Shown one piece after another: positions 1 through 64,000 of a DNA stretch of 64,000 bases (the first letter of the stretch is position 1; each line of letters starts with the position of its first letter). Both the position numbers and the translations under genes were made by a program. This stretch comes from a phage. The notes beneath the pieces were generated by a model, which was not told the DNA's origin, made no database searches, and was given only the letters and a program-made list of their open reading frames with translations. The stretch lies in assembly GCA_024613925.1 (NCBI GenBank), contig GCA_024613925.1_4713.1; one strand, written 5' to 3'.

Positions 1-199
1 ACCGACGTTCGAACCAATAGAACGGCCAGAAAATCGACCCGAGGGCGATAAAAGGGAATGCTCCCATCATTGCAATGCAATGTGCTGGAAGCGTATAGGT
101 TGGGGATTTGATACCGTGCTTATGTAACCCGATGATCACCGTAACCGTTTCAATTAGCCAGCCAGATAAATACAGGCAGCCAAGCATCTGTAGAATCAT
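1..199 (-). CDS. hypothetical membrane protein, N-terminal part (gene runs off the window start)
   Basis: ATG at 199..197 with GGAGGA 9 nt upstream; translation MILQMLGCLYLSGWLIETVTVIIGL... is hydrophobic. Absent from ORF track because truncated by window edge. Confidence 0.4.
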   Translation of the reverse strand, partial: MILQMLGCLYLSGWLIETVTVIIGLHKHGIKSPTYTLPAHCIAMMGAFPFIALGSIFWPFYWFERR

Positions 200-306
200 G
201 TTGTCGTTTCCTCCATACGAAACCAAAAAATTGTCAAAATGTACATCAGCATAACGCCCGTGCCCACCCACGATGGGAGGGACACAGGCAATACACTTTT
301 ATTTCG

Positions 307-939
307 TCAAGACTTCACGACGCATTCGACTTCGTCGTTCATATAAGCTTCGTATAACGACAGCACTTCCTTCATTTTAATTTCAGGTAACGCAACGGAA
401 CGAATCGCTTTCAGGATATTCCGTGTTTGATGGTGTTTAACCTTCGCTTCACGGGATTTACAGAATTGACGAATACAGGTATTAACCTTACCGCCTTCTG
501 CACGTTCGAGGGCGACATGCAGTTTCAGGTCAAGTAATACTTCCGTGAGTTCCTGGGTGGCAGGATCGTTACGAATAAGCCGCACCGTCCGTTCATCTGG
601 ATTCAGCATCTCGAGGAACTGAAGCTTGATCTGTTCGGGTACGGGTTTCGTGTTCATCATGATGGCATCAAGCTGTTCCTTAACACCCGGCTCATTGAAC
701 ACGTAACGTTCGATGCTTACGACGTGTGCTTTTCCTGACTCGCCATAAACCGCCATCGCACGATAGTCATCAAACAACACAGCATACAACAAATCCTGTT
801 CCGGTCCGATGGTACCATCCATGAGCTTCGGCGCATGCTTCTTCAGGAAGCCATAGCGAACAGCCTCATCCGGCATGAGCGTCCACGCATTAACGGGTTG
901 CTTTACGAGTTCCATGTAACACCTCATCAAGATTATCAC
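307..939 (-). CDS. hypothetical protein
   Basis: 210-aa ORF from track; start uncertain (in-frame Met at 939, 915 or 876; 876 avoids overlap with upstream gene). Confidence 0.5.
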   Translation of the reverse strand: MIILMRCYMELVKQPVNAWTLMPDEAVRYGFLKKHAPKLMDGTIGPEQDLLYAVLFDDYRAMAVYGESGKAHVVSIERYVFNEPGVKEQLDAIMMNTKPVPEQIKLQFLEMLNPDERTVRLIRNDPATQELTEVLLDLKLHVALERAEGGKVNTCIRQFCKSREAKVKHHQTRNILKAIRSVALPEIKMKEVLSLYEAYMNDEVECVVKS

Positions 940-1183
940 TTACACCTGGCGGTACCACGATACCAGTACGAATCACAGCAGCAACTTCCTGCATGCCTTT
1001 ACCCTTCAACGCATAGGTTTCATATACCGTATTACGACGCGTCGTTAACCCAACAAATTTACATACAACCATGTTGTTTTCTGAAAGGTAGGCGGTGTCG
1101 AGTTCACCGTGCAACAATTCTTTTTCTTTGGTGTCAATACCCAATAACGCAATTTGATAAGCTGAAAGTTTCCAATAACGCAT
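890..1183 (-). CDS. hypothetical protein
   Basis: ORF 890..1210 in track; start moved to Met10 (1183) to clear stop of upstream gene at 1200; fills the 260-nt gap. Confidence 0.35.
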   Translation of the reverse strand: MRYWKLSAYQIALLGIDTKEKELLHGELDTAYLSENNMVVCKFVGLTTRRNTVYETYALKGKGMQEVAAVIRTGIVVPPGVSDNLDEVLHGTRKATR

Positions 1184-1199
1184 GTTATCACCCAAACTG

Positions 1200-1616
1200 T
1201 TAAGAAGCATCCTGTTTAATGTTGATGAGTATTTCCGTTCGAACCGGATTAGTCAGCACGGCACGCATGCGTTCAAGCATCATTGGGTTATCCGTAACCA
1301 CCACATCGGCGTAACACAACGGATGACTTTCGAACGCTTCGGTGTCACTTACTAACAGAACACCCATCACATTTACGTATTGCGGTATGCGACCACGAAT
1401 GCGTTGCCACATGTCTTGAGTAAGGTCCTCGCTTTCTAATGCAACCACGACAACAGGACTGATATTTACCGGGAAACGCGGATGCACCGTGCGGCGAAAG
1501 GTTACCCAGCTTTCGACGTGGGATAATGCAAGTTCGAGAGAACAGCACTTTGGAGAAATCTGTATGTTTATTTGCTGAATCAATGAAAGGGGGTTTTGTA
1601 CAGTCGCTTCAGCCAT
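1200..1616 (-). CDS. hypothetical protein
   Basis: 138-aa ORF, contiguous with upstream gene (1617 stop / 1616 start). Confidence 0.5.
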   Translation of the reverse strand: MAEATVQNPLSLIQQINIQISPKCCSLELALSHVESWVTFRRTVHPRFPVNISPVVVVALESEDLTQDMWQRIRGRIPQYVNVMGVLLVSDTEAFESHPLCYADVVVTDNPMMLERMRAVLTNPVRTEILINIKQDAS

Positions 1617-2594
1617 TTACTTTTTCCTGAAAATTAATGTCGGTAAGCCGTTTCTTACAGCATAATACAACACTAAGAGGTTAATCTTGCCAGCGGATAC
1701 CGTAAGCATTTTACGACGACGTGGTAAACTAACCGGTACGGTAGATGCCATCGTTGCGCTGTTCTTGAACGTTTGGGAATAACGTCGCAGCGATGCTTCA
1801 CCTAACAATGGAAGGAACAGATCCTCAGTAAGAATATCATCGCAGATATACGTAATCGCAAGTAACGGCGGATTCCACTCGTTCAGGAACTCGAAAATCT
1901 CGTTTGCGATACCCAGCGCGTTATTGGGAAGCGGAACCTCACGAACGTATTTCTGATTGCCTTTATCCAGCAGGATTCTTGACATACAGTAATCGTGGAT
2001 TATACCCGAAATATCATCCGCTGTTTCTGCGCTCTGCATCAACGCCTGTGCTTCTTCCCAGGTCAGTTGACGTTTTGTTTCGTAGTAGGTTGGTTTCAAA
2101 ACCGCGTAAAAATCGTGGATTAAGCGACCAACGTCCCCGCGGGTTTTCTCCGCCAACGCGATCGCGTATGCTTTCTTCTCCGCATCCGTTAAGATCTGAT
2201 TGCGCCACAGCTCGTATTCGTCTAACAGCTCGGTATATTTAGCTGTCCATTCAGAGGAAAGATAATAACCAATACTGTCAATCAATGCGTGCGTTAAAAC
2301 ACCCAGACGCTCCCGTCTTGGATCGACCGACGGCTCATAGACAAAAGGTAGCTTCGGTTTTTCAAAGCCGCTGGCTACGACGGTATCTGAAAAAGCGTTA
2401 GCGAAAACACCCATCGGTTTCCACGACGTAAGGAGATCCTGATACAGCATTGGATGAACGTTATTAATCGCTGTGAGTTTGTCATCGAAAAGACTCACGC
2501 TTGGATGTTCGGCATTCGCAAGCTCAAAATAAATTCTTTCGAGCAATGCCTTTACCGCATCGCGTGTCTTATCGATTGGGCCAACAGAAGCCAT
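1617..2594 (-). CDS. hypothetical protein
   Basis: 325-aa ORF, no recognisable motif. Confidence 0.6.
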   Translation of the reverse strand: MASVGPIDKTRDAVKALLERIYFELANAEHPSVSLFDDKLTAINNVHPMLYQDLLTSWKPMGVFANAFSDTVVASGFEKPKLPFVYEPSVDPRRERLGVLTHALIDSIGYYLSSEWTAKYTELLDEYELWRNQILTDAEKKAYAIALAEKTRGDVGRLIHDFYAVLKPTYYETKRQLTWEEAQALMQSAETADDISGIIHDYCMSRILLDKGNQKYVREVPLPNNALGIANEIFEFLNEWNPPLLAITYICDDILTEDLFLPLLGEASLRRYSQTFKNSATMASTVPVSLPRRRKMLTVSAGKINLLVLYYAVRNGLPTLIFRKK

Positions 2595-2608
2595 GTAAAT
2601 TATCCTCG

Positions 2609-2875
2609 TTAAAAAGTACCCATGATCGATAGGGCAATATGGTCTTTGTTCGCACGCGCTTGTAACGACATATCAAGACCGCTTTTCTTAATATGCCAAC
2701 GTGCCACCAGTTCCGGTTGGTCAACGGAATACAGCCCTTCTCGATGTTGATTCAACCATTTAGCAATTGGATGCAATTTATCAGGATCGACCACACCCAA
2801 TTCCAACCCACCGGGTGTTAATGGTTTAGAATAAAAGTCAAGTGCGTTCCGTAAAAAGTCATCCTCGATGCTCAT
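2609..2875 (-). CDS. hypothetical protein
   Basis: 88-aa ORF; its ATG overlaps the TGA of the small upstream ORF (ATGA). Confidence 0.5.
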   Translation of the reverse strand: MSIEDDFLRNALDFYSKPLTPGGLELGVVDPDKLHPIAKWLNQHREGLYSVDQPELVARWHIKKSGLDMSLQARANKDHIALSIMGTF

Positions 2876-2988
2876 CGTAGCATACCTACCATGCCGATTA
2901 CAGCAAACAGTACGCCGACAGCGCTATACGCAAGCAGCGCTTTAGCAACCCAAGTTTTTATTTCTGTATACTCTTCATTATTCACCAT
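2872..2988 (-). CDS. small membrane protein (38 aa), not in ORF track
   Basis: ATG 2988..2986 with GAGGTG upstream; MVNNEEYTEIKTWVAKALLAYSAVGVLFAVIGMVGMLR has one predicted TM helix; TGA overlaps next ATG. Confidence 0.35.
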   Translation of the reverse strand: MVNNEEYTEIKTWVAKALLAYSAVGVLFAVIGMVGMLR

Positions 2989-3040
2989 GTTTCACCTCGT
3001 TCGGCTGTTGTCTGATCTCATACCTTTACTTAAGCGTATC

Positions 3041-3059
3041 CCCCGTCATTAAGACGGGG
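3041..3059 (-). terminator. GC hairpin (ccccgtc-attaa-gacgggg) at 3' end of gene 3066..3440
   Basis: Perfect 7-bp stem read directly; 7 nt after stop on minus strand. Confidence 0.4.
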
Positions 3060-3065
3060 TGTTTA

Positions 3066-3440
3066 TCACCAGAGACGATTACCTTCCTCGTCCCACCAAG
3101 CAATCGCTCGTGTCGACTCGAATGTGTTAGGGCGTAACGTCATGCCCTTGTGGTCAACGATTAACCGCAACTCAGTACCGAACCATTCAATCGAGATAAA
3201 CAAACCCTTCCGAATGATTGCTTGATAACCTGATAGCCGCTCAAAGAGTCGTTGAAAGATCTCATCGTGCCCACACGACACTAATGCTTCTGAATAGCGT
3301 CGCATCGATATTGCATCGCTAGGTAAGCGTGTTTTACAGTCCCACCATAACACAGCGTACATCAGTGCAGCATTACGCAATCGTAGCGATTGAACCGGTG
3401 TTAATTGTCGTCCTTCAACATCGTCGATAATAACGTACAT
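3066..3440 (-). CDS. hypothetical protein
   Basis: 124-aa ORF. Confidence 0.55.
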   Translation of the reverse strand: MYVIIDDVEGRQLTPVQSLRLRNAALMYAVLWWDCKTRLPSDAISMRRYSEALVSCGHDEIFQRLFERLSGYQAIIRKGLFISIEWFGTELRLIVDHKGMTLRPNTFESTRAIAWWDEEGNRLW

Positions 3441-3446
3441 TGCGTC

Positions 3447-3653
3447 TTATTCCGCACTTGTTTCCTTAACATGGACACATTCCGCATCGATAGTCACACC
3501 GGTAGAACGACTGGTCTCGTGGGTAGAATCAAATCCGCTGTTGAACAACATGGCGAACGTGTTATTATCCATACGAGCAAAGGTCTCCGCAATACGATCG
3601 GGATGAAAATCGGTGCGGTTGATGGTCGATTTCACAAAAACTCCTATAAACAA
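3447..3653 (-). CDS. hypothetical protein
   Basis: 68-aa ORF packed between neighbours. Confidence 0.4.
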   Translation of the reverse strand: MFIGVFVKSTINRTDFHPDRIAETFARMDNNTFAMLFNSGFDSTHETSRSTGVTIDAECVHVKETSAE

Positions 3654-3674
3654 TTTAATTATTGGTATTAAAGA

Positions 3675-4160
3675 TTAAAGCAGGATCTGCGGACAGCAGC
3701 ATGATTCGTAACCGCCTTCATGTGGTAACGTATTGCTGGTGTCAGGCCAAACAAGCTGAATACCTGCAACTTTTTTACCATATCGAGCGAAAGCCGCTAT
3801 CGCATACACTTCGTTGAAGGATTCAATATCCTCGATTTCGCGTACGTCAAGACGCAAGGTTTCACCCGTACCTTTCAGAGTTAGATTACCATCGAACGCG
3901 CCTAACGGGATGGTCTTTGCCTTCACCATGAAGTTACCCAGTTTGTTGATTGCTGAACCGAGGGCAGGGCAGTAACCGGATACGAAGATTTCCGGCATTC
4001 CGTATTCGGTTAGACCAACAGTATACATAAAGCCAGGCTCGTCGCTTCCCTCATCAGGAGCGACACTGATAATAGCCCATTGCTTTTTCTCGATATATTC
4101 TTCGATAAAATCGTCCAGTTTTGAAAAATTGTTTTCATTAAGTTTAACAGTGTTACTCAT
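3675..4160 (-). CDS. hypothetical protein (FMYTVGL...GMPEIFVSG motif; possibly DUF4262-like)
   Basis: 161-aa ORF; family assignment is from memory of the motif only. Confidence 0.5.
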   Translation of the reverse strand: MSNTVKLNENNFSKLDDFIEEYIEKKQWAIISVAPDEGSDEPGFMYTVGLTEYGMPEIFVSGYCPALGSAINKLGNFMVKAKTIPLGAFDGNLTLKGTGETLRLDVREIEDIESFNEVYAIAAFARYGKKVAGIQLVWPDTSNTLPHEGGYESCCCPQILL

Positions 4161-4446
4161 GTTCTTTATCCTTTAATGCGTTTTCTAACCAGCGGACATA
4201 ACTTTCACGATAAAGGTGAATGTGTCTTTTACCGTCGCGAAAGTTAGGGTCAATAAGATGAATCGCAGCATGGGTTGAAGTCATCGCATGCTGTAAATGT
4301 TTTCGTGTTAATCGCCCAAGTTTTACCCAGCGTTGAATATACCGTGCGTCTGCTGCTAAACAGGTACGTTCATCGATGAAGGGTACCAATACCTGAACGA
4401 TACTACCGTAATACACCATCGAGCTGTTGAACATCTGCGTCTCCAT
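4153..4446 (-). CDS. hypothetical protein
   Basis: 97-aa ORF, 8-nt overlap with upstream gene. Confidence 0.5.
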   Translation of the reverse strand: METQMFNSSMVYYGSIVQVLVPFIDERTCLAADARYIQRWVKLGRLTRKHLQHAMTSTHAAIHLIDPNFRDGKRHIHLYRESYVRWLENALKDKEHE

Positions 4447-4464
4447 GCAAATGGATGGGGTGGA

Positions 4465-4773
4465 TTAGTGAAGAATTACTGTTTGCGACCCTTTCTCGTA
4501 TTCGGTAAGTAACTCGTCGTACCGACGATCAACTGCCTTGATTGCATTATCGATCTCTGTCATGTCTGATGCAACAGATCGTTTCGCTTCCAGTCGATAT
4601 ACTAACGCATCACGCATACCCTCGGCTGCAGCGAGTTCACAGGTTGCTTGATGTTTATTATCCGAAAAGATGAAGAATGGTTTGTTCTCTTCATCAGCCA
4701 GGAAGTAGTTACGAATCTCAACCAACCTTTCATCTGGAACCAGATCGCAATTGTTTTCGTTCATTCTCATCAT
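4465..4773 (-). CDS. hypothetical protein
   Basis: 102-aa ORF. Confidence 0.5.
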   Translation of the reverse strand: MMRMNENNCDLVPDERLVEIRNYFLADEENKPFFIFSDNKHQATCELAAAEGMRDALVYRLEAKRSVASDMTEIDNAIKAVDRRYDELLTEYEKGSQTVILH

Positions 4774-4778
4774 CTCTC

Positions 4779-5105
4779 TTAAAGTTTTAACGTGTTGACG
4801 CCGCTTATAAAGGCGTTGATTTCATTGTCGATGTCGCCAGTTTGCTCGATAATCTTCTCCACCATCAATCTTGGTTTGTTGTAAGCAATACTTACAGCAT
4901 CGGGACCATTTCCATACATGCTCGCGACGTAAATTCGAAGTTCTTTTAAACGATCGAGCAACAACTGCGCGATTTCCAGAACTTCTTCTGTGGCGGTCTG
5001 TGTGTTGCATTCGCGTAACTTGTGCTCTAACAGCGAAGTCGCAGCATCGAGCATGGATGTGTATTTACGATAGTTATAAATATCAATTATAGCTGTCTGA
5101 TTCAT
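4779..5105 (-). CDS. hypothetical protein
   Basis: 108-aa ORF. Confidence 0.5.
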   Translation of the reverse strand: MNQTAIIDIYNYRKYTSMLDAATSLLEHKLRECNTQTATEEVLEIAQLLLDRLKELRIYVASMYGNGPDAVSIAYNKPRLMVEKIIEQTGDIDNEINAFISGVNTLKL

Positions 5106-5116
5106 ACATACGCTAC

Positions 5117-5485
5117 TTATTTGTTAGGGTCTATTAGCGTCAGATACAACGTATACAGATCGGTAATCCCTTTTCTAATATACCGTGCTTGAAGACGTCT
5201 CATATCCCGGGTTTTATAAGGGAAATCAGGATCCATATACAAACGATAATTCGCTTTCATTAAAACCAACACATCCTCTATAAACCGAAGATATTGCTTG
5301 ATAGCTGGGTCTGTATCATACGCGTAATGGCGCGCCCCACCGAATCCCAATTCCCTGTTCAGCTCTCTTAGTCGTATCGATACTAATCCGAAATCAACAA
5401 GCTCGACGAGCTGACGTAAATTACGATTAAACCAATATCGATACCAAAATGACTGTATACCCCAACCAGTTCTATTTAACTTCAT
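5117..5485 (-). CDS. hypothetical protein
   Basis: 122-aa ORF. Confidence 0.5.
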   Translation of the reverse strand: MKLNRTGWGIQSFWYRYWFNRNLRQLVELVDFGLVSIRLRELNRELGFGGARHYAYDTDPAIKQYLRFIEDVLVLMKANYRLYMDPDFPYKTRDMRRLQARYIRKGITDLYTLYLTLIDPNK

Positions 5486-6116
5486 TGATACCTTCTATTA
5501 GTTGTACAGCAACTTCTTTTTCGGTGCTATAAAAGAACTTGCGGTGGAACTGAACAAGAAGCTTTTCGAATTTACATTGAACGATCTTTTTGCGTTCGAT
5601 GTGACCCAGGGAGAGCAAAGCACCCATGCAACGTACCGCTTGTTCGAGAACCTGTTTCGCGGTATCGTGATCGTCCGGTAACGGTAAATCTTCCTCGTCA
5701 TCTTTAGCGATAAGACGTCTAATGATGTTATCGATACGTATCTCATCACCGTTAATGAAAGCGCCTTTCTCCCACTCTTCAAATCGTTGATGGATTCGAC
5801 GTTGTAAGTTGGCCCTGTCTTCCATTAACTCTTTCAACTGGCTTTCTAAGTGGGATACGGTACGACGGTCGGTATCAGTGAAGTTTTCCGATTCTTTATA
5901 CCACCAATCATTACGCGCTTGTAGGTCATTGATGCGAGAAATCGTCCGACGACACTCGTTAACAAACACATCACCGTTCGATAGCCCCGTACCGAAATAG
6001 CATTTGTATTTATAACGCATAACACGGATTAAACGTTTCGCTAGAAAACCTTGTTTCTCCAGTTTCTTCTTCAGTTGTGCGTATTTCTCTTCTTTTGTTT
6101 CCGCGATATCTTTCAT
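5472..6116 (-). CDS. hypothetical protein
   Basis: 214-aa ORF, charged/coiled-coil-like composition. Confidence 0.55.
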   Translation of the reverse strand: MKDIAETKEEKYAQLKKKLEKQGFLAKRLIRVMRYKYKCYFGTGLSNGDVFVNECRRTISRINDLQARNDWWYKESENFTDTDRRTVSHLESQLKELMEDRANLQRRIHQRFEEWEKGAFINGDEIRIDNIIRRLIAKDDEEDLPLPDDHDTAKQVLEQAVRCMGALLSLGHIERKKIVQCKFEKLLVQFHRKFFYSTEKEVAVQLIEGINEVK

Positions 6117-6460
6117 GCCATATTCTCCGTTATATGCTCTAAACTGTTACGTATACTTTTCAATCGATGGTTAAATCCGGAACGATAACATTTCCGTACA
6201 ACCCTTGGCGCTCGCACTTTATTCGCCTGATGAAGCTGTTCATTCACCTGCGACGCTATACGTAAACGTTCTAATAAAGACCTCAACCGAACGACAACCA
6301 ACGGTTGTTCTTTCACCTTCTCTAGTTTGAGTAAAGAGTCAATATGAAACTTTATATCGATAATCTGATTCCTGTTTTTGCGGTACTGATGAATATACCA
6401 GCATCGACGAAAATAAGTGATGCTAAGCATAGGGTAGATCCTCTTCAACGCTATCTTCAA
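6113..6460 (-). CDS. hypothetical protein
   Basis: 115-aa ORF, 4-nt overlap with neighbours. Confidence 0.5.
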   Translation of the reverse strand: MKIALKRIYPMLSITYFRRCWYIHQYRKNRNQIIDIKFHIDSLLKLEKVKEQPLVVVRLRSLLERLRIASQVNEQLHQANKVRAPRVVRKCYRSGFNHRLKSIRNSLEHITENMA

Positions 6461-6648
6461 TAATACACCGGATTAGGCGCTTTATGGCATTTATAAATAC
6501 TTACTTTCTTCTGTCTGCCTTTACCTGGGCCACGTTTAACGCGTTTGTTATAAACACGATCCAAATATCGAGTGGCGATAAATCGGGATGAATATATCGG
6601 GTCGATATATTCTAGCGTACCTGCTTCTGTCACTTCGAGACATTGCAT
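6457..6648 (-). CDS. small basic protein (KRGPGKGRQKK motif)
   Basis: 63-aa ORF; one of three consecutive small basic ORFs with K-G-rich motifs. Confidence 0.4.
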   Translation of the reverse strand: MQCLEVTEAGTLEYIDPIYSSRFIATRYLDRVYNKRVKRGPGKGRQKKVSIYKCHKAPNPVYY

Positions 6649-6673
6649 GCGTAACCTCTCTTTCCACTAAAAG

Positions 6674-6880
6674 TCAGTCCAACATAAGCCATGGCATCGC
6701 TTTCGCGATAGAATCCACCGCAGCATTTGCGATCCTTCGTTCAGTCGTTGGTACCACATGCGCCACGAACCGTTTTCCTTTATTGCAACCTTTCTTGTGT
6801 TTTCCTTTGACCAAACGAACACCAATCATGTCGTTGATAACATGATTTAGTATATGGCGCTGTAGAGAATTAATCATCAC
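6674..6880 (-). CDS. small basic protein (KGKHKKGCNKGKRF motif)
   Basis: 68-aa ORF; track start is GTG at 6880, ATG at 6877 is the likelier start. Confidence 0.4.
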   Translation of the reverse strand: MMINSLQRHILNHVINDMIGVRLVKGKHKKGCNKGKRFVAHVVPTTERRIANAAVDSIAKAMPWLMLD

Positions 6881-7016
6881 TTTTACTCCAGGCAGAGAAG
6901 ATTCTCGGTTTTAGTTCTATCTGTCCGCATATCCAGGTGTATCTCCATTTACCTTTACGGGGACCTTTCTTATTTTTAACACCTATCAGAATACGATAGG
7001 GGTATGACCAGGCCAT
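6870..7016 (-). CDS. small basic protein (48 aa, NKKGPRKGKW motif), not in ORF track
   Basis: ATG 7016..7014 with AGGAG 9 nt upstream; MAWSYPYRILIGVKNKKGPRKGKWRYTWICGQIELKPRIFSAWSKSDD; TAA overlaps start of next gene. Confidence 0.3.
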   Translation of the reverse strand: MAWSYPYRILIGVKNKKGPRKGKWRYTWICGQIELKPRIFSAWSKSDD

Positions 7017-7046
7017 TCTAAACTCCTAAAATAAATCTCGATATTC

Positions 7047-7340
7047 TTAATGCAATTGCTTCTTAAAACCTAATTTAAGAAGCGTCATTCTCTTGTCGAT
7101 GGTATCCAATGCTTCCAGCAAGGATTCACGCTGTTCTTTCGTAAGCGTATCGACGCGTAGACGCTCGTTAATTCTCGTCTTAAGCTGTATATGCATGGTT
7201 TGTGTAAGTATGCTATCAGCTTCTATCTCGTAACTATTCTTCGGTGGGGGTAATGCTGCAATAACACCAACGAGATAACAACCGAGAATGGTCATTCGTT
7301 TATCCATTGCTTCTAGCAGCTCAGAACTTACTTCATCCAT
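7047..7340 (-). CDS. hypothetical protein
   Basis: 97-aa ORF. Confidence 0.5.
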   Translation of the reverse strand: MDEVSSELLEAMDKRMTILGCYLVGVIAALPPPKNSYEIEADSILTQTMHIQLKTRINERLRVDTLTKEQRESLLEALDTIDKRMTLLKLGFKKQLH

Positions 7341-7341
7341 G

Positions 7342-7617
7342 TTAATCCTCCATGAGTTCCTTTATTTCTTTTACGATCTGTGTAATACGCGACGGTGTAA
7401 AGCCGTACCGTTTAGCTATTTCCTTATTGCTCGTGCCATTTAAATGGTCGCGATATATCATTGCACGATTTAGTATTTTGATATCGTCAGAAAGTTCTAA
7501 TAGTCTAGCGACCTCACGATCGTCAAGTTTGTTTTTCGTGTTTAAGCTATGTTCTATTACGCTTAACTCAGCCTTACAACTCTTGATAAAATCACCAACG
7601 GTGGTAATAACTTGCAT
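7342..7617 (-). CDS. small HTH protein resembling sigma-70 region 4
   Basis: 91 aa; ...DDREVARLLELSDDIKILNRAMIYRDHLNGTSNKEIAKRYGFTPSRITQIVKEIKELM matches the region-4 pattern (helix, then T-x-x-E-I-A, then S-R-I-x-Q-I) from memory. Confidence 0.45.
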   Translation of the reverse strand: MQVITTVGDFIKSCKAELSVIEHSLNTKNKLDDREVARLLELSDDIKILNRAMIYRDHLNGTSNKEIAKRYGFTPSRITQIVKEIKELMED

Positions 7618-7637
7618 AAATCACCTATTTCCGTGTT

Positions 7638-7659
7638 GCGGGTGGATGCGCCCACCCGC
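7638..7659 (-). terminator. GC hairpin (gcgggtgg-atgcg-ccacccgc) after thyA
   Basis: 8-bp perfect stem 10 nt after the thyA stop. Confidence 0.45.
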
Positions 7660-7668
7660 ATCGTTAAT

Positions 7669-8688
7669 TTACACCGCCACCTTAGCCTTGATAGCCGGAT
7701 GTGATTGATATCCAACGAACACAAAGTCTTCGTAACGGTAATCCGTAATACTTTCCGGTTTACGTACGATTGTTAGCTTCGGTAATGGGTACGGCTCACG
7801 ACCGAGCTGCTCTTTAACCTGTTCGAAGTGGTTGTGATAGATGTGGCAATCCCCACCCGTCCACACGAACTCACCAACGTCCATATTCAGCTGTTGGGCA
7901 AGCATATGCGTCAGCAACGAATATGATGCGATGTTGAACGGTGTTCCGAGCAACACGTCCTGTGATCTGGCTAACAGCATACAAGACAAGGCACGTGTTG
8001 GTACGTTATGCGCATTCAACCAAAGTTCCGTTTCACTATGTCGTACATCATCCGTAACCCACTGAGTTCTTAATACGTCGTTGCGTTGAACATAATCAAC
8101 GCGTTCATCGACTGTGAGTTCGTGGGTATAGAACTGATAGAAACTGTGGCATGCGGGAAGCGCCATATCGTCTAAATCGCCTACGTTCCACGCGCTAACG
8201 ATGATCCGTCGAGAATCAGGATCTTCTTTAAGCTGATGTATCACGTTTGCAATCTGATCGTGAGGTTTAACATACACGAGGTGTTTTAGCATACCGTCAT
8301 TAAGAATGCCGCAATACTCATAGCCGCGTTGCATCAACTCACGAGTACGTTCTGTATCGTGCGGAACAACCACTTTGTAGTCGATCCATTCCCGCCATTG
8401 TTTGCCGTAAATCGGTCCTAGATTCCCTTCTTCGTCAGCCCATTCATTCCAGATACGAACACCGTTATCTTGAAGATAAACAACGTTTGTGTCACCGTTA
8501 AGAAACCAGAGCAGTTCGTGGATAACGCTCTTAAGGTGAATCTTCTTGGTGGTTACCAGCGGGAATCCTTTCTTCAAGTCAAAACGCATTTGACGCCCGA
8601 ATACGGAACGGGTTCCGGTACCTGTACGATCGGCCTTATCGCGACCATTATCCATGATGTCTTGCAAAAGGTCCAAATACTGTTTCAT
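7669..8688 (-). CDS. thyA: thymidylate synthase (ThyA family) with two insertions
   Basis: Near-colinear with E. coli ThyA as I recall it (MKQYL..., [34 protein letters not shown], catalytic PACH, RSQD...PFNIASY, WTGGD). Asn in PFN argues dUMP rather than dCMP substrate. About 33 extra aa after GKQWREW and about 40 extra aa after FYQFY. Confidence 0.85.
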
Positions 8689-8897
8689 TTTAATCCTCTA
8701 AGTGTTTCGAGTAGTTCCTGAAATTTATAACGATATTTAGGATTGCTTAACGTGTAACAGCAACCATGTAACACGTTATACGCGTAATCAACTTGTAAAC
8801 CACGAACCTTCGGATCCAATGATAGATTCAACGGCGCATTATCAAAAATCCATGCTTCAATGTTCTTCTTGGATTCCTTCGTTAACATCGTTTTCAC
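8685..8897 (-). CDS. hypothetical protein
   Basis: 70-aa ORF overlapping thyA start by 4 nt. Confidence 0.45.
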
Positions 8898-9020
8898 CTC
8901 GTCGTAAAAGTAAATAGAGTTTTGTCGAGACGCCCTAATTACTTACAACGTCGGTTCTCCTGGCTTCAGAGAATTCTTAAAATCCGTTAGTTTTGATGGA
9001 CGGGATATGGCAGCATAAAA

Positions 9021-9039
9021 GCCTCCCATTACGGGAGGC
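9021..9039 (-). terminator. rho-independent-type terminator (gcctccc-attac-gggaggc followed by U-run on minus strand)
   Basis: 7-bp stem; plus-strand AAAA at 9017..9020 gives UUUU after the hairpin on the minus transcript; 14 nt after stop of 9053..9601. Confidence 0.55.
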
Positions 9040-9052
9040 TCCATCAATCAAC

Positions 9053-9601
9053 TTATTTCACGAGAACAGCGAATTCGAGAACGTAAATAATTTCGTCATC
9101 CATCGGATTTGTTGTGGTATAGCCAGCAAATTGATAACCCATATCCGCGATAAAATCGCTAAGTTTATCAATATCGCCTACATTGATACGATCGTCAACA
9201 GACAGACGACATTTACGGGTTATGCCGCATCCGCGAGGAACGCAAGATAACACAGTTAGGAAATGCGCGATCTGGTTATTGGTTGCGAACTGTGCATAAT
9301 CGTCGTAGCGTTTAAGGTCTTTCATCACAGACTCTACTGTCATACGGCGACCAGGTGACACGTACTCAGAATAAGAATAAGCTGCGATCGTGCGGCGGTC
9401 TTCAGTTAAGTAAGTGTTCCCTTCAGGATGATAACTCTCGATTGTTCCGTCTTCATAGGCGACGGTCACAACAGGTGCGCCGTACTCGTCGCGACCAAAA
9501 TCAATTTTACATTTATCCGAAAGCGGTAGAACTGTACAAGGCTTTGCGTTGTTCTCATCTGGAAGATCGTAACCGCTCATCATTTTCAAAAACATAGACA
9601 T
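9053..9601 (-). CDS. hypothetical protein, paralog of 9688..10221
   Basis: 182 aa; shares N-terminal pattern (NNAKP.T...IA.Y.YS) with the adjacent gene. Confidence 0.55.
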   Translation of the reverse strand: MSMFLKMMSGYDLPDENNAKPCTVLPLSDKCKIDFGRDEYGAPVVTVAYEDGTIESYHPEGNTYLTEDRRTIAAYSYSEYVSPGRRMTVESVMKDLKRYDDYAQFATNNQIAHFLTVLSCVPRGCGITRKCRLSVDDRINVGDIDKLSDFIADMGYQFAGYTTTNPMDDEIIYVLEFAVLVK

Positions 9602-9653
9602 AATAGAACCTCATGATAATAGATAATAGAAATGATAGATAGTACAACAAATT

Positions 9654-9677
9654 GAGGGGGTATTATCCCACCCCCTC
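9654..9677 (-). terminator. GC hairpin (gagggggt-attatccc-accccctc)
   Basis: 8-bp stem between the two paralogs. Confidence 0.45.
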
Positions 9678-9687
9678 GTAGGGATTA

Positions 9688-10221
9688 TTATCTGACGACT
9701 GCGGTGATTTTGCCATCCATGCCGTCGTAATATGCTGTTAACTTACCAGTAAACAACTCTTCTAAAAGATGATTTACATCACTAACAAAGTTAGGATTGC
9801 CCGCTTTTACAAACTCGATATGACGCGTTTGTTTTACATCACGATCGATTAAACGGATTTCCAACAACGCACAAATAAGGCTATCGTTAAGTTTGCCATT
9901 CAAATCCAACGCTTTCCCATACGTCGTAGCACGGACGTCTGCATACATACGGTCAACATCATCCTTCCCAAAACCACAGGAATAGGCATACGTTGCGATG
10001 GTGTTACCATTGTCCATCACATAAACGTTACCACCTGGGTAATCGATAAATCGTTGATCCTTATCACCATGAGCGACGAACTCCAGTGTCGGTCTACCCA
10101 TCGAATCACGGTTGAATTCAATTGTGGTCAAGCGATCTGGTACCACATGCAACGTAAACGGTTTCGCATTGTTACGATCACTGGTATCGCAGTTGCCCAT
10201 TACTTTTACAATAACACTCAT
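9688..10221 (-). CDS. hypothetical protein, paralog of 9053..9601
   Basis: 177 aa; see paralog. Confidence 0.55.
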   Translation of the reverse strand: MSVIVKVMGNCDTSDRNNAKPFTLHVVPDRLTTIEFNRDSMGRPTLEFVAHGDKDQRFIDYPGGNVYVMDNGNTIATYAYSCGFGKDDVDRMYADVRATTYGKALDLNGKLNDSLICALLEIRLIDRDVKQTRHIEFVKAGNPNFVSDVNHLLEELFTGKLTAYYDGMDGKITAVVR

Positions 10222-10330
10222 GTTTTATTCCTTAGTAGTCCTAGTAGTAGTATTGAGGAATTTCACCTCATTAGATAGTCTAATTTAGTAATGTTTTACT
10301 GAGCTATTGTTAACCCCAATACGAGCATAA

Positions 10331-10362
10331 CCCTCCTCCAACCCAACAGGGAAGGAGGAGGG
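10331..10362 (-). terminator. hairpin ccctcctcc / ggaggaggg
   Basis: 9-bp stem, 14-nt loop, 10 nt after stop of 10372..10686. Confidence 0.45.
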
Positions 10363-10371
10363 AATATGCTG

Positions 10372-10686
10372 TTATTCTGTTTTCGGTGTTGAACCGTTCT
10401 TCTTGAAGTCGGATTCGTATTTCACGTTAGAATCGAGAACCTCACGAACGGTTTTATCTGTACAACCACGAGCGATGTACGCATTAAGATCGTCGCGTAA
10501 TTTACGCATCGTTGTTTTATTAGCATCAGAAATATCTGACTTGGTAAGACGGAATGCAATTGCATCACGAACTTTATTCAGCGTTGCTGGGTTATTACGC
10601 TGTTCTGCAAATACCGCTTTGATGAATGTACCGCTATCTTTCGAAGCGATGGCTGCATCAAGAATTTCAATATGCTTTTCAGACAT
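10372..10686 (-). CDS. hypothetical protein
   Basis: 104-aa ORF. Confidence 0.5.
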   Translation of the reverse strand: MSEKHIEILDAAIASKDSGTFIKAVFAEQRNNPATLNKVRDAIAFRLTKSDISDANKTTMRKLRDDLNAYIARGCTDKTVREVLDSNVKYESDFKKNGSTPKTE

Positions 10687-10737
10687 CTTCTTTCCTTTAA
10701 TAAACGATCATCGTCATATTCATTGCGCAGGGTGCTA

Positions 10738-12063
10738 TCACTTCAGTAGCTTAGACGTCGCCATGCTTCGCGCTAACGCAACGTCATACGCATCCATGAT
10801 TGCGTCACCGATAGCGGTATGACGGATCAGCGGAATACCCATGTCTGGATACTCTTTGGTGCCTAAGATGGATACCGGTTTGTCTTGATACGCAGCAATC
10901 ATCGAACGAATATCCTGAACCTGGTTATAACGACAAACTGGCTTAAAGCCCGCTTTACGGAACCAATGCTCTAATTGAGGCCAATCTGTTTCACCGCGAG
11001 CAAGATAATAGAAGGTATCTTTACCGTAGTATTCGGTCATTTTGTCACGAATACTGTTGACGAACGCATTTACTTCGGCGATGGCTTCTTTATAACCCAT
11101 TGCCTTACAATGTTGAAAACAATAGTCGCGCGCTTCCTTTGGTGCTTTGGTTTGCCACCATTCTACTGTTGATTCACTGATACGACCACCGTCAGCGATT
11201 TGACCATGAACGTCAGGGAAGATATCTATACGCGGACCGTTAACAATGGATTCTGGATTAGCCAGATCGAAGAACACGATACCGATTTCCAGCAATACTC
11301 CATTCTTTTCCAGACTAAGGTTTTCAACATCTAAACAAAATGCAGGCTTCTCTACCGCTAACGGCTCGAACGAATGGTTGCTGGTATCCGATTCGGTTTT
11401 AAGTTCGACGACAACCGGATCGGTATCCGTAGGTTTCAGTTCTACTACAGCATCATCGAGTCCCGATAATGAAAAATAGTCTTCGAAGAAATCGGGTATC
11501 GTCATACCATGCAAATTGATATCGCAATCTTCCAACCATTGCTTCAACTGGTGCTCACCGGCATGAATCGCTAAACGGCATGGTCCGGAACGATCATCTA
11601 GCGCTGCATCGATCCAGAAGAAAGCACGTATAAGTAAGTAAGGATTATACTCCGCGATGATTTCTTGGCTAGCCGAGAAATCGTACACCATTAGTTGTAT
11701 TATTCCCTTACGTGTGTTATACGGATCAACTTTCAATCGACGCACTATTTCTTCTACGAATTCCAGCGCACGCGTGTACGATGTGGACCCACCTTGTTCA
11801 TACGAACATATACCCGTCAAAAGTTCCTTATAGGACGCATATGGAACCATAGGCGATAATTTGTACGACAGTTCAGTATTGTAATTATCGCATAATTTCT
11901 TCGGGGCGATAGCATCCTGTATCGCTGTAATAAACGCCGGTCCATCAATATCAAACAACCATCCTTGACGCCGGTATGCAGTGTATCGTAATAACGCACC
12001 GATAACTGCCTGGGGCGGTGTATATTCTTTCCCGTTAATTTCAAACAGTAGTTTGCTCATCAT
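10738..12063 (-). CDS. protein with C-terminal DEDDh-type (DnaQ-like) 3'-5' exonuclease domain
   Basis: 441 aa; C-terminal half has FCLDVENLSL (D-x-E) and HTAIGDAIMDAYD (H-x-A-x-x-DA); N-terminal about 230 aa unassigned. Confidence 0.55.
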   Translation of the reverse strand: MMSKLLFEINGKEYTPPQAVIGALLRYTAYRRQGWLFDIDGPAFITAIQDAIAPKKLCDNYNTELSYKLSPMVPYASYKELLTGICSYEQGGSTSYTRALEFVEEIVRRLKVDPYNTRKGIIQLMVYDFSASQEIIAEYNPYLLIRAFFWIDAALDDRSGPCRLAIHAGEHQLKQWLEDCDINLHGMTIPDFFEDYFSLSGLDDAVVELKPTDTDPVVVELKTESDTSNHSFEPLAVEKPAFCLDVENLSLEKNGVLLEIGIVFFDLANPESIVNGPRIDIFPDVHGQIADGGRISESTVEWWQTKAPKEARDYCFQHCKAMGYKEAIAEVNAFVNSIRDKMTEYYGKDTFYYLARGETDWPQLEHWFRKAGFKPVCRYNQVQDIRSMIAAYQDKPVSILGTKEYPDMGIPLIRHTAIGDAIMDAYDVALARSMATSKLLK

Positions 12064-12075
12064 AACACCTTTTCA

Positions 12076-12411
12076 TTATTCTGGTTTATCTGTTGTCAGG
12101 CCGAGTCCAGCCAATATCACGTAGTCGTACCAAGCTTTTACTTTTGCTTTCGCTTCATCTAAACTATCAGCGTTGATGTGCGGAAACTCCTCGTTGATTG
12201 GGAAAGGTAAATCGCAGTCGTAGCTGGTATAATCCTTCCAGCCTTTCCATTCGATAGTTAGAGAACCAAAAACGGTCTCAGCGACAACATGGTTATAGCG
12301 ACAGTTTTCACATGGCGCGCGCTCTTCCGACCAAACAAGCTCATGCTGCGCTAAAAGTTGTTGTACGACCGATAATGGCTGCTCTTCATTAAGTTCGATA
12401 CTGTCTATCAT
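12076..12411 (-). CDS. hypothetical protein
   Basis: 111-aa ORF. Confidence 0.5.
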   Translation of the reverse strand: MIDSIELNEEQPLSVVQQLLAQHELVWSEERAPCENCRYNHVVAETVFGSLTIEWKGWKDYTSYDCDLPFPINEEFPHINADSLDEAKAKVKAWYDYVILAGLGLTTDKPE

Positions 12412-13004
12412 CGCATACCCTCCTTTTCCTTATCGTAATCGCTGCAAATATTGACAAACGCCGTATTATCAGACAGCCTGCTGACCATCTGACGTATTGC
12501 GGCCAATGGTTCAAGTTTAGGATTGATTGATTCACCGGTCAACGCGCTTATTGCTCGTGTGATCTCAACCAAATTAACGTTCGGGTCTTTGTCATCAATA
12601 ATGAGCAGATTCTTCGCTGGTTTCTGACGACGTTTGATGATCAACAAATACGTGATGAGGTTCTCACGCCAAGCATCAGAATCCAGATTACGTATTACGG
12701 TTAACGCGCGACGTTCTTCCGCCCATGATGGTTTCTCACGGATAACGGGCATGTAAGATAATTGCTCAGCAAGCCCTTTCAAACTGACACGGTTGGTGCC
12801 ACCAGGATGCTCACTAATCCGCAACATCTCGGTTAACAAACGGACGTAGGCGGCCGTTGTCGAAACACCCCGCAGCGGCAGGAACAAATTATGTCCTGGA
12901 ACCCCATCATGACTCAGCGGTGCGATATATGCCATGAATCGCCGAATATCATCGTCGGTCTGTTCTCCAGCAACGAACTTAAACGCTTCACGTAAAACGC
13001 TCAC
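12408..13004 (-). CDS. hypothetical protein
   Basis: 198-aa ORF. Confidence 0.5.
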   Translation of the reverse strand: MSVLREAFKFVAGEQTDDDIRRFMAYIAPLSHDGVPGHNLFLPLRGVSTTAAYVRLLTEMLRISEHPGGTNRVSLKGLAEQLSYMPVIREKPSWAEERRALTVIRNLDSDAWRENLITYLLIIKRRQKPAKNLLIIDDKDPNVNLVEITRAISALTGESINPKLEPLAAIRQMVSRLSDNTAFVNICSDYDKEKEGMR

Positions 13005-13290
13005 TATGACGTCTCCTTAATGTTTCTTGTATATGCAGTCTCTCCGGCAGGTACAGACGTTTGTACAGATCAACTAACAGATAACGCATAACGGAAGCAA
13101 CCACCAGGTATTCGCCTTCAGCTTCCGAATAACGTATCATGTTAATCGGGTAGTTCAAATAAGAATAAGAAAAGAGATCATCGTTGGTGAGGCGATGATC
13201 TTCAAGATACTGACGAAACAATTTTGCTAAGGCATCGTACTCCATTCCGTAGTAACACAACGACACCTGTCTTGCAGATAGTCGTTTCAT
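12988..13290 (-). CDS. hypothetical protein
   Basis: 100-aa ORF. Confidence 0.45.
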   Translation of the reverse strand: MKRLSARQVSLCYYGMEYDALAKLFRQYLEDHRLTNDDLFSYSYLNYPINMIRYSEAEGEYLVVASVMRYLLVDLYKRLYLPERLHIQETLRRRHSERFT

Positions 13291-14129
13291 GCTGGGTTAC
13301 CTTTTAGTTTTCCACGTACCATGTCGACAACGCGTGAGGGATCAGAAATAACAGTGGCGATAAGATGATCGATAGGTAAGTCGAGAATGATATTCTTCAG
13401 CTGGAAAGCCGTATCTTTACGACGCACGCCGTAGAACACGCCATCTTTAAACACAACCTCGTACGAAATGGGGAGCTGGCTAATAACCGTGTTAGCGTAA
13501 TCACCCAACCACATCGACCCCGCCATCAGATGCGCACAAACCGCATGACTAATACGCACATCTTTGTTCTTCCGGCTAACGTCTTTGGTTTTCGACATGG
13601 TGACCAGAAGCTCACCGATCTTACTCAGCATATCGTCGTATACCCCAAAGAACTTAATCAGTTGTCGGGCACCTAACGATATATATGTTTCTCGCGGTAA
13701 GACACAACACACCTGCGGTAACGTTCCAACCCCATAGACACAACTGTGTGGTGATAATGGGAGCAAATCAGCAACCGCGTTCTTGATGTTGTTATACTCA
13801 ACGATGTCGTTGAACGGTGAAAGACCTTTCGTAATCGGTTTATCGATCGCCACATCGAACTCCGCGAACGTCCATGCTGCTTTACGGGGTTTCCCTTTCT
13901 GGTACGGTGGAGCCAGTACCGCGACAACACGAAGTCGATGTTCATGGGTATCACGTAGCTTAAGTTGGATACCCTCATCGCCACCCTCACGCACAAGCGA
14001 GTAGCGGCTTGCGCAGTCATCACATACCACCGTTGGTTCGTGTTGACCGTATGCTGCAAGCATCGGTTTACTAAGATCTTTATCACAGTGTTTACAGCGA
14101 TGATCCTGTTCCTGATAACTGATTTTCAC
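13287..14129 (-). CDS. hypothetical protein with N-terminal zinc-ribbon (CxxC...CxxC)
   Basis: 280 aa; CKHCDKD...VVCDDCASRY at N-terminus. Confidence 0.55.
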   Translation of the reverse strand: MKISYQEQDHRCKHCDKDLSKPMLAAYGQHEPTVVCDDCASRYSLVREGGDEGIQLKLRDTHEHRLRVVAVLAPPYQKGKPRKAAWTFAEFDVAIDKPITKGLSPFNDIVEYNNIKNAVADLLPLSPHSCVYGVGTLPQVCCVLPRETYISLGARQLIKFFGVYDDMLSKIGELLVTMSKTKDVSRKNKDVRISHAVCAHLMAGSMWLGDYANTVISQLPISYEVVFKDGVFYGVRRKDTAFQLKNIILDLPIDHLIATVISDPSRVVDMVRGKLKGNPA

Positions 14130-14144
14130 ACCGAGACCCCTTTG

Positions 14145-15101
14145 TTAATGCAAGACACGATCTGCCGGAATTATCGAGGCATTGCTGTCGGACAGATTCG
14201 TCGCTTTACGATCAGGACTGAATCGACGCGCATTCTCTTCATGGTGGTTGACAGGGTTATCCTGTTTTAACAGTTCCATTGCCTCATCAAACGTTAGTTC
14301 CCGAAATCCTCTTGGATAGAGGAACAGGGGTTCATCAACATCCAACCCTTTAACAAACCCGTGCGACAACCAGACGCTACCATCAGCACTGTAAAGAACC
14401 GGCTCAACGTCATAATCCAAGACGTATTGATACCAATAATTAAACAGTTGAGCAATCCACCGATTACGTAATAAGTAATCGATCACAACCGCACTACGCA
14501 CGCTGTGACACCAGCCCATCTTACCATCGACTTTCTGCAACAACGTACCCTCATTTGCTTGATGAATAACCGCATTAAATAACCACGCAAGATCGGTTGC
14601 GAAAAGTGCGGCTTCTTGAATATCGCTAATGTAACGCACGGGTATCGTCAGATGCGTGCGGTAATGCGACATCGCCTCTTCGTAGTTGTCTCCTTCGATG
14701 CAGAGAGTCCCGTTTGGTGACAGATGCCCTTGATTCAACGACTGACCAATATAAAGATCGGCGATCGCGTTAATATGTTCGACGGTGCCCAAGGTTAACT
14801 CGGACATAAAACAATCGACATCAACAGCCATCGATGTACTGGAAACAAACGGATTGGCTGGGCGAGTTGTATTAGAGAAAATAATCGACCAAATCGCTTC
14901 ATGCTTTTCATCCGATGGCAAAAACGAAATATGGCGTTCTGCGCTGTTATCGACAACAAATACCTTTACGGTTTTCAAGCAGTTAGTACAAACGTAGCAC
15001 GTGTTCGGCAACGGCATATCCGAAAACATATCGTAACGAATCGATGCCAGCGAAATGTCATGTCCGCAATGAGGGCATGTCGTATCAATAAGCGTTTTCA
15101 T
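14145..15101 (-). CDS. hypothetical protein with N-terminal zinc-ribbon (CxxC...CxxC)
   Basis: 318 aa; TCPHCGHD...YVCTNCLKT at N-terminus. Confidence 0.55.
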   Translation of the reverse strand: MKTLIDTTCPHCGHDISLASIRYDMFSDMPLPNTCYVCTNCLKTVKVFVVDNSAERHISFLPSDEKHEAIWSIIFSNTTRPANPFVSSTSMAVDVDCFMSELTLGTVEHINAIADLYIGQSLNQGHLSPNGTLCIEGDNYEEAMSHYRTHLTIPVRYISDIQEAALFATDLAWLFNAVIHQANEGTLLQKVDGKMGWCHSVRSAVVIDYLLRNRWIAQLFNYWYQYVLDYDVEPVLYSADGSVWLSHGFVKGLDVDEPLFLYPRGFRELTFDEAMELLKQDNPVNHHEENARRFSPDRKATNLSDSNASIIPADRVLH

Positions 15102-15331
15102 TATTGAATTCCTTTTGATAAGAATAACTGAATATCGGTAAACTGTTCTTCAGGAACATCGTCAGCAGCCGTTAGAACCTTATGGCCGTGTTCATTGAGG
15201 TAAGCTTCCCGTAGACAACGATGACGTCGATTGGCTTCCTGGAACTCAGTGTCCGTCATGTAAACCAGCGTAAACTTCGAACGTTTATTCGGATTATATC
15301 TCTTATTACGTTTCTTTGGTTTCTTCGCCAT
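15101..15331 (-). CDS. small basic protein
   Basis: Track ORF 15101..15364; start moved to Met12 (MAKKPKKRNKR...) because upstream codons overlap the 15344..15371 hairpin. Confidence 0.4.
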   Translation of the reverse strand: MAKKPKKRNKRYNPNKRSKFTLVYMTDTEFQEANRRHRCLREAYLNEHGHKVLTAADDVPEEQFTDIQLFLSKGIQ

Positions 15332-15343
15332 AATAGCCTCGTG

Positions 15344-15371
15344 AAGGTGGATGGGCACACCCATCCACCTT
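15344..15371 (-). terminator. hairpin aaggtggatggg-caca-cccatccacctt
   Basis: 12-bp perfect stem, 9 nt after stop of 15380..15901. Confidence 0.5.
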
Positions 15372-15379
15372 CCTCCATG

Positions 15380-15901
15380 TTAAAGTGCGTTCATTTCTTC
15401 AGGTGTGCGTACAGTACGCGTGTTGGGATCAACCATTGCTGGCACGCCCGCTGGGCATTTACGGACATCGATTCGCATCTCCGGTTCGATCGGACGAACG
15501 CGATACGTTTTGCCGTCATCGGTTAACACCGAAATGGTCAACGCCTGATTCAATTCACTAACGAAGTTCACCAAACGTTGTTGTCCGCCCTTCGACCAGA
15601 AGTTAAGATCGGTTTCTCCATTGAAATAACTGATTCCATCAGCGGTTCCAATCGTGATTTTAACGATACCTGGATAGTCACGAAGAAGAGGTGCCTGATA
15701 ACCTTCATCTTCCGTATCCAGTTTTACCCACGCGCCTCCCGTAGACAAGCAGTTAACTTCCAGGGCGGTTGGTGCACTGACTTCTGCTGATGACCAGGTA
15801 TACATCGTGCCTAGTTTAGCGTGCCCAGTTTCCAGTTCGCTATAATCCCAAGCATGTGCTGAAGCCGTAATAAACAAAGTCGCAAGAAACAACTTTTTCA
15901 T
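15380..15901 (-). CDS. secreted protein with Sec-type signal peptide
   Basis: 173 aa; MKKLFLATLFITASAHA followed by WDY (AXA cleavage motif). Confidence 0.55.
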   Translation of the reverse strand: MKKLFLATLFITASAHAWDYSELETGHAKLGTMYTWSSAEVSAPTALEVNCLSTGGAWVKLDTEDEGYQAPLLRDYPGIVKITIGTADGISYFNGETDLNFWSKGGQQRLVNFVSELNQALTISVLTDDGKTYRVRPIEPEMRIDVRKCPAGVPAMVDPNTRTVRTPEEMNAL

Positions 15902-15955
15902 TCTTTCGATTCCTATTAAAAGTGACCGATTTCTGTGGTCGAGATTGCTAATAAA

Positions 15956-16417
15956 TTAATTCCGGTTTTGTTTCCGTATTGCACGGTTACGTTTACGTTC
16001 TTGGTCTTTGATGACACCAAGAAACTTCTTTAATTCTGACGGTTCGAGTGTACCCTCACGTACCACACCGTTTTGTTCGATATGGTACGACCAATAACCA
16101 ACTTCAGCCGTTAAGGATAACGTTGTCGGTTGCTCATCGGGTAACGATCGGGGTGAGAAAATAAAGAGTAATTCAAAAGGCATTTCTCGGCTGATGGTGG
16201 GACGGATACTAACGTCAAGCCCCTCCCATCGCTGAGGTTTAAATATTCCTCCGGCGGCGATGATTGTCTCCGAGCGCTGGTCTACAAGCTCAGCTAATTC
16301 ACGATCATCATTGAAATAAATATCGTGAAGGATATCCGTATCGATAAAAAACCCGCGATCCGAATCGTGACGAACAATGGAATTCTTCATTCTAACGCCT
16401 TTATTGTTTGTTTTCAT
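15956..16417 (-). CDS. hypothetical protein
   Basis: 153-aa ORF. Confidence 0.5.
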   Translation of the reverse strand: MKTNNKGVRMKNSIVRHDSDRGFFIDTDILHDIYFNDDRELAELVDQRSETIIAAGGIFKPQRWEGLDVSIRPTISREMPFELLFIFSPRSLPDEQPTTLSLTAEVGYWSYHIEQNGVVREGTLEPSELKKFLGVIKDQERKRNRAIRKQNRN

Positions 16418-16466
16418 GTCCTATACGAACATGAAAAACCGTTAATTTTTACCATAGCCGCGTGTG

Positions 16467-16742
16467 TTAAAAATCCACACCGCGACCCGTCATCGACGAA
16501 GGAACCGCGCGATAATAGAAGTAGATGTAATGGTCACGATGGCTAAAATAGTTTTTGCAAGCATAGAACTCTCCAGATCCAATGAATGATTTAATACGTG
16601 TAACTTGAGGGTGTCGTGTGAGTAACGCCTGTAGAACGATTTCCATTTGGTGTGCGCTCAAACCCGGTCGAGCTGCGACATGATAATGAAGCTCCTTAAG
16701 AAATCGCTTCCAGGGGTCAGGTTGTGTCGATGATCGAGACAT
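16467..16742 (-). CDS. hypothetical protein
   Basis: 91-aa ORF. Confidence 0.45.
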   Translation of the reverse strand: MSRSSTQPDPWKRFLKELHYHVAARPGLSAHQMEIVLQALLTRHPQVTRIKSFIGSGEFYACKNYFSHRDHYIYFYYRAVPSSMTGRGVDF

Positions 16743-16779
16743 CTTTATCTCCTTAACAGGTGCTGGTAACGCAGCATAA

Positions 16780-16799
16780 GCCCTCCCCGAAGGGAGGGC
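16780..16799 (-). terminator. hairpin gccctccc-cgaa-gggagggc
   Basis: 8-bp stem, 4-nt loop, 10 nt after stop of 16809..17366. Confidence 0.5.
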
Positions 16800-16808
16800 G
16801 GTTAACGA

Positions 16809-17366
16809 TCACTCCATCCATACTTCTTCGTCGTAATGATTTTCTATCGCATTACGCCAAAAACGCACGGTGTCCAAACTAATCGGTGCGTAAAAGTGTT
16901 GGTCAACGCCTACGTTAAGTCCGTTGGCCTTCGCTAACATACAACGATGAATATGCCCGAATAGATTAAAGTAGCCTGGATTTCTTTCGCTGGGCTTATG
17001 GCATAGCCAGTAGGATTCGTCATTGCTAATCGGCAACACCAACGGGTGTTCATAAACAGCAGCAAACCCCATACCGAGCAGTTTATCACGCCACGCTTCG
17101 AAGCTTAATCCTGTCGCTTTGTATGCGTCTTCGTCCCAATTCCCCAATACCAATTGAACCTGGATATCAGAACGAATGGCTTCCACGAACTCGAACTTAC
17201 CCCAATCACCTAAATGCCACAACACACTGTTCTTTGGAAGCTTGTTGATGGCTTTCAGCATATGCTGGTTCATATCGGCGACGCTTGCGAACGGACGGCG
17301 TGAATACGTCCATGTACGCTCGCTATCAAAATGGGTATCCGACATAAAGAAGATGGGTGGGGTCAT
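16809..17366 (-). CDS. calcineurin-like metallophosphoesterase (YfcE/MJ0936-type)
   Basis: 185 aa; ordered motifs FMSDTHF, LGDWG, GNWD, GHIH. Confidence 0.6.
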   Translation of the reverse strand: MTPPIFFMSDTHFDSERTWTYSRRPFASVADMNQHMLKAINKLPKNSVLWHLGDWGKFEFVEAIRSDIQVQLVLGNWDEDAYKATGLSFEAWRDKLLGMGFAAVYEHPLVLPISNDESYWLCHKPSERNPGYFNLFGHIHRCMLAKANGLNVGVDQHFYAPISLDTVRFWRNAIENHYDEEVWME

Positions 17367-17845
17367 TGATCTAATTGCTCCAGAAACGCACGACCCGATT
17401 TACTTGCTTTTAAATGCTGTTCTGCGGAAGTAAGCAGAAGATCGGTTGGTGTGAATGCAGCGCTACCTTTCCACGCTGTTTTCAGTTTGCCCTTTTCGAT
17501 ACTGAACTGAATCAGTTGCTGGGTACCGAAGTTAAGCGTGTTCGTCGCGGCGCTAAATACACCACCCATCATGCTGTAACCAAAGACTTTCACGTTTTCC
17601 GTGTAGAAGTCATTGTCGATCAATTTGTTCTGGAGCTCGAGTTGGTCGGACGGCAGCAATCCCCCATCAAAGATGCTTAAAATACCAGCCAGGCGATACA
17701 TACTCACCTTTCCTGAAACACCCACCACGTAATTGCCGTACACGGTTTCTTCCAGTTTAGCAACAACGGTGCGATCGTCGGAGGTTTTCATCGAAACCTC
17801 AATACCATCACCAACTTCTGTTAATGTTAAATCAACGATACTCAT
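17363..17845 (-). CDS. hypothetical protein
   Basis: 160-aa ORF. Confidence 0.5.
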   Translation of the reverse strand: MSIVDLTLTEVGDGIEVSMKTSDDRTVVAKLEETVYGNYVVGVSGKVSMYRLAGILSIFDGGLLPSDQLELQNKLIDNDFYTENVKVFGYSMMGGVFSAATNTLNFGTQQLIQFSIEKGKLKTAWKGSAAFTPTDLLLTSAEQHLKASKSGRAFLEQLDQ

Positions 17846-17867
17846 TCATTATTCTCCGCTTTCATGT

Positions 17868-18554
17868 TTAACACATGATTTCACCATGTTTCTTTTCAAC
17901 ATACGTATAAACGTCATCCAAATAAGCAATGAGTTTATCACGATCCGCACACAGCGATTTAATCACCGCAATCTCTTTCATATAAAGCTGCTGACCTAAC
18001 GCCGGATAGGTAATCCAAGCGTAGCCGTCAGGCGCAAATTTAGAAATAAGATAATCAGCGGTTTCCTGCAAGGCGAACTCTTTGCTCATCTGGCCGTAAC
18101 GGTGTTCGATTGCACGGATACCAAAACGTTCGCTATCAAGACGACCCATATCCGCCAGACGAAGCACCTGAGAAGCAACCGAGCTACGTGGACCAGAGTA
18201 CGAGGCGCGGTGTTCAGCAATAAGTACGCGTATCTCCTCGATGTCTTCCGGTGTGAAAATATGCTGCTCGTTACGAAGCAGGATAACCGATGCACGAATA
18301 CCCCCGATAAGGTGGTGGTATGTTCTGTTTTCGTGGCAAGCGATATCATGCATAAAAGCAGCGGTTAATAGACGACGACGTTCCGTAGGTCTGATGATCC
18401 CAACCACATCAGCAAGTTCATTTGCCAGTTCAACAACAGCAAGCACATGTTCTTCTTGATGGGCAAGATCGTTCTTCCGAATATTTTCAATTACTTCAGC
18501 GCGAGTTTCCTGAGATAAGAAATTTAAACAATCCAACGAATATAAAGATTTCAT
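17868..18554 (-). CDS. HD-domain phosphohydrolase-like protein
   Basis: 228 aa; H...HD pattern (EEHVLAV ... AAFMHDIACHE). Confidence 0.5.
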   Translation of the reverse strand: MKSLYSLDCLNFLSQETRAEVIENIRKNDLAHQEEHVLAVVELANELADVVGIIRPTERRRLLTAAFMHDIACHENRTYHHLIGGIRASVILLRNEQHIFTPEDIEEIRVLIAEHRASYSGPRSSVASQVLRLADMGRLDSERFGIRAIEHRYGQMSKEFALQETADYLISKFAPDGYAWITYPALGQQLYMKEIAVIKSLCADRDKLIAYLDDVYTYVEKKHGEIMC

Positions 18555-18602
18555 CGCACGTACCTCTTTGAATCGGTAGATAGATTAATAGATATTGATT
18601 AC

Positions 18603-18627
18603 TCACGTAAGTAATATAGCCGTGAAA
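18603..18627 (-). promoter_or_regulatory. conserved promoter-like motif (minus-strand reading TTTCACGGCTATATTACTTACGTGA)
   Basis: One of four near-identical 25-mers; lies 49 nt upstream of start of 17868..18554. Confidence 0.45.
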
Positions 18628-18676
18628 GGATTTGTGTTGGTCCGTTTCGATGCCTATCGTATTTTATGGATTGTCG

Positions 18677-18688
18677 AATGACGTCATT
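18677..18688. promoter_or_regulatory. perfect palindrome AATGACGTCATT in divergent intergenic region
   Basis: Same 12-mer recurs at 47694..47705. Confidence 0.35.
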
Positions 18689-18706
18689 TTAAGGGACATC
18701 CCCGGC

Positions 18707-18740
18707 CTCCTCCCCAGGAAAGGTGTGGGGAGGAGTTTTT
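18707..18740 (+). terminator. hairpin cctcctcccc/ggggaggag followed by TTTTT, upstream of the helicase gene
   Basis: Stem arms 18707..18716 and 18727..18735, T5 at 18736..18740; terminator-like but located 5' of a plus-strand gene (possible attenuator). Confidence 0.35.
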
Positions 18741-18770
18741 ATCATACATTCTATTAAATCGAGCGCGATT

Positions 18771-20852
18771 ATGTTGGATAGAATCAATCGTTTAATGAAC
18801 CGAATAACGGTTAAAAATCAGAGTAACAATACCGTGCATATCGGGGGTATCGATGCCTGGCGTCTTTCAGATGACATTCAGCGAATATGGGGTACCTCCC
18901 GATTTATGAAACATATGTTTCGTAATTTCTCTTCTAGTGGACTCAGTCTCCACAACTTTTACCTTCCCGATTTCGTTTATATTCTCGAAACGATCATCGA
19001 GGCAAAGAATACTCGCAGTAATAAACGCATGCTGAAACACCTTATTGAGGTACTGCTGCAGGAAACCTGGTTGCAAAATACCACAATCGAGCAACCTGCA
19101 ATCCTCGATAAAGCACGCATGAACAAAATGCTAACGCTCTCCCTGTTCGATTATCAAGATGAGTTTATCGACATCTATAACCGTAACGTACCTAAATATC
19201 GACTGAAAGGATACGTGTGCGCGATGGGTGCGGGTGCGGGTAAAACAATCACCGCATTGGCTTTAAGCGCCGCAATGAACGTCGATGTATTTGTGGTTTG
19301 CTGTCCTAAGAACACCATGCGTTCAGCATGGCAATCCGATGTAAACAAAGCCATCGTTGACCCTGCAACAGAAACCGCGTTCTGGTCAGATACAATGCCC
19401 CCATCACAGCTGCAGAAAAGCGATAAGTATTATTTTCTGCATTACGAGTCGATGGGTTTATTAAACGAAGTAATGATCAAGCATAAACGCACAGCGAAGC
19501 GCGTGTTGATCGTGGTTGACGAAAGCCATAACTTCAACGACAAGAACAGCCAACGTTCCCAACGACTGGTTGATCTCGTACAGACGATGCGTCAGACCAT
19601 GAATGCGGATGTGCATGTCTTGTTTATGTCGGGTACGCCTGTTAAACAGATGGGTTCTGAGATGATCCCCTGTTTAGGTTGTATCGACCCGATGTTCCAA
19701 GGACAGGTGGTCGATAGCTTCAAAGCAATTTACGGTTTAACCAGCAGTCGCGCTAACGATATCCTCAGACATCGTCTTGGGTTCATGATGCATGTCGTAC
19801 CTAAAGAGGCTTACCGTAAAACCCGTCCGGAAGTTCAGGATGTTTACGTGAAGCTTCCTAACGGTAGCGATTATACCATCTCGAGCATTCGTGACGATAT
19901 GGCGATATTTGTACGCGATCGGGCGAAGTATTACAAGGATAACTGGGGGCATTACAGAAAGATTTTTGATGACGCGTTGGACTACTATCGCAAGACTATT
20001 CGTACCGATGGTGAACGTAAAGAGCTATCTCGATACGAATCGATTGTTGCTCGTTTCCAGAAAGGTTACGACCCCGTCAGAGACAAAGAAGATGCGATGT
20101 TCTGCAACACGTTTGAAAAACGAGCGATCATGCCGGTTCTTCCTTCCGATTTAAGGGTTGCTTTCAAAGACGCCAAGAGCGTCATCAAGTACGTTGGGTT
20201 GAAAATTCAGGGTGAAGCGTTGGCGCGTGTTCTAGGTGCAGCCCGCATTCGGTGTCATGTCGACATGGTGGAATACATCGACTTCGAAGGGTACATCAAC
20301 AACGCTGAAGCCAAGGTGTTGATCTTCACGTCGTATGTTCAGGTGGTTGAGCGCGTCGACAACCTGCTTCGTGATGCGGGTTTCTTACCTGAACCCATTT
20401 ACGGGAAGACCAACAAGAACATCAACCAGATACTTGTTCGTCTACGGGACGATCCTGACAGCGGTCCCGCTATCGCAACATTTGATAGCTTAGCTGAAGG
20501 GGTTCCGATGCTGATGTGTAATGTGGGTCTTTTCCTGAACAACCCGTGGCGTTCGTCCGATGAAATCCAAGCCATCAGCCGTCTCGATCGTGTAGGGCAA
20601 ACGCAACCTGTTCGGATTTATCGTTTCATGTTGGATACAGGAAGCGAGGGTAACGTTTCTACACGTAGCCACGAAATCATGGAGTTAAGTCGGCAGCTTG
20701 TTGAAGAAATCACGGGTGTCAAATACGTGGTGAACAAGCAAGACGATGTTAACTTGCAAGAAACGTTGGCGATGGAAGGATACGATCAATACGTTACCGT
20801 AAACACCACGGAATACGATATTAAACCGCGACCTGCGTTCTTGGAATGGTAA
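18771..20852 (+). CDS. SNF2-family (SF2) helicase/ATPase
   Basis: Walker A GAGAGKT, DESH box (VVDESHNF), SGTP, C-terminal Q..R..R.GQ motifs. Track ORF starts 18723; start moved to Met 18771 to clear the upstream hairpin. Confidence 0.65.
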   Translation: MLDRINRLMNRITVKNQSNNTVHIGGIDAWRLSDDIQRIWGTSRFMKHMFRNFSSSGLSLHNFYLPDFVYILETIIEAKNTRSNKRMLKHLIEVLLQETWLQNTTIEQPAILDKARMNKMLTLSLFDYQDEFIDIYNRNVPKYRLKGYVCAMGAGAGKTITALALSAAMNVDVFVVCCPKNTMRSAWQSDVNKAIVDPATETAFWSDTMPPSQLQKSDKYYFLHYESMGLLNEVMIKHKRTAKRVLIVVDESHNFNDKNSQRSQRLVDLVQTMRQTMNADVHVLFMSGTPVKQMGSEMIPCLGCIDPMFQGQVVDSFKAIYGLTSSRANDILRHRLGFMMHVVPKEAYRKTRPEVQDVYVKLPNGSDYTISSIRDDMAIFVRDRAKYYKDNWGHYRKIFDDALDYYRKTIRTDGERKELSRYESIVARFQKGYDPVRDKEDAMFCNTFEKRAIMPVLPSDLRVAFKDAKSVIKYVGLKIQGEALARVLGAARIRCHVDMVEYIDFEGYINNAEAKVLIFTSYVQVVERVDNLLRDAGFLPEPIYGKTNKNINQILVRLRDDPDSGPAIATFDSLAEGVPMLMCNVGLFLNNPWRSSDEIQAISRLDRVGQTQPVRIYRFMLDTGSEGNVSTRSHEIMELSRQLVEEITGVKYVVNKQDDVNLQETLAMEGYDQYVTVNTTEYDIKPRPAFLEW

Positions 20853-20859
20853 TTAAGAA

Positions 20860-20883
20860 GCTCTGCCTGATGTCAGGCAGAGC
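20860..20883 (+). terminator. hairpin ctctgcctg / caggcagag after helicase gene
   Basis: 9-10-bp stem 8 nt after stop, followed by TTTATG. Confidence 0.5.
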
Positions 20884-20912
20884 TTTATGCTGCGTTCGCT
20901 GCAAAATCGTAT

Positions 20913-20926
20913 GACGTATATACGTC
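20913..20926. promoter_or_regulatory. perfect 14-bp palindrome GACGTATATACGTC upstream of DUF285 gene
   Basis: Read directly; about 30 nt upstream of ATG 20953. Confidence 0.3.
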
Positions 20927-20952
20927 GTAATTATTAAAATAGGGCAGAATAC

Positions 20953-22410
20953 ATGAAACTCAAACAAAGCTGGAAAGACGAACTTCTCGCGTTAGTAAAT
21001 AGCAAAAACGGTTTACAGCTGACATTAGCCGACGTAAAATTTGAACTAACTGAACCGGTAAGCGAAGTGCCCGGAACGGTTGTTGTTACGATCAAACCGA
21101 ACGATAATAGCCGTTACTTTAACGAGCAGTCTCTGACCTACATCCGTCGAGACATCGCTAAAAACTTCACCGGGATCCCGTTACGGGTTATCGTTAAAAA
21201 TGATACTGCTGTACGGGATATCATCAACACGATCGCCGAACGTTACGGATTAGTATTTGACACAACCGTCGACTTCCTCGAATCCGAGCTGAATAAACAA
21301 ATTACGTTCGAAGACACCGGTATTAAAGACATTACGGTTCCGGTTGCAAACACGTCTTATGTTTGGGCTGGTAATCTTCAGTTCAATATCGCTAACGATA
21401 CGTTGAGCTTGATTACAATCATCAAGCAAACCAATCTTACGAATCTGGTTTATCTGGATGGTGTTGAAGCTGACACATCGGGTTCGTTACTATTAGCGAC
21501 GGCCTCGATTATTGACGATACCGGAAATACCGAAGCGGCTGAAGGTATCCTTGACGCCGCGTACTTCCAGAATGTCCTGAACGTCATGGTTCGTTATGGT
21601 GATATTACCAGCGAACAAATGCAACAAGCAATGCAGACAATTAACCAAAGCGAAGACGCACGTAAAGTAGTGACGAGGTCATACGGTGACGTCGAATTAC
21701 TGGTAACCGCCAAGAAAGATTGGGTTATCGGTAGCCTTAAGGGTGTTATGGCTGTTGTTCGCGTTCTACCTAAACCAATCCAATACGTTTTTAAAACAAA
21801 AGGCGGCAGCGTTGCAATGTCATTAGCAGGTTGGAAAAATGTTTCCATCGATTGGGGTGATGGGACTAAGACGACGGAGACCGCCAGCAATAATGAATAT
21901 CGGCACTACTATGCGGACGGTGACACTACAGAACGTACGGTCGTCGCTACGGGTACTCCCTCCATAATCGTCGATACATCCGCAATGCATGGCTTCATTG
22001 GTGAAAACATCACTGAAATCGTTGACTGGAACAACGGATTACCTTACGCCCCAGTATACCTTTCGAGGTACAATTTAATTAAGGTTCCCGATTATATCCC
22101 GTCATATTGGACATCGTTAAATGGTATGTTTATGCAATGCCGCGCTCTTAACGACGTGAACATCACCAAATGGAACACCAGCAACATTACTTCAATGGAT
22201 AACCTCTTCTACAATTGCGCTGCGTTCAATCAGCCGATCGGTTCGTGGGATGTTTCGTCTGTTAAGAGTGTAAACAATATGTTGTCTGGGTGCTCCGCGT
22301 TCAATCAGGATCTGAGTGGTTGGACATTCCCGGCAGGCACTTCACACATCGACTACGACAACACTACCCACGCATGGCAGTCCGATTACAAACCACACTT
22401 CACCGAGTAA
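20953..22410 (+). CDS. DUF285-type repeat protein (BspA-like)
   Basis: 485 aa; C-terminal repeats NLFYNCAAFNQPIGSWDVSSVKSVNNMLSGCSAFNQDLSGW match the DUF285 F-N-Q-(D/P)-I-x-x-W-D-V-S pattern from memory. Confidence 0.55.
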   Translation: MKLKQSWKDELLALVNSKNGLQLTLADVKFELTEPVSEVPGTVVVTIKPNDNSRYFNEQSLTYIRRDIAKNFTGIPLRVIVKNDTAVRDIINTIAERYGLVFDTTVDFLESELNKQITFEDTGIKDITVPVANTSYVWAGNLQFNIANDTLSLITIIKQTNLTNLVYLDGVEADTSGSLLLATASIIDDTGNTEAAEGILDAAYFQNVLNVMVRYGDITSEQMQQAMQTINQSEDARKVVTRSYGDVELLVTAKKDWVIGSLKGVMAVVRVLPKPIQYVFKTKGGSVAMSLAGWKNVSIDWGDGTKTTETASNNEYRHYYADGDTTERTVVATGTPSIIVDTSAMHGFIGENITEIVDWNNGLPYAPVYLSRYNLIKVPDYIPSYWTSLNGMFMQCRALNDVNITKWNTSNITSMDNLFYNCAAFNQPIGSWDVSSVKSVNNMLSGCSAFNQDLSGWTFPAGTSHIDYDNTTHAWQSDYKPHFTE

Positions 22411-22431
22411 AAAAAAAAATAGTTAGCACAT

Positions 22432-22464
22432 CTTCCTCCCTACCCATAACGGGCGGGGAGGAAG
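22432..22464. terminator. hairpin cttcctccc / gggaggaag between convergent genes
   Basis: 9-bp stem; preceded by an A11 run (22409..22419) immediately after the DUF285 stop. Confidence 0.5.
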
Positions 22465-22481
22465 GTTTATGTCAATTTAAT

Positions 22482-22820
22482 TTAGAACCAGAGTTCTTTC
22501 ATGAGATAGGCTTCCATATCGTAGATAAGCCATTCGTCAGGGATTTCTAAAGGATCGTCTTCGGTTAAGGTCAGCATGTGCAGAGCGAACGCACGCTTAA
22601 TATCGTTCAGCAGTTTCTCGTCGTCGTAACCTTCGGGTAGTTTACGGTCAACCAGCTGGGTTTGTTTATAGACGTCGCGGAACGCTTCAGGGCTGTGTTT
22701 ATCCATCGGGAATTGTTCAGCAGCCTGAACCATCGAAAGCGTCCAGCTTACAACATTGTAACGCTCACCGTTAATTTCACTGAACTGATCATCGATTAAA
22801 CAGATTTGTTGTACGTTCAT
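22482..22820 (-). CDS. hypothetical protein
   Basis: 112-aa ORF. Confidence 0.5.
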   Translation of the reverse strand: MNVQQICLIDDQFSEINGERYNVVSWTLSMVQAAEQFPMDKHSPEAFRDVYKQTQLVDRKLPEGYDDEKLLNDIKRAFALHMLTLTEDDPLEIPDEWLIYDMEAYLMKELWF

Positions 22821-23710
22821 TCATTTTCTCCATTCTTATCTTGGTCGCAATCACACTCTTCGATGTCTTTCTTACTTAAACGTAAGACACTGAGTGCAGC
22901 ATGCTTAAGTTCTTGCAACGCGCTTTTCAGCTGACCTTCTTCATCGAAATCAAAATACTTCTCGTTGTAGCTTAACGCTGGAATCATATTTACGAGAGGT
23001 TCGATGGCGGGCATCAGCATTTCAATGACGACCTTAGGATCAACAAAGCGATCGAACCCTTCAGGAAGTTTGCTCGCTACAACCTTATCGTTTTTGATGT
23101 AGAATTTGTTCTTGAACAAATCGTCAAGAATAGCATTCTCTTCATCCGTACGTTTTGCGTAAGGACGATCGATCATCTGCACAAACACACCGCTCAACGC
23201 TTCAGGCAACGTCGGATTTTCACGAAGATAAGTTCCAGCCGGAATTTCAATATCGATCTTCGTCCACTCAACAACCTGATGGTCTCGCGTATAGATGACG
23301 TCAACTTCCCATGCCAGGCCATCAGCGCTTTCTACGGTGTAACGTGTTTTCGCCTGTCCTTCAGGAGCCATGCGTTCGATCGCGTCAAACATCTCGACTG
23401 GAATTTCGACTTCGCTTTCCGTTGCGTCACCTGGACCACGATACACCTTCGTGGTCATGATGTATTTCGGTTCTTCGTTATCGATCTGTATCGCACGTGC
23501 TCGTACTTGACCTTTCACACCACCAACAGCCGTGTTATCAAACAACCATTGATGTTGCACCATATGTTCGATTTTTGATGCGACTTGACGAAGACGTTCA
23601 ACACCGTCTTCAGCCAGTTTGCCAAAGAAGACCAGCTCACGTTCCTGCTGTGTCTCACCACTTAACATCATTAAATTGGCGATTTGTTTCACGCCTCTTA
23701 CTTGTGACAT
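22817..23710 (-). CDS. hypothetical protein
   Basis: 297-aa ORF. Confidence 0.55.
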   Translation of the reverse strand: MSQVRGVKQIANLMMLSGETQQERELVFFGKLAEDGVERLRQVASKIEHMVQHQWLFDNTAVGGVKGQVRARAIQIDNEEPKYIMTTKVYRGPGDATESEVEIPVEMFDAIERMAPEGQAKTRYTVESADGLAWEVDVIYTRDHQVVEWTKIDIEIPAGTYLRENPTLPEALSGVFVQMIDRPYAKRTDEENAILDDLFKNKFYIKNDKVVASKLPEGFDRFVDPKVVIEMLMPAIEPLVNMIPALSYNEKYFDFDEEGQLKSALQELKHAALSVLRLSKKDIEECDCDQDKNGENE

Positions 23711-23779
23711 ACATGCTCCGGTTATAAGGGCCTACATCGAGGCCCCTCATTGATTTTTTGATTCCATCAAACGCTATCG

Positions 23780-25354
23780 TTACAATTCAAAATCTTCATC
23801 GATAACGCGCTGGGTAAGCACTTTGTCGCTGAAGAACTCCACCTTGCGCTGATGGTATTTACGGTGCGCTTCAATAGAAGTACATACCAGATACCAGAAC
23901 GTTGGTGTCATTCCTTCAAACTTCCCTTTCAGCTGACGCAGTCGCCCCAACACCTGAATGTTACCGGTTCGTGACCCCATCGCTAATGTCATGAACGTCA
24001 TCACCAAGTCAGGAAGGTCGATACCTGTACCTGCCGATTTCACGGTTGTAACGCTGATATCGTTATCCAACAAGACCATGAAATCTTCTTCAGCAGTATA
24101 AGGACCAATCTCTAACTCAGGAATACGTTCACTGAGATAATGCGATAACGACTTACACATATCAACGGTTGCACAATACACCAGCATCTTCATACCTTCC
24201 TGATACTGGTTCATGAAACCTTTGATGATAACCGTATAGATAAAGTTGAAATAGGCGAGTTTGAGTTGCTTGTTCTTCATGATAGACTGTTCGAATATCG
24301 TGTGAGAATAAGAACCCCCAAACCCTTTGTATCTGACTTTATCTGTACTGCGTAGTCGATACGTCACGGCATTTACCGCAATGTATTTCTTGTATTCGCA
24401 TTTCGCATAACGCGCTTCTTTCGGATACATCAAATACAACATCCGCTCGATGAACGGATCGTCAGACACCGCTGTTGCCGACAGATAGATGATTTCCGGA
24501 ATATTTGCATAGCACTTCACTTTGAACAAGAAATGCAAGGCTTCATGGCATTCATCGTGGATCAACAACCCAATACCTGTTTTCTCCCAGAACTCGGCGG
24601 GATGGAAAACATAAGGTGCGACACAATTGTTCTTTTCATAATCGGTTATGTATCTCTGAAACATGTTCAGCGAGAATAACGCAATTTTGAAATCCAGCTC
24701 ACCTTGTTCCACCAACGTCTGGAATTCCAGCATGCTGTAACGAGGAATGTCTGGATGCGGTGGGTCAGATTGGGCTGTACCGCGTATCTCGATAACATCG
24801 CCTGGTTCCATACCGAAGAAACTTAGCAACGAGCTGCGCCATCCAGGCATGTATCTCGGTGACAGAATAATGCCCGTCCGTACACCACGTCGGAAGGTGA
24901 TCTCCTGCGACATGGCTGTTTTACCACTGCCCGTGCCTGCGGTGTTTAGGCTCATTCTGAAGGGGGTATCCTTACCCCCATCCATGTACTCCAACCATTC
25001 TTGCTGATCTTCGCGCCACGGGAACTTCCATTTCTTTACGAACTCCACTTCCTTACCTGGCACCGGATCGTGATAAACGATTTCCAACCACTCTTTTCGG
25101 ATTCCTCGAGAGAAGATAAAATCCAAAAACGATTTCAACTGTTCACGGAGTAAGTATACCTCGCTATAATCGCTTCTTGCCGCGGCATACGTGTTTATGG
25201 TATCGGTAACCATTCTCCGTGTACGAGGGTCACGTCGTTTCCTCAGATGCAAACAACGGTCTCGAAGGTAATGGCCGATAAGATGGGCAAATCGAAGTCC
25301 GTATCCGCTCAGCCTCATGCCATGCGAGAAGACGTCGATACGAGCTAACTTCAT
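23780..25354 (-). CDS. SF2 DExH-box helicase-like protein
   Basis: 524 aa; Walker A GTGSGKT, DExH (LIHDECHE), motif III LSAT. Confidence 0.6.
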   Translation of the reverse strand: MKLARIDVFSHGMRLSGYGLRFAHLIGHYLRDRCLHLRKRRDPRTRRMVTDTINTYAAARSDYSEVYLLREQLKSFLDFIFSRGIRKEWLEIVYHDPVPGKEVEFVKKWKFPWREDQQEWLEYMDGGKDTPFRMSLNTAGTGSGKTAMSQEITFRRGVRTGIILSPRYMPGWRSSLLSFFGMEPGDVIEIRGTAQSDPPHPDIPRYSMLEFQTLVEQGELDFKIALFSLNMFQRYITDYEKNNCVAPYVFHPAEFWEKTGIGLLIHDECHEALHFLFKVKCYANIPEIIYLSATAVSDDPFIERMLYLMYPKEARYAKCEYKKYIAVNAVTYRLRSTDKVRYKGFGGSYSHTIFEQSIMKNKQLKLAYFNFIYTVIIKGFMNQYQEGMKMLVYCATVDMCKSLSHYLSERIPELEIGPYTAEEDFMVLLDNDISVTTVKSAGTGIDLPDLVMTFMTLAMGSRTGNIQVLGRLRQLKGKFEGMTPTFWYLVCTSIEAHRKYHQRKVEFFSDKVLTQRVIDEDFEL

Positions 25355-27357
25355 AACGTGATTACATCCTCCGGTTTAGGTTCTTTACGCGGTAACAGCA
25401 TGTAGTCGATCGGATGATCCGGCTTCATGGTTGGGATATAACTGTTCGGGTTTTGGAACGCATCCAGCTGCTCTTGGTGAGCGAACTTCATACTCAAGGA
25501 GCGCATGTTCATGTTCTTCTTGAAGGTACTGAAGTATCGTGTTGTTCCCTGTTTCGGCATGCGATAATCTTTCGTGTGTGGCGAACGAATCATGCTGGCG
25601 TAGAGAATAACATCGAGATGCGAAAGGTTCATTCGCAGACGCTGGGCACACAGACGATGCCAATAGTACAGCACGTTTGCAACTTCCTCCGGTGTTGCTT
25701 CGTCTTCCGAGAGGAATCCGGCACTGAAAGAACATTTCCCGAATTTGAACTCACGTTCGATTTCTTTTGCGTACTCCATCATGTTTTTGTGGATTAACGG
25801 CATCTGGAATAACGTACGTGAATTGTCCCAGTGTTTCAAGTCGAAAATCACAATCCCGTCAGACGTCACTTCCCAGCTATGGCGTTTGAGGTAACGGATA
25901 AACGCTTTACTCGGTACAACAGGACGACCACAGAAATCGAAATTGACTTTGAGCTTACGATAGCTTTCATCTTTCCTGTCGTAAATCTCCATATCGCAAA
26001 GCGTCATGTTAAACAGACGTTGCGGTATCAGCGAACTGATTTCTTCCGCTTCCGCTACGTCATACAACATGTTCGCAAGACCTAACTTCATCTTAATCAA
26101 CACGTGTTTACCTTTCAGCTCACGTGCGAGTTTGATGTCGTTCATGTTCTGGCTGTAGCGAAGGATATGTTGATATTCCGGTGGGATTGGTGCTGTGGAT
26201 ACCGTTGACGAACCATCGTGATGTTTGGTAGAAAGAATGTTCTGCGTTACCTGTTGCGAACAGGTACGTGCTGCACCATCACCGACATTATCAGTCAATG
26301 CGAAGTTATGACTTAATTCACCGTAACACGTCGTACATACCCCAGCAGGATCGGGATGATGACAATAGTTAACGGAGCGCATGCGTACCGTCGTACCAAT
26401 CAATTCTTTCATGTGTGGCTGTATCGCTACCAACGAACCGTCATCACGAATAATGAATCGACCGTGGAAGCCACGCAGGTCGGTCTCATCACGGATTGGC
26501 ATCGGGATGGTCTCTTTACTACCACAATCACCAGGATGGAGTCGCTGTACAACCGCCGTCGCTATCTGAAGTTCACGACCGAAATATTCAGACTTTTTAA
26601 TCTGCTCTTTGTTGAACAGCAACGATTTCGCCGCAGAACGACTTTCTTTCAAGCTGTCAGGAAGAGAGATCAAACCGGCTGCATACGACCGCATTACCGG
26701 ATCGCGGAATATCTCGGAGTTAATATCGGTCAAGAATCCACGCATCCCAATACACTGCAGCACCTGCCCAATCGAAACGTGTTCGGTTCTTACCGCACGT
26801 GCAATAGGGTTTGCATGTAGCGTTTTATCGGTGCTCAGTACCTTCGTCAGTTTCTTGTATGCGCTTTCAATGCCTTCGCGGGTGGGTTCCGCTTCGGCGA
26901 TGATTTTCTTAACTTCGGGATGTACGGTAATCTGATAAAAATCGTCCGCGCAAATCGTTGTTACGTATTCCTCCAACGCATACGTAAAGAAGTTATATAC
27001 ATTGTTAAACATATCGAACAATGCTTTCCAGAGAACCTCACGATTCTCTTGCGGATAAGCATACATGCATTGACGATACGCGGCGCTTTGCAACGCAACC
27101 GATGAACCCGCTGTGAACTTGCGTTTATCAACCAGGTTCTCTTTTGTCAGTGGGGTCTCAGGATACATGCGATGCACAGACCAGTGCATGTAACTAAAGA
27201 AAATGCGTCGCGCACGCAATTCATGAACGCCATCGTCCATCTCGATATACACACGGTCATTAGGCTGTGCCCACTCGAACACCTCATCAACCGGCCAATG
27301 CATAAGCTCGCGTGCCCTCACACGACGTTTCGTGGTGGTTGTCTGTGTTGTAATCAT
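25351..27357 (-). CDS. RNA polymerase beta-prime, C-terminal fragment
   Basis: 668 aa; MRSVNYCHHPDPAGVCTTCYGELSH resembles E. coli beta-prime VRSVVSCDTDFGVCAHCYG; also DS...SAAK and IGMRGF (cf. DSGARGSAAQ, AGMRGL). Alignment is by eye from memory. Confidence 0.65.
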   Translation of the reverse strand: MITTQTTTTKRRVRARELMHWPVDEVFEWAQPNDRVYIEMDDGVHELRARRIFFSYMHWSVHRMYPETPLTKENLVDKRKFTAGSSVALQSAAYRQCMYAYPQENREVLWKALFDMFNNVYNFFTYALEEYVTTICADDFYQITVHPEVKKIIAEAEPTREGIESAYKKLTKVLSTDKTLHANPIARAVRTEHVSIGQVLQCIGMRGFLTDINSEIFRDPVMRSYAAGLISLPDSLKESRSAAKSLLFNKEQIKKSEYFGRELQIATAVVQRLHPGDCGSKETIPMPIRDETDLRGFHGRFIIRDDGSLVAIQPHMKELIGTTVRMRSVNYCHHPDPAGVCTTCYGELSHNFALTDNVGDGAARTCSQQVTQNILSTKHHDGSSTVSTAPIPPEYQHILRYSQNMNDIKLARELKGKHVLIKMKLGLANMLYDVAEAEEISSLIPQRLFNMTLCDMEIYDRKDESYRKLKVNFDFCGRPVVPSKAFIRYLKRHSWEVTSDGIVIFDLKHWDNSRTLFQMPLIHKNMMEYAKEIEREFKFGKCSFSAGFLSEDEATPEEVANVLYYWHRLCAQRLRMNLSHLDVILYASMIRSPHTKDYRMPKQGTTRYFSTFKKNMNMRSLSMKFAHQEQLDAFQNPNSYIPTMKPDHPIDYMLLPRKEPKPEDVITL

Positions 27358-27502
27358 TATTACTTTCCGATTTAAATGGTTTTATCATACGGTTTACCAA
27401 TTCCGTTGGAATTTACTATCATCATGATAGCATCGGGAATCCCTTCTCTTAGGTTATGTAGGTGTTAATATATCTCCACTACCGGAGTAAAAGTCGGCAA
27501 CA

Positions 27503-27988
27503 TTACCCGGCTTTCTGTCGTAGAGCGTACGGATCCATAGCGTCTGATATATCCGAAACAACCGTGAGAATGAAGCCCTTTATCTGTCTCACTTCGGTCA
27601 CACGCAATCCTTTATCGTTACGATATACGTTTTCTTCACCAACCAACTTTGGTCGGATAACATAAACGCCATCAACAAACGGGAATGTCGAATACGGATA
27701 AACACCAATAGAAATGATGTTTGGATAATCGCCTCGAAGGTCACGTCCGAACTTATCGACTCGACCATAAATCGTTCCATCCGCACCCTCCACTTCAATG
27801 AGGTCGTTACGAATATCCTGAAATAGCTGTTCTAAGGTGTCGACAGGATACGTATATGCGACGCCTAACGCAGGATCCTCGATCGTTTTGACATTGAATC
27901 CGTTAAGCCAAACAATCCGTTCATTCGCCCATGTTTCTTCATATACCGTTAACCCATCGCCGTATATGTTGGCGTGTACTATCTCCAT
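27503..27988 (-). CDS. hypothetical protein
   Basis: 161-aa ORF. Confidence 0.5.
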   Translation of the reverse strand: MEIVHANIYGDGLTVYEETWANERIVWLNGFNVKTIEDPALGVAYTYPVDTLEQLFQDIRNDLIEVEGADGTIYGRVDKFGRDLRGDYPNIISIGVYPYSTFPFVDGVYVIRPKLVGEENVYRNDKGLRVTEVRQIKGFILTVVSDISDAMDPYALRQKAG

Positions 27989-28102
27989 AATCTCATTTCC
28001 TCTTCTACGTAGAAATAGATGACATGTTGGATATACGTTGCCTTTGCATATATTGCTTTATTTCCGTCAGAAATAACGGAAAATAAAAACAACGACATAA
28101 TT

Positions 28103-28132
28103 CCCTCCCACCTCCACATGGGAGAGGGAGGG
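28103..28132 (-). terminator. hairpin ccctccc / gggaggg (imperfect)
   Basis: After stop of 28146..28508. Confidence 0.4.
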
Positions 28133-28145
28133 TTATTCGTGTTTA

Positions 28146-28508
28146 TTATTCTACGCTGTCTTCTTCCGTATCGTCCTCTTCAGAACCATCGAATGTTTTC
28201 ATTGTGACGGTGGTATCCCAGTTAGCTGCGTAATCGGCCATCGCTTCACGCAATGCTTCTTCACCAGCATCACCAGCCAGGTCAAGTACAACCAAACCCT
28301 GTGCGACGTTTTGAGCAACGGTATCAATAACGGTTGCATCTTCTTCAAAACTACGTACGGGTTCAATGGTACCTACATCAACAGCGTAGTTCGTGGTTGC
28401 TGTAAACACGGCGACTTGTAGCGCATTGCTATCTTCATCATGCAGTGCTGCTTCAATACCGATTGGACGAGCCAGTTCTTGCAGTGTTAATTTGCGAATT
28501 AAGTTCAT
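28146..28508 (-). CDS. hypothetical acidic protein
   Basis: 120 aa, strongly acidic (ends ...DGSEEDDTEEDSVE). Confidence 0.5.
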   Translation of the reverse strand: MNLIRKLTLQELARPIGIEAALHDEDSNALQVAVFTATTNYAVDVGTIEPVRSFEEDATVIDTVAQNVAQGLVVLDLAGDAGEEALREAMADYAANWDTTVTMKTFDGSEEDDTEEDSVE

Positions 28509-28530
28509 TATGTTTTTCCTCAGGTGAATG

Positions 28531-28881
28531 TTAGCAATCGTTTAAAACTTTTTCGATACGATGGTTGACGAATTCATTGAACGACTCTTCGGCTTGTTCG
28601 ATAATTTCATCAACATCGATATCTAATTGTTGGGGTTGGATAACATGCTCTTTCATGGTTTCCAGCCAGTATTCAGCTTTAACCATAACGTTAGCGACGT
28701 GTTCGACCTGGCTGCGTATGTCGACGATCTGGCAATCAGGATTGTTAATATCGATGATGTGTCCGTGGTGTTTGATAAACCCTAACTTATTCGACGCCCT
28801 TACCGCATCGCGGGCAAGGTCTTGCAAGATTAAATTATTGACGTAGTTCACTGCTATGGAACGATTTTCTTTATCACTCAT
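28531..28881 (-). CDS. hypothetical protein
   Basis: 116-aa ORF. Confidence 0.5.
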   Translation of the reverse strand: MSDKENRSIAVNYVNNLILQDLARDAVRASNKLGFIKHHGHIIDINNPDCQIVDIRSQVEHVANVMVKAEYWLETMKEHVIQPQQLDIDVDEIIEQAEESFNEFVNHRIEKVLNDC

Positions 28882-28960
28882 ACCAGGGATCCTCTTTTAA
28901 GTGTTCACATTCTAGTGTTAAGCAGTTAAAATAAACCGTCCCTTTAATCAGCATAAACAT

Positions 28961-28989
28961 CCTCCTCCCACCACATGGGCAGGAGGAGG
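28961..28989 (-). terminator. hairpin cctcctcc / ggaggagg
   Basis: 8-bp stem, 13-nt loop, after stop of 29001..29411. Confidence 0.45.
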
Positions 28990-29000
28990 CGTAATATGCA

Positions 29001-29411
29001 TCAGAAAGGAGGACGATCTTTAAATTCTAGCAATGTATCTTCGAAGCAAGCGATAAGTTCAGACTGCAATTCGGTACGGCCTTGTTCACCGAAGAGTTCC
29101 AGCAACATTAACCCCCGAGCGGTCTTCGTAGCAACCTCTTCGCAGATGCGGAGATCGCGAACTTCATCATCGCCGACATCTTTACGTAACTGCGCTGCAA
29201 TGGGCTTAAGATTGCCGTTTTCATCGTGTTCGTCACGAAATGCATCATAAGCCGCATCGATGTTCGCGATCCGTGTCAATCCTTCAGAATCCCGCCAGTC
29301 TCGATATAATCCAAGCAGACGGTTATGATTCTTCGTTTTGACGTTCGGTGCTGGAAGGTTGCGCAACAGATGTGGTGTAATCATTGCTATCACGCTATCC
29401 GAATGATCCAT
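29001..29411 (-). CDS. hypothetical protein
   Basis: 136-aa ORF. Confidence 0.5.
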   Translation of the reverse strand: MDHSDSVIAMITPHLLRNLPAPNVKTKNHNRLLGLYRDWRDSEGLTRIANIDAAYDAFRDEHDENGNLKPIAAQLRKDVGDDEVRDLRICEEVATKTARGLMLLELFGEQGRTELQSELIACFEDTLLEFKDRPPF

Positions 29412-29422
29412 CGTATACCTCG

Positions 29423-31591
29423 TTAGCTTTCGCAGTCATCTGCGTCGATGATTTGTCCGCCAGCAACGTTCAGTTGATGATACAGAATCCTCAACGCACG
29501 GTTGCCGCCAATTGGATACTTCTCGAAGTTGGTCGCAATAGGAATCGCTGACGGTTTATCGGTCGCATAGATGCTTTCAGTGATGCTATCCACCTGTTTT
29601 GGATTGTTCGCATAATCCATAAAGACGCTTGCGAACCATCCGCCAGCAAAGGCGGTAACTTCGCGATGCTCAGATTCACCACAGTAACGAGTTGGTTGCT
29701 CTTTACCCGGAGAACTGTATTTATCGCTATTACTGAGTTTCGACGGTAATCCGTGCGCTTGCAGTTTAGGAATACCCACCGCTGACCAATCGTTCGCCGT
29801 CTTCTCCAGCATCATGATGTACGTGTCACCGATCGCAATATCGTTCTTGGTTGTCCGCCACTGCCCGGAACGCCCACGATACCGTACAGGACCTTTCTTC
29901 AACGGGAACTCACGAATCAGATTCTCCATACGTTCTGAACCTGCTGCGATACTGTCCGTCGGGATATAAACTTCCGTACCGTGGCGTTGTACGTACCGTA
30001 AATGATCCCATTTATCCTCATCCGTGATACAGTATTTTTCAACAACCTGTTCCACGAATTCAGGACTGACGATATAGTAGTAGCGCATCAGTGTGTTCCA
30101 AGCGGTCTCCAGATCGCCTGCATCCATCACCGGTTTCAGTTCACGCATGATCTGATCACCAACGCCGTTGATGTACGGTGCGTTAACACGACTTAAACTC
30201 ATCCTTTTGATTACCGTACTATCGTCGAACATGAAGTCCGCAACATTACCCCATTGGTCAACCGGCATTTCATCGTCTTCCATGATGTCGGTTACAACGA
30301 ATTTATCACCCGCCATACCGGTGAATTTAAACCCGATACCTGGAACAACGTCATACGTGTACGTGATGGTCACACGCCAATCATCGAGATTCTCTTTGCG
30401 GTAATCGCGGGTCGGTAGCACATGACGTAGCTGTCCGTTGGGATTGCGGATATCAATACCATGTTCAGCATCAGCCAGGTTCAACCACCACATCACCGTT
30501 TGATGATGACGTATCGGCGTACCAACGCGTTCACGTTCGTACTTACGAACAGCATCCTGAATTCGGGTGTAAAGCAAACCGATCGCGTTCTCGTATTTCA
30601 GGAATTGACGATACGGAGGACGCATCTTCTCTTCCATCATAATCGCACGCTCGCGGGCTTGACGTCCAGAACGACGATGTCGATCGCTGACAACATCGAT
30701 ATCCGTTACACGCGCATTCGGTTCCGCGTAAGTGAGATCATCGTAAACATAATCCACACGCTGAAGGTTACACGTCATCATGTCAACAACGCTGAGGATA
30801 GGATCGATTTCGCGTGTTGCTGCAAGCAACCCATCTTTACGAATACGCTCGCCGTTCTCGGGTATTGCTTGGTATACTTCGTCATCACCGTAGAGATTGA
30901 TTGGGTATCGCGATTTACCTGACGTGATTGTTCGCTTCTCAATACCTGTGCTGGTGAAATGCTTCAATACACCACGACGGGCAACGCCACCATCTTCAAT
31001 ACATTGGTAGAAGCTACCGAAACACACCTTGCAATCGCGACCGTAACCCCACTCACGTGTTTCTTGATTGATCGCTGGGCTTTCCATCAAACGAGAATAT
31101 CGCGGTACGATCTGGCCTCGACGGAGGGAATGGAACAAGTTGGTTGGTCGAAAACGGAAACCGTACTGCTGATGCATGATGTGATGCTCAGGCACTTCAA
31201 GCAAGCGTAGCTCGTGACGGTTACCATCCTCTTGGTTTTCGTACAGCACGTAATGCATCGTGTTTGTTTTGATGCTGTTTGCTGTATGCCCCGGTTGGAA
31301 ACGTGGGATGATATCTATGATGCGAGATTCGACTGGAAACTCTACTGACCACGTGTTCTGTCCGTACTGGTATTCGATCCCCGTCGTCAGTCGGGACGGT
31401 TTCGCATCTTTGATAACCAACGCTTGGCTAAGATGTCCACCAAACATCGCAGCGCGCTGTGCTGAGTTATAATGCAATAGCCCGTTAAGTCCAGTCCCTA
31501 CGCCAGTATACTCCTGTTTAATGGGAATGATTTTACCTTCAGCGATTGCCTGCTTCACAGATTCATAAAGAGGTTTTTCTTTATAATGCAT
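29423..31591 (-). CDS. RNA polymerase beta subunit (C-terminal two-thirds homolog)
   Basis: [36 protein letters not shown] resembles E. coli beta [50 protein letters not shown] resembles GGQRFGEMEVWALEAYG. Track ORF reaches 31756; start moved to Met56 (31591, AGGAAG upstream) to clear the divergent plus gene. Confidence 0.65.
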   Translation of the reverse strand: [722 protein letters not shown]

Positions 31592-31622
31592 AGGACTTCC
31601 TATTATCGAATTGAGGTACGTC

Positions 31623-31976
31623 ATGTCTAACACGCCCCTGAACGACTTTCTTAAGACAAACCCCGATGACCTCATCCACGATCTTGATTTCAGGAACGTT
31701 GTTGAGATGCATCTGGAATATTTCAAAAATGCCGGACTGGTCTCTACGATAGACATACCACCCGAACGTGCCTACGAATTCGATGGTAACTTTTATGGAT
31801 TGTGCCGTGTTCTGCTCGGTGAGGGCAGTGAACCAATGCACTGGATAACCATGAGACTCAATGGCTATCGTGACCCCACGGAATACACCGCCGATGTTCT
31901 AACCATGAAGATTGTCGATACAAGCGCAATCAACACATTAAAACAACAGTACCGCACAATCCACTACAGCGCTTAA
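31623..31976 (+). CDS. hypothetical protein
   Basis: 117 aa from ATG 31623 (GAGGT upstream); track lists a TTG start at 31611. Confidence 0.5.
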   Translation: MSNTPLNDFLKTNPDDLIHDLDFRNVVEMHLEYFKNAGLVSTIDIPPERAYEFDGNFYGLCRVLLGEGSEPMHWITMRLNGYRDPTEYTADVLTMKIVDTSAINTLKQQYRTIHYSA

Positions 31977-31981
31977 GATAA

Positions 31982-32010
31982 CCCTCCCACAGCGTAAAGC
32001 GTAGGGAGGG
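31982..32010. terminator. hairpin ccctccc / gggaggg between convergent genes
   Basis: 7-bp stem, 15-nt loop. Confidence 0.5.
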
Positions 32011-32041
32011 CATTTATGCCGTCGTTCGATGACTTAATACA

Positions 32042-33322
32042 TCAGAAACGATTTACAGTACGTCCTGTCCACGCGCTCAGGATGTTGTTACGTTCCATCT
32101 CAGCACGACGACGTAAACCGTTTGGCGACTGCGGTGCTTGCGGCATCCCCCATCCAGCCGGTTGCATACCCATGCCCGGCCAAGCAGCGTTATTGAACAT
32201 CGTACCGTTACGTTCCGCAACACGGTTCATCAACGCATCAAACGTGCTATTACCTGCCGGTTGGTTACCGCCACTTTCCCACTGATTAGGTTGGACAGGT
32301 GCGGTTTTACCTAACAGGTTATCGATCACACTGCTTGTTGCAGCAGGACGCGGTTGCATACCTTCATGTGCGGCTGCTGATGGATTTGGCTTAACCGTCG
32401 GCTGTGGACGACTGTTCAGCGTTACACCCATGTTGTATTTCGCTGGCGGAATTTGACCACGATGTTGGTTAATCGGTTCAAAATCCTCGACCCAGGTAAC
32501 ATCACAATAACCGTTTTCTTTACCGTCGTACTTATCACCAAACAGTTTGATAAGATTGTTCAGCGGTTCCATCAGCTTCGCGAAGCTGTGGATAAGACAA
32601 TCGAAATACGGAGCATGAGGATCGCTTGACCCAGCATTGTACGTTTCGCTTACTTCACCCGCATGCGGGATAACGTACTCGACCAGGTTTCTCAGCATGT
32701 TAAGATCTTTCTTGGAAATCTCAACACCACACCAGTACGTTTTCTTATCTTTCGTGCTGATGTGTTCTTCTTCCATGAACGGGAAAGTAACGACCGCAAC
32801 GCGAGTCATCTTCTTACCCATGTAGGTTGCACCAGTACGACGAAGATAGATTTTGGACAGCGTATACGGCGTGTCGCGTTTCAGCCAAACAGTGACCAGT
32901 TTACCCAGGGTCGTTAATGTTTTATCGCTGGCGTCCGCAAGGATGTTGAAGAACTCTTTTTGCTTCGGTCCGAAACGTTTTGCTTCTTTAGGATTGATTG
33001 CGGTTTCAACCATCCAAATCAGCATGGAGCATAGCGTGGCGTTAAAACGAACAACCATCGCACGACGCAGGAACTGAAGTACTTCCGATTCGCCGTTCAT
33101 CACGTCTTCACTTAGCGGATGGAACAGCACGCGTTCAGCCAGCTGATTTCCGGTACGAACTTCGGAAACCGGCATCAGCAACGGCATGCTTTCCACGGTA
33201 GCGGCAACCGCAACAACTTTACCATCCCCATCCGTAAAACGATATTCTAATTCGTGGGCGTCATTCTCAAAATAGTTAACGCTCTGTAGTGCTTTGCGAT
33301 AAGCTTCGATAAGCTTCGACAT
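32042..33322 (-). CDS. hypothetical protein with C-terminal low-complexity (P/Q/G/N/M-rich) region
   Basis: 426 aa; last about 120 aa compositionally biased. Confidence 0.55.
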   Translation of the reverse strand: MSKLIEAYRKALQSVNYFENDAHELEYRFTDGDGKVVAVAATVESMPLLMPVSEVRTGNQLAERVLFHPLSEDVMNGESEVLQFLRRAMVVRFNATLCSMLIWMVETAINPKEAKRFGPKQKEFFNILADASDKTLTTLGKLVTVWLKRDTPYTLSKIYLRRTGATYMGKKMTRVAVVTFPFMEEEHISTKDKKTYWCGVEISKKDLNMLRNLVEYVIPHAGEVSETYNAGSSDPHAPYFDCLIHSFAKLMEPLNNLIKLFGDKYDGKENGYCDVTWVEDFEPINQHRGQIPPAKYNMGVTLNSRPQPTVKPNPSAAAHEGMQPRPAATSSVIDNLLGKTAPVQPNQWESGGNQPAGNSTFDALMNRVAERNGTMFNNAAWPGMGMQPAGWGMPQAPQSPNGLRRRAEMERNNILSAWTGRTVNRF

Positions 33323-33349
33323 ATTGTATTTCCTTTTCTTTACGTCAAC

Positions 33350-33371
33350 GGTCCCCCTACAACAGGGGACC
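33350..33371 (-). terminator. hairpin ggtcccc-ctacaaca-ggggacc
   Basis: 7-bp stem after stop of 33378..34964. Confidence 0.45.
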
Positions 33372-33377
33372 TATGGA

Positions 33378-34964
33378 TTAGAAGTTGCCTTTGGTAGTTA
33401 CCGCATCCACCAGGTTAAACAAATCAACGCTCAGCTTGTACACCTCCTGCTGGCTACGGTTGAGCAGCGGGCTGTATGCAGATGGGTTGATGTTCGGCAT
33501 GGTGTACGGAATCGGTGCAGAACCGTCAACGCTGATCTTGAACTGGCTGTCCAGGAACAGGTTAATCGCGCCGCTCACCATAACCGCATTCGGGTTGTTA
33601 CCCAACATGGAGGGTAGGATATTGGTAATCATGTCAGAACGCATTTGTTCAGCAGCACGGTTACAATCGTATCCTTTAATGAACGGTACAGCGTCGGTAA
33701 CCGCAACAGCCCACTGACCAGGCATGATACCGAGTTCTGGGTGACCGTGGTTGTCAGCAATGAAACGGAACGACTCCAACATGCGATACGTCATCGCAGC
33801 AGGCATCATTGCAGCAAGCGATGAACAGTACAGCGTTGGATAATCGATCACGTCCCAGCTCTGGCTGTCGGTCGGCATCCAACCAAACTCGGTGGTTGCT
33901 GACGTACCGCGACGAGCTTCCACATACGGGAATAACGTTAAGACATCACGGATATGTTCACCAAACATCCGTTTCATGTCAGCCCAACTCAGGCTACCGC
34001 TGAAAGCGAATCCTTCATCACGCATAATCGCACCGAATACCGGATGTGCAACCAGCGGTTCTTCACGAACAGCTTGAGCAGCTTCTACGTAAATATCCTC
34101 GTTCTCTGCGCTACCTGGATGAGACCCGCTTTCGTACGTCTGACGAATAGCTCCAACATTATCGAAGGCTTTTCTTAGATAGATGGTTGGGATGTTCGTA
34201 TCAGCACTAGCTGGTTTGATTTTCTCCGTTGCGAAACACATTGCTGCTTCCACACCACGGAAAACCGGTTCCGGCTGCGGCGGATAGGATGTACGATGAA
34301 CCACGTCAGCGTAGGCGGGATCGAACTGTTGCATCACGTTCTGCATGGCTGGGTCCATGAACTGGTTATCAAAACCACCATTGCCTACCCAACGTGCTGT
34401 TGATGCATAAGTCAGCGTATCCTGAACACGAGTACTGAACTGAACATCACGATTAACAGGGTCGTATGCACCGGTCAACAGGTTCGTTGCATCCATCGGG
34501 GTTGCACGAACGATTTGCTTACCGAACATATCCGTTGTGGTTGTTTCGGTTACCTGGATTACGTTCGTGAAGAAGAACACCAGTTCATTCGGCAGATCGA
34601 TAGCACGCGTTGTAAACGCATCGAGGCTTACAGAATGGTCGGTGTATCCAGAAATGTAATGGACACGCTTGGTTCCTGGTGCGAGGGCCAAGGATTCTTC
34701 TACCGCCATCATGAAATGGAAACGGCGTGTACCCCAACCATTTGCAATCTCCGAAACCCCCTCAGGTTCTGCAGACTGTTGTAACAAACCGGTTGCAAGC
34801 TTGTTGATTGCTGATGGTGTTGTTGCCGTACCGAACCGCGTCGTGTTAATGAAGTCTTCGATGCTACGCATGCTATCTGCGTGGAATCGTAGCGGACGAC
34901 GTTGTACGTTGTTGTACGGTGCGGTTTCAACCATCAGTATTTCACGAACATTCATCGGGATCAT
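33378..34964 (-). CDS. hypothetical protein
   Basis: 528-aa ORF; no motif recognised. Confidence 0.5.
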   Translation of the reverse strand: MIPMNVREILMVETAPYNNVQRRPLRFHADSMRSIEDFINTTRFGTATTPSAINKLATGLLQQSAEPEGVSEIANGWGTRRFHFMMAVEESLALAPGTKRVHYISGYTDHSVSLDAFTTRAIDLPNELVFFFTNVIQVTETTTTDMFGKQIVRATPMDATNLLTGAYDPVNRDVQFSTRVQDTLTYASTARWVGNGGFDNQFMDPAMQNVMQQFDPAYADVVHRTSYPPQPEPVFRGVEAAMCFATEKIKPASADTNIPTIYLRKAFDNVGAIRQTYESGSHPGSAENEDIYVEAAQAVREEPLVAHPVFGAIMRDEGFAFSGSLSWADMKRMFGEHIRDVLTLFPYVEARRGTSATTEFGWMPTDSQSWDVIDYPTLYCSSLAAMMPAAMTYRMLESFRFIADNHGHPELGIMPGQWAVAVTDAVPFIKGYDCNRAAEQMRSDMITNILPSMLGNNPNAVMVSGAINLFLDSQFKISVDGSAPIPYTMPNINPSAYSPLLNRSQQEVYKLSVDLFNLVDAVTTKGNF

Positions 34965-34965
34965 T

Positions 34966-36552
34966 TTATTTTTTTCCTCTTAAATTTACTACGTGTTCAT
35001 TTAATCGAACAACTAATTGCACAAGCTGCTGACGGATATCTGCTGGACAAAGCATCAATCCCTTACGGTCAGCTGGGACTTTCTCAAGGATTTCCGGGCC
35101 TGCTGCTGAAACATCCCAGTCCCATTCACAAAACGCATCGGCCACCATGTTAATACCGACAACCGGTAAAGTTGTACGTTCATCTTCATACATGGCGTGT
35201 GGATACAATTTATTGACAGTAATGATCTCCTGTGGTTTTAATTGGTGGATAATCTGATAAACATCGTCACGTTTAACCTGGATGCCTACGGTCAGCGCTG
35301 CCAGTTGAGGAAAACCCCAATGGTCTAATAAGCAAGCTGCAATCGCTAACGCTTTTGCCTGATGCACGGCTTCAATCGGTGCCAGACTTCTCGCCGGAAG
35401 ATGGCTATCAAGCAACCATTGTGCCAGTGCTCGGCATCCACGGTTGATTGGTTTTAACTCAACGGTGTCATCATGTTTAGCGTACGTGTATCCGTCGTAA
35501 CGTTTTGCGATACGCGCATACATGTCTTCAACTTTACCGTAAGGTGCTGTTTCGTCGACGTCGTGCAACACACGTTCCATCTGGGTAAGATACGCGATAT
35601 CAAGAATGAGTACACGCGGTGAACGTTTATCTTTCACCATCAACGCATCAATCACGCCTTGACTGTCTTCATCTTGCGCGTTCCCTCGTGGGGTTTTCTC
35701 ACGAATCGGTCCACTGAAACGTCGTTCCGTACAAAGGTTATTCACATAGCTAAAGATCAGTGTTACCAGATGCGTACAACTCACCAACACCCCATCTTTA
35801 ACGACAGGCTGTACGGCTTGGTCCAAGTCGCGTACGGCGAGACGACGGACGATGGCTTGTGAACGCAACCAACCGGGCACTTTCTCCGTCGACATGTAAT
35901 CCACGGTCATCGACAGCGTGATCTTTTTATCACCCGTCTGTGCGCGGATATAATCTTCCAGTCGGTCGTAAGCGGCGATATCATGAATGCGTGTTTTATA
36001 CATCAACGACATAGCCACTTCTTCTTTACGGACTGTCCCGTACGTTTTCCCTGCGTCAATCAGAAACTCTGCCCAAATCGGCACCATCAGACGGACGTAG
36101 ATCGCTAACGCCGTTAACTCAACGTAATCATTTCGTAAATAGGTTTTCTCAGGTATGTCATCCTCACCTAATGTTGTTTTCATGTCCGGTGGTAATTTTA
36201 CCCAACCTGGGGTATTACACAACGCCAGAATCTCTTCATACACAACCGGTTTGTAAATTTCACCAACAGCGCGACTCAACTCCTCCATTTGTTGTTGTGG
36301 AGCAATGTAGTTATCCATCGCTTCACGTGCTTTAACGAACCCTTCGAAGATGTCGTCAATTCGACGTGGGTTCTTTTGTTCTATCCAGGCGAGATACTTG
36401 TTAATCTCCCGCATCTGATTACTAGCCATATCCCCATCGATCTTGATATAACCCTGACCTGAAAATTCCACAGTACGTCCATCACGGTGTTTGATGAGGT
36501 AGTGATCCAGCTTTTCTTTTCCTTGCGTCGTAATGACGGGCACTATGTGCAT
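34966..36552 (-). CDS. hypothetical protein
   Basis: Track ORF reaches 36687; start moved to MHIVPV (36552, AGAGGT 6 nt upstream). Confidence 0.5.
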   Translation of the reverse strand: MHIVPVITTQGKEKLDHYLIKHRDGRTVEFSGQGYIKIDGDMASNQMREINKYLAWIEQKNPRRIDDIFEGFVKAREAMDNYIAPQQQMEELSRAVGEIYKPVVYEEILALCNTPGWVKLPPDMKTTLGEDDIPEKTYLRNDYVELTALAIYVRLMVPIWAEFLIDAGKTYGTVRKEEVAMSLMYKTRIHDIAAYDRLEDYIRAQTGDKKITLSMTVDYMSTEKVPGWLRSQAIVRRLAVRDLDQAVQPVVKDGVLVSCTHLVTLIFSYVNNLCTERRFSGPIREKTPRGNAQDEDSQGVIDALMVKDKRSPRVLILDIAYLTQMERVLHDVDETAPYGKVEDMYARIAKRYDGYTYAKHDDTVELKPINRGCRALAQWLLDSHLPARSLAPIEAVHQAKALAIAACLLDHWGFPQLAALTVGIQVKRDDVYQIIHQLKPQEIITVNKLYPHAMYEDERTTLPVVGINMVADAFCEWDWDVSAAGPEILEKVPADRKGLMLCPADIRQQLVQLVVRLNEHVVNLRGKK

Positions 36553-36601
36553 AACAACCTCTTTTCGCGGTTCCCTGTTAAAACGTCTTCTGTGACGTCT
36601 A

Positions 36602-36626
36602 CCACAAAGGTAATATAAGCGTGAAT
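36602..36626 (-). promoter_or_regulatory. conserved promoter-like motif (variant ...GGTAATATAAGCGTGAAT on plus strand)
   Basis: Fourth copy of the 25-nt motif, 50 nt upstream of the revised start 36552. Confidence 0.4.
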
Positions 36627-36756
36627 AATTTTGGATTCCGGCTGAGTTATCGCTCAGCATGCAAGGCATCCCGCCGAAGCGAGACACCTTGCACTAACGG
36701 AAAATATTCGCGTTACCTTCTGAATCGGAGACTCAGAATGCGATGCTAAAGCATGA

Positions 36757-37545
36757 TTAGAACGCTAAGCCATCAAAGGCTACGGACGGATCATCGTCGT
36801 CATTTGCGCTTGGCGCATCCCAACGGGTATCAGGGGCCGCTGAAGCCGAACTTGATGCGTTAGAGTTACCGTTGTACTGGCCGTTACCAGCATTACGGTT
36901 ACCGCCGCCGTTGTTATTGTTACGGTTATAGCTATTGTTGCCATTACTTACGCTACGGCTTTCACCGTCGAAATTGGTTGCGAGGATGCTCGGCAACACC
37001 GCACGATGAATACGTACAAATTCCAACGCACAGAGCGGAGAAACAACCCCGATCTGTAAAGGTTGACCGGACTCATCAACCAGAGCGTGGAAACGCGGTG
37101 GCTTGAATACGAATTGGATGTTCGGTTTTTGGTACGCGGTTACAGCGATATATACCGAACCATCATCGTTCTTACCAACCCATGTTGTACTTTCGGTAAC
37201 CTGTTTCTTCTTACCTGGGTTATTGCGATCGTCGATAACCTTTTCGTTCTTCATCGCAAAACGTTGGCCTGGTTTACCCTTAGCAACCTGCTCGAGGATC
37301 GCAAGCAGGTTATAGAACGCGTATGAGCTCATGCGTGCCCAAATGCTTTCAGCGCGACCCTGCTGGTCTTTACGACCAGTGTAAACCGTGATACGCGGTT
37401 GATTCTTAGCAACGCTAATTTTCAATGAGGGGATTGAATTACCGCCCTCAACCTTTTCGTCCGCCCACAGTTTCCAGTTGTTGTCGTCATACGCTGTAGG
37501 AATAATGTTTCCTTGTGGTTTACTGCCCGAATTCCAATTGCTCAT
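36757..37545 (-). CDS. possible single-stranded DNA-binding protein
   Basis: 262 aa; N/G-rich linker then acidic tail (...NDDDDPSVAFDGLAF), an SSB-like architecture. Inferred from composition only. Confidence 0.35.
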   Translation of the reverse strand: MSNWNSGSKPQGNIIPTAYDDNNWKLWADEKVEGGNSIPSLKISVAKNQPRITVYTGRKDQQGRAESIWARMSSYAFYNLLAILEQVAKGKPGQRFAMKNEKVIDDRNNPGKKKQVTESTTWVGKNDDGSVYIAVTAYQKPNIQFVFKPPRFHALVDESGQPLQIGVVSPLCALEFVRIHRAVLPSILATNFDGESRSVSNGNNSYNRNNNNGGGNRNAGNGQYNGNSNASSSASAAPDTRWDAPSANDDDDPSVAFDGLAF

Positions 37546-37618
37546 TTTCAGCCTCGTTACGTAGTGTGAATCAATTTCTGGTTCAGATGATAGTCAATAT
37601 TAGTTAAAAATTACAGCC

Positions 37619-38452
37619 TCAGCGGAACATGTCCAACAGAAAACGTTTTGCGAAGGGGTCACGTAACTGGTTGACACCAAAGCGTGTACGGTCTTCCGTT
37701 GTTAGTGGATTCCATTGACTCTGTTTCGCAAGATCTAATAGCATCCTTTTTATTTTCACCGGCCCACTGTTGAACTGTACGGCTTGGTCACCGAACGTTC
37801 CCAATGTCATCTTTGTAAATGGAAGGTTCGCAACCTCTGGACGATCCCCACCAGTAAGTTTGGTTGACCACTGATGTTTTCGTTTCAAAGTTCCGGTATG
37901 GCTTTCTACCAAAATAAGTTCACCAAAACCGGTTCTTGCCAACAAGTCAGAAACATAGTGCGTGGTGATATACGATGTCTTGGTTATCGCGGGTAATTTA
38001 CAATCCATCGATTCGATATTAGGGAGTCGATCTACAGACGCCATCAACCCACGATAAAGTGTAGCGAGTCCTTTTTGTTTTTCGGTGTGTGGCTCCTTAT
38101 GTATAGCGTGCGGATAAACACGCTTTATTGACGCATAGGTTGGCGCATATATCCGCAAGCGAATATGGGGAACGAGTTCATTCACCAGCTGCCTTAGCTG
38201 TAGTAACTCGTTTTGAAAATCCCCTGTTATCATCGATAATGGTAATTTATGTTGTTCAACGTCTTCAAAGCTTTCAACGAAATTGCGTGCTAAAGTACGC
38301 AGGTTGAACAACCAATCCATCGGTGTTTCTGGCTGTTGCTGTACGGCTGATAATGTTGCAGACGTACCTACCGATAAAGGATAATCACCTAACGTGCGGG
38401 CGTACATATTGCTCATACCCCACAACTCCTTCTTATCATGGCAACGTATCAA
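37619..38452 (-). CDS. hypothetical protein
   Basis: 277-aa ORF. Confidence 0.5.
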   Translation of the reverse strand: MIRCHDKKELWGMSNMYARTLGDYPLSVGTSATLSAVQQQPETPMDWLFNLRTLARNFVESFEDVEQHKLPLSMITGDFQNELLQLRQLVNELVPHIRLRIYAPTYASIKRVYPHAIHKEPHTEKQKGLATLYRGLMASVDRLPNIESMDCKLPAITKTSYITTHYVSDLLARTGFGELILVESHTGTLKRKHQWSTKLTGGDRPEVANLPFTKMTLGTFGDQAVQFNSGPVKIKRMLLDLAKQSQWNPLTTEDRTRFGVNQLRDPFAKRFLLDMFR

Positions 38453-39578
38453 GCCAAGCAGAAACCTTTAAGGCATCAACGTTCGGGTATTTGTTACGAA
38501 TGCGTTCGACCAACAAACGCTTAACGTTGTCCTTTGTCAAGTCTCCACCTTTCTCGATAACGTTATTGACAAAACTGTTCTTTAATAGCGACTGGTTGTT
38601 CTTGGCGTCCGTTTTAATTGACCAGACAAAACCTGGATACAAAGAAGGGATAGAACGAAACGTTTTCGCCGCATCGTCTTCCTTATCACAGCGTATTCGG
38701 ATATGATCACCCTTCTTCAATGGAGCCAATTCCCGTTCCAACACGCGAATGATTTCATCTCCAACAAGACCATGCAGTTTTATCGTCTTGTAGACATCTG
38801 CTTTCTTGTTTTCAACAAATTCCCACTGGTCGTTAAACGTTTCCGTTAACATATAACGGAGGTATCCCTTCGGACCTTCTTCGCCGTGCGCCAAGCGACC
38901 AAATGAACCGCCAACCATGATACGTCCTTTCTGGGATTGTAAGTGGATATGTCCGCTCACAATCCATCCCTGGGTCTTCTCCACCATTGCGTTATACGCA
39001 TCGCTGCTATGAACACATGTTGCTTTTAACGCTTCTGGTGGAAGTTGATATTCAAACGCACCGTGCATCAGAATAAAGTCCGGCGATCCCTTCTCATCAA
39101 TAAGTCGGTTCACGGCCGACAACGTCACATCCGGGTCGTGGCTGTAGTTATCTGGAAGATAAAGTACTTTTAAACCAAAGTCTTCATCAACCATGCAGAG
39201 GTCATCGTAATAACGAACTTTCGCTCCTATCTCCATGACCTCGTTCTGTTCAACGAACCACTGACTTTGCTTCTGGTCGTGTAAATTGGTACCCTCAAGA
39301 AAGATCAATGTAATATCGTGTTTTCTCGCATACCGTAACAACCAGGTACCCCAGGCACGAACAGCAACCACGTCACTCGTCACAAATGTCGTAATACGAT
39401 CGAAGACATCGCCGCTGAACGTAATCACATCAAGCAGCGCAGGATCTTCTTTTGTAATGTAGTAACGTAGCTGACTAATCAGGTTTACTGTCGGCGTTTG
39501 ACGATGGATAAAGTGAATATCCGACAAGTTGATTCCACGTAATACCCCAGGCGTTTTATTTCGACTGAAGTCTCGCAT
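38436..39578 (-). CDS. Mre11/SbcD-like metallophosphoesterase
   Basis: 380 aa; ordered motifs LSDIHF, FSGDVFDR, GTNLHD, LMHGAFE, SGHIHLQ. Confidence 0.55.
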   Translation of the reverse strand: MRDFSRNKTPGVLRGINLSDIHFIHRQTPTVNLISQLRYYITKEDPALLDVITFSGDVFDRITTFVTSDVVAVRAWGTWLLRYARKHDITLIFLEGTNLHDQKQSQWFVEQNEVMEIGAKVRYYDDLCMVDEDFGLKVLYLPDNYSHDPDVTLSAVNRLIDEKGSPDFILMHGAFEYQLPPEALKATCVHSSDAYNAMVEKTQGWIVSGHIHLQSQKGRIMVGGSFGRLAHGEEGPKGYLRYMLTETFNDQWEFVENKKADVYKTIKLHGLVGDEIIRVLERELAPLKKGDHIRIRCDKEDDAAKTFRSIPSLYPGFVWSIKTDAKNNQSLLKNSFVNNVIEKGGDLTKDNVKRLLVERIRNKYPNVDALKVSAWLDTLP

Positions 39579-40360
39579 CAGAATTCCTCTAAGTTGCTGC
39601 TGCTAATAGTCCCCGTCGTAGACGGCACGTTTCTACTGCTTGCCGACGCTGTTGTTGAAGAAGTTCTGGCCAGATTCAATCCGTTTAATAACCCACGCTC
39701 TTTTACCGTACGACGTGAACCATCACGAACGTCGTAAAGGGGTACGTTATAATGGTCAAAAATCCGAAGCCATTGCACGTAATCAGCGACAACATGGTCT
39801 TTGCTTTCATTCGGGGCAAAGCGATCAAGCTGGTGGTCGACGTAAGCTTTAGCGCTTTCAGGATTGAAGTTATACTGTCGACGTGCTTTGTCCACCATCG
39901 CGAGGAAACATGTATTGGGGTCACGATTGATGTATGAACGCGTCCTGATAAAGATAGCCGGTACCGTAAACAGAACCTTGTTGTTATTCCCATCAGCAAC
40001 AATGTTAACGGCACGATGCGGTTGACCTGCTATCTTGCACCAATCGTGAACAATGGTACTGTTACTCAGCATCTCCGCGTATTCAGGATCCTGCGAAAAC
40101 ATTCCTGCGAACGGATACAAGAAATGTTTAACAAACAGCGATTCAGGCAGAATGTTGGGACGCGTCATCTCCTGTAAACCTTTTCGTAGAAGCTCGCTGT
40201 TGTCTACCAGCTCCTGCCACATATCCGGTCTTGTTTTCGGGATGGACGGGTCCTGAGCACGACGAATGCGTTCTTCTTCATTTACAACCACTACCCCAGC
40301 CGGATACCCCAATAAATCCGTTCCTTCGCTAACGTTGCTGTTAGTTTGGCGCGCCTTCAT
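39578..40360 (-). CDS. hypothetical protein
   Basis: 260-aa ORF. Confidence 0.5.
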   Translation of the reverse strand: MKARQTNSNVSEGTDLLGYPAGVVVVNEEERIRRAQDPSIPKTRPDMWQELVDNSELLRKGLQEMTRPNILPESLFVKHFLYPFAGMFSQDPEYAEMLSNSTIVHDWCKIAGQPHRAVNIVADGNNNKVLFTVPAIFIRTRSYINRDPNTCFLAMVDKARRQYNFNPESAKAYVDHQLDRFAPNESKDHVVADYVQWLRIFDHYNVPLYDVRDGSRRTVKERGLLNGLNLARTSSTTASASSRNVPSTTGTISSSNLEEF

Positions 40361-40748
40361 TTACTTCCTCCTGCCACTTGATAAAATTACCACGCTCGGA
40401 TCGCAGAACACCACCCAGATCGTACGATATACCTTTCTCTGTGACAATCCCACCAATCTGGAGATCGACACGTTCCGTCGTCGGATCGATATACTTGACA
40501 CGGACTTTCAATTCCACGCGATCGTAATAACGCATTAAATAATCATACAGCATCCGGTACGTCGCATCTTCCAATTTGGGTGCGCTATACTGCGATGTTG
40601 CAATGAGGTACGGTAGTGAAACGATAGAGCCTTGATAGCAATACGACTGGGAATAATTCGATATTGCGAAATTGGTCATTAACCCATCCAACTTTTTACC
40701 CGACGCGGTTAAAAAGCTCGACAGCCCAGGTAACGGATTCGATGCCAT
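40341..40748 (-). CDS. hypothetical protein
   Basis: 135-aa ORF. Confidence 0.5.
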   Translation of the reverse strand: MASNPLPGLSSFLTASGKKLDGLMTNFAISNYSQSYCYQGSIVSLPYLIATSQYSAPKLEDATYRMLYDYLMRYYDRVELKVRVKYIDPTTERVDLQIGGIVTEKGISYDLGGVLRSERGNFIKWQEEVNEGAPN

Positions 40749-40761
40749 GAGGAACTCCTCT

Positions 40762-41235
40762 TTAAGCGTAATTCATTCCAACCAATCTATCGTAGTTAGG
40801 CATATGCCCTAACTCCAGTTCGACGGGCATGGATACATTGGTGCGTGGTGCGTAAAATGTTCGCGTATGCATATCGATATACCCACAGTCCAAATAAACA
40901 ATATTGGACAACTCCGCTGGATGTTTAGGTGCGGGAATCTTTAGTCGATTATAACACTCAAGCTGCCACCAGGCATGAAAAAAGTTATTGTAGGCGTACG
41001 ATTTACTGTTGGCAACTTTAAGTCCGTAGATCACCCATAACGCCGCCATGAAGTTGGTTGCGTTAATTCGCATCGGTTGTTCATTATTGAGCATGTACGT
41101 GTAGGTAAACAACGGTGTGTTACCATCACCGAAACGCCCGACTAAGGTATTGTTCGTGTGTTCGACCTCGAAGGAAAAATGCTGGCTGCTATTGCCATCA
41201 AAATGGATCATTCCGTTCTCCTCAAGCTTTTTCAT
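40762..41235 (-). CDS. hypothetical protein
   Basis: Track ORF 40762..41301; start moved to Met23 (MKKLEENG...) because upstream codons are the 41290..41319 hairpin. Confidence 0.5.
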   Translation of the reverse strand: MKKLEENGMIHFDGNSSQHFSFEVEHTNNTLVGRFGDGNTPLFTYTYMLNNEQPMRINATNFMAALWVIYGLKVANSKSYAYNNFFHAWWQLECYNRLKIPAPKHPAELSNIVYLDCGYIDMHTRTFYAPRTNVSMPVELELGHMPNYDRLVGMNYA

Positions 41236-41289
41236 TTCATAGAGTGGTGGAAATTCGTAGAAAGTTACAAAAATAAAAAAGAATGGGCA

Positions 41290-41319
41290 GCCTCTCCCCA
41301 CCCGAAGGTAGGGAGAGGC
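41290..41319 (-). terminator. hairpin gcctctccc / gggagaggc
   Basis: 9-bp stem, 12-nt loop, 12 nt after stop of 41331..41816. Confidence 0.5.
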
Positions 41320-41330
41320 CGCAAATATAT

Positions 41331-41816
41331 TTAAACCAAAGCTGCGATAACGTCGTTAACATTGCGGCCTCGCAACTCTGCCGCTAAACGAATAACTTCA
41401 TCCAGGGAACGGTTTGTACGAATCTTGGCCACTTTCCAATTTTCAGGATACTGTTCGAAGTTAAGCAACCAAGTCATTACCTTTGCTTGTTCCATACCGT
41501 TGAGTTTGATTGTCGTACGCGGATTGGCTTTGAACCACTTCTTGCTCAGCTGTGCCATACGGCGAACAGGGTAAGCGTAAGCGCGAGTCCAGTCTTTAGA
41601 CAGATTGTCGAGTAATTCACAGTAGCTGCTGTCGTAGTCTTTGTTGATACGACGTAATAACCAGTTGGCGGTCATCTGATAAAGTTTATCATCTTCGCGT
41701 AACCGCATACCTGCTACTGCTAAATAAATGATAAGACCTGCGCCCAGGATGAGAGACAGGATAAACAGAATTTGGGTTTCTTGTGCTAAAGTCATTTTAC
41801 TATCCTCGGATTTCAT
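41331..41816 (-). CDS. membrane protein (single N-terminal TM helix)
   Basis: 161 aa; ILFILSLILGAGLIIYLAVAG hydrophobic segment near N-terminus. Confidence 0.5.
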   Translation of the reverse strand: MKSEDSKMTLAQETQILFILSLILGAGLIIYLAVAGMRLREDDKLYQMTANWLLRRINKDYDSSYCELLDNLSKDWTRAYAYPVRRMAQLSKKWFKANPRTTIKLNGMEQAKVMTWLLNFEQYPENWKVAKIRTNRSLDEVIRLAAELRGRNVNDVIAALV

Positions 41817-41880
41817 TAGGATTTAATTTCCAATATAAGGACTATGTGATATGCCTTATACAGTCGATTGATGTTGTACA

Positions 41881-41905
41881 TCACCTAAGTAATATAGCCG
41901 TGAAA
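41881..41905 (-). promoter_or_regulatory. conserved promoter-like motif (minus-strand reading TTTCACGGCTATATTACTTAGGTGA)
   Basis: 65 nt upstream of start of 41331..41816. Confidence 0.45.
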
Positions 41906-41914
41906 AATGTTGGA

Positions 41915-42712
41915 TTAACGTGTTCTCCTATCCCGATGCGTATACGACTGAAGACCGATGTCCATATGCGGTAACGTTAGCGTCTGCCAGATCTGTCGTG
42001 CGTAGCGATCAAGCGTATGATCGTCAGTAACACAATCGACGGGTTCGATGAGGTGAGTCGTATACTGGCTTTTCTCAGAGAAAGGTTCGAGGTTAGCTGT
42101 ATCTCCTAATCCGCTTTTCACCGTGAAGACAAGACGTGTGACTATCATCGCTTTATGTTGCTGTTCATTATAACGAAGGCTGCGGTATACTGCATAGCTC
42201 CCTCCTTTTAAGCTTCGGGTATAACGAAGGTCGGAGGTCGTCTCGGAAATCTGATACAGCATCCAATCCAACGTATCTCGCCAGTACGCATCATCCACAT
42301 CAGGAACCGTAATACCGTACCGCGTAGGCAGCAATTCTAAAAGCAATTTATAAAGTCCGCGACGCAAGCCATGCTCTTCTGTTTCCGACAAGCCGTTTCC
42401 AACGTAACGTGAAATACGTGTACGTAAATACGTACGGATGAACATATTCGCCATCAGTGTTTTCACTCTGCTACTGGTATCCTCAAAGCGATCAACGCTG
42501 AAACTCGTTTCAATCAACCGTCCATTAAAATACAATGCGGCAACATACATCGCGTTATTACTATCACGTTCAATGTTTAAACGGCCGCAGATATTGGCTG
42601 CGTCGTTCATGGTAAATTCTAATTTATCGTGTTCGATACGATAGATAATATCCTCTTGGGTTGCTAGGCTCGCAATGCGACGATAGCCCGGAGAAGTACG
42701 TTTTACACTCAT
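41915..42712 (-). CDS. hypothetical protein
   Basis: Track ORF 41915..42751; start moved to Met14 (GAGGA 5 nt upstream) to clear the hairpin. Confidence 0.5.
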   Translation of the reverse strand: MSVKRTSPGYRRIASLATQEDIIYRIEHDKLEFTMNDAANICGRLNIERDSNNAMYVAALYFNGRLIETSFSVDRFEDTSSRVKTLMANMFIRTYLRTRISRYVGNGLSETEEHGLRRGLYKLLLELLPTRYGITVPDVDDAYWRDTLDWMLYQISETTSDLRYTRSLKGGSYAVYRSLRYNEQQHKAMIVTRLVFTVKSGLGDTANLEPFSEKSQYTTHLIEPVDCVTDDHTLDRYARQIWQTLTLPHMDIGLQSYTHRDRRTR

Positions 42713-42754
42713 GATTGTCCTCGTTTTCAATTTTAAGATTGCATGCGGCATAAA

Positions 42755-42779
42755 CCCTCCCCGCCTTATGCAGGGAGGG
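42755..42779 (-). terminator. hairpin ccctccc / gggaggg
   Basis: 7-bp stem after stop of 42795..43433. Confidence 0.5.
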
Positions 42780-42794
42780 TAGCCATTAAATGGA

Positions 42795-43433
42795 TTAACC
42801 TAATTTACCACCGGCGATATTGGTGAAATCTTCGCCATCAGGAACTTGCAGTAGGATACGTGCCATGTCCCAGTTGGTTAGTGTGATTGCTTTATCATCG
42901 ATACTCAGTTCTGGTAGGTCGAGTTCATGATCATCAAACTCGTAGGAAATACTCCACGTTTCGTCTGTTTTAGGATCGGTTATCAACACACCGTCTGTTA
43001 CACGCATGTAGTCCGGATGCAGTTCATTACTGAACGTGCTGAACGGATCGGTGTAACATTCAGCATACCCCTCGATCTGCTGACGTTGTGCCTTCGTACG
43101 TAATTCAGGGCACGCCATGATCAGTTGTCGAGATATACCGTTTGCCGCACGGAAGTCTTCCACGGTGATACATGGCATAACCACATCGTCATGGAAGATG
43201 TTCTCCGATTGTCTCAACAGCGTCTTACGGAGTTCAGCATAGTTTATCTGATTGAACGCATCGAACGTTGCTAACGATTCAGCGTAAAAATGCTTTACGT
43301 GTTCGCTTGCGCCGCCGAGGCTATTCATCAGCTTGTGGCCGTACTCCATAAAGCTTTTATCGAGACCGGAGGACATTTCTCCGAACCTCAGTGCACGATA
43401 ACTGTCTCGTCCACCTGTAAATATTTGCGCCAT
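42795..43433 (-). CDS. hypothetical protein (possibly a further RNAP beta-prime segment)
   Basis: 212 aa; AAGGAGG 10 nt upstream of its ATG, overlapping the stop of the 43449..43694 exon; homology to beta-prime not demonstrable by eye. Confidence 0.5.
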   Translation of the reverse strand: MAQIFTGGRDSYRALRFGEMSSGLDKSFMEYGHKLMNSLGGASEHVKHFYAESLATFDAFNQINYAELRKTLLRQSENIFHDDVVMPCITVEDFRAANGISRQLIMACPELRTKAQRQQIEGYAECYTDPFSTFSNELHPDYMRVTDGVLITDPKTDETWSISYEFDDHELDLPELSIDDKAITLTNWDMARILLQVPDGEDFTNIAGGKLG

Positions 43434-43448
43434 TACAGGCGTCCTCCT

Positions 43449-43694
43449 TTAGCAATGGTTGTTAGTTGCTTCTATTTCGTCAAGATACGGTTCTACGTCA
43501 TCGCCCTCCACGAATTCGTTGAACCAACAGTCAATGGTAGAAATAACCGGCGACTGGTGTTCACATTTCTTAGATACCTTAAAAGGTACGTTATTATCCA
43601 TCATACCGAGTTCGGGTCGAAAACGCCCGAAATGTTTCGCAGTCCAAATATCTGGGACGATATGGTTGTTCATCGTAGTGTTCAGCATGAGTCG
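43449..43694 (-). CDS. RNA polymerase beta-prime N-fragment, exon 3 (or separately translated 79-aa segment from ATG 43688)
   Basis: Reading from 43694: RLMLNTTMNNHIVPD resembles E. coli beta-prime ARALMMSTNNILSPAN, directly downstream of NADFDGD in the alignment. Begins CGAC after G43695. Confidence 0.5.
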   Translation of the reverse strand, partial: RLMLNTTMNNHIVPDIWTAKHFGRFRPELGMMDNNVPFKVSKKCEHQSPVISTIDCWFNEFVEGDDVEPYLDEIEATNNHC

Positions 43695-44028
43695 CTACCT
43701 CATACCCGCAGCTTTACCTGCAGCTTCCGGTGTTACCGGAATGACCAGAATACATCTTATCCATATTCCAAATGGAACGTAGGACTTCCGCGCTGGATCT
43801 CGCTTGAGACCACGTATTCGTTGAACGTTCTCCTGAACGGAGCTTCGCTGCTGATCGAACATTGTCACGTACGGTAGGCGTCCCCGAAGGGATTGTCATT
43901 GAAGCCGCGTACATCCGCTACCTTGTTTCTACCTTATCGGTTCCTCTTACGAGGCGTAGCGGCCTTAGCCCTTCCCAGCAATTCACGGAATCCAAGCTCT
44001 TCCTTTCGGAAGGCAGGGCCTATGATTA
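43695..44028 (-). ncRNA. group I intron-like core, copy 2
   Basis: Minus-strand P (AATTGCTGGGAAG, 43983..43971), Q (GATCAGCAGC, 43856..43847), R (GTTCAACGAATACG, 43826..43813), S (AAGATGTATTCTGG, 43758..43745). P4 and P7 pairings hold with compensatory changes relative to copy 1. No ORF on coding strand. No IGS identified for its 5' junction. Confidence 0.5.
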
Positions 44029-44041
44029 AGCGTCACCGTCG
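44029..44041 (-). CDS. micro-exon CGACGGTGACGCT encoding the catalytic D-G-D of beta-prime
   Basis: Only GAYGGNGAY in the 725-nt interruption; follows G44042; joins exon 1 (...AAC GCA GAT TT) in frame to give NADFDGDA; CGACGGU is complementary 7/7 to ACCGUCG at 44375..44369 (P10). Confidence 0.55.
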
Positions 44042-44419
44042 CTGTTTATCGACTATATCTTCATCCTCGTTGCGAGGAGTCTCCCGTTTTGGTCTGTGTT
44101 TAACAGAGCCTACTCTACTCGACATCGCGTCTTTCGATAGTCTGTGAGCACACATCTTAACGAACATTCGTGGATTCCTAAACAGGTGAATGTTCTTGTT
44201 GAGATGCTTCGCTGCGGATTATTCCCGTCCTACCTCTTTTACCATATCCAGTTCATTACGCTGGCCCTCATCTGTGTCACCACGATGAGTTGGTGTGTAG
44301 TCCGATTACAGAAACTTCCCGTCAATTAGAGAGTTTTAACTATGTTCCTGTTACCAGAAACCAGATCCCGACGGTATCAATAAATCAACGTAAGTTATTG
44401 AATTTATTGAAAAAAACTG
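44042..44419 (-). ncRNA. group I intron, copy 1
   Basis: Minus-strand P (AATTGACGGGAAG, 44327..44315), Q (AATCCGCAGC, 44220..44211), R (GCTCACAGACTATCG, 44149..44135), S (AAGATATAGTCG, 44061..44050) match the classical consensus elements from memory. IGS GGAUCUG (44368..44362) pairs with exon-1 end CAGAUUU with U-G at the splice site; ends with G44042. Confidence 0.7.
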
Positions 44420-45675
44420 AAATCTGCGTTATAACCTTTGAGGATCATCACGCTTAACCCGATGGTGTTATCCTGCGGATCGCGTTTAACCTTGGTGATT
44501 TCAAGACATTGGTTACTGCTTCGGTCAAGTGATGGGTTTCGAACAAAACCACACACAATCCCATCGAACGGTGTATCAGCAATAAGCTCATCGTGCAGCT
44601 CGCTCATCATCGGATGATAATTACGGACATGTTCCGCAACGAACGCACGTGCTGCTCTCGGTGAATACCCACGATGGAATAGCTTGGATTGGATATGTTC
44701 TTTATTGGTTAAAGTAAATGGTGCGTATGGGAAATGCAGATGATAATAACGATGGTTCGCTGTTATCGAACTGATTACGGTACGCGTGGTGAATGGATGT
44801 AATGTACCTAATATGTTTTTACGTGTGATACCTTTCTTCTTACCGATGAACTCATCGAAAATCGCCGCATGGTATTGCAGCAGCTTCAATTGCACTTTCG
44901 CCATCCAGTTTTCTTTCTTTCTGGCGCTCAAAGGTGTTGTTGGATGATAGATGCTATTCAACGTACCGATAGCATCGATCGCACCTTCCATTTTGCTATC
45001 CGCATAACGACCGGTTGGCGTATTCTCGATAACGAACATCATGGCCGCAGGAAAGCTGATATACTGGCTGAAGAACTTATCACGATGGATACGGATGAAT
45101 TCTCGTAGTGTGTCAACTTTCTCCGTGTTCTTCGGTCCACGTAACGTCGGTCCTTTATACAAGATCTCCATGATGCGATCGAAGTTCTGTATAAAACTAT
45201 TTACGCCACGACGTATCCCGAATACATCGAATTGCTGCTCCAGATAGTTCTTGAGTTCGATGGGTCGTTTTACATTTGGACGGTAACTGGCATCAATGAG
45301 CCACGTCATCGTTTCAAAGCTTTTGATATTCAACTCGCTTGCCAGCACGAGATGGACCAACGGGTTAATGAACGCATCGATTCCTTCAGGAACGCGCGCC
45401 CAAACCGTCGAACGAATCTCTTGTTCTGCTGGGTAGGTTACAACCGTTTTACAGTTTGGACACACCGTGCCGAGCAGCTCACCACGATTGTAGAAACCAC
45501 AACCACATTGTGGTGTGATATCCAACGTATCGCTGGAGTAAACACGGGTGATAAAACTGTTTAATTTCTTCTTCTCTTCGACGACTTTTGTATCGTAATC
45601 GTTCAACAAAATCGGCGTAAAAGGAAGTTCTGCGAGCTGTCTATCGAAACTCACGATATCGAGCATGATGGCCAT
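44420..45675 (-). CDS. RNA polymerase beta-prime N-terminal fragment, exon 1
   Basis: GKKKGITRKNILGTLHPFTTRTVI resembles E. coli [31 protein letters not shown] resembles LNRAPTLHR; unspliced ORF ends ...GYNADF then SFFQ-stop, i.e. inside NADFDGD. N-terminal C-x-C...C-x-x-C zinc motif. AGGAGA upstream of ATG 45675. Confidence 0.7.
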
Positions 45676-45717
45676 GGGGTATCTCCTACAAATGAAAAAG
45701 AACGTTAGGACGTATAA

Positions 45718-45741
45718 GGGAGGGAGGTTGCCCTCCCTCCC
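45718..45741 (-). terminator. hairpin gggagggagg-ttgc-cctccctccc
   Basis: 10-bp perfect stem after stop of 45768..47663. Confidence 0.55.
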
Positions 45742-45767
45742 GTCAGATTACATCGAACGTTCTTCCA

Positions 45768-47663
45768 TTAGAACAGGTTGAATGCCCCACCCATGTTGTT
45801 ACCGCCAACATTCGGACGATCGCTACGTGCGTAGATGTTGCCGGAGATGTTACCCAGACCACGAGCACGTGCTGCCATGTTACCACGAACAGCGGTACCT
45901 GCCAGGTGCTGGATGTTCTCAGGACGGATGGTGAAGCCAGCATCAGCCGCAGCTTCGATCAGCGCCTGCAGTGCTAACGGATCGAAGTCGTAACGCATTG
46001 CCCAGCCGGTTTGTTCCCAGCTACCAGACAGAACACGATCAATGATTTCGTGACGAGCGACAACACGCTGAGACATCGTCATATCGGTACGGTCGAAGCT
46101 GTCTTCCCAAGCTTCTACGGTATCCGGGTTAGTGATGTTCATCATGTACAGATCGTCCATATCACGAATATCGTGACGGTGACCATCCTGGTGGTTGTAG
46201 TAACCCAGCGGGATACGGTTACCGGTAGCGTAGACCAGCGGTTGGCCGTATTGATATTTCTTGCTGAAGCAACCCAGGGTAGTATCATCGAAGGCACGGT
46301 AGAGTGCTTTGTAACCTTCGGAGATTTCTTGAACTTTACCGTCAACGTTGCCCGTAAAGATCTTCTCAGCCGCCGGGATCATACGCAGCAGCCAGCTATA
46401 CTCGCCTTCTTCCGGTACGTCGATAGAAATCAGCAGAGACGGATACAGAACCTGTTGCAGGAACTTGTAAATCTGCTCGTTGGTTTGCGTAGACAGATCC
46501 AGCGGTGCAGTCACTTCAGGATCCAGCACCATCGCCAGAGCACCTGGGTTATGCGGACCAATACCACGAGCCGCGTTGCTGATTAAAGACTGTGCCCATG
46601 CCATGCCGCTGTTCAGCGTAGCGATGGTACCAATCAGACCCAGCACGAAGCTGTTCGGTGTGAACGCATCCAGCTCCAGCGGGTAAACGCTGGTCATCAC
46701 GTAACGCGGCTGGTACTGTACAGTCGGCGGTACCGGATAGCCGTTAACCAGAACAGGGCCTTGGTTGAAGGTCGGGTTCTGCGGGCTGTAGGTCAGGTCA
46801 ATGTAACCGGTGGTGGCGACCAGACGCTGTTGACTATCGTAATCGCTCATCGCTTGACGGATGCGGTTAGAGATAGTTACAGTGATGTCAGAACGCACAG
46901 GGTTACCAACAATATCGCTGTCCTGCATACCGCTGGTGTTGTACTGAACGCTGCTGATTGGCTGATCGCTTGCCATCATGCCCAGGTTGAACTGCGGCAG
47001 ACCCAGTTTATCACCGAGACGGATTTCGATCGCGGTTTGGATTGCGTTATCTGCAGCAGACAGCAGGGTGGTTGCCAGATGCGCAGATTCAGCGGTGATT
47101 TCATTGGTCACCACAGCCAGACCAGCGATACGAACAGTACCGTTAGACTTACCGCCAATAGCTGAATACATTGCCGCCATGACTTCGTTGATGAACGTAC
47201 CGTTCAGGTTATCAACCCAGGTACGCGGTACCAGAATGTTACCATGCGGACCTTGTTCTTCACGACGCGGCAGCGGAGCCAGACCAGCAACCAGCGGCAG
47301 GACGTAACCGAAGAAGTGGTTATGATCACCAACTTTTGCACCGCTCATAACAACCAGGGTCGGATACGGTACGCTGTACTGGTTCGGGTCAACCGCAACA
47401 AAGATGAAGTCGTCTTTGAACTGGGTATCTTCCAGATATTTCTCCATCAGACGACGGAGATTCAGTACCTGCTCGGAGCCGGTATTACGGCTGATACGAC
47501 GGCTCAGTGTACGGTTGATCGTACGCATCGTATGAGTTACTTTAGGACGGTCGGCAAAATCTGCAGCGGTTTCCAGCGCCTCATCAGCACGTTGTGCGGT
47601 GCGGGTTTCAGCTGCACGAATTTCTACATTATCGTTACCGTTATTACGTACGTCTAAGCCCAT
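45768..47663 (-). CDS. abundant structural/shell-type protein; candidate chimallin (phage-nucleus shell), alternatively a virion protein
   Basis: 631 aa; lies immediately upstream of the beta-prime N gene, which I recall is the chimallin/nvRNAP arrangement in phiKZ; own promoter motif and strong hairpin. No sequence-level confirmation possible here. Confidence 0.3.
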   Translation of the reverse strand: MGLDVRNNGNDNVEIRAAETRTAQRADEALETAADFADRPKVTHTMRTINRTLSRRISRNTGSEQVLNLRRLMEKYLEDTQFKDDFIFVAVDPNQYSVPYPTLVVMSGAKVGDHNHFFGYVLPLVAGLAPLPRREEQGPHGNILVPRTWVDNLNGTFINEVMAAMYSAIGGKSNGTVRIAGLAVVTNEITAESAHLATTLLSAADNAIQTAIEIRLGDKLGLPQFNLGMMASDQPISSVQYNTSGMQDSDIVGNPVRSDITVTISNRIRQAMSDYDSQQRLVATTGYIDLTYSPQNPTFNQGPVLVNGYPVPPTVQYQPRYVMTSVYPLELDAFTPNSFVLGLIGTIATLNSGMAWAQSLISNAARGIGPHNPGALAMVLDPEVTAPLDLSTQTNEQIYKFLQQVLYPSLLISIDVPEEGEYSWLLRMIPAAEKIFTGNVDGKVQEISEGYKALYRAFDDTTLGCFSKKYQYGQPLVYATGNRIPLGYYNHQDGHRHDIRDMDDLYMMNITNPDTVEAWEDSFDRTDMTMSQRVVARHEIIDRVLSGSWEQTGWAMRYDFDPLALQALIEAAADAGFTIRPENIQHLAGTAVRGNMAARARGLGNISGNIYARSDRPNVGGNNMGGAFNLF

Positions 47664-47693
47664 TTGGGATTCCTCTTTTCTTAAACTTTATTA

Positions 47694-47705
47694 AATGACG
47701 TCATT
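47694..47705. promoter_or_regulatory. perfect palindrome AATGACGTCATT
   Basis: Second copy (first at 18677..18688); about 30 nt upstream of ATG 47663 on minus strand. Confidence 0.35.
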
Positions 47706-47727
47706 GAATCAGCTTCTACTCGCTCAT

Positions 47728-47752
47728 TCACCTAGGTAATATAACCCTGAAA
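47728..47752 (-). promoter_or_regulatory. conserved promoter-like motif (minus-strand reading TTTCAGGGTTATATTACCTAGGTGA)
   Basis: 65 nt upstream of start of 45768..47663. Confidence 0.45.
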
Positions 47753-47917
47753 TTTTTTTCAATATTGGTGTAACCACATTGAACGATATAAACCCCTAGG
47801 CGAACGCTGCCGAGAAGCAACATTCTTTCTACATATAATCAGGATATGTCTGTAAACTTTTACTTCTCTTATTGAGAGTAATGTCATATCCGTTTATTAC
47901 CTTCTTACGGAGTTCGT

Positions 47918-49012
47918 ATGTTTCGTGTTTTAAATAACCTCCCGCGAACATCATCGGGTGTGCAACCCGTCCCTCAGAAAGACTATCTAATACGCGAAGT
48001 TCAAAGAAACCTACAGACAATCCAGAACCACTATCAAGGTTTTACCTTCGCGGTTCAGAGCGATCACATCCTTGCGTTGCTGCTCGCACAGCTCCCTATG
48101 AGATACGACATCTCAGTACAAACTTACTACGACATGATTCTCGATCTTACCCCAGAATTGGGTAATCGTGTCAAGTTGACAACATCAAGATACGCGGGTA
48201 AGTTATTCGACGGTGCTTTCTATCCGGGATTGCACGAAGCTATTATCGCAACCGGTGAAAGTCGTCTTATTTCACGTGACATTCTTGACAACTGGCGTAA
48301 TTGGTCGCCGGTTAGAATCGTGACGCACCCGTACGCAAATCTTCGTTACATTCCTCTTCACCGAAAGCCGGTTGAAGAAGGACGAGGTTTTGCGGTCATT
48401 ATGGTTGATGTACCTTTATTAGCGCTACAGTATCGAATGTGGTCTTTGGTCATGGGTCATAACGTCGACGGTAAATGGGTGGTTAAAGAACCGGTTACAA
48501 GCTTCCTTGCGAGTTTTCCGTTGGTTAACGCATTATACTCACACAACGATGTTGTTATACGCAATCGTTGTTTATGGGTATCTCCGGCTAAGAATCCACT
48601 CAAATCACCCATTTACGTTAACGACCTTGATAACGTATTCAGCCAAGTCGTTCTGTCCGTACAGCATCATTTATTACGCAGAAGACGAAGCTACACCGAC
48701 ATGCTTAAACAGATACCGAGTTTATACGGGGATCAGTACCAAGCAACCCGAATGGGTTACACCGTCGATCTTCGACAAACACGATGGGCAAGGGATCTGG
48801 GTTGTCTGTCATTATGGCAACAACTCGTCACATTGCAAAACGTATCTGAAAGCGTCGGGTTCAGCAGTCAAGTCGATAATGACCTGTACCGTGCTGCCGA
48901 CCGGAGTCTAAAAGAAGGTAACTGGGAATCCTCTCCGTTACCTGGTGATTTAAGACGTGAAGTTATCGCACAGGTTGCCGACCTCTTAAAAATTCTTCCT
49001 GCTGGTGCATAA
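47918..49012 (+). CDS. hypothetical protein
   Basis: 364-aa ORF; TTTATTAC about 20 nt upstream of ATG. Confidence 0.55.
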   Translation: MFRVLNNLPRTSSGVQPVPQKDYLIREVQRNLQTIQNHYQGFTFAVQSDHILALLLAQLPMRYDISVQTYYDMILDLTPELGNRVKLTTSRYAGKLFDGAFYPGLHEAIIATGESRLISRDILDNWRNWSPVRIVTHPYANLRYIPLHRKPVEEGRGFAVIMVDVPLLALQYRMWSLVMGHNVDGKWVVKEPVTSFLASFPLVNALYSHNDVVIRNRCLWVSPAKNPLKSPIYVNDLDNVFSQVVLSVQHHLLRRRRSYTDMLKQIPSLYGDQYQATRMGYTVDLRQTRWARDLGCLSLWQQLVTLQNVSESVGFSSQVDNDLYRAADRSLKEGNWESSPLPGDLRREVIAQVADLLKILPAGA

Positions 49013-49031
49013 TCACCTCCCTCTTCCCTCG

Positions 49032-49063
49032 CATCCTCCCAACCCGTAAGGGAAGGGAGGATG
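49032..49063. terminator. hairpin catcctccc / gggaggatg between convergent genes
   Basis: 9-bp stem, 14-nt loop. Confidence 0.5.
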
Positions 49064-49078
49064 GGGTGGTGGATTATG

Positions 49079-51232
49079 TTACTCTGCGGTTTCTCGCTTC
49101 GGTAAATAACTTGCTGCGATGTCTTGGGCTAACAATGTATTGTTTTTATTCGAGATGAAAATACCGTAACTTTCCATTAACGCGTAATACGAACGAACGA
49201 GCGTAGAGATCAATCGACGAATATCCATACCTTGAATAAAGATATCAGGAAGCCCGGAGGCTTCGATCACCGGTAATGGTATCGTTAAGTTGCTTATCGT
49301 TTTCTTATCGTTACGTACAATCCAATCACGGAAACGTTGTTGTAACCCTTTATCCTCCCAGGAATCAATCCAATCGTTAAGAAGCGTTTTGTTCTTCGTC
49401 GCCAACGGCACACGAACCCCAACATAGGGTGGTTCCTGGCAATGGCCGTACGATTGAGCAAACACCTCTTCCCACATATCGTAAGACTGTTTCGTTACCG
49501 CAACATGTGGTTTCACTTTAACACGTGTTAAGAAATCAGGATCACCACGTTTCATGGACTCAACGATTTCGTTTTCTAACGAGATAATATCGTCAAGAAC
49601 CAATCGAATGCTGATCTTCTCATTACGTAACAGCTTATCCATGATACCGCACATCATGCGTTCAACACGTTTGACGATCATTTTTGGTGCTGACGCATCA
49701 CGCATAACCGGACCTTTCAATTCCAGCTTCGGTGGATTGATAGGAACCCCTTCACGCATGGTCATGTAACCGTAATAGTTTTTACCCATCGAGGTTAACG
49801 ACAGAATCAAGAACATATATTCGTTCTTCATTTCCATCACGTACATATGCTCTTTCGCTACACCGATATTACCAGAACACATCGCCATCAGATGAACCGT
49901 AATCTGCGTAACCAGATAGATAAGCGTGTTTGCTAAGCGCGTCGAAACTGGATTGATCTCCATATTTCCAAATCGCCACTGAACCCACTCCTGGCAGGTA
50001 AACACCGTCGAGTCGGTATCAGACAACACGCCCACTTCACGGATTGCCGACGGAAAAGCATAAACGCCAGCCGGTTGGTTCTCGGTACGCCAGAACGCCA
50101 TAATCAAGTCAGCATAACTTTGGATGCGTTGCAGCATTAATTTTGTTGTTGCTGCGGTAAGACGATAACCAAGCTCATTTCCTTTTTCTAGCGCTACGTA
50201 AATCGCTTCCCCATTCAAGAACTCCGTGCATTGTGCTGTAATCCAAGCGACCGTGTTGTTATCCATGGAAGCAATAATGGCTTTAGCCTCTTCCATCGTT
50301 TCAACAGGTTCGGATGCCAGCTCACACAACGAGTCAAGAAAATCTCGAACAAATTCAGGATTAAGCTCACGTAACGAGTACAGGTTATTGCTGTACATGT
50401 AGCAGGCGCGTTCCAACGGCGTTAAACCGGTAATTAACTCCCGGATAGTCAGTTCTTTCTCTGGGTCGAAAGTATACCGATGTAAGCATTTCGATACGTT
50501 AGCCCAAACCTCTTCCGGCGTAGGGTAATGCAGTTTGTATTTTACCATTACCTGCTCAATGGCTTTACGATCGCTGTTACGGACGATGCTTACGATGTTT
50601 TCAATTGCGATATCACAATCGTAATAATGGAAATTGCCCGCAAGGAAGCGTTCGTTGTTCGCATTGGCTGAACCTGAAGCACAGCGACATGTTGTCGTTA
50701 GACTCGGATGCGCAATCGGATTATAAAAAGGGTTGAACTTGGACGCCTGGGTTCCTGACAAACTGTTGTTGTCTAACTTGGTGTTGGTTTGTCGTTTATC
50801 GTGTAGCTCCGCTTCGTCTTTACGTCCGTGTGCTTGCGCTATCGACATTTGTTTCTTTTGTTTCTTACGCAACTTACCGTTTTCAACCGCAAAGTCGCTT
50901 AGCACACTGGAACGTGTTTCACGTGGATAACAGTTAGCCCACACCGGCGTGATAATTAAATTATTTTCTTTAATATCGTTGAAGTATTGGCTGAACTTGA
51001 TGACTTCTTTTTCTCGATTTCCTTCGGTACGCTGCGTTAGTACAAGGCAGTCGGGATCAACCATCCCGTATTTTCCACCAGGACGAACCGTTTCAAGAAC
51101 AAACTGCAACGCTTCCTGCTGAGATATCCCACGCATGCGCATTAAGAACAGGGTATAATCCTGTACCGCTTCTTTGGTCATATCCAACGTACGACCATAT
51201 CCGTTTTCATCGTAAAAGAACGGATTTTCCAT
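49079..51232 (-). CDS. polymerase-like protein (family B DNA polymerase-type motifs B and C), no exonuclease domain
   Basis: 717 aa; TKLMLQRIQSY (cf. phi29 KLMLNSLYG) followed by GVLSDTDS (cf. YGDTDS). GGAGGA upstream of ATG. Function is tentative. Confidence 0.4.
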   Translation of the reverse strand: MENPFFYDENGYGRTLDMTKEAVQDYTLFLMRMRGISQQEALQFVLETVRPGGKYGMVDPDCLVLTQRTEGNREKEVIKFSQYFNDIKENNLIITPVWANCYPRETRSSVLSDFAVENGKLRKKQKKQMSIAQAHGRKDEAELHDKRQTNTKLDNNSLSGTQASKFNPFYNPIAHPSLTTTCRCASGSANANNERFLAGNFHYYDCDIAIENIVSIVRNSDRKAIEQVMVKYKLHYPTPEEVWANVSKCLHRYTFDPEKELTIRELITGLTPLERACYMYSNNLYSLRELNPEFVRDFLDSLCELASEPVETMEEAKAIIASMDNNTVAWITAQCTEFLNGEAIYVALEKGNELGYRLTAATTKLMLQRIQSYADLIMAFWRTENQPAGVYAFPSAIREVGVLSDTDSTVFTCQEWVQWRFGNMEINPVSTRLANTLIYLVTQITVHLMAMCSGNIGVAKEHMYVMEMKNEYMFLILSLTSMGKNYYGYMTMREGVPINPPKLELKGPVMRDASAPKMIVKRVERMMCGIMDKLLRNEKISIRLVLDDIISLENEIVESMKRGDPDFLTRVKVKPHVAVTKQSYDMWEEVFAQSYGHCQEPPYVGVRVPLATKNKTLLNDWIDSWEDKGLQQRFRDWIVRNDKKTISNLTIPLPVIEASGLPDIFIQGMDIRRLISTLVRSYYALMESYGIFISNKNNTLLAQDIAASYLPKRETAE

Positions 51233-51532
51233 AAATCCTCCAAAAGTTATTTAGTCTGTCTACATCATCTCGTATATCTGTTAAAAAAGAAGGACGGCAT
51301 AAAAAAGAACCGATCCAGCCGAAGCCAGATCGGTTAAAAAAGGATAATAACTGACAGAAAGATATCGATGATGTTCGTGAAACAAGATCTTCTCTCGTGC
51401 ACAATGATGCTAGATCAGAGGGAGGTTGTAACACGAGAGGCGATTCGCCAAAGAAGGAATAAAAAACACGAATCTATCTTATTTCACTGATGGCACTAAC
51501 CACTCAAAATATATAGTACTGTATGTAAAAGT

Positions 51533-51946
51533 TTACTGATTAATCAAGTCGTTAGCAACAATCTTGGTGTAACCTGCCTGATTAAGAATTTGATTAATTT
51601 TCGTCACGTCGGTCGCATCCTCAATAACGATGCTGGGTTTATAGATCAGCGTCTTGGTAACGACGATTGTACTCTCCTTAATCCAAGGAATCCCTAGAAT
51701 CACATACTCGCCATCAGCTGTGATGACCTCGACGTAATTGTATTTCGTCGGATCGTTCGGTACACTGGACGGGAGCCGGGAATAAATCTGTTGATGAATA
51801 GCGTCTACATCACGGCCGTTGCGCACAGCCGTACGATAGTTGTACACGGCACTAATTTCTACTCCGTTGAAGTTAACCCCAAGTTCTGGGGCGTACACAT
51901 CAAAACTCACAACAGAGCCAATCTTTTCTAAATCAGAAGCTGGCAT
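51533..51946 (-). CDS. hypothetical protein
   Basis: 137-aa ORF. Confidence 0.55.
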   Translation of the reverse strand: MPASDLEKIGSVVSFDVYAPELGVNFNGVEISAVYNYRTAVRNGRDVDAIHQQIYSRLPSSVPNDPTKYNYVEVITADGEYVILGIPWIKESTIVVTKTLIYKPSIVIEDATDVTKINQILNQAGYTKIVANDLINQ

Positions 51947-51957
51947 AATAGCATCCT

Positions 51958-52479
51958 TTATTTAAAAATGTATTCGTATCCGAAGGTCGTCGCCGACCAG
52001 ACCCGGATAGATGATAGTGTTCCGCCACGATAAAACGTTTTTGTGAATTCCATATCCTGGGCAACACGATAATAAACACGTCCGATAATACGCACGATAA
52101 GGTTTCGTGATAACGATCTCTCCTCGCAGTATTCATCGATAAAGTCATCGTCGATATCCGATAAGACAACATCTGCAATTTCTTGCAGTAGATTCCTCAT
52201 CAGCATCTGCCTTCCTTCGGTACCCCACCCAGACAAACAGTAATCGTCTTCTGCCTGACTATAGATGTCGTTAACCGTCTGTTCGAGCAGTTGCTCAAGA
52301 TAGTAGTCATCGCGTTTTATAACGTGGCGACGGCGCTCAGTGGCGTATTTTTCCATCCTGTGTTTCTCTTGTTCGGCGTATGTATTAACGACGCCACAGT
52401 CTTTTCTGGATCGTCCCACAATGCACGACGAAAACTGGATACTACCATAACGGTAGGATAGATTTGTACAACCTCCCAT
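51958..52479 (-). CDS. hypothetical protein
   Basis: 173-aa ORF; start uncertain (overlaps next ORF in another frame). Confidence 0.45.
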   Translation of the reverse strand: MGGCTNLSYRYGSIQFSSCIVGRSRKDCGVVNTYAEQEKHRMEKYATERRRHVIKRDDYYLEQLLEQTVNDIYSQAEDDYCLSGWGTEGRQMLMRNLLQEIADVVLSDIDDDFIDEYCEERSLSRNLIVRIIGRVYYRVAQDMEFTKTFYRGGTLSSIRVWSATTFGYEYIFK

Positions 52480-52805
52480 CCGTAACGATGTGCGTTAGTC
52501 GTACGTCCGACATTGAACAGACATAACTGATTTAAGAAACAGAGCTGCATCTTCGTAAACAACACCCTGTCTTCACGTTTAACGTATCCGAGGATATACG
52601 CATTCTCGAACGCCTCGCGTGACAAGACGGGTCGATTAAGATACCGTAACGCTAGTACCAACAACGTTGTTATACGCAACGGATCTTCTGGGTCATTCAT
52701 GGTGCTCAGCTCTGCTTGTAACCAGTCAGGGATAGTAACCGTCAGGCGATAGGTATCTGTTCCACGATCAACCACATTCAATGTTGAAAAAGGCAACATA
52801 TCCAT
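52317..52805 (-). CDS. hypothetical protein
   Basis: 162-aa ORF; overlaps both neighbours. Confidence 0.4.
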   Translation of the reverse strand: MDMLPFSTLNVVDRGTDTYRLTVTIPDWLQAELSTMNDPEDPLRITTLLVLALRYLNRPVLSREAFENAYILGYVKREDRVLFTKMQLCFLNQLCLFNVGRTTNAHRYGWEVVQIYPTVMVVSSFRRALWDDPEKTVASLIHTPNKRNTGWKNTPLSAVATL

Positions 52806-53262
52806 GAATTCCTTCTAGCTCGAGGTTGTTCTCGCCGGTCTTCGGTAATAACCCACTGGCCGTTAACATCTGCGTCATCGAGTAGTCAAAGCACGGAAAT
52901 ATCAGGTTAACGGTTTCCTGGATCGCGTCAACATAACTATAAATGGCTTCATAATACTCACCGTCATGATCTACGCTAACCAGTTCCTGACACAGTTCTT
53001 CGCTTATCATTTCATATACCGGCGGATACCACGATTGAAATGGTCGCTGCATACGTAACGACCAGTACTCATACGTCGTATACTGAAGCACGTCATATGC
53101 CGATACGTTAATGCGGTCGAAGAAAGCATACTTGTCCATATGCTGATACAACATCGCCAGCACGGTTTCCAAGCACACCGATATCCGCACGCCGTCATCT
53201 TTCCCGTTAAGAAAATTAGGTTTCTGCCGATAACGCACAAATGCCGACGGCTTTGATTGCAT
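52768..53262 (-). CDS. hypothetical protein
   Basis: Track ORF 52768..53343 (GTG start); start moved to Met28 whose ATG (53262..53260) overlaps upstream TAA by 1 nt. Confidence 0.45.
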   Translation of the reverse strand: MQSKPSAFVRYRQKPNFLNGKDDGVRISVCLETVLAMLYQHMDKYAFFDRINVSAYDVLQYTTYEYWSLRMQRPFQSWYPPVYEMISEELCQELVSVDHDGEYYEAIYSYVDAIQETVNLIFPCFDYSMTQMLTASGLLPKTGENNLELEGIHGYVAFFNIECG

Positions 53263-53945
53263 TATTCCACCACCAACCATAACGTCATACTCGTATCTAA
53301 CGTAAAATTGAAATGCCACCAATCTTCTACACGTGGAACCCACGTACGAAGGATTTGGTTAACTTCGCTTCGCATCACCGATAAACGACAACGAAAGTCG
53401 AACTTCTCATCATGGCCGTAGTCTTCATGCATGAAAACTTCATCCAGAACGAACTCAAGTTGCATGTCGACATCACGGCCAGAGATATTCCGTTTGTACA
53501 AATACAACTCAATCGTGTCGTAAAGCAACGTATGAATATCATAATTTCCGTTCGGTGAGAAATAAGGTAATCGCTCATCGAGCATCGAAAACAGATATTC
53601 ACTGTAGTTTAATAACGGGATGATGTACCGACGCCCTGTCTGTGGTGTGCGAATATGTATCGAAACCTGACTTGGGCGCGGAATAACCGATGGCTTAGAA
53701 TCGTCTCTCTGAAATTGCTCTAAAGATCGCAACAAAGGTGGCCGCATTGTAACTCTCCAACGCCCAATTGTAAGGCCCTTCCAACATGTGTTCCCATACG
53801 TGAATAAACTCACTACCGAAGACAGGCTCCAGCGCCATGGTGAGATTCGTAAGTTCTGACGCGGCCGCATGGTAAGCATCAACATGTCTTTCCATTGACG
53901 GATCGTCTTCATTGAAAATACGTTCTGTATCGCCAGCCCGTTCAA
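53262..53945 (-). CDS. hypothetical protein
   Basis: 227-aa ORF; ATG 53945 overlaps upstream stop (ATGA); N-terminal third looks low-complexity, so true start may be internal. Confidence 0.4.
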   Translation of the reverse strand: MNGLAIQNVFSMKTIRQWKDMLMLTMRPRQNLRISPWRWSLSSVVSLFTYGNTCWKGLTIGRWRVTMRPPLLRSLEQFQRDDSKPSVIPRPSQVSIHIRTPQTGRRYIIPLLNYSEYLFSMLDERLPYFSPNGNYDIHTLLYDTIELYLYKRNISGRDVDMQLEFVLDEVFMHEDYGHDEKFDFRCRLSVMRSEVNQILRTWVPRVEDWWHFNFTLDTSMTLWLVVE

Positions 53946-54919
53946 TAAGTTCGGTAATGAGATCTGTCCATGTCTCGTGACACGTCATCATTTCCTGTTC
54001 TCGACTTAGTATGCCGATGTCTGCGTGGACGCTGGACTCGAACCGGTCTAAAAGGACCCGAAGAACGTGCACCTTGTCGATGTATTTCACCGTTATCCAA
54101 GAAAGCGGTTGCCACCGACTCAGCATCCATCCGGTACTCGGGAACCCCAAACTCATATAGTACGGGTTGCACCGGACCGAAGACGGAGCGGCGTTGTTTA
54201 AATCGCTCCTTAAGGGCAAGGCCTTGTTTAATATAAACGGGTTCATTGGCGAGTTGTTCCGCTTTTCGTTTTGCGTGAGCCAATCGAAGTTCTTCCAATT
54301 GCCCAAGCCATTCAAATTGTTCATCTGTTAGCTCCTGGGGACGTTCAACAATCGCGCCAGACGGGCAGATATTGATCGTAATGTTAATTGACGGCATCGC
54401 CATCACTCGAGGATTACTATTACGTACGCGGACAACGTGTTCGGTTGCTGATTTACGATCGACGCAATACTCTGTTTCTTGGAACTCAAATGCTTTTAAC
54501 GGCGTTGGTTTTGTTTGACGTTTAGGAACGCGGCCAAGATCAACAATATAGGCATAATCGCACACACGTTCTATTCCGTAAATACGGTTATCCGACCAGT
54601 TCTTACCAAACAGCTTATTGTGATGATAAGACAGATATTCGGTTACCATACCCTGGACAACATCGAAGTCTTCTCGAAATTCAGGTTGGTACCAAATCGG
54701 GCCGAGAATATCTGCGAACGATTCATGACGATATCGAGGATCATGTCGAGTCCAGGTCATTCTCTGATTAAGATCGAAATCCACCAACAACTCGGTTAAT
54801 TGCAATTTTTCCTTCGGAGAAAGCTGGCGTTGATGATGCAAACTCAGACAATCGATAAGCGGTAATGAAACCCACGATGCTAATGTGTACAAATCGATCC
54901 TGGCTAATCTCTTGGTCAT
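53942..54919 (-). CDS. hypothetical protein
   Basis: 325-aa ORF. Confidence 0.5.
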   Translation of the reverse strand: MTKRLARIDLYTLASWVSLPLIDCLSLHHQRQLSPKEKLQLTELLVDFDLNQRMTWTRHDPRYRHESFADILGPIWYQPEFREDFDVVQGMVTEYLSYHHNKLFGKNWSDNRIYGIERVCDYAYIVDLGRVPKRQTKPTPLKAFEFQETEYCVDRKSATEHVVRVRNSNPRVMAMPSINITINICPSGAIVERPQELTDEQFEWLGQLEELRLAHAKRKAEQLANEPVYIKQGLALKERFKQRRSVFGPVQPVLYEFGVPEYRMDAESVATAFLDNGEIHRQGARSSGPFRPVRVQRPRRHRHTKSRTGNDDVSRDMDRSHYRTY

Positions 54920-55009
54920 ACTCTTTTCCTAAGTCCCCATTGTTTATACACACGATATCTGGGAATAGTTAAAATATACGGCGTAAACGAAGCAGGAGAG
55001 TTTCTGACG

Positions 55010-55330
55010 TCATTTTCTCCCTCTTCGAATACCACCGATACCTCTTTCGTCTAAGACGTCCCAAGCACGCTTTATTTCATCCTCCGTTGCTCTGGTATCT
55101 GGAGGGACAACCATAACACAGTCGTGGAATGGCCAATGTGCGGGTCTGGGGCTCGCGAACAAATCATCCCATTCAAATGTCCATTCTTTCTTTGAGCGAT
55201 TGTAGTAGAGCGTAAGGTACGTGTTGGTATACGCTGGATAACCACGCATAACTTCAATATCCTTACGATCCCGCCGTTCCTGATCCCAATCGTTAAACCG
55301 CTTTCTTATTTTCTCCCACCACTTTCCCAT
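55010..55330 (-). CDS. hypothetical protein
   Basis: 106-aa ORF. Confidence 0.5.
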   Translation of the reverse strand: MGKWWEKIRKRFNDWDQERRDRKDIEVMRGYPAYTNTYLTLYYNRSKKEWTFEWDDLFASPRPAHWPFHDCVMVVPPDTRATEDEIKRAWDVLDERGIGGIRRGRK

Positions 55331-55353
55331 GCTTTCTCCTACGCGGCATAAAA

Positions 55354-55373
55354 GCCTGCCCCGAAGGACAGGC
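55354..55373 (-). terminator. hairpin gcctg...caggc (short, GAAG loop region)
   Basis: After stop of 55384..55584; weaker than the others. Confidence 0.3.
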
Positions 55374-55383
55374 TCGATAGAAC

Positions 55384-55584
55384 TTAACGACCATCCAATT
55401 TCAATGAAGGATGGTTGACGATATGTGCGTGTTTTGCTGGGTCATATAGCTGATATGGAAAATAGCCATGCCATTGACGGCCTTGGCATTTCGTACACAG
55501 AAACTGACCAACACCTTGTCGATTCTCGTAAGCGAGTTCGGTACTATCAACATGTTCGCAACGTTCGCAGATAAACAGCGACAT
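55384..55584 (-). CDS. small zinc-ribbon protein
   Basis: 66 aa; CERCEH...CTKCQG (two CxxC pairs). Confidence 0.45.
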   Translation of the reverse strand: MSLFICERCEHVDSTELAYENRQGVGQFLCTKCQGRQWHGYFPYQLYDPAKHAHIVNHPSLKLDGR

Positions 55585-55621
55585 AGCGCATCCCCATTCA
55601 CTTGAACCTTTTGGTTCGGCA

Positions 55622-56602
55622 TTAGAAAAGCAAGAAACCGCTATTCTTCGCTTCTGCTACAGTTTCGTCACCGACTTTCGGTGCTTGTTGACGTGCGTTA
55701 CGGTGTTCGATGTAACGTTTCGCTTCGTCCGCGATTTGTTTGATAATACCCCCTAAACGATCAGTACTTAAAACAAACGACGTCGCTTCACGAATTGGGC
55801 TGCTTTCAGGCACAAAACCATCGCAGCTGTAAATAGCGCTAACGCCCATGACTTTTGTCGCGTCTTTCGGATAAAGCGTACAGAAAGCAATCGGGCTATC
55901 GTTCTCTTTCGTCCAATCGTATCCCATGAACGTATTCAGTTCGGTGATCGTTGGTTCCAAACCGGTAACACGTGGATGGTTTAAGAAGTTTTCCAGGTCA
56001 GCGCTGTCAAGACGGCGGTTCTCGCCAGAAAACAGAACACAAAGCTGGCTGATAACAACCTGCACGTCCAGGTTGACATCCTGCTCCGATTTCCCATTTT
56101 CGCCATTCATGTGATAGCTAACAATCACTGGACGTTTCAACCCTTCTGCAGCTGCCATCAGTCCTTTGAAGGTGCGATCGGCGTTGATCGTTTGACGCTC
56201 ATCATCGAACGAGGCAACGATGCAACACACCACACGTTCACCGCGTTCCAGCAGGTTAGCAACCAACGCAGGACCGGCAACAGAACCTGAACCACCGCTC
56301 AAACTAAAGACCACGATATTAAATTTACCTGGCGTATGCTTATTGAGAATACCTGGGATTTGTGAACAGATCAGTTCAGCGTTCTCGTCACGCTTCTTAC
56401 CAGAACCGTCTAACTCACGACCGGCTGCATCTTTAAAGATGTAAATATGATCGTCGCCCAGTGTGCTATCGCGTAGGTTAGCGCGGCTGGTATCGACATA
56501 CGTCATGCTGTGTAATCCTTTCGCGACTTCGCCTTCAAATGCCGAGCCGATTTCGCCACCACAACCACCGACAGCCCAAATATGTACTTGGTTCTCTTGC
56601 AT
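55622..56602 (-). CDS. phuZ: tubulin/FtsZ-like GTPase (PhuZ-like)
   Basis: 326 aa; N-terminal IWAVGGCGGEIG (FtsZ GGGxG-like) and SLSGGSGSVAGP (tubulin signature-like). Confidence 0.65.
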   Translation of the reverse strand: MQENQVHIWAVGGCGGEIGSAFEGEVAKGLHSMTYVDTSRANLRDSTLGDDHIYIFKDAAGRELDGSGKKRDENAELICSQIPGILNKHTPGKFNIVVFSLSGGSGSVAGPALVANLLERGERVVCCIVASFDDERQTINADRTFKGLMAAAEGLKRPVIVSYHMNGENGKSEQDVNLDVQVVISQLCVLFSGENRRLDSADLENFLNHPRVTGLEPTITELNTFMGYDWTKENDSPIAFCTLYPKDATKVMGVSAIYSCDGFVPESSPIREATSFVLSTDRLGGIIKQIADEAKRYIEHRNARQQAPKVGDETVAEAKNSGFLLF

Positions 56603-56666
56603 GTGAACTCCTAACTTAATATGTATTTAACGCACAATGAATCTTTCTTTGCTAAAGGGGTGACCC

Positions 56667-57509
56667 ATGGGTGCTATTGACTACAGTGTAGATCGTATCT
56701 GTCGTACAATACCGGCAGATATCCTACAGTATTGCTATATCGATCGTTACGACTGGCGTAATCGCTATCCTCGTTCCGTAGAAGACATCATTACCGATTG
56801 GGTAATCCGTAAACGGGTTATCGGCGACATCGATATCTACGGGGGACTACAAACCGTTATCCCCCTTGATGATGCAGGTGTCACTATCGAAGAAGTCACC
56901 ATTAACTGTTATGTTTTCCACATTCCGTTGGAAGCCACGCAAGGACGTTACATCACGTCTGCATTATCCATTATTTCAGGGAGCGTGAACAACTACGGAA
57001 TAAACTATAACGGGCAATGGGGTGCTTTCAACCAAACCCAGTTTCAACGTCAGCTTTGTGGGTGGAACCCCGCAAGCAACACGTTACAGCAAGGGATGAA
57101 CGCATTCGGTCCCATGAACGTTCTTAGTACAGCCAACGTTGATATCATCGCCCCTAACACCATCATGGTGAACAACGTCACGCCTGTACAATTTCCCCTG
57201 AGTCTACGTTGTTTCCTTGCCCACGATCCGGAACTTACCAACCTCAGCATGGAGGTTTGGAACGACTTCTACAAACTCTGTTTATACGCCACACAAAGCG
57301 ACATCTACAACAGAACCGTTATCCGTCTTGACAGAGGTGTTACAGCACAAGGACAAGAAGTCGGTGCATTCAAGGAATACATCGATCGCTTTGCTGATGC
57401 TGAAAACACATATCAGGAATTCCTGAACGAAACGTGGGCTGGCGTTGCTGCCTGGAACGACCCACAAACTAAACGTCGCGCCATTCGATTACAAACCGGT
57501 TACTTCTGA
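56667..57509 (+). CDS. hypothetical protein
   Basis: 280-aa ORF. Confidence 0.55.
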   Translation: MGAIDYSVDRICRTIPADILQYCYIDRYDWRNRYPRSVEDIITDWVIRKRVIGDIDIYGGLQTVIPLDDAGVTIEEVTINCYVFHIPLEATQGRYITSALSIISGSVNNYGINYNGQWGAFNQTQFQRQLCGWNPASNTLQQGMNAFGPMNVLSTANVDIIAPNTIMVNNVTPVQFPLSLRCFLAHDPELTNLSMEVWNDFYKLCLYATQSDIYNRTVIRLDRGVTAQGQEVGAFKEYIDRFADAENTYQEFLNETWAGVAAWNDPQTKRRAIRLQTGYF

Positions 57510-58036
57510 TTAACAACAGCTTCCTCCCTCGGTGTTTTCGAGGGAGGTATTTGCCGTTTGAACACTTTCAGCACGTTCGCAAAATCAGCAGCAATAATAC
57601 AGGCCGAGGCTGATAGCTTATTGCTGAAAATGAGATCGTCCGGTAAACAATCGAACTGAATACCATATTGCGTCTTTGTCTCATCAACGATCAGTGACGG
57701 TGTCGATCCTGTCTTCGCGATGTCGGTGATATACAAACGTAAAAATAATTCACCGTCTTCGCTATCCATAAAACGATAGGCGTTACCAGAAAACGCAACA
57801 CTTGGCGTAACGATAAATTGAACACGATCGTCGGTCGGATGGATATTTAACCAACGTTCGATATCACTGCTACTCACATTCCGCATATTTACTACGGTAA
57901 AAGCAAATAGCGTATCGTGATGTTTGGAATAATGCAGCACATACGCCGCACCTTTCTTTTTGTGAATCCCTTCAATGTATTCTATTGTCGTATAGCCGGA
58001 TTTATATAGCTTTACTTGCGGTTTATCACTCATCAT
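57500..58036 (-). CDS. hypothetical protein
   Basis: Track ORF 57500..58117; start moved to Met28 (ATGA overlap with upstream stop). Confidence 0.5.
   Translation of the reverse strand: MMSDKPQVKLYKSGYTTIEYIEGIHKKKGAAYVLHYSKHHDTLFAFTVVNMRNVSSSDIERWLNIHPTDDRVQFIVTPSVAFSGNAYRFMDSEDGELFLRLYITDIAKTGSTPSLIVDETKTQYGIQFDCLPDDLIFSNKLSASACIIAADFANVLKVFKRQIPPSKTPREEAVVNQK
57523..57547 (+). terminator. hairpin cctccctcg-gtgtttt-cgagggagg after 56667..57509
   Basis: 9-bp stem 14 nt after stop; overlaps 3' end of convergent minus gene. Confidence 0.5.
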
Positions 58037-58332
58037 AACAACCCTTCCCGTTTCATCGCAGCACGCATACTTGCGTAAAGCGCATTCTTCATTGCACCTG
58101 GACGCAACGGATAACAAATCTCATATCGACGTCCTTGTTTTACAGCAATTTTCCTTCCGTTCAGAAACAACGTACCATTATCCAGCAACAACTCACCTTG
58201 TAGTACCATGAGTCCTGCTTTAACATGACGTCCTTCTTCTTTCGTTAAGACCTTATAGCCGTGTTTATCCAATAACCACAATTCGTAGATACCATGCGCA
58301 GCCTTCGGCATTACTTTCTTCTTCGTCGTCAT
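58033..58332 (-). CDS. hypothetical protein
   Basis: 99-aa ORF. Confidence 0.5.
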   Translation of the reverse strand: MTTKKKVMPKAAHGIYELWLLDKHGYKVLTKEEGRHVKAGLMVLQGELLLDNGTLFLNGRKIAVKQGRRYEICYPLRPGAMKNALYASMRAAMKREGLL

Positions 58333-58344
58333 GGAAGATCCTCC

Positions 58345-58719
58345 TTAAACTCCTTGTCGGATCATCACCAACCGGAGCATGTTGTATTCCAATGTAGCGC
58401 TTTCTAATTCGAATTCATATCGATACCAGAAATTCGGCTCTAATTGACCTACAACACATTTACGAACATCTGTCTGCACCTTCCTCGACAACACCTGTAA
58501 CAGTTGTGTTATCTCCGGCTTGAAGTAATACGCCAAACCTAACTGATCAGAATAAAACAGGCCACAATCAAAGATGGCCTGTAAAATAACATATTCAACC
58601 ATCAGGTGACGCGCATCGGGGTCAGGGAATGGTGAACGTAAAGCGAGATCTAACACATCGACAATTGGGCCGACATAAATGGCGGCACGGTACTCACGAA
58701 TAACACTGATGTTATCCAT
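58345..58719 (-). CDS. hypothetical protein
   Basis: 124-aa ORF. Confidence 0.5.
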   Translation of the reverse strand: MDNISVIREYRAAIYVGPIVDVLDLALRSPFPDPDARHLMVEYVILQAIFDCGLFYSDQLGLAYYFKPEITQLLQVLSRKVQTDVRKCVVGQLEPNFWYRYEFELESATLEYNMLRLVMIRQGV

Positions 58720-58732
58720 GATAACCTATTCG

Positions 58733-59557
58733 TTAACTGTCGCTTTCTGATGTATCAACGTAGTTGAAAATACGATCCCGTAAACACTCATAACGAGGCA
58801 ACGCACTAAGAATGATCATCTTCAACTGCATCGCGATCGATATGCGTTCTTCATCCGATGCATCATCTCCCCATTTACCCGGCTTAACCTGAATAGGTTC
58901 ATGCGGATCCTGCGGGAATATAAAACTTAACAACAGATAATCCGTACGGAACTCCCACACTTCTCGACCGTCGTTATCGGTTTCCTTACGCAACGTGAAG
59001 AGTTGACGTTCGGTGGTTGGATCCAGCATCAGCGGTCGACCACGAACAATCTCCAGTTTACGTGGGCTGACGAACGTTGTACGTTCCGGAAGGTATTTTT
59101 CAACATCATCCGTATCCAGCAAGAACAAAATGATGTCGTCGAAATACTTCGGTGCGTACGTGTGTATCGGTTCACCATCGCTATACGAAGAGATCTCTTG
59201 GAGTATTGGTGTCTTACACGAAAAGTTCTGGCATGAACCACGGGTGATCGGTAAGGTGGCCCATTGGTGTTCTGTAGACAACTCAACTGGCACCAACGGA
59301 TAATCATCGATGAAGACCACGCACGTTGTGCTAATGGGTATTCTTCCATCATTACCTGGTTCAAAAACCAAACGTATCTTACCGGTAATCAGCGCCATCT
59401 CGTCCGGCATTAAATGGCTTGCTGAACGGGCAAGCCTGAAACCGGCCGCCTGTTTATAAGGTTCAGGTTTATAGCCACGGACAATAAGAGAGACATCCGC
59501 AAGTTCAACGCTCACGAATACATCTTTGGTGTCTTCATTGTTCGTCGTTAACGTCAT
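58733..59557 (-). CDS. hypothetical protein (N-terminal DTKDVFVSV motif)
   Basis: 274 aa; N-terminus resembles an internal segment of the next gene. Confidence 0.55.
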   Translation of the reverse strand: MTLTTNNEDTKDVFVSVELADVSLIVRGYKPEPYKQAAGFRLARSASHLMPDEMALITGKIRLVFEPGNDGRIPISTTCVVFIDDYPLVPVELSTEHQWATLPITRGSCQNFSCKTPILQEISSYSDGEPIHTYAPKYFDDIILFLLDTDDVEKYLPERTTFVSPRKLEIVRGRPLMLDPTTERQLFTLRKETDNDGREVWEFRTDYLLLSFIFPQDPHEPIQVKPGKWGDDASDEERISIAMQLKMIILSALPRYECLRDRIFNYVDTSESDS

Positions 59558-60572
59558 TGTTCATTTTCTCCATTGCAACGAATCGTTCAAGCTCGCGTAA
59601 TAAACGCTCTTTTAACGCAGGATCAACTTCCGGAGCATGTTTATCGCGATACCATTCGGTCCCGTTGTATTGCAGGCTAACATGCCATGTTCCTAACGGG
59701 CTTTCCTCTGCAGCGGCGATGAAATTCTTAACGCCGGTTTTGGTAGGATACTCCATGATAGGAACGGCCTGCTTCAGATCCATTACGGTAAGATCCTGGA
59801 AGTTATAATCCAGAAGCGTTAATGCGCGTTTGTCGCGTAGCAGTAGCCCGCAATCTAAGATGGTGAAATCGATACCCCAGAAACGTAACTTGCCTCCAAC
59901 CCCAACAGGGGTATGGCCACGATAAACCGCGAGATAAATCTCACCTTTATCGGTTTCTTTGTTGTACCCAGCAATAAAAGCAGCTGTGATTAATGGTTGG
60001 TGTCCTTTCGCTAAGAAGGCAGGGTGGTTATGATACAACCAGTCACTACGAATCAGATCGGTAACCTGACCTAAACGTGCTGTTGGTACCATCACCGATC
60101 CCAGAGTTTCATCAACAGGAACCTGGTAATATTCAAACAGAACACCATCAATTTCTTCGGTAGCGTAAGGCGTACGTGTGGGATCGTTAAGGAGTTTACG
60201 GAGTTTTGTGTCGATTTCGTTAACACGGCTACCCTGTTCTTTCTCGCGGCTTCCGATAACAAAAGCAACAAGATTGCGTACGCTAACAAAAACATCATCT
60301 TTCTCGGTGTCGCTAAGATCAGCTTCATCAGGCATTGTTGTCCAATGTAGTGGACCTTCAACAACCTTAAGCCATTTATCTTCGCGTTCAGGATAAACAA
60401 AAGGCTTATGCACAGGAACACTGGTGTGCTGAACACGTAATAACAGATTGCATAACGATGGTAATGTTTTCTCTAGAGGCGGCACTATACCACTCGTGAC
60501 AGCGATGACGTGACGATTAAGAACAAGAGAAGCTGAATAGGTGATGTTATCTAATCCTGGTAATTGATCCAT
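59535..60572 (-). CDS. hypothetical protein (TEKDDVFVSV motif); true start may be Met80 at 60335
   Basis: 345-aa ORF; MPDEADLSDTEKDDVFVSV at residue 80 parallels the N-terminus of 58733..59557. Confidence 0.5.
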   Translation of the reverse strand: MDQLPGLDNITYSASLVLNRHVIAVTSGIVPPLEKTLPSLCNLLLRVQHTSVPVHKPFVYPEREDKWLKVVEGPLHWTTMPDEADLSDTEKDDVFVSVRNLVAFVIGSREKEQGSRVNEIDTKLRKLLNDPTRTPYATEEIDGVLFEYYQVPVDETLGSVMVPTARLGQVTDLIRSDWLYHNHPAFLAKGHQPLITAAFIAGYNKETDKGEIYLAVYRGHTPVGVGGKLRFWGIDFTILDCGLLLRDKRALTLLDYNFQDLTVMDLKQAVPIMEYPTKTGVKNFIAAAEESPLGTWHVSLQYNGTEWYRDKHAPEVDPALKERLLRELERFVAMEKMNNDVNDEQ

Positions 60573-60873
60573 GATAGAAATCCTTATTGGTTGCGATTAA
60601 CATATTAAGTTTAAAAGAGGTTATGTTTTACGTCATATTCGATGTATGTATTAATGAATTAGAATACTTGTATTTTTAAGTGAGTATAATAATAGTAATA
60701 AACCTAAATTAATCTCTATTGCTTATTGTTCTATCTAAAGATAGTAAACAGATATAATGCTCCCCACCTCCCCATTCTCCCAAGTAATACTGGCCTACCG
60801 GCCCTCTCCTTTTTAAGGGAGAGAGTAAGCATTCAGTATTGCTCAAATGAATAAGCAAAACAGTATAAACTTA

Positions 60874-60897
60874 CCGTCTCGAGATAACTCGAGACGG
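60874..60897 (-). terminator. hairpin ccgtctcgag-ataa-ctcgagacgg followed by U-rich tract on minus strand
   Basis: 10-bp perfect stem, 4-nt loop, about 30 nt after stop of 60927..61280. Confidence 0.6.
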
Positions 60898-60926
60898 CGT
60901 AGTAGTATCTGTTTATCTCTTTTATG

Positions 60927-61280
60927 CTAACAGCCTATTTCTGCATGAACCTTTAACGATTCGAATACATCTTCCTTCTTTATCATCGTCTTGTATAAAC
61001 GTGATTGAGCAATGATCTTTATCCATTGTTGCGGATCGCGTAAATTCACATTTTCAAAACGGGGTGGGGTATTAGCTCCGTCGAGTCGGATATACCCTAA
61101 GAGCAATCCTTCATGGTCTCCTCGACGGATTTCGATATGCGGTTTGAGGAAGACACGATTGTCTGGTGGATACCAGCTTACGGTGTAGTAATGGTTTCCT
61201 GAAACAACGAATTCGTGAACGGTTTTTGTCTCGTCATCAATGACCGCATTTACGCTGGGAATCATTAATTTTTGAAGCAT
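60927..61280 (-). CDS. hypothetical protein
   Basis: 117-aa ORF. Confidence 0.5.
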   Translation of the reverse strand: MLQKLMIPSVNAVIDDETKTVHEFVVSGNHYYTVSWYPPDNRVFLKPHIEIRRGDHEGLLLGYIRLDGANTPPRFENVNLRDPQQWIKIIAQSRLYKTMIKKEDVFESLKVHAEIGC

Positions 61281-61864
61281 GGGACATAAACCTCCATCAA
61301 CATCGCATAAAGCGCACCAAGCCCATGCAGGACTTGGTTAGGTGCAAAGGTCGGAGTGTAACATACTTGTTCGGTCGGTGCTTGTTGACGTAAGTCTAAC
61401 GGATCTCCGTTAATAAGCATCTGCAGGAGATCAGCATCATCTTGCAATGTGTCTTCATCGATATACGCATCAACACAAAGCAGTCGGTGTAACTGTTCTG
61501 GTTTAATTGAAATACCGACAACCATGCAGTTGTTGTAAGTGGCGTTGTCCAGAAAGAAGTGAATGACGCCCGCTTGAGGATCGCCACCGTAGTGAAGCCA
61601 ACGCGTAAAACCGGCCGACATCATCCATAGCGGGTTGTGTTGTAACGCGCTGACGACGCGGGTCTCGAAATCCAAACCAAACTTCTGGAAGATTGCACCC
61701 ATCTGGAAACGATCTTCATCGAGACGGTAGCGGAATATACAGGCATCCGAACCGGTTGAATTATCATACACCGAAAGATACCCACGATGGATTTCCACGG
61801 TAACATTGTTGTCGTCAAGCGTAGCGCTCGCAACGCCGTTAGAAAAGGTTGGAACAAAGCTCAT
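61265..61864 (-). CDS. hypothetical protein
   Basis: 199-aa ORF. Confidence 0.55.
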   Translation of the reverse strand: MSFVPTFSNGVASATLDDNNVTVEIHRGYLSVYDNSTGSDACIFRYRLDEDRFQMGAIFQKFGLDFETRVVSALQHNPLWMMSAGFTRWLHYGGDPQAGVIHFFLDNATYNNCMVVGISIKPEQLHRLLCVDAYIDEDTLQDDADLLQMLINGDPLDLRQQAPTEQVCYTPTFAPNQVLHGLGALYAMLMEVYVPCFKN

Positions 61865-62412
61865 CTTGTAATCCTTAATTTACCTGAATGAATTATCGTT
61901 GATGGGTCCACGACGCGACCGTATTTCGCGTTACGTAATACACGATGCCCAAAGAAGTCAGCGGTTTCCAAAACAACCGTATAACAACCCAGCTGGTGTT
62001 GGTGTCCCCAAAACCGTTCAATGGGGATCCAGCAGGGCGACATACCTTTGTGTCGCCAATCCGTAACACAGCCGAATTCAGCAAACTGTTCAGTAAACCA
62101 CTCGTCAATGTCGGTATCCGTAAAGAGAAACACGTGGTTTTTAACCAGATAAGCGAACCCAGGATAAAAAAGCTGAGGGTCATCCGGGTCACGTAGATAA
62201 ATACGAAGTTTGTCTAGCGTACCCTCGACAACGATTGTATCGGGTAATCCTGGCGGCGTGAACCGAAGTTGGAAGTTATCCTCGTTTGCCGAGGCGTTAA
62301 CCAAATACCCCAGTTGAAGGGGTCGATGCAGTTCGAAAAGGTTAAACGTTAATGCATATTCGATATACTCTAATCCTATATTCATGTCTGGCCTATGTGG
62401 TATGGTCGGCAC
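61861..62412 (-). CDS. hypothetical protein
   Basis: 183-aa ORF. Confidence 0.55.
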   Translation of the reverse strand: MPTIPHRPDMNIGLEYIEYALTFNLFELHRPLQLGYLVNASANEDNFQLRFTPPGLPDTIVVEGTLDKLRIYLRDPDDPQLFYPGFAYLVKNHVFLFTDTDIDEWFTEQFAEFGCVTDWRHKGMSPCWIPIERFWGHQHQLGCYTVVLETADFFGHRVLRNAKYGRVVDPSTIIHSGKLRITR

Positions 62413-62517
62413 TGCATTGCCTTCCGCGAGTGTAATCAGGAAGGTAATGTAGGTTTATTTTAATCTCCATTTCGCGATGATATGACAGTCTTTATTACGT
62501 TTACCATCTGAGGGAGC

Positions 62518-63762
62518 ATGCTCATGTCTTCTATTTTACAGGTGTTTAATGCGCATGCGGAAGGCATTGACATCGACGAGTATTTTGTTAATCAGGTTAT
62601 CCGTTACGCGACGCGCTTCCGTACGCAAGACCAAGAACATATGCGTTTTTTCGGTGGGGTTCTGTTAGGTGTACAAAAAATCCGATTCACAACAAGACAT
62701 AACGATATGTGGTTTTCCGACGTCTTGATGATGGATGAAGAAAGCTTACGGCGCGATTTGAGTAAACTGCCCTTTTACAATACGCAGACCAACCGTGTCG
62801 CCTCAAACGCCTTTAACCTAAGTTGCTGTTGGTTGCTTTATGCGATCTTCCACAGCAAACAAATCAAAAAAGAAAAGGTTCGTGAAGCCGGGATGCTTGC
62901 AGCAATGCAAGTCCTCCATTATAAATTTATTTGTGGTCTGGTAGCACGACGTTATCCTTATAACGCCGATCCGGCTATCGCCATTAAGGCGTACGATGAG
63001 TTAACACTCAAATCAGGCATCAAGCGCATGAATAGCTGGAATGAGTACATCGACGAACGCTGTAATGCCATCATTGCGCGTAATAGTACACATTTCAGTC
63101 GTTGGTCAACCCTGGAACCTGATAGCGTCGCCGAACGTTTTGTACGTGATGTGAATACCGGAATCCGTAAGGTTATCAACCGTATCACCGATACGTACTA
63201 TGCGATGTATGAAGAGGGTAAGAAGATAGGCACGTCCTCTCAAACTGTAGAGTTAGACGATGGTCTCGCTGTCCGCGATATTAAACGCAACGAAACCACT
63301 TATCGTCAATATCTGTTCGAAATCGCTTATGACCGAACAAGTTTCGTTAAACGTGAACTCATGGTCGTCATACTCGACGTGCATCATACGACCAATCTTT
63401 TATCCCTTGAGCGAGCGTTAAGCTATATCAGCGCTAACGTAGAACGACCGACAAGAGACGGAAAACAGGTCTCTCAGATGTTGCGGCTTGTAATGGAGCA
63501 TGCTATCGAGTATATCATCTTGAATAAGGTCGATATGCGCGATCTTACGTTCTTATTCTACATGCGTAACGTGTACACGTCTAACCGTACCAGCAACCCG
63601 AAACTGTTGGAACTGCGTAAAATTGGCTCTGAAGTCATTAAGAAAGCAACCAACGCGAGAAACGACGCTGAAGCTGCGGCGACGCGCACCGGTGTCTTTC
63701 TGTATATCCTGCTTCGTGTGTTTAGCCGTAACTATTACGTTCGACGTGCGATGTCACGTTAA
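62518..63762 (+). CDS. hypothetical protein
   Basis: 414-aa ORF; TTTATTAC about 20 nt upstream of ATG. Confidence 0.55.
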   Translation: MLMSSILQVFNAHAEGIDIDEYFVNQVIRYATRFRTQDQEHMRFFGGVLLGVQKIRFTTRHNDMWFSDVLMMDEESLRRDLSKLPFYNTQTNRVASNAFNLSCCWLLYAIFHSKQIKKEKVREAGMLAAMQVLHYKFICGLVARRYPYNADPAIAIKAYDELTLKSGIKRMNSWNEYIDERCNAIIARNSTHFSRWSTLEPDSVAERFVRDVNTGIRKVINRITDTYYAMYEEGKKIGTSSQTVELDDGLAVRDIKRNETTYRQYLFEIAYDRTSFVKRELMVVILDVHHTTNLLSLERALSYISANVERPTRDGKQVSQMLRLVMEHAIEYIILNKVDMRDLTFLFYMRNVYTSNRTSNPKLLELRKIGSEVIKKATNARNDAEAAATRTGVFLYILLRVFSRNYYVRRAMSR

Positions 63763-63914
63763 CAATGTAACGGTAAAACTTTACTGACGTTGGTTATTAT
63801 TTGAAGCATAGGGCTTCACCCAGGAGTACCATCCCTTTAAGTCGTTTGTCCTCTCCTGGTTAACTGTCGTTCTCTCACAGTGCTCGACAGACCAAAAATG
63901 CTCAGGCCTCATAG

Positions 63915-63943
63915 CCTCCTCTGGGAATGGAACCCAGAGGAGG
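63915..63943. terminator. hairpin cctcctctggg-aatggaa-cccagaggagg
   Basis: 11-bp perfect stem about 150 nt after stop of 62518..63762. Confidence 0.45.
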
Positions 63944-64000
63944 ACTATGTTTGCCTTAAAATTCAATGCGACCTTTTGTCGTAAACAATACACCTCTTTG

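What the first reader, a model, noticed from the sequence alone, without database searches (positions are those of the whole stretch)
43695..44419. RNA polymerase beta-prime gene is interrupted inside the catalytic NADFDGD codons by about 725 nt containing two group I intron cores
Minus-strand ORF 44404..45675 aligns to the beta-prime N-terminal half and ends ...GYNADF followed by SFFQ-stop, exactly where NADFDGD should continue. Beta-prime-like sequence resumes at 43694 (RLMLNTTMNNHIVPD, cf. E. coli ARALMMSTNNILSPAN). The interval has no ORF on the coding strand and carries two sets of group I P/Q/R/S elements in the canonical order. An interruption at the Mg-binding aspartates cannot be tolerated unless it is removed from the RNA, and the phage presumably depends on this polymerase.
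Basis: partly seen in the sequence, partly recalled or inferred. Interest (0 to 1): 0.9.

Follow-up and report, generated by a model that had tools for sequence, protein, structure and literature searches.

The report
Tandem self-splicing introns in polymerase gene
In a giant E. coli phage related to Goslar, the gene for a phage RNA polymerase subunit is cut twice inside the codons for its catalytic aspartates by two group I introns that leave only a 13-base exon between them; introns in this gene were already known, but I found no description of this stacked layout.

Summary
The interruption is real, but its anatomy differs from the finding. The window is a 98%-identical relative of E. coli jumbo phage Goslar. 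The gene encodes the N-terminal beta-prime subunit of the non-virion RNA polymerase, the homologue of phiKZ gp55.

The layout on the minus strand is:
- exon 1, 45675..44420 (...GYNADF)
- intron 1, 44419..44042 (378 nt)
- a 13-nt mini-exon, 44041..44029 (CGACGGTGACGCT, completing F-DGDA)
- intron 2, 44028..43674 (355 nt)
- exon 3, starting at 43673 (MNNHIVPD...), not at 43694

Splicing would give ...GYNADFDGDAMNNHIVPD..., colinear with intronless relatives and with the solved phiKZ chain.

The evidence for the two introns:
- **Intron 1:** a full-length Intron_gpI match (44.6 bits, E 4e-8, below Rfam's cut-off of 50) and a 15-nt internal guide that covaries with synonymous exon changes.
- **Intron 2:** a weak Rfam match, but 33 of 104 pairs of its group I fold show compensatory changes.
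- **Boundaries:** near-identical phages lack intron 1 or intron 2 individually, which fixes both pairs of boundaries.

Other relatives carry a third intron, again 13 nt away. A distant chimallivirus has two introns around a 12-nt exon. Splicing itself is inferred, not shown.

Verdict: ordinary group I introns in an unusually dense, undescribed arrangement.

The parts
44420..45675 (-). Exon 1 of the nvRNAP beta-prime N-terminal subunit gene (Met1 to the first two bases of Phe419; ends ...AAC GCA GAT TT)
   Evidence: ORF. It is 98% identical to Goslar gp247/gp188 and homologous to phiKZ gp55 (PDB 7OGP_A, E 1e-74). Its last 7 nt, CAGAUUU, pair with the intron 1 guide.
44042..44419 (-). Intron 1, group I, 378 nt, no ORF. 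Parts: P1 extension hairpin 44410..44377; internal guide 44376..44362; P2 44361..44344; P element 44333..44315; Q 44226..44206; R/P7 44151..44135; P7.1 44138..44124; P7.2 44110..44091; P3' 44087..44079; P8 44078..44064; S/P7' 44062..44050; terminal G at 44042
   Evidence: Rfam Intron_gpI over the full model, 44.6 bits, E 4e-8 for the whole window. Guide complementarity. P1 covariation with the exon. The intron is absent from the close relatives L091, L230 and L234, which read straight through the site. Coordinates.
44362..44376 (-). Internal guide sequence of intron 1, UACCGUCGGGAUCUG. It pairs with the mini-exon CGACGGUG (P10) and with the exon 1 end CAGAUUU (P1, with a U.G pair at the splice site).
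   Evidence: 15 contiguous pairs across the ligated junction, reached by 1 of 5000 shuffles. The haplotype with exon GCCGACUU carries guide GGAGUCGGG, which gives 2 compensatory pairs in 4 of 12 sequences.
44029..44041 (-). Mini-exon of 13 nt, CGACGGTGACGCT. It supplies the last base of Phe419 and then Asp-Gly-Asp-Ala, two of the three catalytic aspartates of NADFDGD.
   Evidence: In frame with exon 1 and exon 3. Colinear with the intronless genes L093 and L094. Contiguous with exon 1 sequence in L230/L234 and with exon 3 in L232. Population variants differ only at synonymous sites (CGACGGGGATGCT, CGACGGAGACGCT).
43674..44028 (-). Intron 2, group I (IA-like), 355 nt, no ORF. It starts with an in-frame UAA. 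Parts: P10 guide plus P1 3' strand 44025..44018; P2 44013..43997; P3/P4 43990..43972; P5 extension 43971..43857; P4'/P6 43856..43825; P7 43824..43813; P7.1 43811..43795; P3' 43792..43786; P8 43785..43759; P7' 43758..43747; P9 43742..43724; P9.1 43723..43706; P9.2 43705..43685; terminal G at 43674
   Evidence: Partial Rfam match. The orthologue and paralogue in L091 match the full model at 28 and 26.4 bits. The structure has 104 pairs, 98.1% paired, 33 with compensatory change, against 36-43% paired in slid controls. The intron is absent from the close relative L232. Coordinates.
43449..43673 (-). Exon 3 (MNNHIVPDIWTAKHFG...NNHC plus stop; 74 codons)
   Evidence: Intronless homologues read NADFDGDAMNHHSAPD and NADFDGDEMNNHIPPD. 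Gene callers start 74-aa proteins exactly here in relatives. Colinear with phiKZ gp55 in 7OGP_A.

Best explanation
The gene for the N-terminal beta-prime-like subunit of the phage's non-virion RNA polymerase (the phiKZ gp55 homologue) carries two independent, ORF-less group I introns in tandem inside the codons of the catalytic NADFDGD loop. A 13-nt exon encoding (F)DGDA separates them.

Shown by sequence comparison:
- Each intron has its own complete ribozyme core.
- Each has its own guide sequence pairing with its flanking exons, a U (in a U.G pair) before its 5' splice site and a G at its 3' end.
- Each is individually present or absent among near-identical phages.

Inferred:
- After transcription each intron excises itself by the standard two-step guanosine-initiated transesterification.
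- This joins exon 1 (ends GAT TT), the mini-exon (C GAC GGT GAC GCT) and exon 3 (ATG AAC...) into an mRNA for a 497-aa protein with an intact NADFDGDAMNNH active-site loop.
- Unspliced or half-spliced RNAs end translation at once. Intron 1 has a stop after 4 codons. Intron 2 begins with UAA. Skipping the mini-exon gives GAT TTA TGA.

The introns are most likely remnants or passengers of homing-endonuclease-driven invasions. In Goslar and in another relative, intron 1 carries an HNH endonuclease gene inside a 3'-terminal stem, and the catalytic motif is a hot spot with many distinct insertion sites.
For: Identity of the gene:
- 98% DNA identity to Goslar, where one Intron_gpI and an HNH gene are annotated at this place.
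- The spliced product matches PDB 7OGP chain A, named 'PHIKZ055 | PHIKZ056.1', at E 1e-74, colinear and gap-free across both junctions.
- It gains a Pfam RNA_pol_Rpb1_2 hit (36.9 bits) that the unspliced ORF lacks.
- The gene lies next to chimallin, as in other chimalliviruses.

Junctions:
- Intronless homologues at 62-65% identity read GYNADFDGDAMNHH and AYNADFDGDEMNNH and are colinear at the DNA level.
- Near-identical phages lack intron 1 (L230/L234 read ATAATGCTGATTTCGATGGTGACGCT; L091) or lack intron 2 (L232 reads CGACGGAGACGCTATGAACAACCAT).

Intron 1:
- Full-length CM match, E 4e-8.
- 15-nt guide complementary to the ligated exons.
- P1 covaries with synonymous exon changes.

Intron 2:
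- 33 of 104 pairs carry compensatory changes, 98.1% of cells are paired, and 0 of 500 shuffles reach the observed values.
- P7 has 3 covarying pairs and P7.1 has 6 of 6.

Generality:
- 10 of 21 sampled Goslar-like loci carry a third intron 13 nt upstream.
- A distant chimallivirus has two Rfam-significant introns (54.8 and 68.3 bits) around a 12-nt exon, GATTTCGACGGT.
Against: - No RNA or protein data were available, so splicing, its order and its efficiency are inferred.
- Intron 1 scores 44.6 bits, below Rfam's gathering score of 50.
- Intron 2 gets only a partial 16.7-bit hit (E 0.19) in the window.
- P1 of intron 2 is short: 3 exon pairs plus 2 intron pairs. Its guide match alone is not better than chance.
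- Single-sequence folding energies are only about 1.9 sd below shuffles.
- In one relative (L091) the orthologue of intron 2 has C rather than U before the 5' splice site.
- The covariation for intron 2 rests on three really distinct sequences.
Confidence: 0.88

Rival explanations
1. One interruption of about 725 nt (44419..43695), holding two ribozyme cores, is removed as a unit, and coding resumes at 43694 with RLMLNTTMNNH.
For: Frame 43694 onward is open and in frame with exon 1 plus the mini-exon. G 43695 could in principle serve as a 3' terminal G.
Against: - The product would lack DGD, or would carry a 7-residue insertion after DGDA if the mini-exon is kept.
- All 54 full-length homologues examined have DGD-x-(M/L/I) with no insertion.
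- 43705..43685 is a hairpin with 4 covarying pairs and a conserved loop.
- The same stretch reads RFVLKIL in L091 while the downstream residues are identical.
- L232 joins GACGCT directly to ATGAAC.
Confidence: 0.02
2. The RNA is removed by group I chemistry, but not by two autonomous ribozymes. Intron 2, with its very short P1, or both introns may need an obligate order of splicing, a protein cofactor, or the ribosome-free phage nucleus to fold. Mini-exon skipping may be frequent.
For: - P1 of intron 2 has only 3 exon base pairs.
- The 13-nt exon is almost wholly claimed by P10 of intron 1 (8 nt) and P1 of intron 2 (3 nt).
- Exon skipping by neighbouring group I introns was reported for phage Twort (cited in PMC3073962).
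Against: - Each intron occurs without the other in close relatives, so neither depends on the other's presence.
- Both have complete cores with compensatory changes.
- Most sampled genomes keep two or three introns, so the arrangement is not strongly harmful.
Confidence: 0.2
3. The gene is a decaying pseudogene, and one or both introns are inactive relics. The phage either does without this subunit or obtains it elsewhere.
For: Both introns have lost any endonuclease ORF. The Rfam scores are below the gathering threshold.
Against: - Exon 1 is identical at the protein level across variants.
- Mini-exon variants differ only at synonymous sites.
- Guide sequences co-evolve with the exons.
- Helices keep pairing through compensatory changes.
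- Profile (nhmmer) searches with the two intron alignments found no further intron copies in the window; a second beta-prime-N gene was not searched for directly.
- The homologous subunit is part of the solved phiKZ enzyme.
Confidence: 0.03
4. There is no RNA removal. The pieces are separate polypeptides, as in the natural beta-prime split of these phages, or the ribosome bypasses the gaps.
For: Jumbo-phage RNAP subunits are naturally split after the DPBB domain (PMC7598289).
Against: - The known split lies after the domain, not inside NADFDGD.
- A 4-residue DGDA peptide cannot be a subunit.
- The gaps of 378 and 355 nt are folded ribozymes, far longer than any known translational bypass.
- phiKZ solves the same problem by splicing (chain PHIKZ055|PHIKZ056.1).
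Confidence: 0.01

Closest known systems
Group I intron in phiKZ gp55 (nvRNAP beta-prime N subunit), with the adjacent HNH gene gp56. The spliced product was solved as PDB 7OGP chain A, 'PHIKZ055 | PHIKZ056.1'.
   Same: Same gene, same catalytic motif, same kind of intron. In the phiKZ-like phage T2P a single intron sits at APN|ADFDGD and scores 80.4 bits with Rfam. Introns in phiKZ gp55 are mentioned in PMC11512511.
   Different: There is one intron there, at a site 8 nt upstream of the window's intron 1. The whole ADFDGD stays on one exon, and an HNH remnant is associated. The window has two ORF-less introns at other sites with a 13-nt exon between them.
Goslar (NC_048170 / MK327938) annotation: ncRNA 'Intron_gpI' 169269..169645 plus HNH endonuclease gp186
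   Same: Orthologous locus at 98% identity. Intron 1 is the annotated feature.
   Different: Goslar's intron 1 carries a 1065-bp stem-enclosed HNH/NUMOD1 gene just before its 3' splice site, which the window lacks. The record does not annotate the second intron, the mini-exon or a joined CDS: exon 1 and the 79-aa ORF are separate proteins. None of the Goslar papers I searched mentions an intron.
PhiPA3 gp210 intron in the virion RNAP beta subunit (Birkholz et al. 2024, PMC11620839)
   Same: A group I intron with an HNH homing endonuclease, inserted next to conserved catalytic aspartates of a chimallivirus RNAP gene. It shows that such introns are active in competition between phages.
   Different: A different polymerase (virion) and a different subunit (beta). 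It is a single intron, and its endonuclease was shown experimentally to nick the rival's gene.
[quoted passage not shown]
   Same: Several related group I introns within one phage gene, with paralogous introns and possible exon skipping.
   Different: I could not read the paper, so exon sizes are not compared. It concerns a different gene, and no catalytic-motif hot spot is reported.
T4 td-type subgroup IA phage introns (from my own knowledge, not tested)
   Same: Intron 2 begins UAAUCAUAGGCC..., much like the td intron start UAAUUGAGGCC. It has an in-frame stop at the intron start, a short P1 hairpin and a P7.1 extension.
   Different: No alignment to td was made here. This resemblance is only a lead.

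Membership tests
Group I intron: intron 1 (44419..44042) | Conserved catalytic core (P3-P8 with the P, Q, R, S elements) matching the family covariance model over its full length | tested here: met
   RF00028 model positions 1-253 are aligned. E 8e-10 for the local search and 4e-8 for the whole window, both strands. Orthologues score 46.5-46.9 bits.
Rfam RF00028 curated membership cut-off: intron 1 | Bit score at or above the gathering score of 50 | tested here: not met
   44.6 bits. This is an annotation threshold, not a structural feature. The shortfall comes from long insertions in P5, P6 and P7.1-7.2.
Group I intron: intron 1 | P1 formed by an internal guide with the 5' exon, with a U.G pair at the splice site, and P10 formed with the 3' exon | tested here: met
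   Guide UACCGUCGGGAUCUG pairs with CAGAUUU|CGACGGUG, reached by 1 of 5000 shuffles. Two compensatory pairs between exon and guide occur in 4 of 12 sequences.
Group I intron: intron 1 | Terminal guanosine at the 3' splice site | tested here: met
   G at 44042 ends the Rfam alignment. The boundary is fixed by the intron-less alleles L230, L234 and L091.
Group I intron: intron 2 (44028..43674) | Conserved core helices P3-P9, including the P3/P7 pseudoknot and a P7 with a bulged nucleotide next to the G-binding G-C pair | tested here: met
   104-pair model, 98.1% paired, 33 compensatory pairs, slid controls 36-43% paired. P7 is GAAUAC/GUAUUC with 3 covarying pairs and a bulged C. The L091 copies match the full RF00028 model at 28 and 26.4 bits.
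Rfam RF00028 curated membership cut-off: intron 2 | Bit score at or above 50 | tested here: not met
   A partial hit of 16.7 bits, E 0.19, in the window.
Group I intron: intron 2 | U.G at the 5' splice site within P1, P10 with the 3' exon, and a terminal G | tested here: met
   P1 is GCU|UA paired with UAGGC, 5 bp, 2 of them covarying. UCAU pairs with AUGA of exon 3. G at 43674. The boundaries are fixed by the intron-less allele L232. Caveats: P1 is short, and L091 has C instead of U at position -1.
Group I intron: both introns | Guanosine-dependent self-splicing | not testable with these tools
   This needs in vitro transcription with GTP and Mg, or cDNA from infected cells.
Subgroup IA (phage-type) group I introns | Extra helices P7.1/P7.2 between the 5' strand of P7 and the 3' strand of P3 | tested here: met
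   Intron 2 has P7.1 at 43811..43795 with 6 of 6 pairs covarying. Intron 1 has hairpins at 44138..44124 and 44110..44091 in that position. Finer subgroup assignment was not attempted.
Chimallivirus nvRNAP beta-prime N-terminal subunit (phiKZ gp55 family) | Sequence homology over the full length, the NADFDGD loop, and a position next to chimallin | tested here: met
   7OGP_A at E 1e-74 over residues 21-476. Pfam RNA_pol_Rpb1_2 hits only after splicing. The chimallin gene lies directly upstream here and in L085, L088, L093 and L225-227.
Mobile group I intron with a homing endonuclease | An endonuclease ORF inside the intron | tested here: not met
   There is no ORF above 66 aa on the coding strand, and none has a Pfam hit in the window. 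Intron 1 does carry HNH genes in Goslar and L229 (336 aa) and in L232 (320 aa, 28% identical to the Goslar one).
Twintron (an intron nested within an intron) | One intron interrupts the other, so the outer one can splice only after the inner one | tested here: not met
   The two introns are side by side and separated by coding sequence. Each occurs alone in relatives.

The most novel reading that the evidence does not exclude
The catalytic-loop codons of the chimallivirus nvRNAP beta-prime gene may be a standing battleground for mobile introns. At least eight insertion sites lie within about 30 nt. Up to three ribozymes are stacked, with 12-18-nt micro-exons between them. Nearly every base of such a micro-exon is at once a codon for the catalytic aspartates, the P10 target of the upstream ribozyme and the P1 substrate of the downstream one.

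Several things would follow:
- Splicing order and mini-exon skipping (which gives a stop codon) become built-in controls on how much active polymerase is made.
- A neighbouring intron destroys the recognition site of a rival intron's endonuclease, so ORF-less introns would be kept as immunity.
- Intron 2 paralogues sit after ACGCU at two different sites, which suggests spread by reverse splicing.
- The ribosome-free phage nucleus may be what lets such pile-ups persist.
Probability: 0.3. Interest if true: 0.75.

Novelty: new variant of a known kind. Interest (0 to 1): 0.55.

Why it matters
- **Annotation.** In Goslar and in hundreds of Goslar-like contigs found in Enterobacteriaceae assemblies, an essential polymerase subunit is listed as two or three 'hypothetical proteins'. 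The correct product is a 497-aa protein joined from three exons, one of them only 13 nt long.
- **RNA biology.** This is a natural case of two, and in relatives three, self-splicing ribozymes sharing micro-exons too short to serve one ribozyme without touching the other. It makes splicing order, interference between neighbouring group I introns and exon skipping directly testable in a tractable E. coli phage.
- **Phage evolution.** Near-identical genomes carry every combination of presence and absence, swapped endonuclease genes and paralogous introns at different sites. Together they form a ready-made data set on intron gain, loss and competition at one catalytic motif. It complements the PhiPA3/phiKZ work showing that such introns act as weapons between co-infecting jumbo phages.

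Tried and rejected
- **Rfam at gathering threshold on the whole window:** nothing found. The permissive mode was needed.
- **The search for related loci with the full protein alignment:** the tool chose NADFDGD itself as the search pattern, so it returned only uninterrupted genes.
- **A broader exon-1 alignment:** it had no stretch conserved enough to search with. A three-sequence alignment then found the informative loci L090-L092.
- **Contigs for the truncated homologues P0031, P0061 and P0048:** they end inside or just after the intron and gave no Rfam hit. L088 could still be read by eye as NADFD|GDEMN.
- **The 16-mer ATTCCGTGAATTGCTG from intron 2:** it occurs in more than 120 unrelated viral contigs. 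One is a capsid-like gene with two small related introns. It is a generic core motif of this intron type, so I did not pursue it.
- **Complete E. coli genomes and plasmids:** no copy of the locus.
- **Single-sequence folding:** only weakly better than shuffles, z about -1.9, so I relied on covariation instead.
- **A covariance model of intron 2:** not built, because at 355 columns it exceeds what calibration allows.
- **The Twort paper (PMC22036):** not held.
- **Readings rejected:** a single 725-nt intron, a nested twintron, a pseudogene, and split polypeptides or translational bypass. See the rival explanations.
Full report
**What the window is.** The region 43300..45700 is 98% identical to Escherichia phage vB_EcoM_Goslar, a nucleus-forming jumbo phage (Chimalliviridae). 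In the Goslar records the same place is annotated as follows: a 423-aa 'RNA polymerase beta subunit' or hypothetical protein, an ncRNA 'Intron_gpI', an HNH/NUMOD1 endonuclease, about 370 unannotated bases, and an 80-aa hypothetical protein. The chimallin (nuclear shell) gene lies directly upstream. Goslar differs from the window by a 1065-bp insertion that replaces window bases 44045..44044. The exact 423-aa ORF of the window exists in NCBI as a 'hypothetical protein' on a 238.6-kb contig of an E. coli isolate assembly. Goslar-like contigs of 231-259 kb are common in assemblies labelled E. coli, Salmonella, Shigella and Enterobacter and in metagenomes.

**Checking the observation.** The minus-strand ORF 44404..45675 does end ...LKGYNADF-SFFQ-stop. 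Rfam finds nothing at its gathering threshold. In E-value mode it aligns the whole Intron_gpI model to 44367..44042 (44.6 bits against a gathering score of 50; E 8e-10 locally, 4e-8 for the whole window). It also aligns model positions 50-157 (P3 to P7) to 43990..43786 (16.7 bits, E 0.19). The only coding-strand ORFs in the interval are 44-66 aa long and have no Pfam match.

**Where the exons really are.** Immediately after the G that ends the first Rfam alignment (44042) the sequence reads C GAC GGT GAC GCT. Joined to the end of exon 1 (GAT TT), this gives Phe-Asp-Gly-Asp-Ala. Among 73 homologues from the protein search, the two closest uninterrupted ones (62-65% identity) read GYNADFDGDAMNHHSAPD and AYNADFDGDEMNNHIPPD. 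All 54 full-length homologues examined have DGD, then one residue, then M/L/I, with no insertion. The window's ATG AAC AAC CAT ATC GTC CCA GAT at 43673 (MNNHIVPD) therefore follows directly after DGDA.

The spliced CDS (1256 + 13 + 225 nt) encodes 497 aa. It is colinear at the DNA level with the intronless genes L093 and L094, which have the same gene neighbours. It gains a Pfam RNA_pol_Rpb1_2 hit (36.9 bits) that the 423-aa ORF lacks. It aligns without gaps through both junctions to PDB 7OGP chain A (E 1e-74). The depositors named that chain 'PHIKZ055 | PHIKZ056.1', which is itself a spliced two-exon product of the phiKZ non-virion RNA polymerase.

**Intron 1 (44419..44042, 378 nt).** Besides the covariance-model match, it contains the guide UACCGUCGGGAUCUG at 44376..44362. 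This guide is complementary over 15 contiguous positions to the ligated exons CAGAUUU|CGACGGUG, with a U.G pair at the splice site. It sits just 5' of a GNRA-capped P2. Only 1 of 5000 shuffles of the first 90 nt does as well.

In an alignment of 12 distinct copies from Goslar-like genomes there are two haplotypes. Exon GCA GAU UU goes with guide GGGAUCUGG, and exon GCC GAC UU (synonymous) goes with guide GGAGUCGGG. RNAalifold finds this helix unaided and counts two compensatory pairs and one wobble change in 4 of 12 sequences. The core shows P, Q, R, S, P7.1/P7.2-type hairpins, P8 and a short 3' tail ending in G.

**Intron 2 (44028..43674, 355 nt).** Rfam is weak here, so I used relatives. Five copies were aligned: window, Goslar, L092, the positional orthologue in L091 (about 89% identical), and a paralogue sitting at another site in L091 (about 78%). 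RNAalifold, plus the P7 pseudoknot that I added by hand, gives 104 pairs in 20 helices: P1, P2, P3, P4, P5 with a three-way extension, P6, P7, P7.1, P8, P9, P9.1 and P9.2. The results were:

| Measure | Result |
|---|---|
| Cells forming standard pairs | 98.1% |
| Same measure when partners are slid by 1-3 columns | 36-43% |
| Pairs with compensatory changes | 33 |
| Shuffles (of 500) reaching the observed values | 0 |

P7 (GAAUAC/GUAUUC, with a bulged C beside the G-C pair) has three covarying pairs. P7.1 covaries at 6 of 6 pairs. P1 is GCU|UA paired with UAGGC. The bases just upstream (UCAU) can pair with AUGA of exon 3 as P10. In the paralogue, whose 3' exon is GACUUUGA, that segment reads UCAAA instead. 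The L091 copies match the full Rfam model at 28 and 26.4 bits.

In L091 it would read RFVLKIL, while the following MNNHIVPDIWTAK... is identical.

**Presence/absence polymorphism fixes the boundaries.** I sampled Goslar-like genomes through the window's own downstream ORFs and through IMG/VR, then mapped the introns.

| Configuration | Loci |
|---|---|
| Introns 1 + 2 (window type) | L216, L220, L221, L231, L233 |
| Intron 0 + 1 + 2 | L092, L215, L217-L219, L222-L224, L228, L235 |
| Intron 0 + 2, no intron 1 | L230, L234 |
| Intron 1 with a 320-aa HNH gene, no intron 2 | L232 |
| Intron 1 with a 336-aa HNH gene, plus intron 2 | Goslar, L229 |
| An intron-2 paralogue at NA\|DF plus the intron-2 orthologue | L091 |

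- Intron 0 is 365 nt and lies between GGG T and AT AAT. It scores 30.3 bits with Rfam. It leaves a second 13-nt mini-exon, ATAATGCAGATTT.
- In L230 and L234 the exon reads ATAATGCTGATTTCGATGGTGACGCT, straight through the intron-1 site.
- In L232 the sequence reads CGACGGAGACGCT ATGAACAACCAT, straight through the intron-2 site.
- In L091 an 18-nt mini-exon, GACTTTGACGGTGATGCC, separates the two introns.

Each intron is thus an independent unit with exactly the boundaries inferred above. The mini-exon varies only at synonymous positions (GGT/GGG/GGA, GAC/GAT), as expected for translated sequence.

**The endonuclease module.** In Goslar the HNH/NUMOD1 gene has its own AGGAGG and a TTG start. It lies in the loop of a perfect 14-bp stem (UUACGUGCACCGAC...GUCGGUGCACGUAA), placed between GAUAA and the terminal G of intron 1. 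L232 has a different stem (AUAGUUUAAUUUG/CAAAUUAAACUAU) and an HNH protein only 28% identical to Goslar's, at the same place in an intron that is otherwise 94% identical. The window's intron 1 has just GAUAAACAG there. Most sampled genomes are ORF-less.

**A hot spot, and a recurrent layout.** Elsewhere in chimalliviruses the same motif is interrupted at other positions:

| Position | Where seen |
|---|---|
| KA\|PNADFDGD | Xanthomonas phage LucasX, 54.7 bits |
| APN\|ADFDGD | phiKZ-like T2P, 80.4 bits |
| NAD\| | four truncated metagenomic proteins |
| NADFD\|GD | L088, with HNH |
| NADFDG\|D | L225 (87.8 bits, with HNH), L227 |
| NADFDGD\| | L085, L087 |

A distant chimallivirus contig (L226, 31% protein identity) has two introns that both pass the Rfam gathering score (54.8 and 68.3 bits). 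They flank a 12-nt exon, GATTTCGACGGT (NA|DFDG|DALNY). Tandem introns with micro-exons in this motif have therefore arisen more than once.

**How it most likely works.**

Shown:
- two complete ribozyme architectures, each with its own exon-pairing guide;
- exact colinearity of the joined exons with intronless and solved homologues;
- independent presence and absence of each intron.

Inferred:
- The pre-mRNA is probably made early, because nvRNAP genes are expressed by the virion polymerase (as summarised in the preprint read).
- Each intron excises itself by guanosine attack at the U.G site, followed by exon ligation after the terminal G.
- Translation of unprocessed RNA stops at once. There is a stop four codons into intron 1. 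UAA is the first triplet of intron 2. Exon 1 joined directly to exon 3 reads GAT TTA TGA.
- The 13-nt exon is used by P10 of intron 1 (up to 8 nt) and by P1 of intron 2 (3 nt). The two ribozymes may therefore interfere with each other or act in a preferred order. I cannot tell which.

**What is known and what is new.** Group I introns in jumbo-phage RNAP genes are established. Introns in phiKZ gp55 and gp180 and the endonucleases gp56, gp72 and gp179 are cited in PMC11512511. The PhiPA3 gp210 intron in the virion RNAP beta subunit has been shown to act in phage competition (PMC11620839). Goslar's first intron is annotated in GenBank.

I found no description of the second intron, the mini-exon, the joined gene or the multi-intron polymorphism. 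Searches for Goslar with intron, NADFDGD with intron, and mini-exon with phage group I introns gave nothing relevant. The Goslar papers I opened do not mention introns. The library is incomplete, so this is absence of evidence only. Multi-intron phage genes with exon skipping are known from Twort.

I therefore rate this as a new variant of a known kind. The parts are ordinary. The packing is unusual and undescribed, and the system is a convenient one for studying interactions between neighbouring ribozymes and the turnover of mobile introns.

Noticed in passing
window 45768..47663 (-): The 631-aa ORF directly upstream of the polymerase gene is chimallin, the phage-nucleus shell protein (annotated as such in Goslar; Pfam Chimallin_Phikzvirus in related loci). 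The order chimallin, then beta-prime N, then a 212-aa ORF is conserved even in relatives at 62-65% identity.
   Followed up: partly
window 42795..43433 (-): A 212-aa ORF with no Pfam match follows the polymerase gene in the window, in Goslar and in the intronless relatives L093 and L094. It is a conserved neighbour of unknown function.
   Followed up: no
L091 5107..5125 (IMGVR_UViG_3300011560_000001): In this relative the orthologue of intron 2 follows GAT GCC, so the base before the 5' splice site is C (a C-G pair with the guide) instead of the near-universal U.G wobble. Its guide CAUGGC is a perfect complement of the ligated junction GCC|AUG. I could not check whether this copy splices or whether this is an assembly artefact.
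   Followed up: partly
L091 4752..5101 compared with window 44028..43674: An intron about 78% identical to intron 2 in its 5' half sits at a different site (AAC GCT|GAC TTT). Both sites share the 5' exon bases ACGCU. This suggests the intron moved between sites, for example by reverse splicing into a short guide match.
   Followed up: partly
L092 5030..5108; L091 5040..5101; window 43723..43674: Intron 0, the L091 paralogue and intron 2 share the same 3' terminal module: the P9.1-type stem, the P9.2 hairpin with loop GUAGCGA, and the tail CUGAAGAU. The core of intron 0 looks more like that of intron 1. This suggests that neighbouring introns exchange peripheral domains by recombination.
   Followed up: no
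protein cluster (P0081, Shigella sonnei contig of 243.8 kb): A further read-through tail...MILKG|STLICNFV, differs from all the intron starts I analysed. It points to yet another intron variant at the Gly-Tyr site.
   Followed up: no
(accessions such as HCJ5982502.1, ECF3570966.1, EIP0347786.1, HDC4419182.1): Near-complete Goslar-like phage genomes (236-259 kb contigs) appear in many isolate assemblies labelled E. coli, Salmonella, Shigella and Enterobacter hormaechei. Possible reasons are a carrier state, contamination, or a broad host range for these lytic jumbo phages.
   Followed up: no
L226 6519..7751: A distant chimallivirus contig carries an IS605 OrfB/TnpB (Cas12f-like) gene about 900 bp downstream of its doubly interrupted polymerase gene.
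   Followed up: no
L143 2900..3500 (IMGVR_UViG_3300031687_000268), also L154: An unrelated viral contig has two small (about 240 nt) group I introns of the same core type (ATTCCGTGAATTGCTG), 338 nt apart, in what looks like a capsid-like structural gene. They share a 3' tail resembling that of intron 2.
   Followed up: partly

What the first reader, a model, noticed from the sequence alone, without database searches (positions are those of the whole stretch)
43695..44028. Second intron core is a diverged copy with compensatory changes; it is unclear whether it splices or marks a split site
Copy 2 keeps P4 and P7 complementarity through paired changes (P4 UUGCUG/CAGCAG versus UUGACGG/CCGCAG in copy 1; P7 GAAUAC/GUAUUC versus GACUAU/AUAGUC). 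Model A: it splices after GCU (44029) to C43694, giving NADFDGD-A-RLMLNTT... in frame, with A-R matching E. coli ...EARALMM. Model B: translation stops at TAA 44028..44026 right after DGDA, and a separate polypeptide starts at ATG 43688 (GAGGT 8 nt upstream). I could not find a guide sequence for a copy-2 5' splice site, which weakens model A.
Basis: inference. Interest (0 to 1): 0.7.

Follow-up and report, generated by a model that had tools for sequence, protein, structure and literature searches.

The report
Second intron in phage RNA polymerase

Summary
The window comes from a phage 98% identical to E. coli jumbo phage Goslar. On the minus strand, the gene after chimallin encodes the N-terminal beta' subunit of the non-virion RNA polymerase (phiKZ gp55 homologue).

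Two introns split its NADFDGD motif:
- Intron 1 is 44419..44042.
- A 13-nt micro-exon (44041..44029) encodes (F)DGDA.
- Intron 2 is 44028..43674 (355 nt).

**Intron 2 is a genuine group I intron.**
- Twelve family copies support P1-P9.2: 99.6% of cells are paired, and 35 of 93 pairs show compensatory changes, against 1-4 in slid controls.
- Close relatives carry an empty site reading GAC GCN|ATG AAC.
- The predicted 497-aa joined protein exists letter for letter on two public contigs.
- All intact homologues, including the solved phiKZ gp55, read DGD-x-(M/L)N without a gap.

- The 5' splice site (after GCU 44029) is correct.
- The 3' splice site is wrong. It is G43674|A43673, not 43695|43694.
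- The split-gene model is not supported.
- A guide sequence exists: GGC in a 5-bp P1 hairpin, plus a 4-bp P10.
- Intron 2 is not a copy of intron 1.

Related phages show four insertion sites within 26 nt, with introns assorting almost freely. Splicing itself was not observed.

The parts
44420..45675 (-). Exon 1 of the nvRNAP beta'-N gene (phiKZ gp55 homologue). It encodes M1 through NAD plus the first 2 nt of the Phe419 codon and ends ...GCAGAUUU.
   Evidence: ORF list. Homology to PDB 7OGP chain A, E 1e-74. Exon end defined by the intron-1-less alleles L004, L196 and L202.
44042..44419 (-). Intron 1 (378 nt, group I, no ORF here). Goslar carries a 1065-nt HNH/NUMOD1 insertion between window 44046 and 44043.
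   Evidence: RF00028 at 44.6 bits, E 7.6e-10, full-length model match. Comparison with Goslar.
44362..44373 (-). Guide sequence of intron 1. CGUCG (44373..44369) forms P10 with micro-exon CGACG. GGAUCUG (44368..44362) forms P1 with exon CAGAUUU (44426..44420).
   Evidence: Read from the sequence. It covaries with the exon: Goslar has exon CCGACUU paired with guide GAGUCGG.
44029..44041 (-). 13-nt micro-exon CGACGGUGACGCU. It completes the Phe codon and encodes D-G-D-A, the second and third catalytic Asp residues.
   Evidence: Contiguous with both flanking exons in intron-less alleles.
43674..44028 (-). Intron 2 (355 nt, group I, IA-like, no ORF, phase 0). This is the corrected extent of the finding.
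   Evidence: Empty-site alleles. Covariation. Partial RF00028 hit. The joined 497-aa protein is present in the public collection.
44018..44031 (-). P1 hairpin GCU|UA-AUCA-UAGGC. The 5' splice site follows U44029, which pairs as U.G with G44020. The guide is GGC 44020..44018. UCAU 44025..44022 is the candidate P10 strand for exon AUGA 43673..43670.
   Evidence: Predicted independently by RNAalifold. Pair 3/12 changes U.G to C-G, pair 4/11 U-A to A-U, and pair 5/10 A-U to C-G.
43996..44014 (-). P2 hairpin (GCCUUCC GAAA GGAAGAGC).
   Evidence: 4 of 7 pairs have double changes.
43984..43990 (-). P3 5' strand UUCCGUG. It pairs with CGCGGAA 43792..43786.
   Evidence: Invariant but fully paired in 12 of 12 copies. 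Aligned to P3 of RF00028.
43849..43980 (-). P4 (UGCUGG 43980..43975 with UCAGCA 43854..43849) enclosing P5 and the branched P5a/P5b extension (43971..43857).
   Evidence: Several double changes in the P5a/P5b helices.
43825..43848 (-). P6/P6a hairpin.
   Evidence: 3 pairs with double changes.
43815..43819 (-). P7 5' strand GAAUA. It pairs with UAUUC 43752..43748 and crosses P3 as a pseudoknot. The G43819-C43748 pair is the presumed guanosine-binding pair.
   Evidence: 5 of 5 pairs kept in 12 copies. Two positions show three pair types (A-U, U-A, G-C and U-A, C-G).
43796..43811 (-). P7.1 hairpin between P7 and P3' (GGUCUC AAGC GAGAUC), a subgroup IA hallmark.
   Evidence: 6 of 6 pairs change on both sides between lineages.
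43759..43785 (-). P8.
   Evidence: 2 of 4 outer pairs have double changes.
43685..43741 (-). P9 (43741..43725), P9.1 (43723..43706) and P9.2 (43705..43685).
   Evidence: P9.2 changes compensatorily in L004. The module is shared with many IMG/VR phage introns.
43674..43674 (-). Terminal G (omega G). The 3' splice site lies between G43674 and A43673.
   Evidence: G in all 12 copies. Junction fixed by the empty-site alleles.
43449..43673 (-). Exon 3: M424-C497 plus stop (MNNHIVPDIW...).
   Evidence: Aligns gap-free to homologues directly after DGD-x. The 79-aa ORF usually called here (43688..43449) begins 15 nt inside the intron.

Best explanation
Window 44028..43674 (minus strand) is an ORF-less, IA-like group I intron in phase 0. 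It sits between the Ala codon of NADFDGD-A and the following Met codon of the nvRNAP beta'-N gene of a Goslar-like chimallivirus.

**Mechanism (inferred from standard group I chemistry):**
- The pre-mRNA folds into the P1-P9.2 ribozyme.
- P1 (exon GCU paired with guide GGC, with U44029.G44020 at the cleavage site) presents the 5' splice site to an exogenous guanosine bound in P7.
- After the first step, UCAU (44025..44022) can pair with exon AUGA as P10.
- The terminal G43674 then occupies the G site and the exons are ligated.

Together with intron 1 (44419..44042), this joins exon 1, the 13-nt micro-exon and exon 3 into one 497-aa subunit reading ...GYNADFDGDAMNNHIVPDIW...

**Shown:** the RNA structure and its covariation; the exact insertion boundaries; the existence of uninterrupted alleles or products with exactly the predicted sequence.

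**Inferred:** that splicing is autocatalytic, and that it occurs in infected cells. The second is required because the catalytic subunit of an essential polymerase would otherwise be broken.

The intron probably spreads or persists by co-conversion with the HNH-bearing neighbouring introns rather than by an endonuclease of its own.
For: 1. **Structure.** RNAalifold on 12 copies recovers P1, P2, P3, P4, P5 with extensions, P6, P7.1, P8, P9, P9.1 and P9.2. With P7 added, 93 pairs are 99.6% paired. 35 pairs change on both sides against 1-4 in slid controls, and 0 of 500 shuffles reach the observed score. Part of the core aligns to RF00028.
2. **Boundaries.**
   - Relatives at about 97% nucleotide identity have an empty site: L196-198 GACGGCGACGCA|ATGAAC, L202 GACGCG|ATGA, L214 and L219 GACGCT|ATGAAC.
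   - Introns at sites 0, 1 and 2 occur in nearly all combinations.
3. **Product.**
   - The 497-aa protein obtained with these junctions is identical in the window, L004 and L005 despite their different intron sets.
   - It is present letter for letter in the 15-billion-protein collection as uninterrupted ORFs: P0058 is the window version and P0057 the Goslar version.
4. **Homology.** 40 or more homologues read NADFDGD-x-(M/L)N. These include P0002 and P0003 (64% and 61% identity) on intron-less contigs and phiKZ gp55 in PDB 7OGP.
5. **Region between 43694 and 43674.** It evolves as RNA: P9.2 changes compensatorily, and the putative peptide is RLMLNTT in the window but RFVLKIL in L004.
6. **Intron 1.** Its guide sequence covaries with its exon between the window and Goslar, so the neighbouring junction and the micro-exon are real.
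Against: - No RNA or protein data were seen, so splicing is inferred.
- The RF00028 score for intron 2 is far below the gathering score (16.7 against 50 bits) and covers only half the model.
- P1 has only three exon base pairs. An extended pairing I first considered (UGCC/GGUG) fails in alleles with exon GGGGAU.
- One copy (L004_B) has C-G instead of U.G at the splice site.
- The single-sequence folding energy is only modestly better than shuffles (z = -1.75).
- I could not fetch the contigs encoding the uninterrupted 497-aa proteins. They may be intron-free genomes rather than spliced RNA.
Confidence: 0.9

Rival explanations
1. Model B: the element marks a split site. Translation stops at TAA 44028..44026 after DGDA, and a separate 79-aa (or 74-aa) polypeptide starts at ATG 43688 (or ATG 43673). 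The polymerase would then assemble from one more fragment, as happens elsewhere in phiKZ-like RNAPs.
For: - There is a stop directly after DGDA, and GAGGT lies 8 nt before ATG 43688.
- Gene callers and the Goslar RefSeq record annotate a 423-aa and a 79-aa protein.
- phiKZ-type polymerases are known to be built from split beta and beta' fragments (established knowledge; PDB 7OGP).
Against: - The stop and the start are not conserved. In L004 the frame after DGDA runs on for about 37 codons, and there is no ATG or GAGG before ATGAAC.
- ATG 43688 and the GAGG are both paired inside the P9.2 stem.
- The 355 nt between them is a covarying ribozyme fold.
- Close relatives and all intact homologues have one continuous gene across this point.
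Confidence: 0.03
2. One reading: splicing joins 44029 to C43694 (terminal G at 43695), giving ...DGDA-RLMLNTT-MNNH..., a protein 7 residues longer.
For: G43695 is a possible terminal G and the frame is kept.
Against: - No homologue has the 7-residue insert.
- Empty-site alleles join GCN directly to ATGAAC.
- The exact 497-aa (not 504-aa) protein is on record.
- In L004 the same stretch would read RFVLKIL, while the flanking exons are 100% conserved at protein level.
- This junction would cut through the loop of the covarying P9.2 hairpin.
Confidence: 0.03
3. Intron 2 is removed at 44029/43673 but is not an autonomous ribozyme. With its 3-bp exon pairing it may depend on a chaperone or maturase-like factor, or on prior or coupled folding of intron 1 only 13 nt upstream. 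Part of the transcripts may skip the micro-exon.
For: - P1 is short, and P10 is weak or offset in the site-A paralogue.
- The folding z-score is modest.
- The RF00028 score is low.
- Exon skipping by closely spaced group I introns is reported for phage Twort (title of Landthaler and Shub 1999, cited; the paper itself was not readable here).
Against: - Haplotypes exist with intron 2 but without intron 1 (L004, L212). It therefore cannot depend on intron 1.
- All core helices and the joining segments J6/7 and J8/7 are conserved.
- A 3-nt guide is sufficient in the Azoarcus intron (my own knowledge).
Confidence: 0.12

Closest known systems
Intron 1 of the same gene, annotated in phage Goslar as Intron_gpI (NC_048170, HOV27_gs001) with an HNH/NUMOD1 endonuclease
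   Same: Same gene and same catalytic motif, 13 nt away. Group I fold with P7.1. Shows presence/absence polymorphism among Goslar-like phages.
   Different: No significant overall sequence similarity (1.3 SD above shuffles). Intron 1 has a long P1 with a 7-bp guide, P7.1 plus P7.2, GACUA/UAGUC in P7, and an endonuclease ORF in its 3' tail in Goslar and L214. Intron 2 never carries an ORF in the copies seen and is not annotated in Goslar.
Introns A and B of relative L004 (IMGVR_UViG_3300011560_000001) and intron A of L196-198
   Same: Same intron lineage: B is about 86-92% identical and A about 72-78% identical to window intron 2. They share the P1 guide GGC and the same fold.
   Different: Intron A sits 18 nt upstream, after AAY GCU (N-A^D-F), not after GAC GCU. 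Its P1 loop differs (UCAAAUGA or UCAGAUGA against UAAUCAUA), and its P6, P7, P7.1 and P8 are rebuilt by compensatory changes.
Self-splicing introns in RNA polymerase genes of other nucleus-forming jumbo phages (PhiPA3 nvRNAP gp65-66; PhiPA3 vRNAP intron encoding endonuclease gp210)
   Same: Group I introns interrupting multisubunit RNAP genes of chimalliviruses, with a role in phage-phage competition shown for gp210 (PMC11077065; PMC11620839; review PMC12908238).
   Different: Different subunits and sites. Those reports describe single introns. Neither the Goslar beta'-N double intron nor its 13-nt micro-exon is mentioned in the papers I could search.
Multi-intron phage genes (Twort orf142 with three introns; Bastillevirinae DNA polymerase and terminase genes with two or three IA-type introns)
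   Same: Several group I introns, mostly IA, stacked in one conserved phage gene, some with and some without HNH endonucleases (PMC11878797).
   Different: Here four insertion sites fall within 26 nt, and up to three are occupied at once, leaving two 13-nt exons (L005). I could not check the exon sizes in the published cases.
Rfam RF00028 (Intron_gpI) consensus
   Same: J3/4-P4 (GAAUUGCUGG), P4' (AUCAGCAGC), P6, J6/7-P7 (GUUCAACGAAUA) and P3' align to model positions 50-157.
   Different: The score is 16.7 bits against a gathering score of 50. The 3' half (P8-P9.2) and P1-P2 are not matched, and there are large P5 insertions.

Membership tests
Group I intron | Conserved core helices P3-P8, with the P3/P7 pseudoknot, supported by covariation | tested here: met
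   93 pairs are 99.6% paired in 12 copies. 35 pairs have compensatory changes against 1-4 in slid controls. P7 is kept through A-U, U-A and G-C exchanges.
Group I intron | Score at or above the curated threshold of the Rfam model RF00028 | tested here: not met
   16.7 bits, E 0.17, half the model. Nothing at the gathering score anywhere in the window. Intron 1, which Goslar's record does annotate as a group I intron, also falls short (44.6 against 50), so the model is insensitive to these phage introns.
Group I intron | 5' splice site after a U that forms a U.G pair with an internal guide sequence in P1 | tested here: met
   U44029.G44020 lies in a 5-bp P1 hairpin. It is U.G in 11 of 12 copies and C-G in 1. 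The neighbouring pairs covary. Only 3 exon nucleotides are paired.
Group I intron | Terminal guanosine (omega G) at the 3' splice site | tested here: met
   G43674 immediately precedes exon ATGAAC. It is G in all 12 copies.
Group I intron | Precise removal restores an uninterrupted, conserved reading frame | tested here: met
   Empty-site alleles L196-198, L202, L214 and L219. The exact 497-aa product is on record. Gap-free alignment to phiKZ gp55.
Group I intron | Guanosine-dependent self-splicing in vitro or junction reads in vivo | not testable with these tools
   No RNA data were accessible. The Logan contigs encoding the joined protein could not be fetched.
Subgroup IA group I introns (typical of phages) | Extra helix or helices P7.1/P7.2 between P7 and P3' | tested here: met
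   One hairpin, 43811..43796, lies between P7 and P3', and all 6 of its pairs covary. Only P7.1 is evident, so the exact sub-type was not assigned.
Mobile intron with its own homing endonuclease | Endonuclease ORF (HNH, GIY-YIG or LAGLIDADG) inside the intron | tested here: not met
   The 355 nt hold only 57- and 66-aa unconserved ORFs. None of the 12 family copies is longer than 357 nt. HNH ORFs occur only in neighbouring introns 0 and 1.
   L004 has no stop after DGDA for about 37 codons, and no ATG or GAGG before ATGAAC. In the window, both the ATG and the GAGG are inside P9.2.
   phiKZ gp55 is one chain across DFDGDQLN in PDB 7OGP. 40 or more homologues are continuous.

The most novel reading that the evidence does not exclude
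The 26 nt encoding Y-N-A-D-F-D-G-D-A of the nvRNAP beta'-N gene may be a contested landing strip in Goslar-like phages.
- It has four insertion sites: U|AU of Tyr, after N-A, UU|C of Phe, and after DGDA.
- At least three intron lineages use these sites and assort almost freely among phages that are about 97% identical.
- The intron-2 lineage occupies two sites 18 nt apart, each after a GCU Ala codon. Its GGC guide is unchanged and only the P1 loop is rewritten.

This would be natural evidence for ectopic retargeting of a group I intron, by reverse splicing or illegitimate homing. ORF-less copies might persist because they hitch-hike on, or block, the HNH endonucleases of neighbouring introns. 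That would make intron content a determinant of competition between co-infecting nucleus-forming phages.
Probability: 0.35. Interest if true: 0.65.

Novelty: new member of a known kind. Interest (0 to 1): 0.45.

Why it matters
**Annotation.** In Goslar, a model nucleus-forming E. coli phage, and its relatives, the catalytic beta'-N subunit of the non-virion RNA polymerase is annotated as a truncated 423-aa protein plus a 79-aa hypothetical protein. The real product is most likely a 497-aa chain assembled from three exons, one only 13 nt long. Anyone expressing, knocking down or solving this polymerase needs the joined sequence.

**Biology.** The locus is a compact natural system in a tractable host: four insertion sites within 26 nt, up to three introns at once, and many haplotypes. 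It could be used to study intron competition, co-conversion and retargeting, following the finding that an intron endonuclease mediates competition between PhiPA3 and PhiKZ.

**Method.** The Rfam group I model misses these introns at its curated threshold.

Tried and rejected
- **Rfam.** At gathering threshold it found nothing in the window. A whole-window E-value scan found only intron 1.
- **Junction and similarity searches.**
  - The spliced-junction DNA had no match in complete E. coli genomes or plasmids.
  - A 'distant' search of the phage collection with intron 2 found only Goslar.
- **15-mer TTCCGTGAATTGCTG.** The 120 IMG/VR hits are mostly chance, as expected for 15 nt (my own estimate, roughly 100). 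Apart from the Goslar-like contigs (L022, L112), none of the 15-mer loci matched the intron by BLAST.
- **Extended P1.** I considered UGCC (44013..44010) pairing with exon GGUG. I rejected it because alleles with exon GGGGAU keep the same intron sequence, and those bases belong to P2.
- **Ala wobble base.** I considered that it tracks intron presence: U or C in 12 intron-bearing alleles, A or G in four empty ones. L214 and L219 have an empty site with GCT, so this is only a tendency.
- **'Copy of intron 1'.** The global alignment score is 1.3 SD above shuffles, which is not significant.
- **Literature.** I found no description of this second intron. The Twort paper could not be read.

Full report
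**Context**

Window 43400..45700 is 98.2% identical to Escherichia phage vB_EcoM_Goslar, a nucleus-forming jumbo phage. On the minus strand:
- The nuclear-shell (chimallin) gene lies at 47663..45768.
- It is followed by a gene annotated in RefSeq as a 423-aa 'RNA polymerase beta subunit'.
- Next come an 'Intron_gpI' ncRNA, an HNH endonuclease, and a 79-aa hypothetical protein.

The 423-aa ORF of the window ends ...GYNADF and then runs into non-coding sequence. The missing DGD of the universal NADFDGD catalytic motif lies 378 nt downstream.

**Check of the observation**

- P4 UGCUGG/UCAGCA and P7 GAAUA(C)/(G)UAUUC in the second element.
- The UUGACGG/CCGCAG and GACUAU/AUAGUC versions in the first element.
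- TAA directly after DGDA.
- ATG 43688 with GAGGT upstream.

Rfam finds nothing at its curated threshold. With permissive settings, intron 1 matches the full group I model at 44.6 bits (E 7.6e-10). The second element matches only model positions 50-157 at 16.7 bits (E 0.17). That alone would not be convincing.

**Where the exons are**

A protein search with the joined sequence returned 55 homologues. Every intact one reads NADFDGD-x-(M/L)N.... The closest are P0002 (64% identity...NADFDGDAMNHHSAPD...) and P0003 (61%...NADFDGDEMNNHIPPD...). Both are encoded without interruption next to chimallin.

The window reads ...DGDA, then 355 nt, then MNNHIVPD.... The proposed match to E. coli 'EARALMM' is therefore wrong. 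The correct correspondence is DGDQ-MAVH with DGDA-MNNH.

phiKZ gp55, the beta'-N subunit in the solved nvRNAP structure (PDB 7OGP chain A), aligns without a gap across this point (E 1e-74).

**Empty sites and haplotypes**

Scans of IMG/VR and metagenome contigs, and an exact look-up of the neighbouring 212-aa protein, gave many Goslar-like contigs (about 91-99% nucleotide identity in the exons). They differ in intron content at this spot.

| Source | Introns present |
|---|---|
| Window | intron 1 (no ORF) + intron 2 |
| Goslar | intron 1 with a 1065-nt HNH/NUMOD1 insertion + intron 2 |
| L005, L199, L200, L201, L203 | a third intron ('0', 367 nt, within the Tyr codon) + 1 + 2, leaving two 13-nt exons |
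| L212 | 0 + 2 |
| L004 | intron A (after N-A) + intron B (at the intron-2 site) |
| L196-198 | A only |
| L202 | 0 with an ORF only |
| L214, L219 | 1 with a 320-aa HNH only |

In L196-198, L202, L214 and L219 the intron-2 site is empty and reads GAC GCN|ATG AAC AAC. This fixes intron 2 as window 44028..43674, in phase 0, ending in G43674.

With these junctions, the joined protein is 497 aa. It is identical in the window, L004 and L005, and differs by one residue in Goslar. Both versions are present letter for letter as uninterrupted ORFs on Logan contigs of 1,864 and 8,818 nt (P0058, P0057). I could not retrieve those contigs. They may be intron-free genomes or assembled spliced RNA. Either way they confirm the junction.

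**RNA structure**

I aligned twelve distinct copies of the intron-2 lineage: seven at site 2, L004_B, and four site-A copies.
- RNAalifold, with no prior input, predicts a P1 hairpin, P2, P3, P4, P5 with a branched extension, P6, P7.1, P8, P9, P9.1 and P9.2.
- 33 of its 91 pairs are compensated.
- After adding P7 as a pseudoknot, 93 pairs are 99.6% paired.
- 35 pairs change on both sides, against 1-4 when partners are slid by 1-3 columns.
- None of 500 column shuffles reaches the observed covariation.
- P7 is GAAUA/UAUUC in the window, GAGUA/UACUC in L004_B and GAUCA/UGAUC in the A copies.

The single-sequence fold recovers most helices, but its energy is only modestly better than shuffles (z = -1.75).

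P1 is the hairpin GCU|UA-AUCA-UAGGC (44031..44018). The exon GCU pairs with GGC (44020..44018), with U44029.G44020 at the cleavage site. Two intron pairs stack on top.

Across the family:
- Pair 3/12 is U.G in eleven copies and C-G in one.
- Pair 4/11 switches U-A to A-U.
- Pair 5/10 switches A-U to C-G.

UCAU (44025..44022) can form P10 with AUGA at the start of exon 3. L004_B has CAU in the same place. A longer P1 that I first considered is not supported. Three exon base pairs is short. As far as I know it is what the Azoarcus intron uses.

For intron 1 the guide is unambiguous and covaries with the exon:
- The window has exon CAGAUUU with guide GGAUCUG.
- Goslar has exon CCGACUU with guide GAGUCGG.
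- In both, P10 pairs CGUCG with the micro-exon CGACG.

The 13-nt micro-exon is therefore flanked by two well-defined splice sites.

**Model B**

- The hairpin AUGAG-GUAGCGA-CUCAU becomes ACGAA-GUAGCGA-UUCGU in L004_B.
- The would-be peptide changes from RLMLNTT to RFVLKIL, while the flanking exons are 100% conserved.
- L004 has neither the ATG nor the GAGG, and no stop for about 37 codons after DGDA.

In the window, ATG 43688 and the GAGG lie inside the P9.2 stem. A split gene is therefore very unlikely.

**Relation to intron 1 and to other introns**

Intron 2 is not a diverged copy of intron 1. A global alignment scores only 1.3 SD above shuffles, and BLAST finds no similarity between them.

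Its relatives:
- L004_B (about 86-92% identity) and the site-A introns (about 72-78%).
- For its 3' half, introns in other large IMG/VR phage contigs. One of these lies in an RNAP beta (Rpb2 domain 6) gene and one in an AAA_5 gene.
- The P9-P9.2 tail is a module shared even with intron 0.

More distant chimalliviruses are interrupted in the same motif. L208 has an 87.8-bit group I intron plus an HNH gene after NADFD. Many metagenomic homologues are truncated after NAD, NADFD, NADFDG or NADFDGD.

**What is known**

Introns in RNAP genes of nucleus-forming phages are documented: PhiPA3 gp65-66 and the gp210 endonuclease intron. Multi-intron phage genes are also known. I found no description of the second Goslar intron or of the micro-exon. 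The Goslar records carry no feature for it.

**Verdict**

This is a real group I intron, a new and unannotated member of a known kind, with a corrected 3' boundary. The surrounding hot spot has four insertion sites in 26 nt, up to three introns at once, freely assorting haplotypes, and one lineage at two sites. It is the more interesting part and deserves experimental follow-up. Splicing itself remains inferred.

Noticed in passing
window 44043..44046; L001 4655..5719: Goslar has a 1065-nt insertion carrying a 336-aa HNH/NUMOD1 endonuclease in the 3' tail of intron 1. The window's intron 1 lacks it. L214 and L219 carry a different 320-aa HNH ORF at the same place.
   Followed up: partly
L005 5242..5608; L202 about 858..2240: A third intron ('intron 0', 367 nt, RF00028 30.3 bits) splits the Tyr codon of KG-Y-NADF in many relatives, giving two consecutive 13-nt exons. 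In L202 the same intron carries an ORF of about 300 aa. Read-through into it explains the 449-aa 'protein' P0001, which represents the 159-member cluster.
   Followed up: partly
L004 5253..5602 and 5621..5976: Two paralogous introns of the intron-2 lineage sit 18 nt apart in one gene. Their P9 and P9.1 and the tail CUGAAGAUA are identical to each other but differ from window intron 2. This suggests sequence exchange between the paralogues.
   Followed up: no
window 43685..43741; IMG/VR loci L128-L195: The 3' module CUGCAGGUAAWGCUGCGG plus a hairpin with loop GUAGCGA or UAACGA recurs in about 70 IMG/VR contigs, against roughly 7 expected by chance (my own estimate). BLAST confirms relatedness for about 20 of them. 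Its role is unknown; it could be a tertiary contact.
   Followed up: partly
window 1..64000: Rfam RF00028 misses both introns at its gathering score (44.6 and 16.7 bits against 50). Automated annotation of such phages will therefore under-call introns and split the host genes.
   Followed up: yes
L218 position 1: A 1,785-nt Logan contig begins exactly at the first base of exon 3 (ATGAACAACC). This is what an assembly-graph break at a polymorphic intron boundary would look like.
   Followed up: no
window 45715..45745 and about 42760..42795 (minus strand): There are GC-rich hairpins, seen by eye: GGGAGGGAGGG-CAAC-CUCCCUCCC just after the chimallin stop, and CCCUCCC...GGGGAGGG after the 212-aa ORF. 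They look like intrinsic terminators or RNA-stability elements flanking the polymerase gene.
   Followed up: no
L208 4248..4507; L205: Distant chimalliviruses have the beta'-N gene interrupted inside the same NADFDGD motif. In L208 the interruption is a strong group I intron (87.8 bits) followed by an HNH gene and an 80-aa terminal exon ORF. In L205 it is an HNH gene with no Rfam-detectable intron.
   Followed up: partly
cluster list: Goslar-like phage contigs of 236-244 kb are deposited within assemblies labelled E. coli, Salmonella, Shigella and Enterobacter. The 79-aa ORF is on 389 contigs. These phages are therefore common passengers in enterobacterial sequencing projects.
   Followed up: no

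What the first reader, a model, noticed from the sequence alone, without database searches (positions are those of the whole stretch)
44029..44041. 13-nt micro-exon supplies the D-G-D aspartates; P1 and P10 pairings define the intron-1 junctions
The intron-1 guide region ACCGUCG-GGAUCUG (44375..44362) pairs on its 3' half with the exon-1 end CAGAUUU (44426..44420; 7 bp, U-G at the splice site) and on its 5' half with CGACGGU (44041..44035; 7 bp), immediately after G44042. Joining 44420 to 44041 gives ...AAC GCA GAT TT|C GAC GGT GAC GCT = N-A-D-F-D-G-D-A in frame. GACGGTGAC is the only DGD-encoding 9-mer in the interval. Micro-exons between two group I introns are rare.
Basis: partly seen in the sequence, partly recalled or inferred. 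Interest (0 to 1): 0.85.

Follow-up and report, generated by a model that had tools for sequence, protein, structure and literature searches.

The report
Micro-exon between two phage self-splicing introns
In this Goslar-like giant E. coli phage, the gene for the catalytic subunit of the phage's own RNA polymerase is cut by two self-splicing introns only 13 bases apart, and that 13-base exon carries two of the three active-site aspartates, so the enzyme can work only if both introns are removed precisely.

Summary
On the minus strand, next to the chimallin gene, lies the non-virion RNA polymerase beta-prime N-terminal gene. It is split as exon 1 (45675..44420), intron 1 (44419..44042), a 13-nt exon CGACGGTGACGCT (44041..44029), intron 2 (44028..43674) and exon 3 (43673..43449).

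Joining the exons gives a 497-aa protein reading ...GYNADFDGDAMNNH.... It aligns without gaps to uninterrupted homologues and regains a Pfam RNA polymerase hit.

- The P1 pairing of intron 1 shows two compensatory changes against phage Goslar.
- The intron 2 fold has 31 of 99 pairs covarying.
- Near-identical phages carry each intron independently, present or absent, with exactly contiguous exon sequence at the empty sites.
- A relative has a third intron and a second 13-nt exon.
- A distant chimallivirus has its own 12-nt exon (DFDG) in the same motif.
- The exact spliced proteins exist as contiguous ORFs in public assemblies.

No RNA-level proof was obtainable. Mini-exons are routine in mitochondria, and one small exon between phage introns was reported in 2025. 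This is therefore a new variant of a known kind. It is unannotated in Goslar, and it reveals an intron hot-spot on the NADFDGD codons.

The parts
44420..45675 (-). Exon 1 of the nvRNAP beta-prime N-terminal subunit gene (phiKZ gp55-like). It ends ...AAC GCA GAT TT. If unspliced, the ORF runs on to a stop at 44404 (423 aa, ...NADFSFFQ*).
   Evidence: ORF list. It lies next to chimallin as in Goslar. tblastn hits nvRNAP beta-prime genes of about 300 jumbo phages. Exon 1 is 100% identical in protein to Goslar gp247/188.
44420..44426 (-). 5' strand of P1 of intron 1 (exon CAGAUUU). U44420 is the splice-site U of the U.G pair.
   Evidence: Compensatory changes against Goslar, L021 and L022.
44042..44419 (-). 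Intron 1: a 378-nt group I intron (IA-like) with no ORF, ending in omega-G 44042. Helices: P2 44361..44344; P3 44333..44329 with 44085..44081; P4 3' strand 44218..44213; P6a 44195..44162; P7 44142..44137 with 44056..44051; P7.1/P7.2 about 44137..44093; P8 44078..44064.
   Evidence: Rfam RF00028 match 44367..44042 over the full model 1-253, 44.6 bits, E 7e-10 and 4e-8 for the whole window. Goslar's copy is annotated Intron_gpI. Helix coordinates. No Pfam domain in internal ORFs.
44378..44409 (-). Hairpin inside the P1 loop of intron 1 (CAAUAAAUUCAA...UUGAUUUAUUG, 11 bp plus one bulged U).
   Evidence: The two differences from Goslar, L005 and the other intron-1 carriers tabulated (A44405>U, U44402>A) only move the bulge and keep all 11 pairs.
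44362..44375 (-). Internal guide of intron 1. ACCGUCG (44375..44369) is the P10 strand and GGAUCUG (44368..44362) is the P1 strand.
   Evidence: 17 of 200,000 shuffles; haplotype table.
44043..44046 (-). Point in the 3' tail of intron 1 where Goslar carries a 1065-nt insert encoding an HNH_3/NUMOD1 homing endonuclease, bracketed by a 14-nt inverted repeat. The window has no insert here.
44029..44041 (-). 13-nt micro-exon C GAC GGT GAC GCT. It completes the Phe codon and encodes D-G-D-A. Bases 44041..44035 pair in P10 of intron 1. Bases 44031..44029 pair in P1 of intron 2.
   Evidence: Variants CGACGGGGATGCT, CGACGGAGACGCT and CGATGGTGACGCT differ from it only by synonymous changes. The sequence is contiguous with both neighbouring exons in L016, L020, L023 and L026.
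43674..44028 (-). Intron 2: a 355-nt group I intron with no ORF, ending in omega-G 43674. Helices: P1 3' strand UAGGC 44022..44018; P10 guide UCAU 44025..44022; P2 44014..43996; P3 43990..43984 with 43792..43786; P4 43980..43975 with 43854..43849; P5 and extension 43971..43857; P6 43848..43825; P7 43819..43814 with 43753..43748; P7.1 43811..43796; P8 43785..43759; P9 43741..43725; P9.1 43723..43706; P9.2 43705..43685.
   Evidence: The Rfam hit is partial only (43990..43786, 16.7 bits, E 0.16). Covariation on alignment A4: 98.3% of cells paired, 31 of 99 pairs changed on both sides against 6.5+-2.1 in shuffles (0/500) and 1-2 in slid controls. P7 has 3 covarying pairs and P7.1 has 6 of 6. Paralogues reach 31-62 bits in Rfam.
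43449..43673 (-). Exon 3: ATG AAC AAC CAT... (MNNHIVPD... to the stop). Goslar annotates it as a separate 79-aa hypothetical protein because the intron-2 tail supplies an upstream ATG.

Best explanation
The gene for the beta-prime N-terminal subunit of the phage's non-virion RNA polymerase is interrupted, inside the codons of the universal Mg-binding motif NADFDGD, by two independent ORF-less group I introns. They sit 13 nt apart.

The pre-mRNA must undergo two group I splicing reactions, each a guanosine attack followed by exon ligation.

- Intron 1 recognises its 5' splice site through P1 (CAGAUUU with GGAUCUG, U44420.G44368). It aligns the micro-exon for ligation through a 7-bp P10 (ACCGUCG with CGACGGU) after omega-G 44042.
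- Intron 2 recognises the last three micro-exon bases through a short P1 (GCU with GGC, U44029.G). That P1 is extended by two intron-intron pairs. Intron 2 ligates to AUGAAC after omega-G 43674.

The mRNA then encodes a 497-aa protein with an intact ...NADFDGDAMNNH... motif.

The micro-exon is a by-product. Two separately mobile introns, driven in relatives by I-HmuI-like HNH endonucleases, have homed into neighbouring sites of the most conserved stretch of the gene.

What is shown here: the sequence anatomy, the covariation, the presence/absence polymorphism, the restoration of frame and domain, and the existence of the exact spliced ORFs. What is inferred: that splicing is autocatalytic, its order and its efficiency.
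For: **Junctions and frame**
-.
- Gap-free alignment to uninterrupted homologues.
- Pfam PF00623 is regained only after splicing.

**Intron 1**
- Rfam full-length match ending at G44042.
- The guide match is non-random.
- The MFE fold forms P1.
- P1 compensatory changes, and one in P10.

**Intron 2**
- Covariation-supported P2-P9.2, including the P3/P7 pseudoknot.
- Its paralogues at other sites all end on a G at the expected junction: L005 intron 0, L008 intron A, L015 intron X, L011 intron B.
- Their guide triplet or quadruplet covaries with the exon: GGC with GCU, GCCC with GGGU, GUC with GAU.

**Population evidence**
- Eleven occupancy patterns occur among phages 97-99% identical to the window.
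- L025 has intron 1 but not intron 2, and reads ...AAACAG|CGACGGAGACGCTATGAAC.
- L027 has intron 2 but not intron 1, and reads GATTTCGATGGTGACGCT|.
- L016, L020, L023 and L026 have neither.
- Conceptual splicing of four of these configurations gives the same 497-aa protein.

**Other support**
- Micro-exon variation is synonymous only.
- Exact spliced proteins P0074 (Goslar) and P0075 (window) occur as contiguous ORFs in public assemblies.
- An independent 12-nt exon GATTTCGACGGT lies between two above-threshold group I introns (54.8 and 68.3 bits) in distant chimallivirus L008.
- Goslar, a cultured viable phage, has the same two introns and the same micro-exon.
Against: - No RNA or peptide evidence could be inspected. 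The contigs carrying the uninterrupted ORFs could not be fetched, so they may be cDNA or intron-free alleles.
- Neither intron reaches Rfam's gathering score (44.6 and 16.7 bits against 50).
- P1 of intron 2 has only 3 exon base pairs. Its P10 is weak: 4 bp (UCAU with AUGA) with a bulged A.
- A one-base slide of the intron-2 boundaries (GC|U...C|GAUG) gives the same protein. It is excluded only by the U(-1)/omega-G rule.
- In relative L015 the homologous 5' splice site has C, not U, at -1, so the rule is not absolute in this family.
Confidence: 0.9

Rival explanations
1. The RNAs have a group I architecture, but efficient removal in vivo depends on a protein or RNA-chaperone cofactor from host or phage. 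On this view it is not true self-splicing, especially for intron 2 with its 3-bp exon P1.
For: Intron 2 has weak P1 and P10. Intron 2 scores only 16.7 bits against RF00028. In Bastillevirinae some phage introns spliced in vivo but not in vitro (PMC11878797).
Against: All core helices are present and covary. Family members with the same short guide occupy at least 4 different sites in viable phages. No maturase-like ORF lies in or next to the introns.
Confidence: 0.25
2. The splice junctions are real but offset from the reader's. For example, intron 2 would span 44029..43675 (GC|U...C|G AUG), or intron 1 would be shifted by its repeated C (44418..44041). The micro-exon would then not be exactly 44041..44029.
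For: Empty-site alleles cannot resolve a 1-nt slide. L016 and L026 read GCG ATG at the empty site. L015 tolerates C at -1.
Against: Only the stated junctions combine U at -1 with G at omega for both introns. P1 and P10 of intron 1 abut exactly at 44369/44368. The Rfam alignment ends on G44042. All family members end on G at the aligned position.
Confidence: 0.04
3. The 746 nt between exon 1 and exon 3 are removed as one unit, or not removed at all. The micro-exon would be an accident, and the phage would make a beta-prime fragment lacking DGD or two separate polypeptides of 423 and 79 aa, as GenBank annotates for Goslar.
For: This is the GenBank/RefSeq annotation of Goslar. Exon skipping by tandem group I introns is known (Twort orf142; SIOphi, PMC11878797).
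Against: - Skipping joins GAT TT|A TGA and gives ...NADL-stop (derived).
- NADFDGD is present in 52 of the 57 homologues that extend past the motif.
- The micro-exon is kept with synonymous-only changes.
- Each intron occurs alone in relatives.
- P10 of intron 1 targets the micro-exon.
- Exact full-length spliced ORFs exist.
Confidence: 0.03

Closest known systems
Self-splicing introns in other chimallivirus RNA polymerase genes: the PhiPA3 gp210 intron in the virion RNAP beta gene (gp211/209; Birkholz et al. 2024, PMC11620839) and PhiPA3 gp65-66 / phiKZ gp71-73, a non-virion RNAP subunit
   Same: A group I intron sits in an essential phage RNAP gene, at codons of conserved catalytic residues. 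It is associated with an HNH nicking endonuclease: Goslar's copy of intron 1 carries HNH_3 + NUMOD1. Intron 1 shares a 70-74% identical 90-110 nt core stretch with the PhiPA3 gp065 region.
   Different: The subunit differs (beta-prime N-terminal, not beta). There are two to three introns per motif instead of one. A 13-nt exon lies between them. The window copies have no endonuclease ORF. No competition phenotype was tested.
Small exon between two group I introns in Bacillus phage phiNIT1 ribonucleotide reductase, and exon skipping in SIOphi (Bastillevirinae; PMC11878797, 2025); Twort orf142 with three introns (Landthaler and Shub 1999, cited there; not readable here)
   Same: Tandem group I introns lie in one phage gene with a short internal exon that annotation pipelines miss. 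There is a risk of exon skipping.
   Different: The host clade differs (Gram-positive Herelleviridae against an enterobacterial nucleus-forming jumbo phage), as does the gene. Here the exon encodes active-site residues. Here the arrangement is polymorphic within one phage species, with up to three introns and two 13-nt exons. Those cases have cDNA proof and this one does not.
Mini-exons (under about 4 codons) between organellar group I/II introns, e.g. fungal cox1 (PMC10352661)
   Same: Very short exons are created by dense intron insertion in the most conserved part of a gene. They can be found only by noticing missing conserved residues.
   Different: Those occur in mitochondria and are often maturase-assisted. 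Here the context is a bacteriophage, with HNH-type homing endonucleases in relatives.
Phage T4 td / nrdB / sunY-type subgroup IA introns (comparison from memory, not tested against those sequences)
   Same: Both have extra hairpin(s) between P7 and P3', a J8/7-P7 consensus GAAGAUAUAGUC (intron 1), a short GGCC-type guide just after a UAAU... intron start (intron 2), and ORF insertion in peripheral loops.
   Different: No sequence-level homology was demonstrated here. The subgroup assignment is my inference, not a classifier result.

Membership tests
Group I intron (intron 1, 44419..44042) | Match to the curated covariance model RF00028 at or above its gathering score | tested here: not met
   44.6 bits against a gathering score of 50. 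The full model 1-253 is aligned, with E 7e-10 for the local search and 4e-8 for the whole window. The L005 copy scores 47.0 bits. This is a near miss, not an absence.
Group I intron (intron 1) | P1: 5' exon end paired to an internal guide, with a U.G wobble at the splice site | tested here: met
   7 bp, with U44420.G44368. Two compensatory pairs between haplotypes.
Group I intron (intron 1) | Terminal guanosine (omega-G), and P10 between the guide and the 3' exon | tested here: met
   G44042. P10 is 7 bp and contiguous with P1. There is an A-U to G-C variant in L021, and mismatches at the outermost pair in three other relatives.
Group I intron (intron 1) | Conserved core P3-P8 with P7 and J8/7 | tested here: met
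   The CM alignment places P3, P4, P6, P7 (GACUAU/AUAGUC), P8 and J8/7 GAAGAU. Only structure-neutral substitutions are available for covariation.
Group I intron (intron 2, 44028..43674) | Match to RF00028 at or above its gathering score | tested here: not met
   16.7 bits, E 0.16, covering only model positions 50-157. Paralogues of the same family score 26-62 bits.
Group I intron (intron 2) | Core helices P3-P9 including the P3/P7 pseudoknot, supported by covariation | tested here: met
   99 pairs, 98.3% of cells paired, and 31 pairs with changes on both sides against 6.5+-2.1 in shuffles (0/500). Slid controls give 1-2. P7 has 3 of 6 pairs covarying. Caveat: 6 sequences, and the structure is partly derived from them.
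Group I intron (intron 2) | U at -1 in P1 with a guide G; omega-G; P10 | tested here: inconclusive
   U44029.G and G43674 are present. But P1 has only 3 exon bp plus 2 intron bp, and P10 is 4 bp with a bulge. The guide covaries with the exon across paralogues. L015 has C at -1.
Group I intron (both) | GTP-dependent autocatalytic excision and exon ligation | not testable with these tools
   This needs an in vitro splicing assay or RNA-seq. The uninterrupted ORFs P0074 and P0075 could not be traced to cDNA or DNA.
Mobile (homing-endonuclease-bearing) group I intron | An intron-encoded homing endonuclease ORF | tested here: not met
   The window introns hold no ORF over 84 aa and no Pfam domain. 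Goslar's intron 1 has HNH_3 + NUMOD1. L021/L022 intron 1 and L016/L023 intron 0 carry other HNH ORFs.
Mobile group I intron | Presence/absence polymorphism with intact empty sites in close relatives | tested here: met
   Each of four introns is independently present or absent in genomes 97-99% identical to the window.
Multisubunit RNA polymerase beta-prime (double-psi beta-barrel, NADFDGD) | An intact NADFDGD Mg-binding motif and a Pfam RNA_pol_Rpb1_2 match | tested here: met
   This holds only for the spliced product: PF00623 at 36.9 bits (cut-off 25.3), residues 371-428. The motif aligns with 52 of the 57 homologues that extend past it.

The most novel reading that the evidence does not exclude
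The 31-33 nt that encode G-Y-N-A-D-F-D-G-D-A-M in the chimallivirus nvRNAP beta-prime gene may be an active battleground of competing homing elements. In one phage species (97-99% identity), four independently mobile group I introns segregate in at least 11 occupancy patterns. Some carry different HNH endonucleases. Across the family at least 7 insertion sites are used. Multiple occupancy, and hence the micro-exons, would be selected because each resident intron destroys the target of a rival endonuclease brought by a co-infecting phage into a shared or merged phage nucleus. That is the interference competition shown for PhiPA3 gp210, here multiplied and stacked on the polymerase active site.
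Probability: 0.25. Interest if true: 0.8.

Novelty: new variant of a known kind. Interest (0 to 1): 0.62.

Why it matters
**1. Annotation.** Goslar is a model nucleus-forming phage. Its catalytic nvRNAP subunit is annotated as a 423-aa 'RNA polymerase beta subunit' lacking two catalytic aspartates, plus a 79-aa hypothetical protein. The real product is a 497-aa protein. Expression constructs, knock-downs, proteomics databases and core-genome counts that use the fragments are wrong. Gene callers will keep missing such exons.

**2. Biology.** This is the densest stacking of group I introns I could document in a phage gene. Up to three introns lie within 26 nt of coding sequence, giving two consecutive 13-nt exons. 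Natural on/off variants exist for every intron. That makes a ready comparative system for three questions:
- how a ribozyme recognises a 13-nt exon (7 nt are used by P10 of one intron and 3 nt by P1 of the next);
- exon skipping;
- homing-endonuclease competition.

**3. Context.** In these phages transcription is confined to a protein-bounded nucleus and translation is outside. Intron folding therefore cannot be helped by ribosomes translating the upstream exon, as has been proposed for T4. This is testable here.

Tried and rejected
- **Rfam at gathering threshold on the window** gave nothing. The permissive mode was needed.
- **megablast/blastn of each intron against INPHARED phages** found only Goslar plus short core matches.
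- **MAFFT of distant paralogous introns** (A1, A2, A3) misaligned the variable middle, and one row used wrong coordinates. Only A4 was used for counting.
- **RNAalifold** cannot draw P7, which is part of a pseudoknot, and put small spurious hairpins there. It also drew a 3-bp closing helix (columns 7-9 with 361-363). I removed these before counting.
- **A possible 6-bp pairing of micro-exon GGUGAC with 43747..43742** was considered and rejected, because T43744 is A in all relatives, which breaks it.
A look-up through the shared neighbour gp180 returned only 234-244 kb genomic contigs, though these were useful for the haplotype table.
- **Degenerate spliced-junction pattern:** 0 hits in IMG/VR and 1 hit in metagenome contigs (L016).
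- **Spliced CDS against complete E. coli genomes and PLSDB plasmids:** no match.
- **L011** has an apparent 12/13-nt exon, but its phase cannot satisfy both U(-1) and omega-G. It is not counted as a clean example.
- **Literature:** no paper describing the Goslar beta-prime introns or this micro-exon was found. Landthaler and Shub 1999 could not be read.

Full report
**What the window is.** The region is 98% identical to Escherichia phage vB_EcoM_Goslar, a nucleus-forming jumbo phage. The feature lies on the minus strand directly downstream of the chimallin (nuclear shell) gene at 47663..45768. That is the position of the non-virion RNA polymerase (nvRNAP) beta-prime N-terminal subunit gene, the phiKZ gp55 / PhiPA3 gp054 type. 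RefSeq annotates Goslar here as follows:
- a 423-aa 'RNA polymerase beta subunit';
- an ncRNA 'Intron_gpI';
- an HNH endonuclease;
- a 79-aa hypothetical protein.

No exon join and no micro-exon is annotated.

**Checking the observation.**
- Exon 1 ends ...AAC GCA GAT TT at 44420.
- The guide ACCGUCGGGAUCUG is at 44375..44362.
- Its 3' half pairs with CAGAUUU (44426..44420), including U44420.G44368.
- Its 5' half pairs with CGACGGU (44041..44035), immediately after G44042.

With intron 2 taken as 44028..43674 (U44029 at -1, G43674 as omega-G), the three exons total 1256+13+225 = 1494 nt. They encode 497 aa reading ...ILKGYNADFDGDAMNNHIVPD.... GACGGTGAC is the only DGD 9-mer in the interval. 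A 14/14 match of the guide to the ligated junction arises in 17 of 200,000 shuffles of the first 120 intron bases. The free minimum-energy fold forms this P1 unaided.

**Protein-level test of the junctions.** The closest uninterrupted homologues are P0002 (65% identity, also next to a chimallin gene, L003) and P0003 (62%). They read GYNADFDGDAMNHH and YNADFDGDEMNNH. They and about 60 further homologues align across both junctions without a gap. Pfam RNA_pol_Rpb1_2 (PF00623) hits residues 371-428 of the spliced protein above its cut-off. It does not hit the 423-aa exon-1 ORF.

**Intron 1.** Rfam RF00028 aligns its full length (model positions 1-253) to 44367..44042 and ends on G44042. The score is 44.6 bits, with E 7e-10 locally and 4e-8 over the whole window. 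This is just under the gathering score of 50, which is why the default scan was empty.

The alignment shows P3, P4, P6, P7 (GACUAU/AUAGUC), P8, the J8/7 sequence GAAGAU, and extra hairpins between P7 and P3'. I read the last feature as subgroup IA-like. That is my inference.

The best evidence is covariation between two natural haplotypes:

| Haplotype | Exon end | P1 guide | Carriers |
|---|---|---|---|
| 1 | CAGAUUU | GGAUCUG | window, L005, L018, L025 |
| 2 | CCGACUU | GAGUCGG | Goslar, L021, L022 |

Two synonymous exon changes (GCA>GCC, GAT>GAC) are matched by the exactly opposite guide changes. A third guide change turns a U.G pair into U-A.

In P10, L021 pairs exon ...GGC with guide GCC..., a G-C pair where the window has A-U. 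Three other relatives mismatch at that outermost pair. The 32-nt hairpin in the P1 loop keeps 11 bp through a bulge shift. A44191>G keeps a pair as G.U.

**Intron 2.** Rfam sees only its P3-P7 half (16.7 bits, E 0.16). I modelled it by hand and with RNAalifold on an alignment of six copies (A4): window, Goslar, L005, L013, and the two L015 introns. The two L015 introns differ from the window copy far more than the other three copies do: L015 intron X is about 79% identical over the part that blastn aligns, and L015 intron 2' about 95% identical over its 3' two-thirds with an unrelated 5' end. With P7 added as the pseudoknot partner, the counts were:
- 98.3% of 588 cells pair;
- 31 of 99 pairs have changes on both sides, against 6.5+-2.1 in shuffles (0 of 500 reach it) and 1-2 when partners are slid;
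- P7 (GAAUAC/GUAUUC, GAGUA/UACUC, GAUCAU/AUGAUC) covaries at 3 pairs;
- P7.1 covaries at 6 of 6 pairs, and P2, P5a, P6, P8, P9 and P9.2 at 1-4 pairs each.

Its P1 is short: exon GCU with guide GGC, then U44028-A and A44027-U. Across paralogous introns at other sites the guide tracks the exon: GGC with GCU, GCCC with GGGU, GUC with GAU. All copies end on G at the aligned position. P10 is weak, UCAU with AUGA and one bulged A.

So the 13-nt exon is partitioned. Its first 7 nt serve P10 of intron 1. Its last 3 nt serve P1 of intron 2.

**Population evidence.** A protein shared with Goslar (gp180, window 40341..40748) is listed in 1003 blocks of the public collection. Ten 234-244 kb genomes were retrieved, and further relatives came from other searches. 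In these phages, 97-99% identical to the window, four introns occupy four sites within 31 nt:
- GGN T|AT ('intron 0');
- GCT|GAC ('intron X');
- GAT TT|C (intron 1);
- GCN|ATG (intron 2).

The occupancy patterns seen were:

| Introns present | Loci |
|---|---|
| 1+2 | window, L019 |
| 1(HEG)+2 | Goslar |
| 0+1+2 | L005, L013, L018 |
| 0+1 | L025 |
| 0+2 | L027 |
| 0 only | L026 |
| 0(HEG) only | L016, L023 |
| X only | L020 |
| X+2' | L015, L024 |
| 1(other HEG) only | L021, L022 |

Empty sites are exactly contiguous:
- L025 reads ...GATAAACAG|CGACGGAGACGCTATGAACAAC.
- L027 reads GCTGATTTCGATGGTGACGCT|intron 2.
- L026 and L016 read ATAATGCTGATTTCGACGGGGACGCGATGAAC.

This fixes both junctions of the micro-exon to within a one-base slide. 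The U(-1)/omega-G rule resolves that slide.

In the three-intron genomes there are two consecutive 13-nt exons, ATAATGCAGATTT and CGACGGNGAYGCT. The third intron scores 31 bits in Rfam. Conceptual splicing of four of these layouts gives the same 497-aa protein with 0-1 substitutions. All variation inside the micro-exon is synonymous and at third positions.

**Uninterrupted ORFs.** The exact 497-aa spliced sequences of Goslar (P0074) and of this window (P0075) are present in the 15-billion-protein collection. Each is on one short Logan contig, 8.8 kb and 1.9 kb. Ordinary gene callers cannot have joined a 13-nt exon, so these are contiguous ORFs. They are either spliced cDNA or fully intron-free alleles. 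I could not fetch the contigs. Either reading confirms the predicted ligated sequence at the protein level.

**Beyond Goslar-like phages.** Many metagenomic chimallivirus homologues are truncated inside NADFDGD. The inspected contigs show group I introns, often with homologous I-HmuI-like HNH endonucleases, at these sites:
- GCT|GAT and GGT|GAT (L008);
- GGT|GAT (L006, 87.8 bits);
- GAT| after NAD (L007);
- GAT| after DGD (L009).

L008 is only about 31% identical in protein. It has two above-threshold introns (54.8 and 68.3 bits) that flank a 12-nt exon GATTTCGACGGT (DFDG). That exon is preceded by G and ends in U. The P1 of the downstream intron is GACGGU/GCCGUC. Splicing gives ...APNADFDGDALNYSL... 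through to a stop. The micro-exon phenomenon is therefore recurrent at this motif.

**Mechanism.** The mechanism is standard group I chemistry, performed twice. The steps inferred rather than shown are autocatalysis, splicing order and efficiency. Joining exon 1 directly to exon 3 would read GAT TTA TGA, which gives ...NADL-stop. Exon skipping, known for tandem phage introns (PMC11878797), would therefore yield an inactive fragment.

The window introns have no endonuclease ORF. Goslar carries its HNH/NUMOD1 gene in a stem inserted 1-4 nt before omega-G of intron 1.

**Comparison and novelty.** The following are already known:
- introns in chimallivirus RNAP genes (PMC11620839; bioRxiv 10.1101/2023.09.22.559000);
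- mitochondrial mini-exons (PMC10352661);
- one small exon between phage introns (PMC11878797).

I found no description of these beta-prime introns, of this micro-exon, or of the hot-spot. I rate it a new variant of a known kind. It has real annotation consequences and is an attractive natural system.

**Verdict.** Observation confirmed. Interpretation supported. Confidence 0.9 that the mature mRNA contains the 13-nt exon at the stated junctions.

Noticed in passing
L005 1467..1833; also L013 and L018 (corresponds to window 44433/44432): Relatives carry a third group I intron ('intron 0', about 366 nt, Rfam 31 bits) in the Tyr codon (GGG T|AT). This creates a second 13-nt exon, ATAATGCAGATTT, just upstream of the one in the finding. 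L016 and L023 have the same intron with a 324-aa HNH endonuclease in its P1 loop. P0081 suggests a different intron at the same site.
   Followed up: partly
L015 4267..4991; also L024 and L020: The commonest Goslar-like haplotype (434-aa exon-1 ORF, 84 contigs) lacks intron 1. Instead it has 'intron X' at GCT|GAC, a paralogue of intron 2 (about 79% identical over the aligned part). This gives an 18-nt exon, GACTTTGACGGTGATGCC. Its downstream intron 2' has a replaced P1-P2 region and C instead of U at the 5' splice site. Its guide, GCCAUGGC, is perfectly complementary to GCC|AUG.
   Followed up: partly
L008 5228..5937: A distant chimallivirus (about 31% protein identity) has two above-threshold group I introns flanking a 12-nt exon GATTTCGACGGT (DFDG) in the same motif. 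The same contig carries an IS605 OrfB/TnpB (Cas12f1-like) gene at 7019..8251.
   Followed up: partly
L011 4760..5625: Another chimallivirus contig has two introns (75.4 and 61.9 bits) around CTTCGATGGTGAT. No phase satisfies both U at -1 and G at omega for the first intron: the choices are GAU|...C| or GA|...G|.
   Followed up: partly
window 40341..40748 (-) and loci L018-L027: Goslar-like genomes are very widespread. The 135-aa gp180 protein is listed in 1003 blocks of the public collection. These include about 240-kb contigs inside NCBI isolate assemblies labelled Salmonella, E. coli, Shigella and Enterobacter. That suggests carrier-state or contaminating jumbo phage in clinical and food isolates. 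None is in complete RefSeq E. coli genomes or PLSDB.
   Followed up: no
L019 (region 609..664 of the extracted segment, within intron 2): One relative's intron 2 has a 56-nt segment replacing about 20 nt in the P6 region, that is, a peripheral insertion variant.
   Followed up: no
L021/L022 about 2094..3056 versus L001 3191..4201: Intron 1 carries two different endonuclease ORFs in different relatives: a 320-aa HNH_3 protein in L021/L022 and a 336-aa HNH_3/NUMOD1 protein in Goslar. The sequences just upstream of omega-G also differ (...AAACTGAAG| versus ...GCACGTAAG|).
   Followed up: no
L012 11587..11612 and L014 8966..8991: The P9.2/3'-tail signature of the intron-2 family (GGGTATGnnGTAGCGAnnCATnCTGA) also occurs in two unrelated IMG/VR contigs (138 kb and 168 kb), in genes I did not identify. 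The family is therefore not restricted to RNAP genes.
   Followed up: no
window 43449..43688 (-): The 79-aa 'hypothetical protein' ORF (Goslar gp185) is an annotation artefact. Its first five codons, MLNTT, come from the 3' tail of intron 2. The real exon starts at the second ATG (43673).
   Followed up: yes
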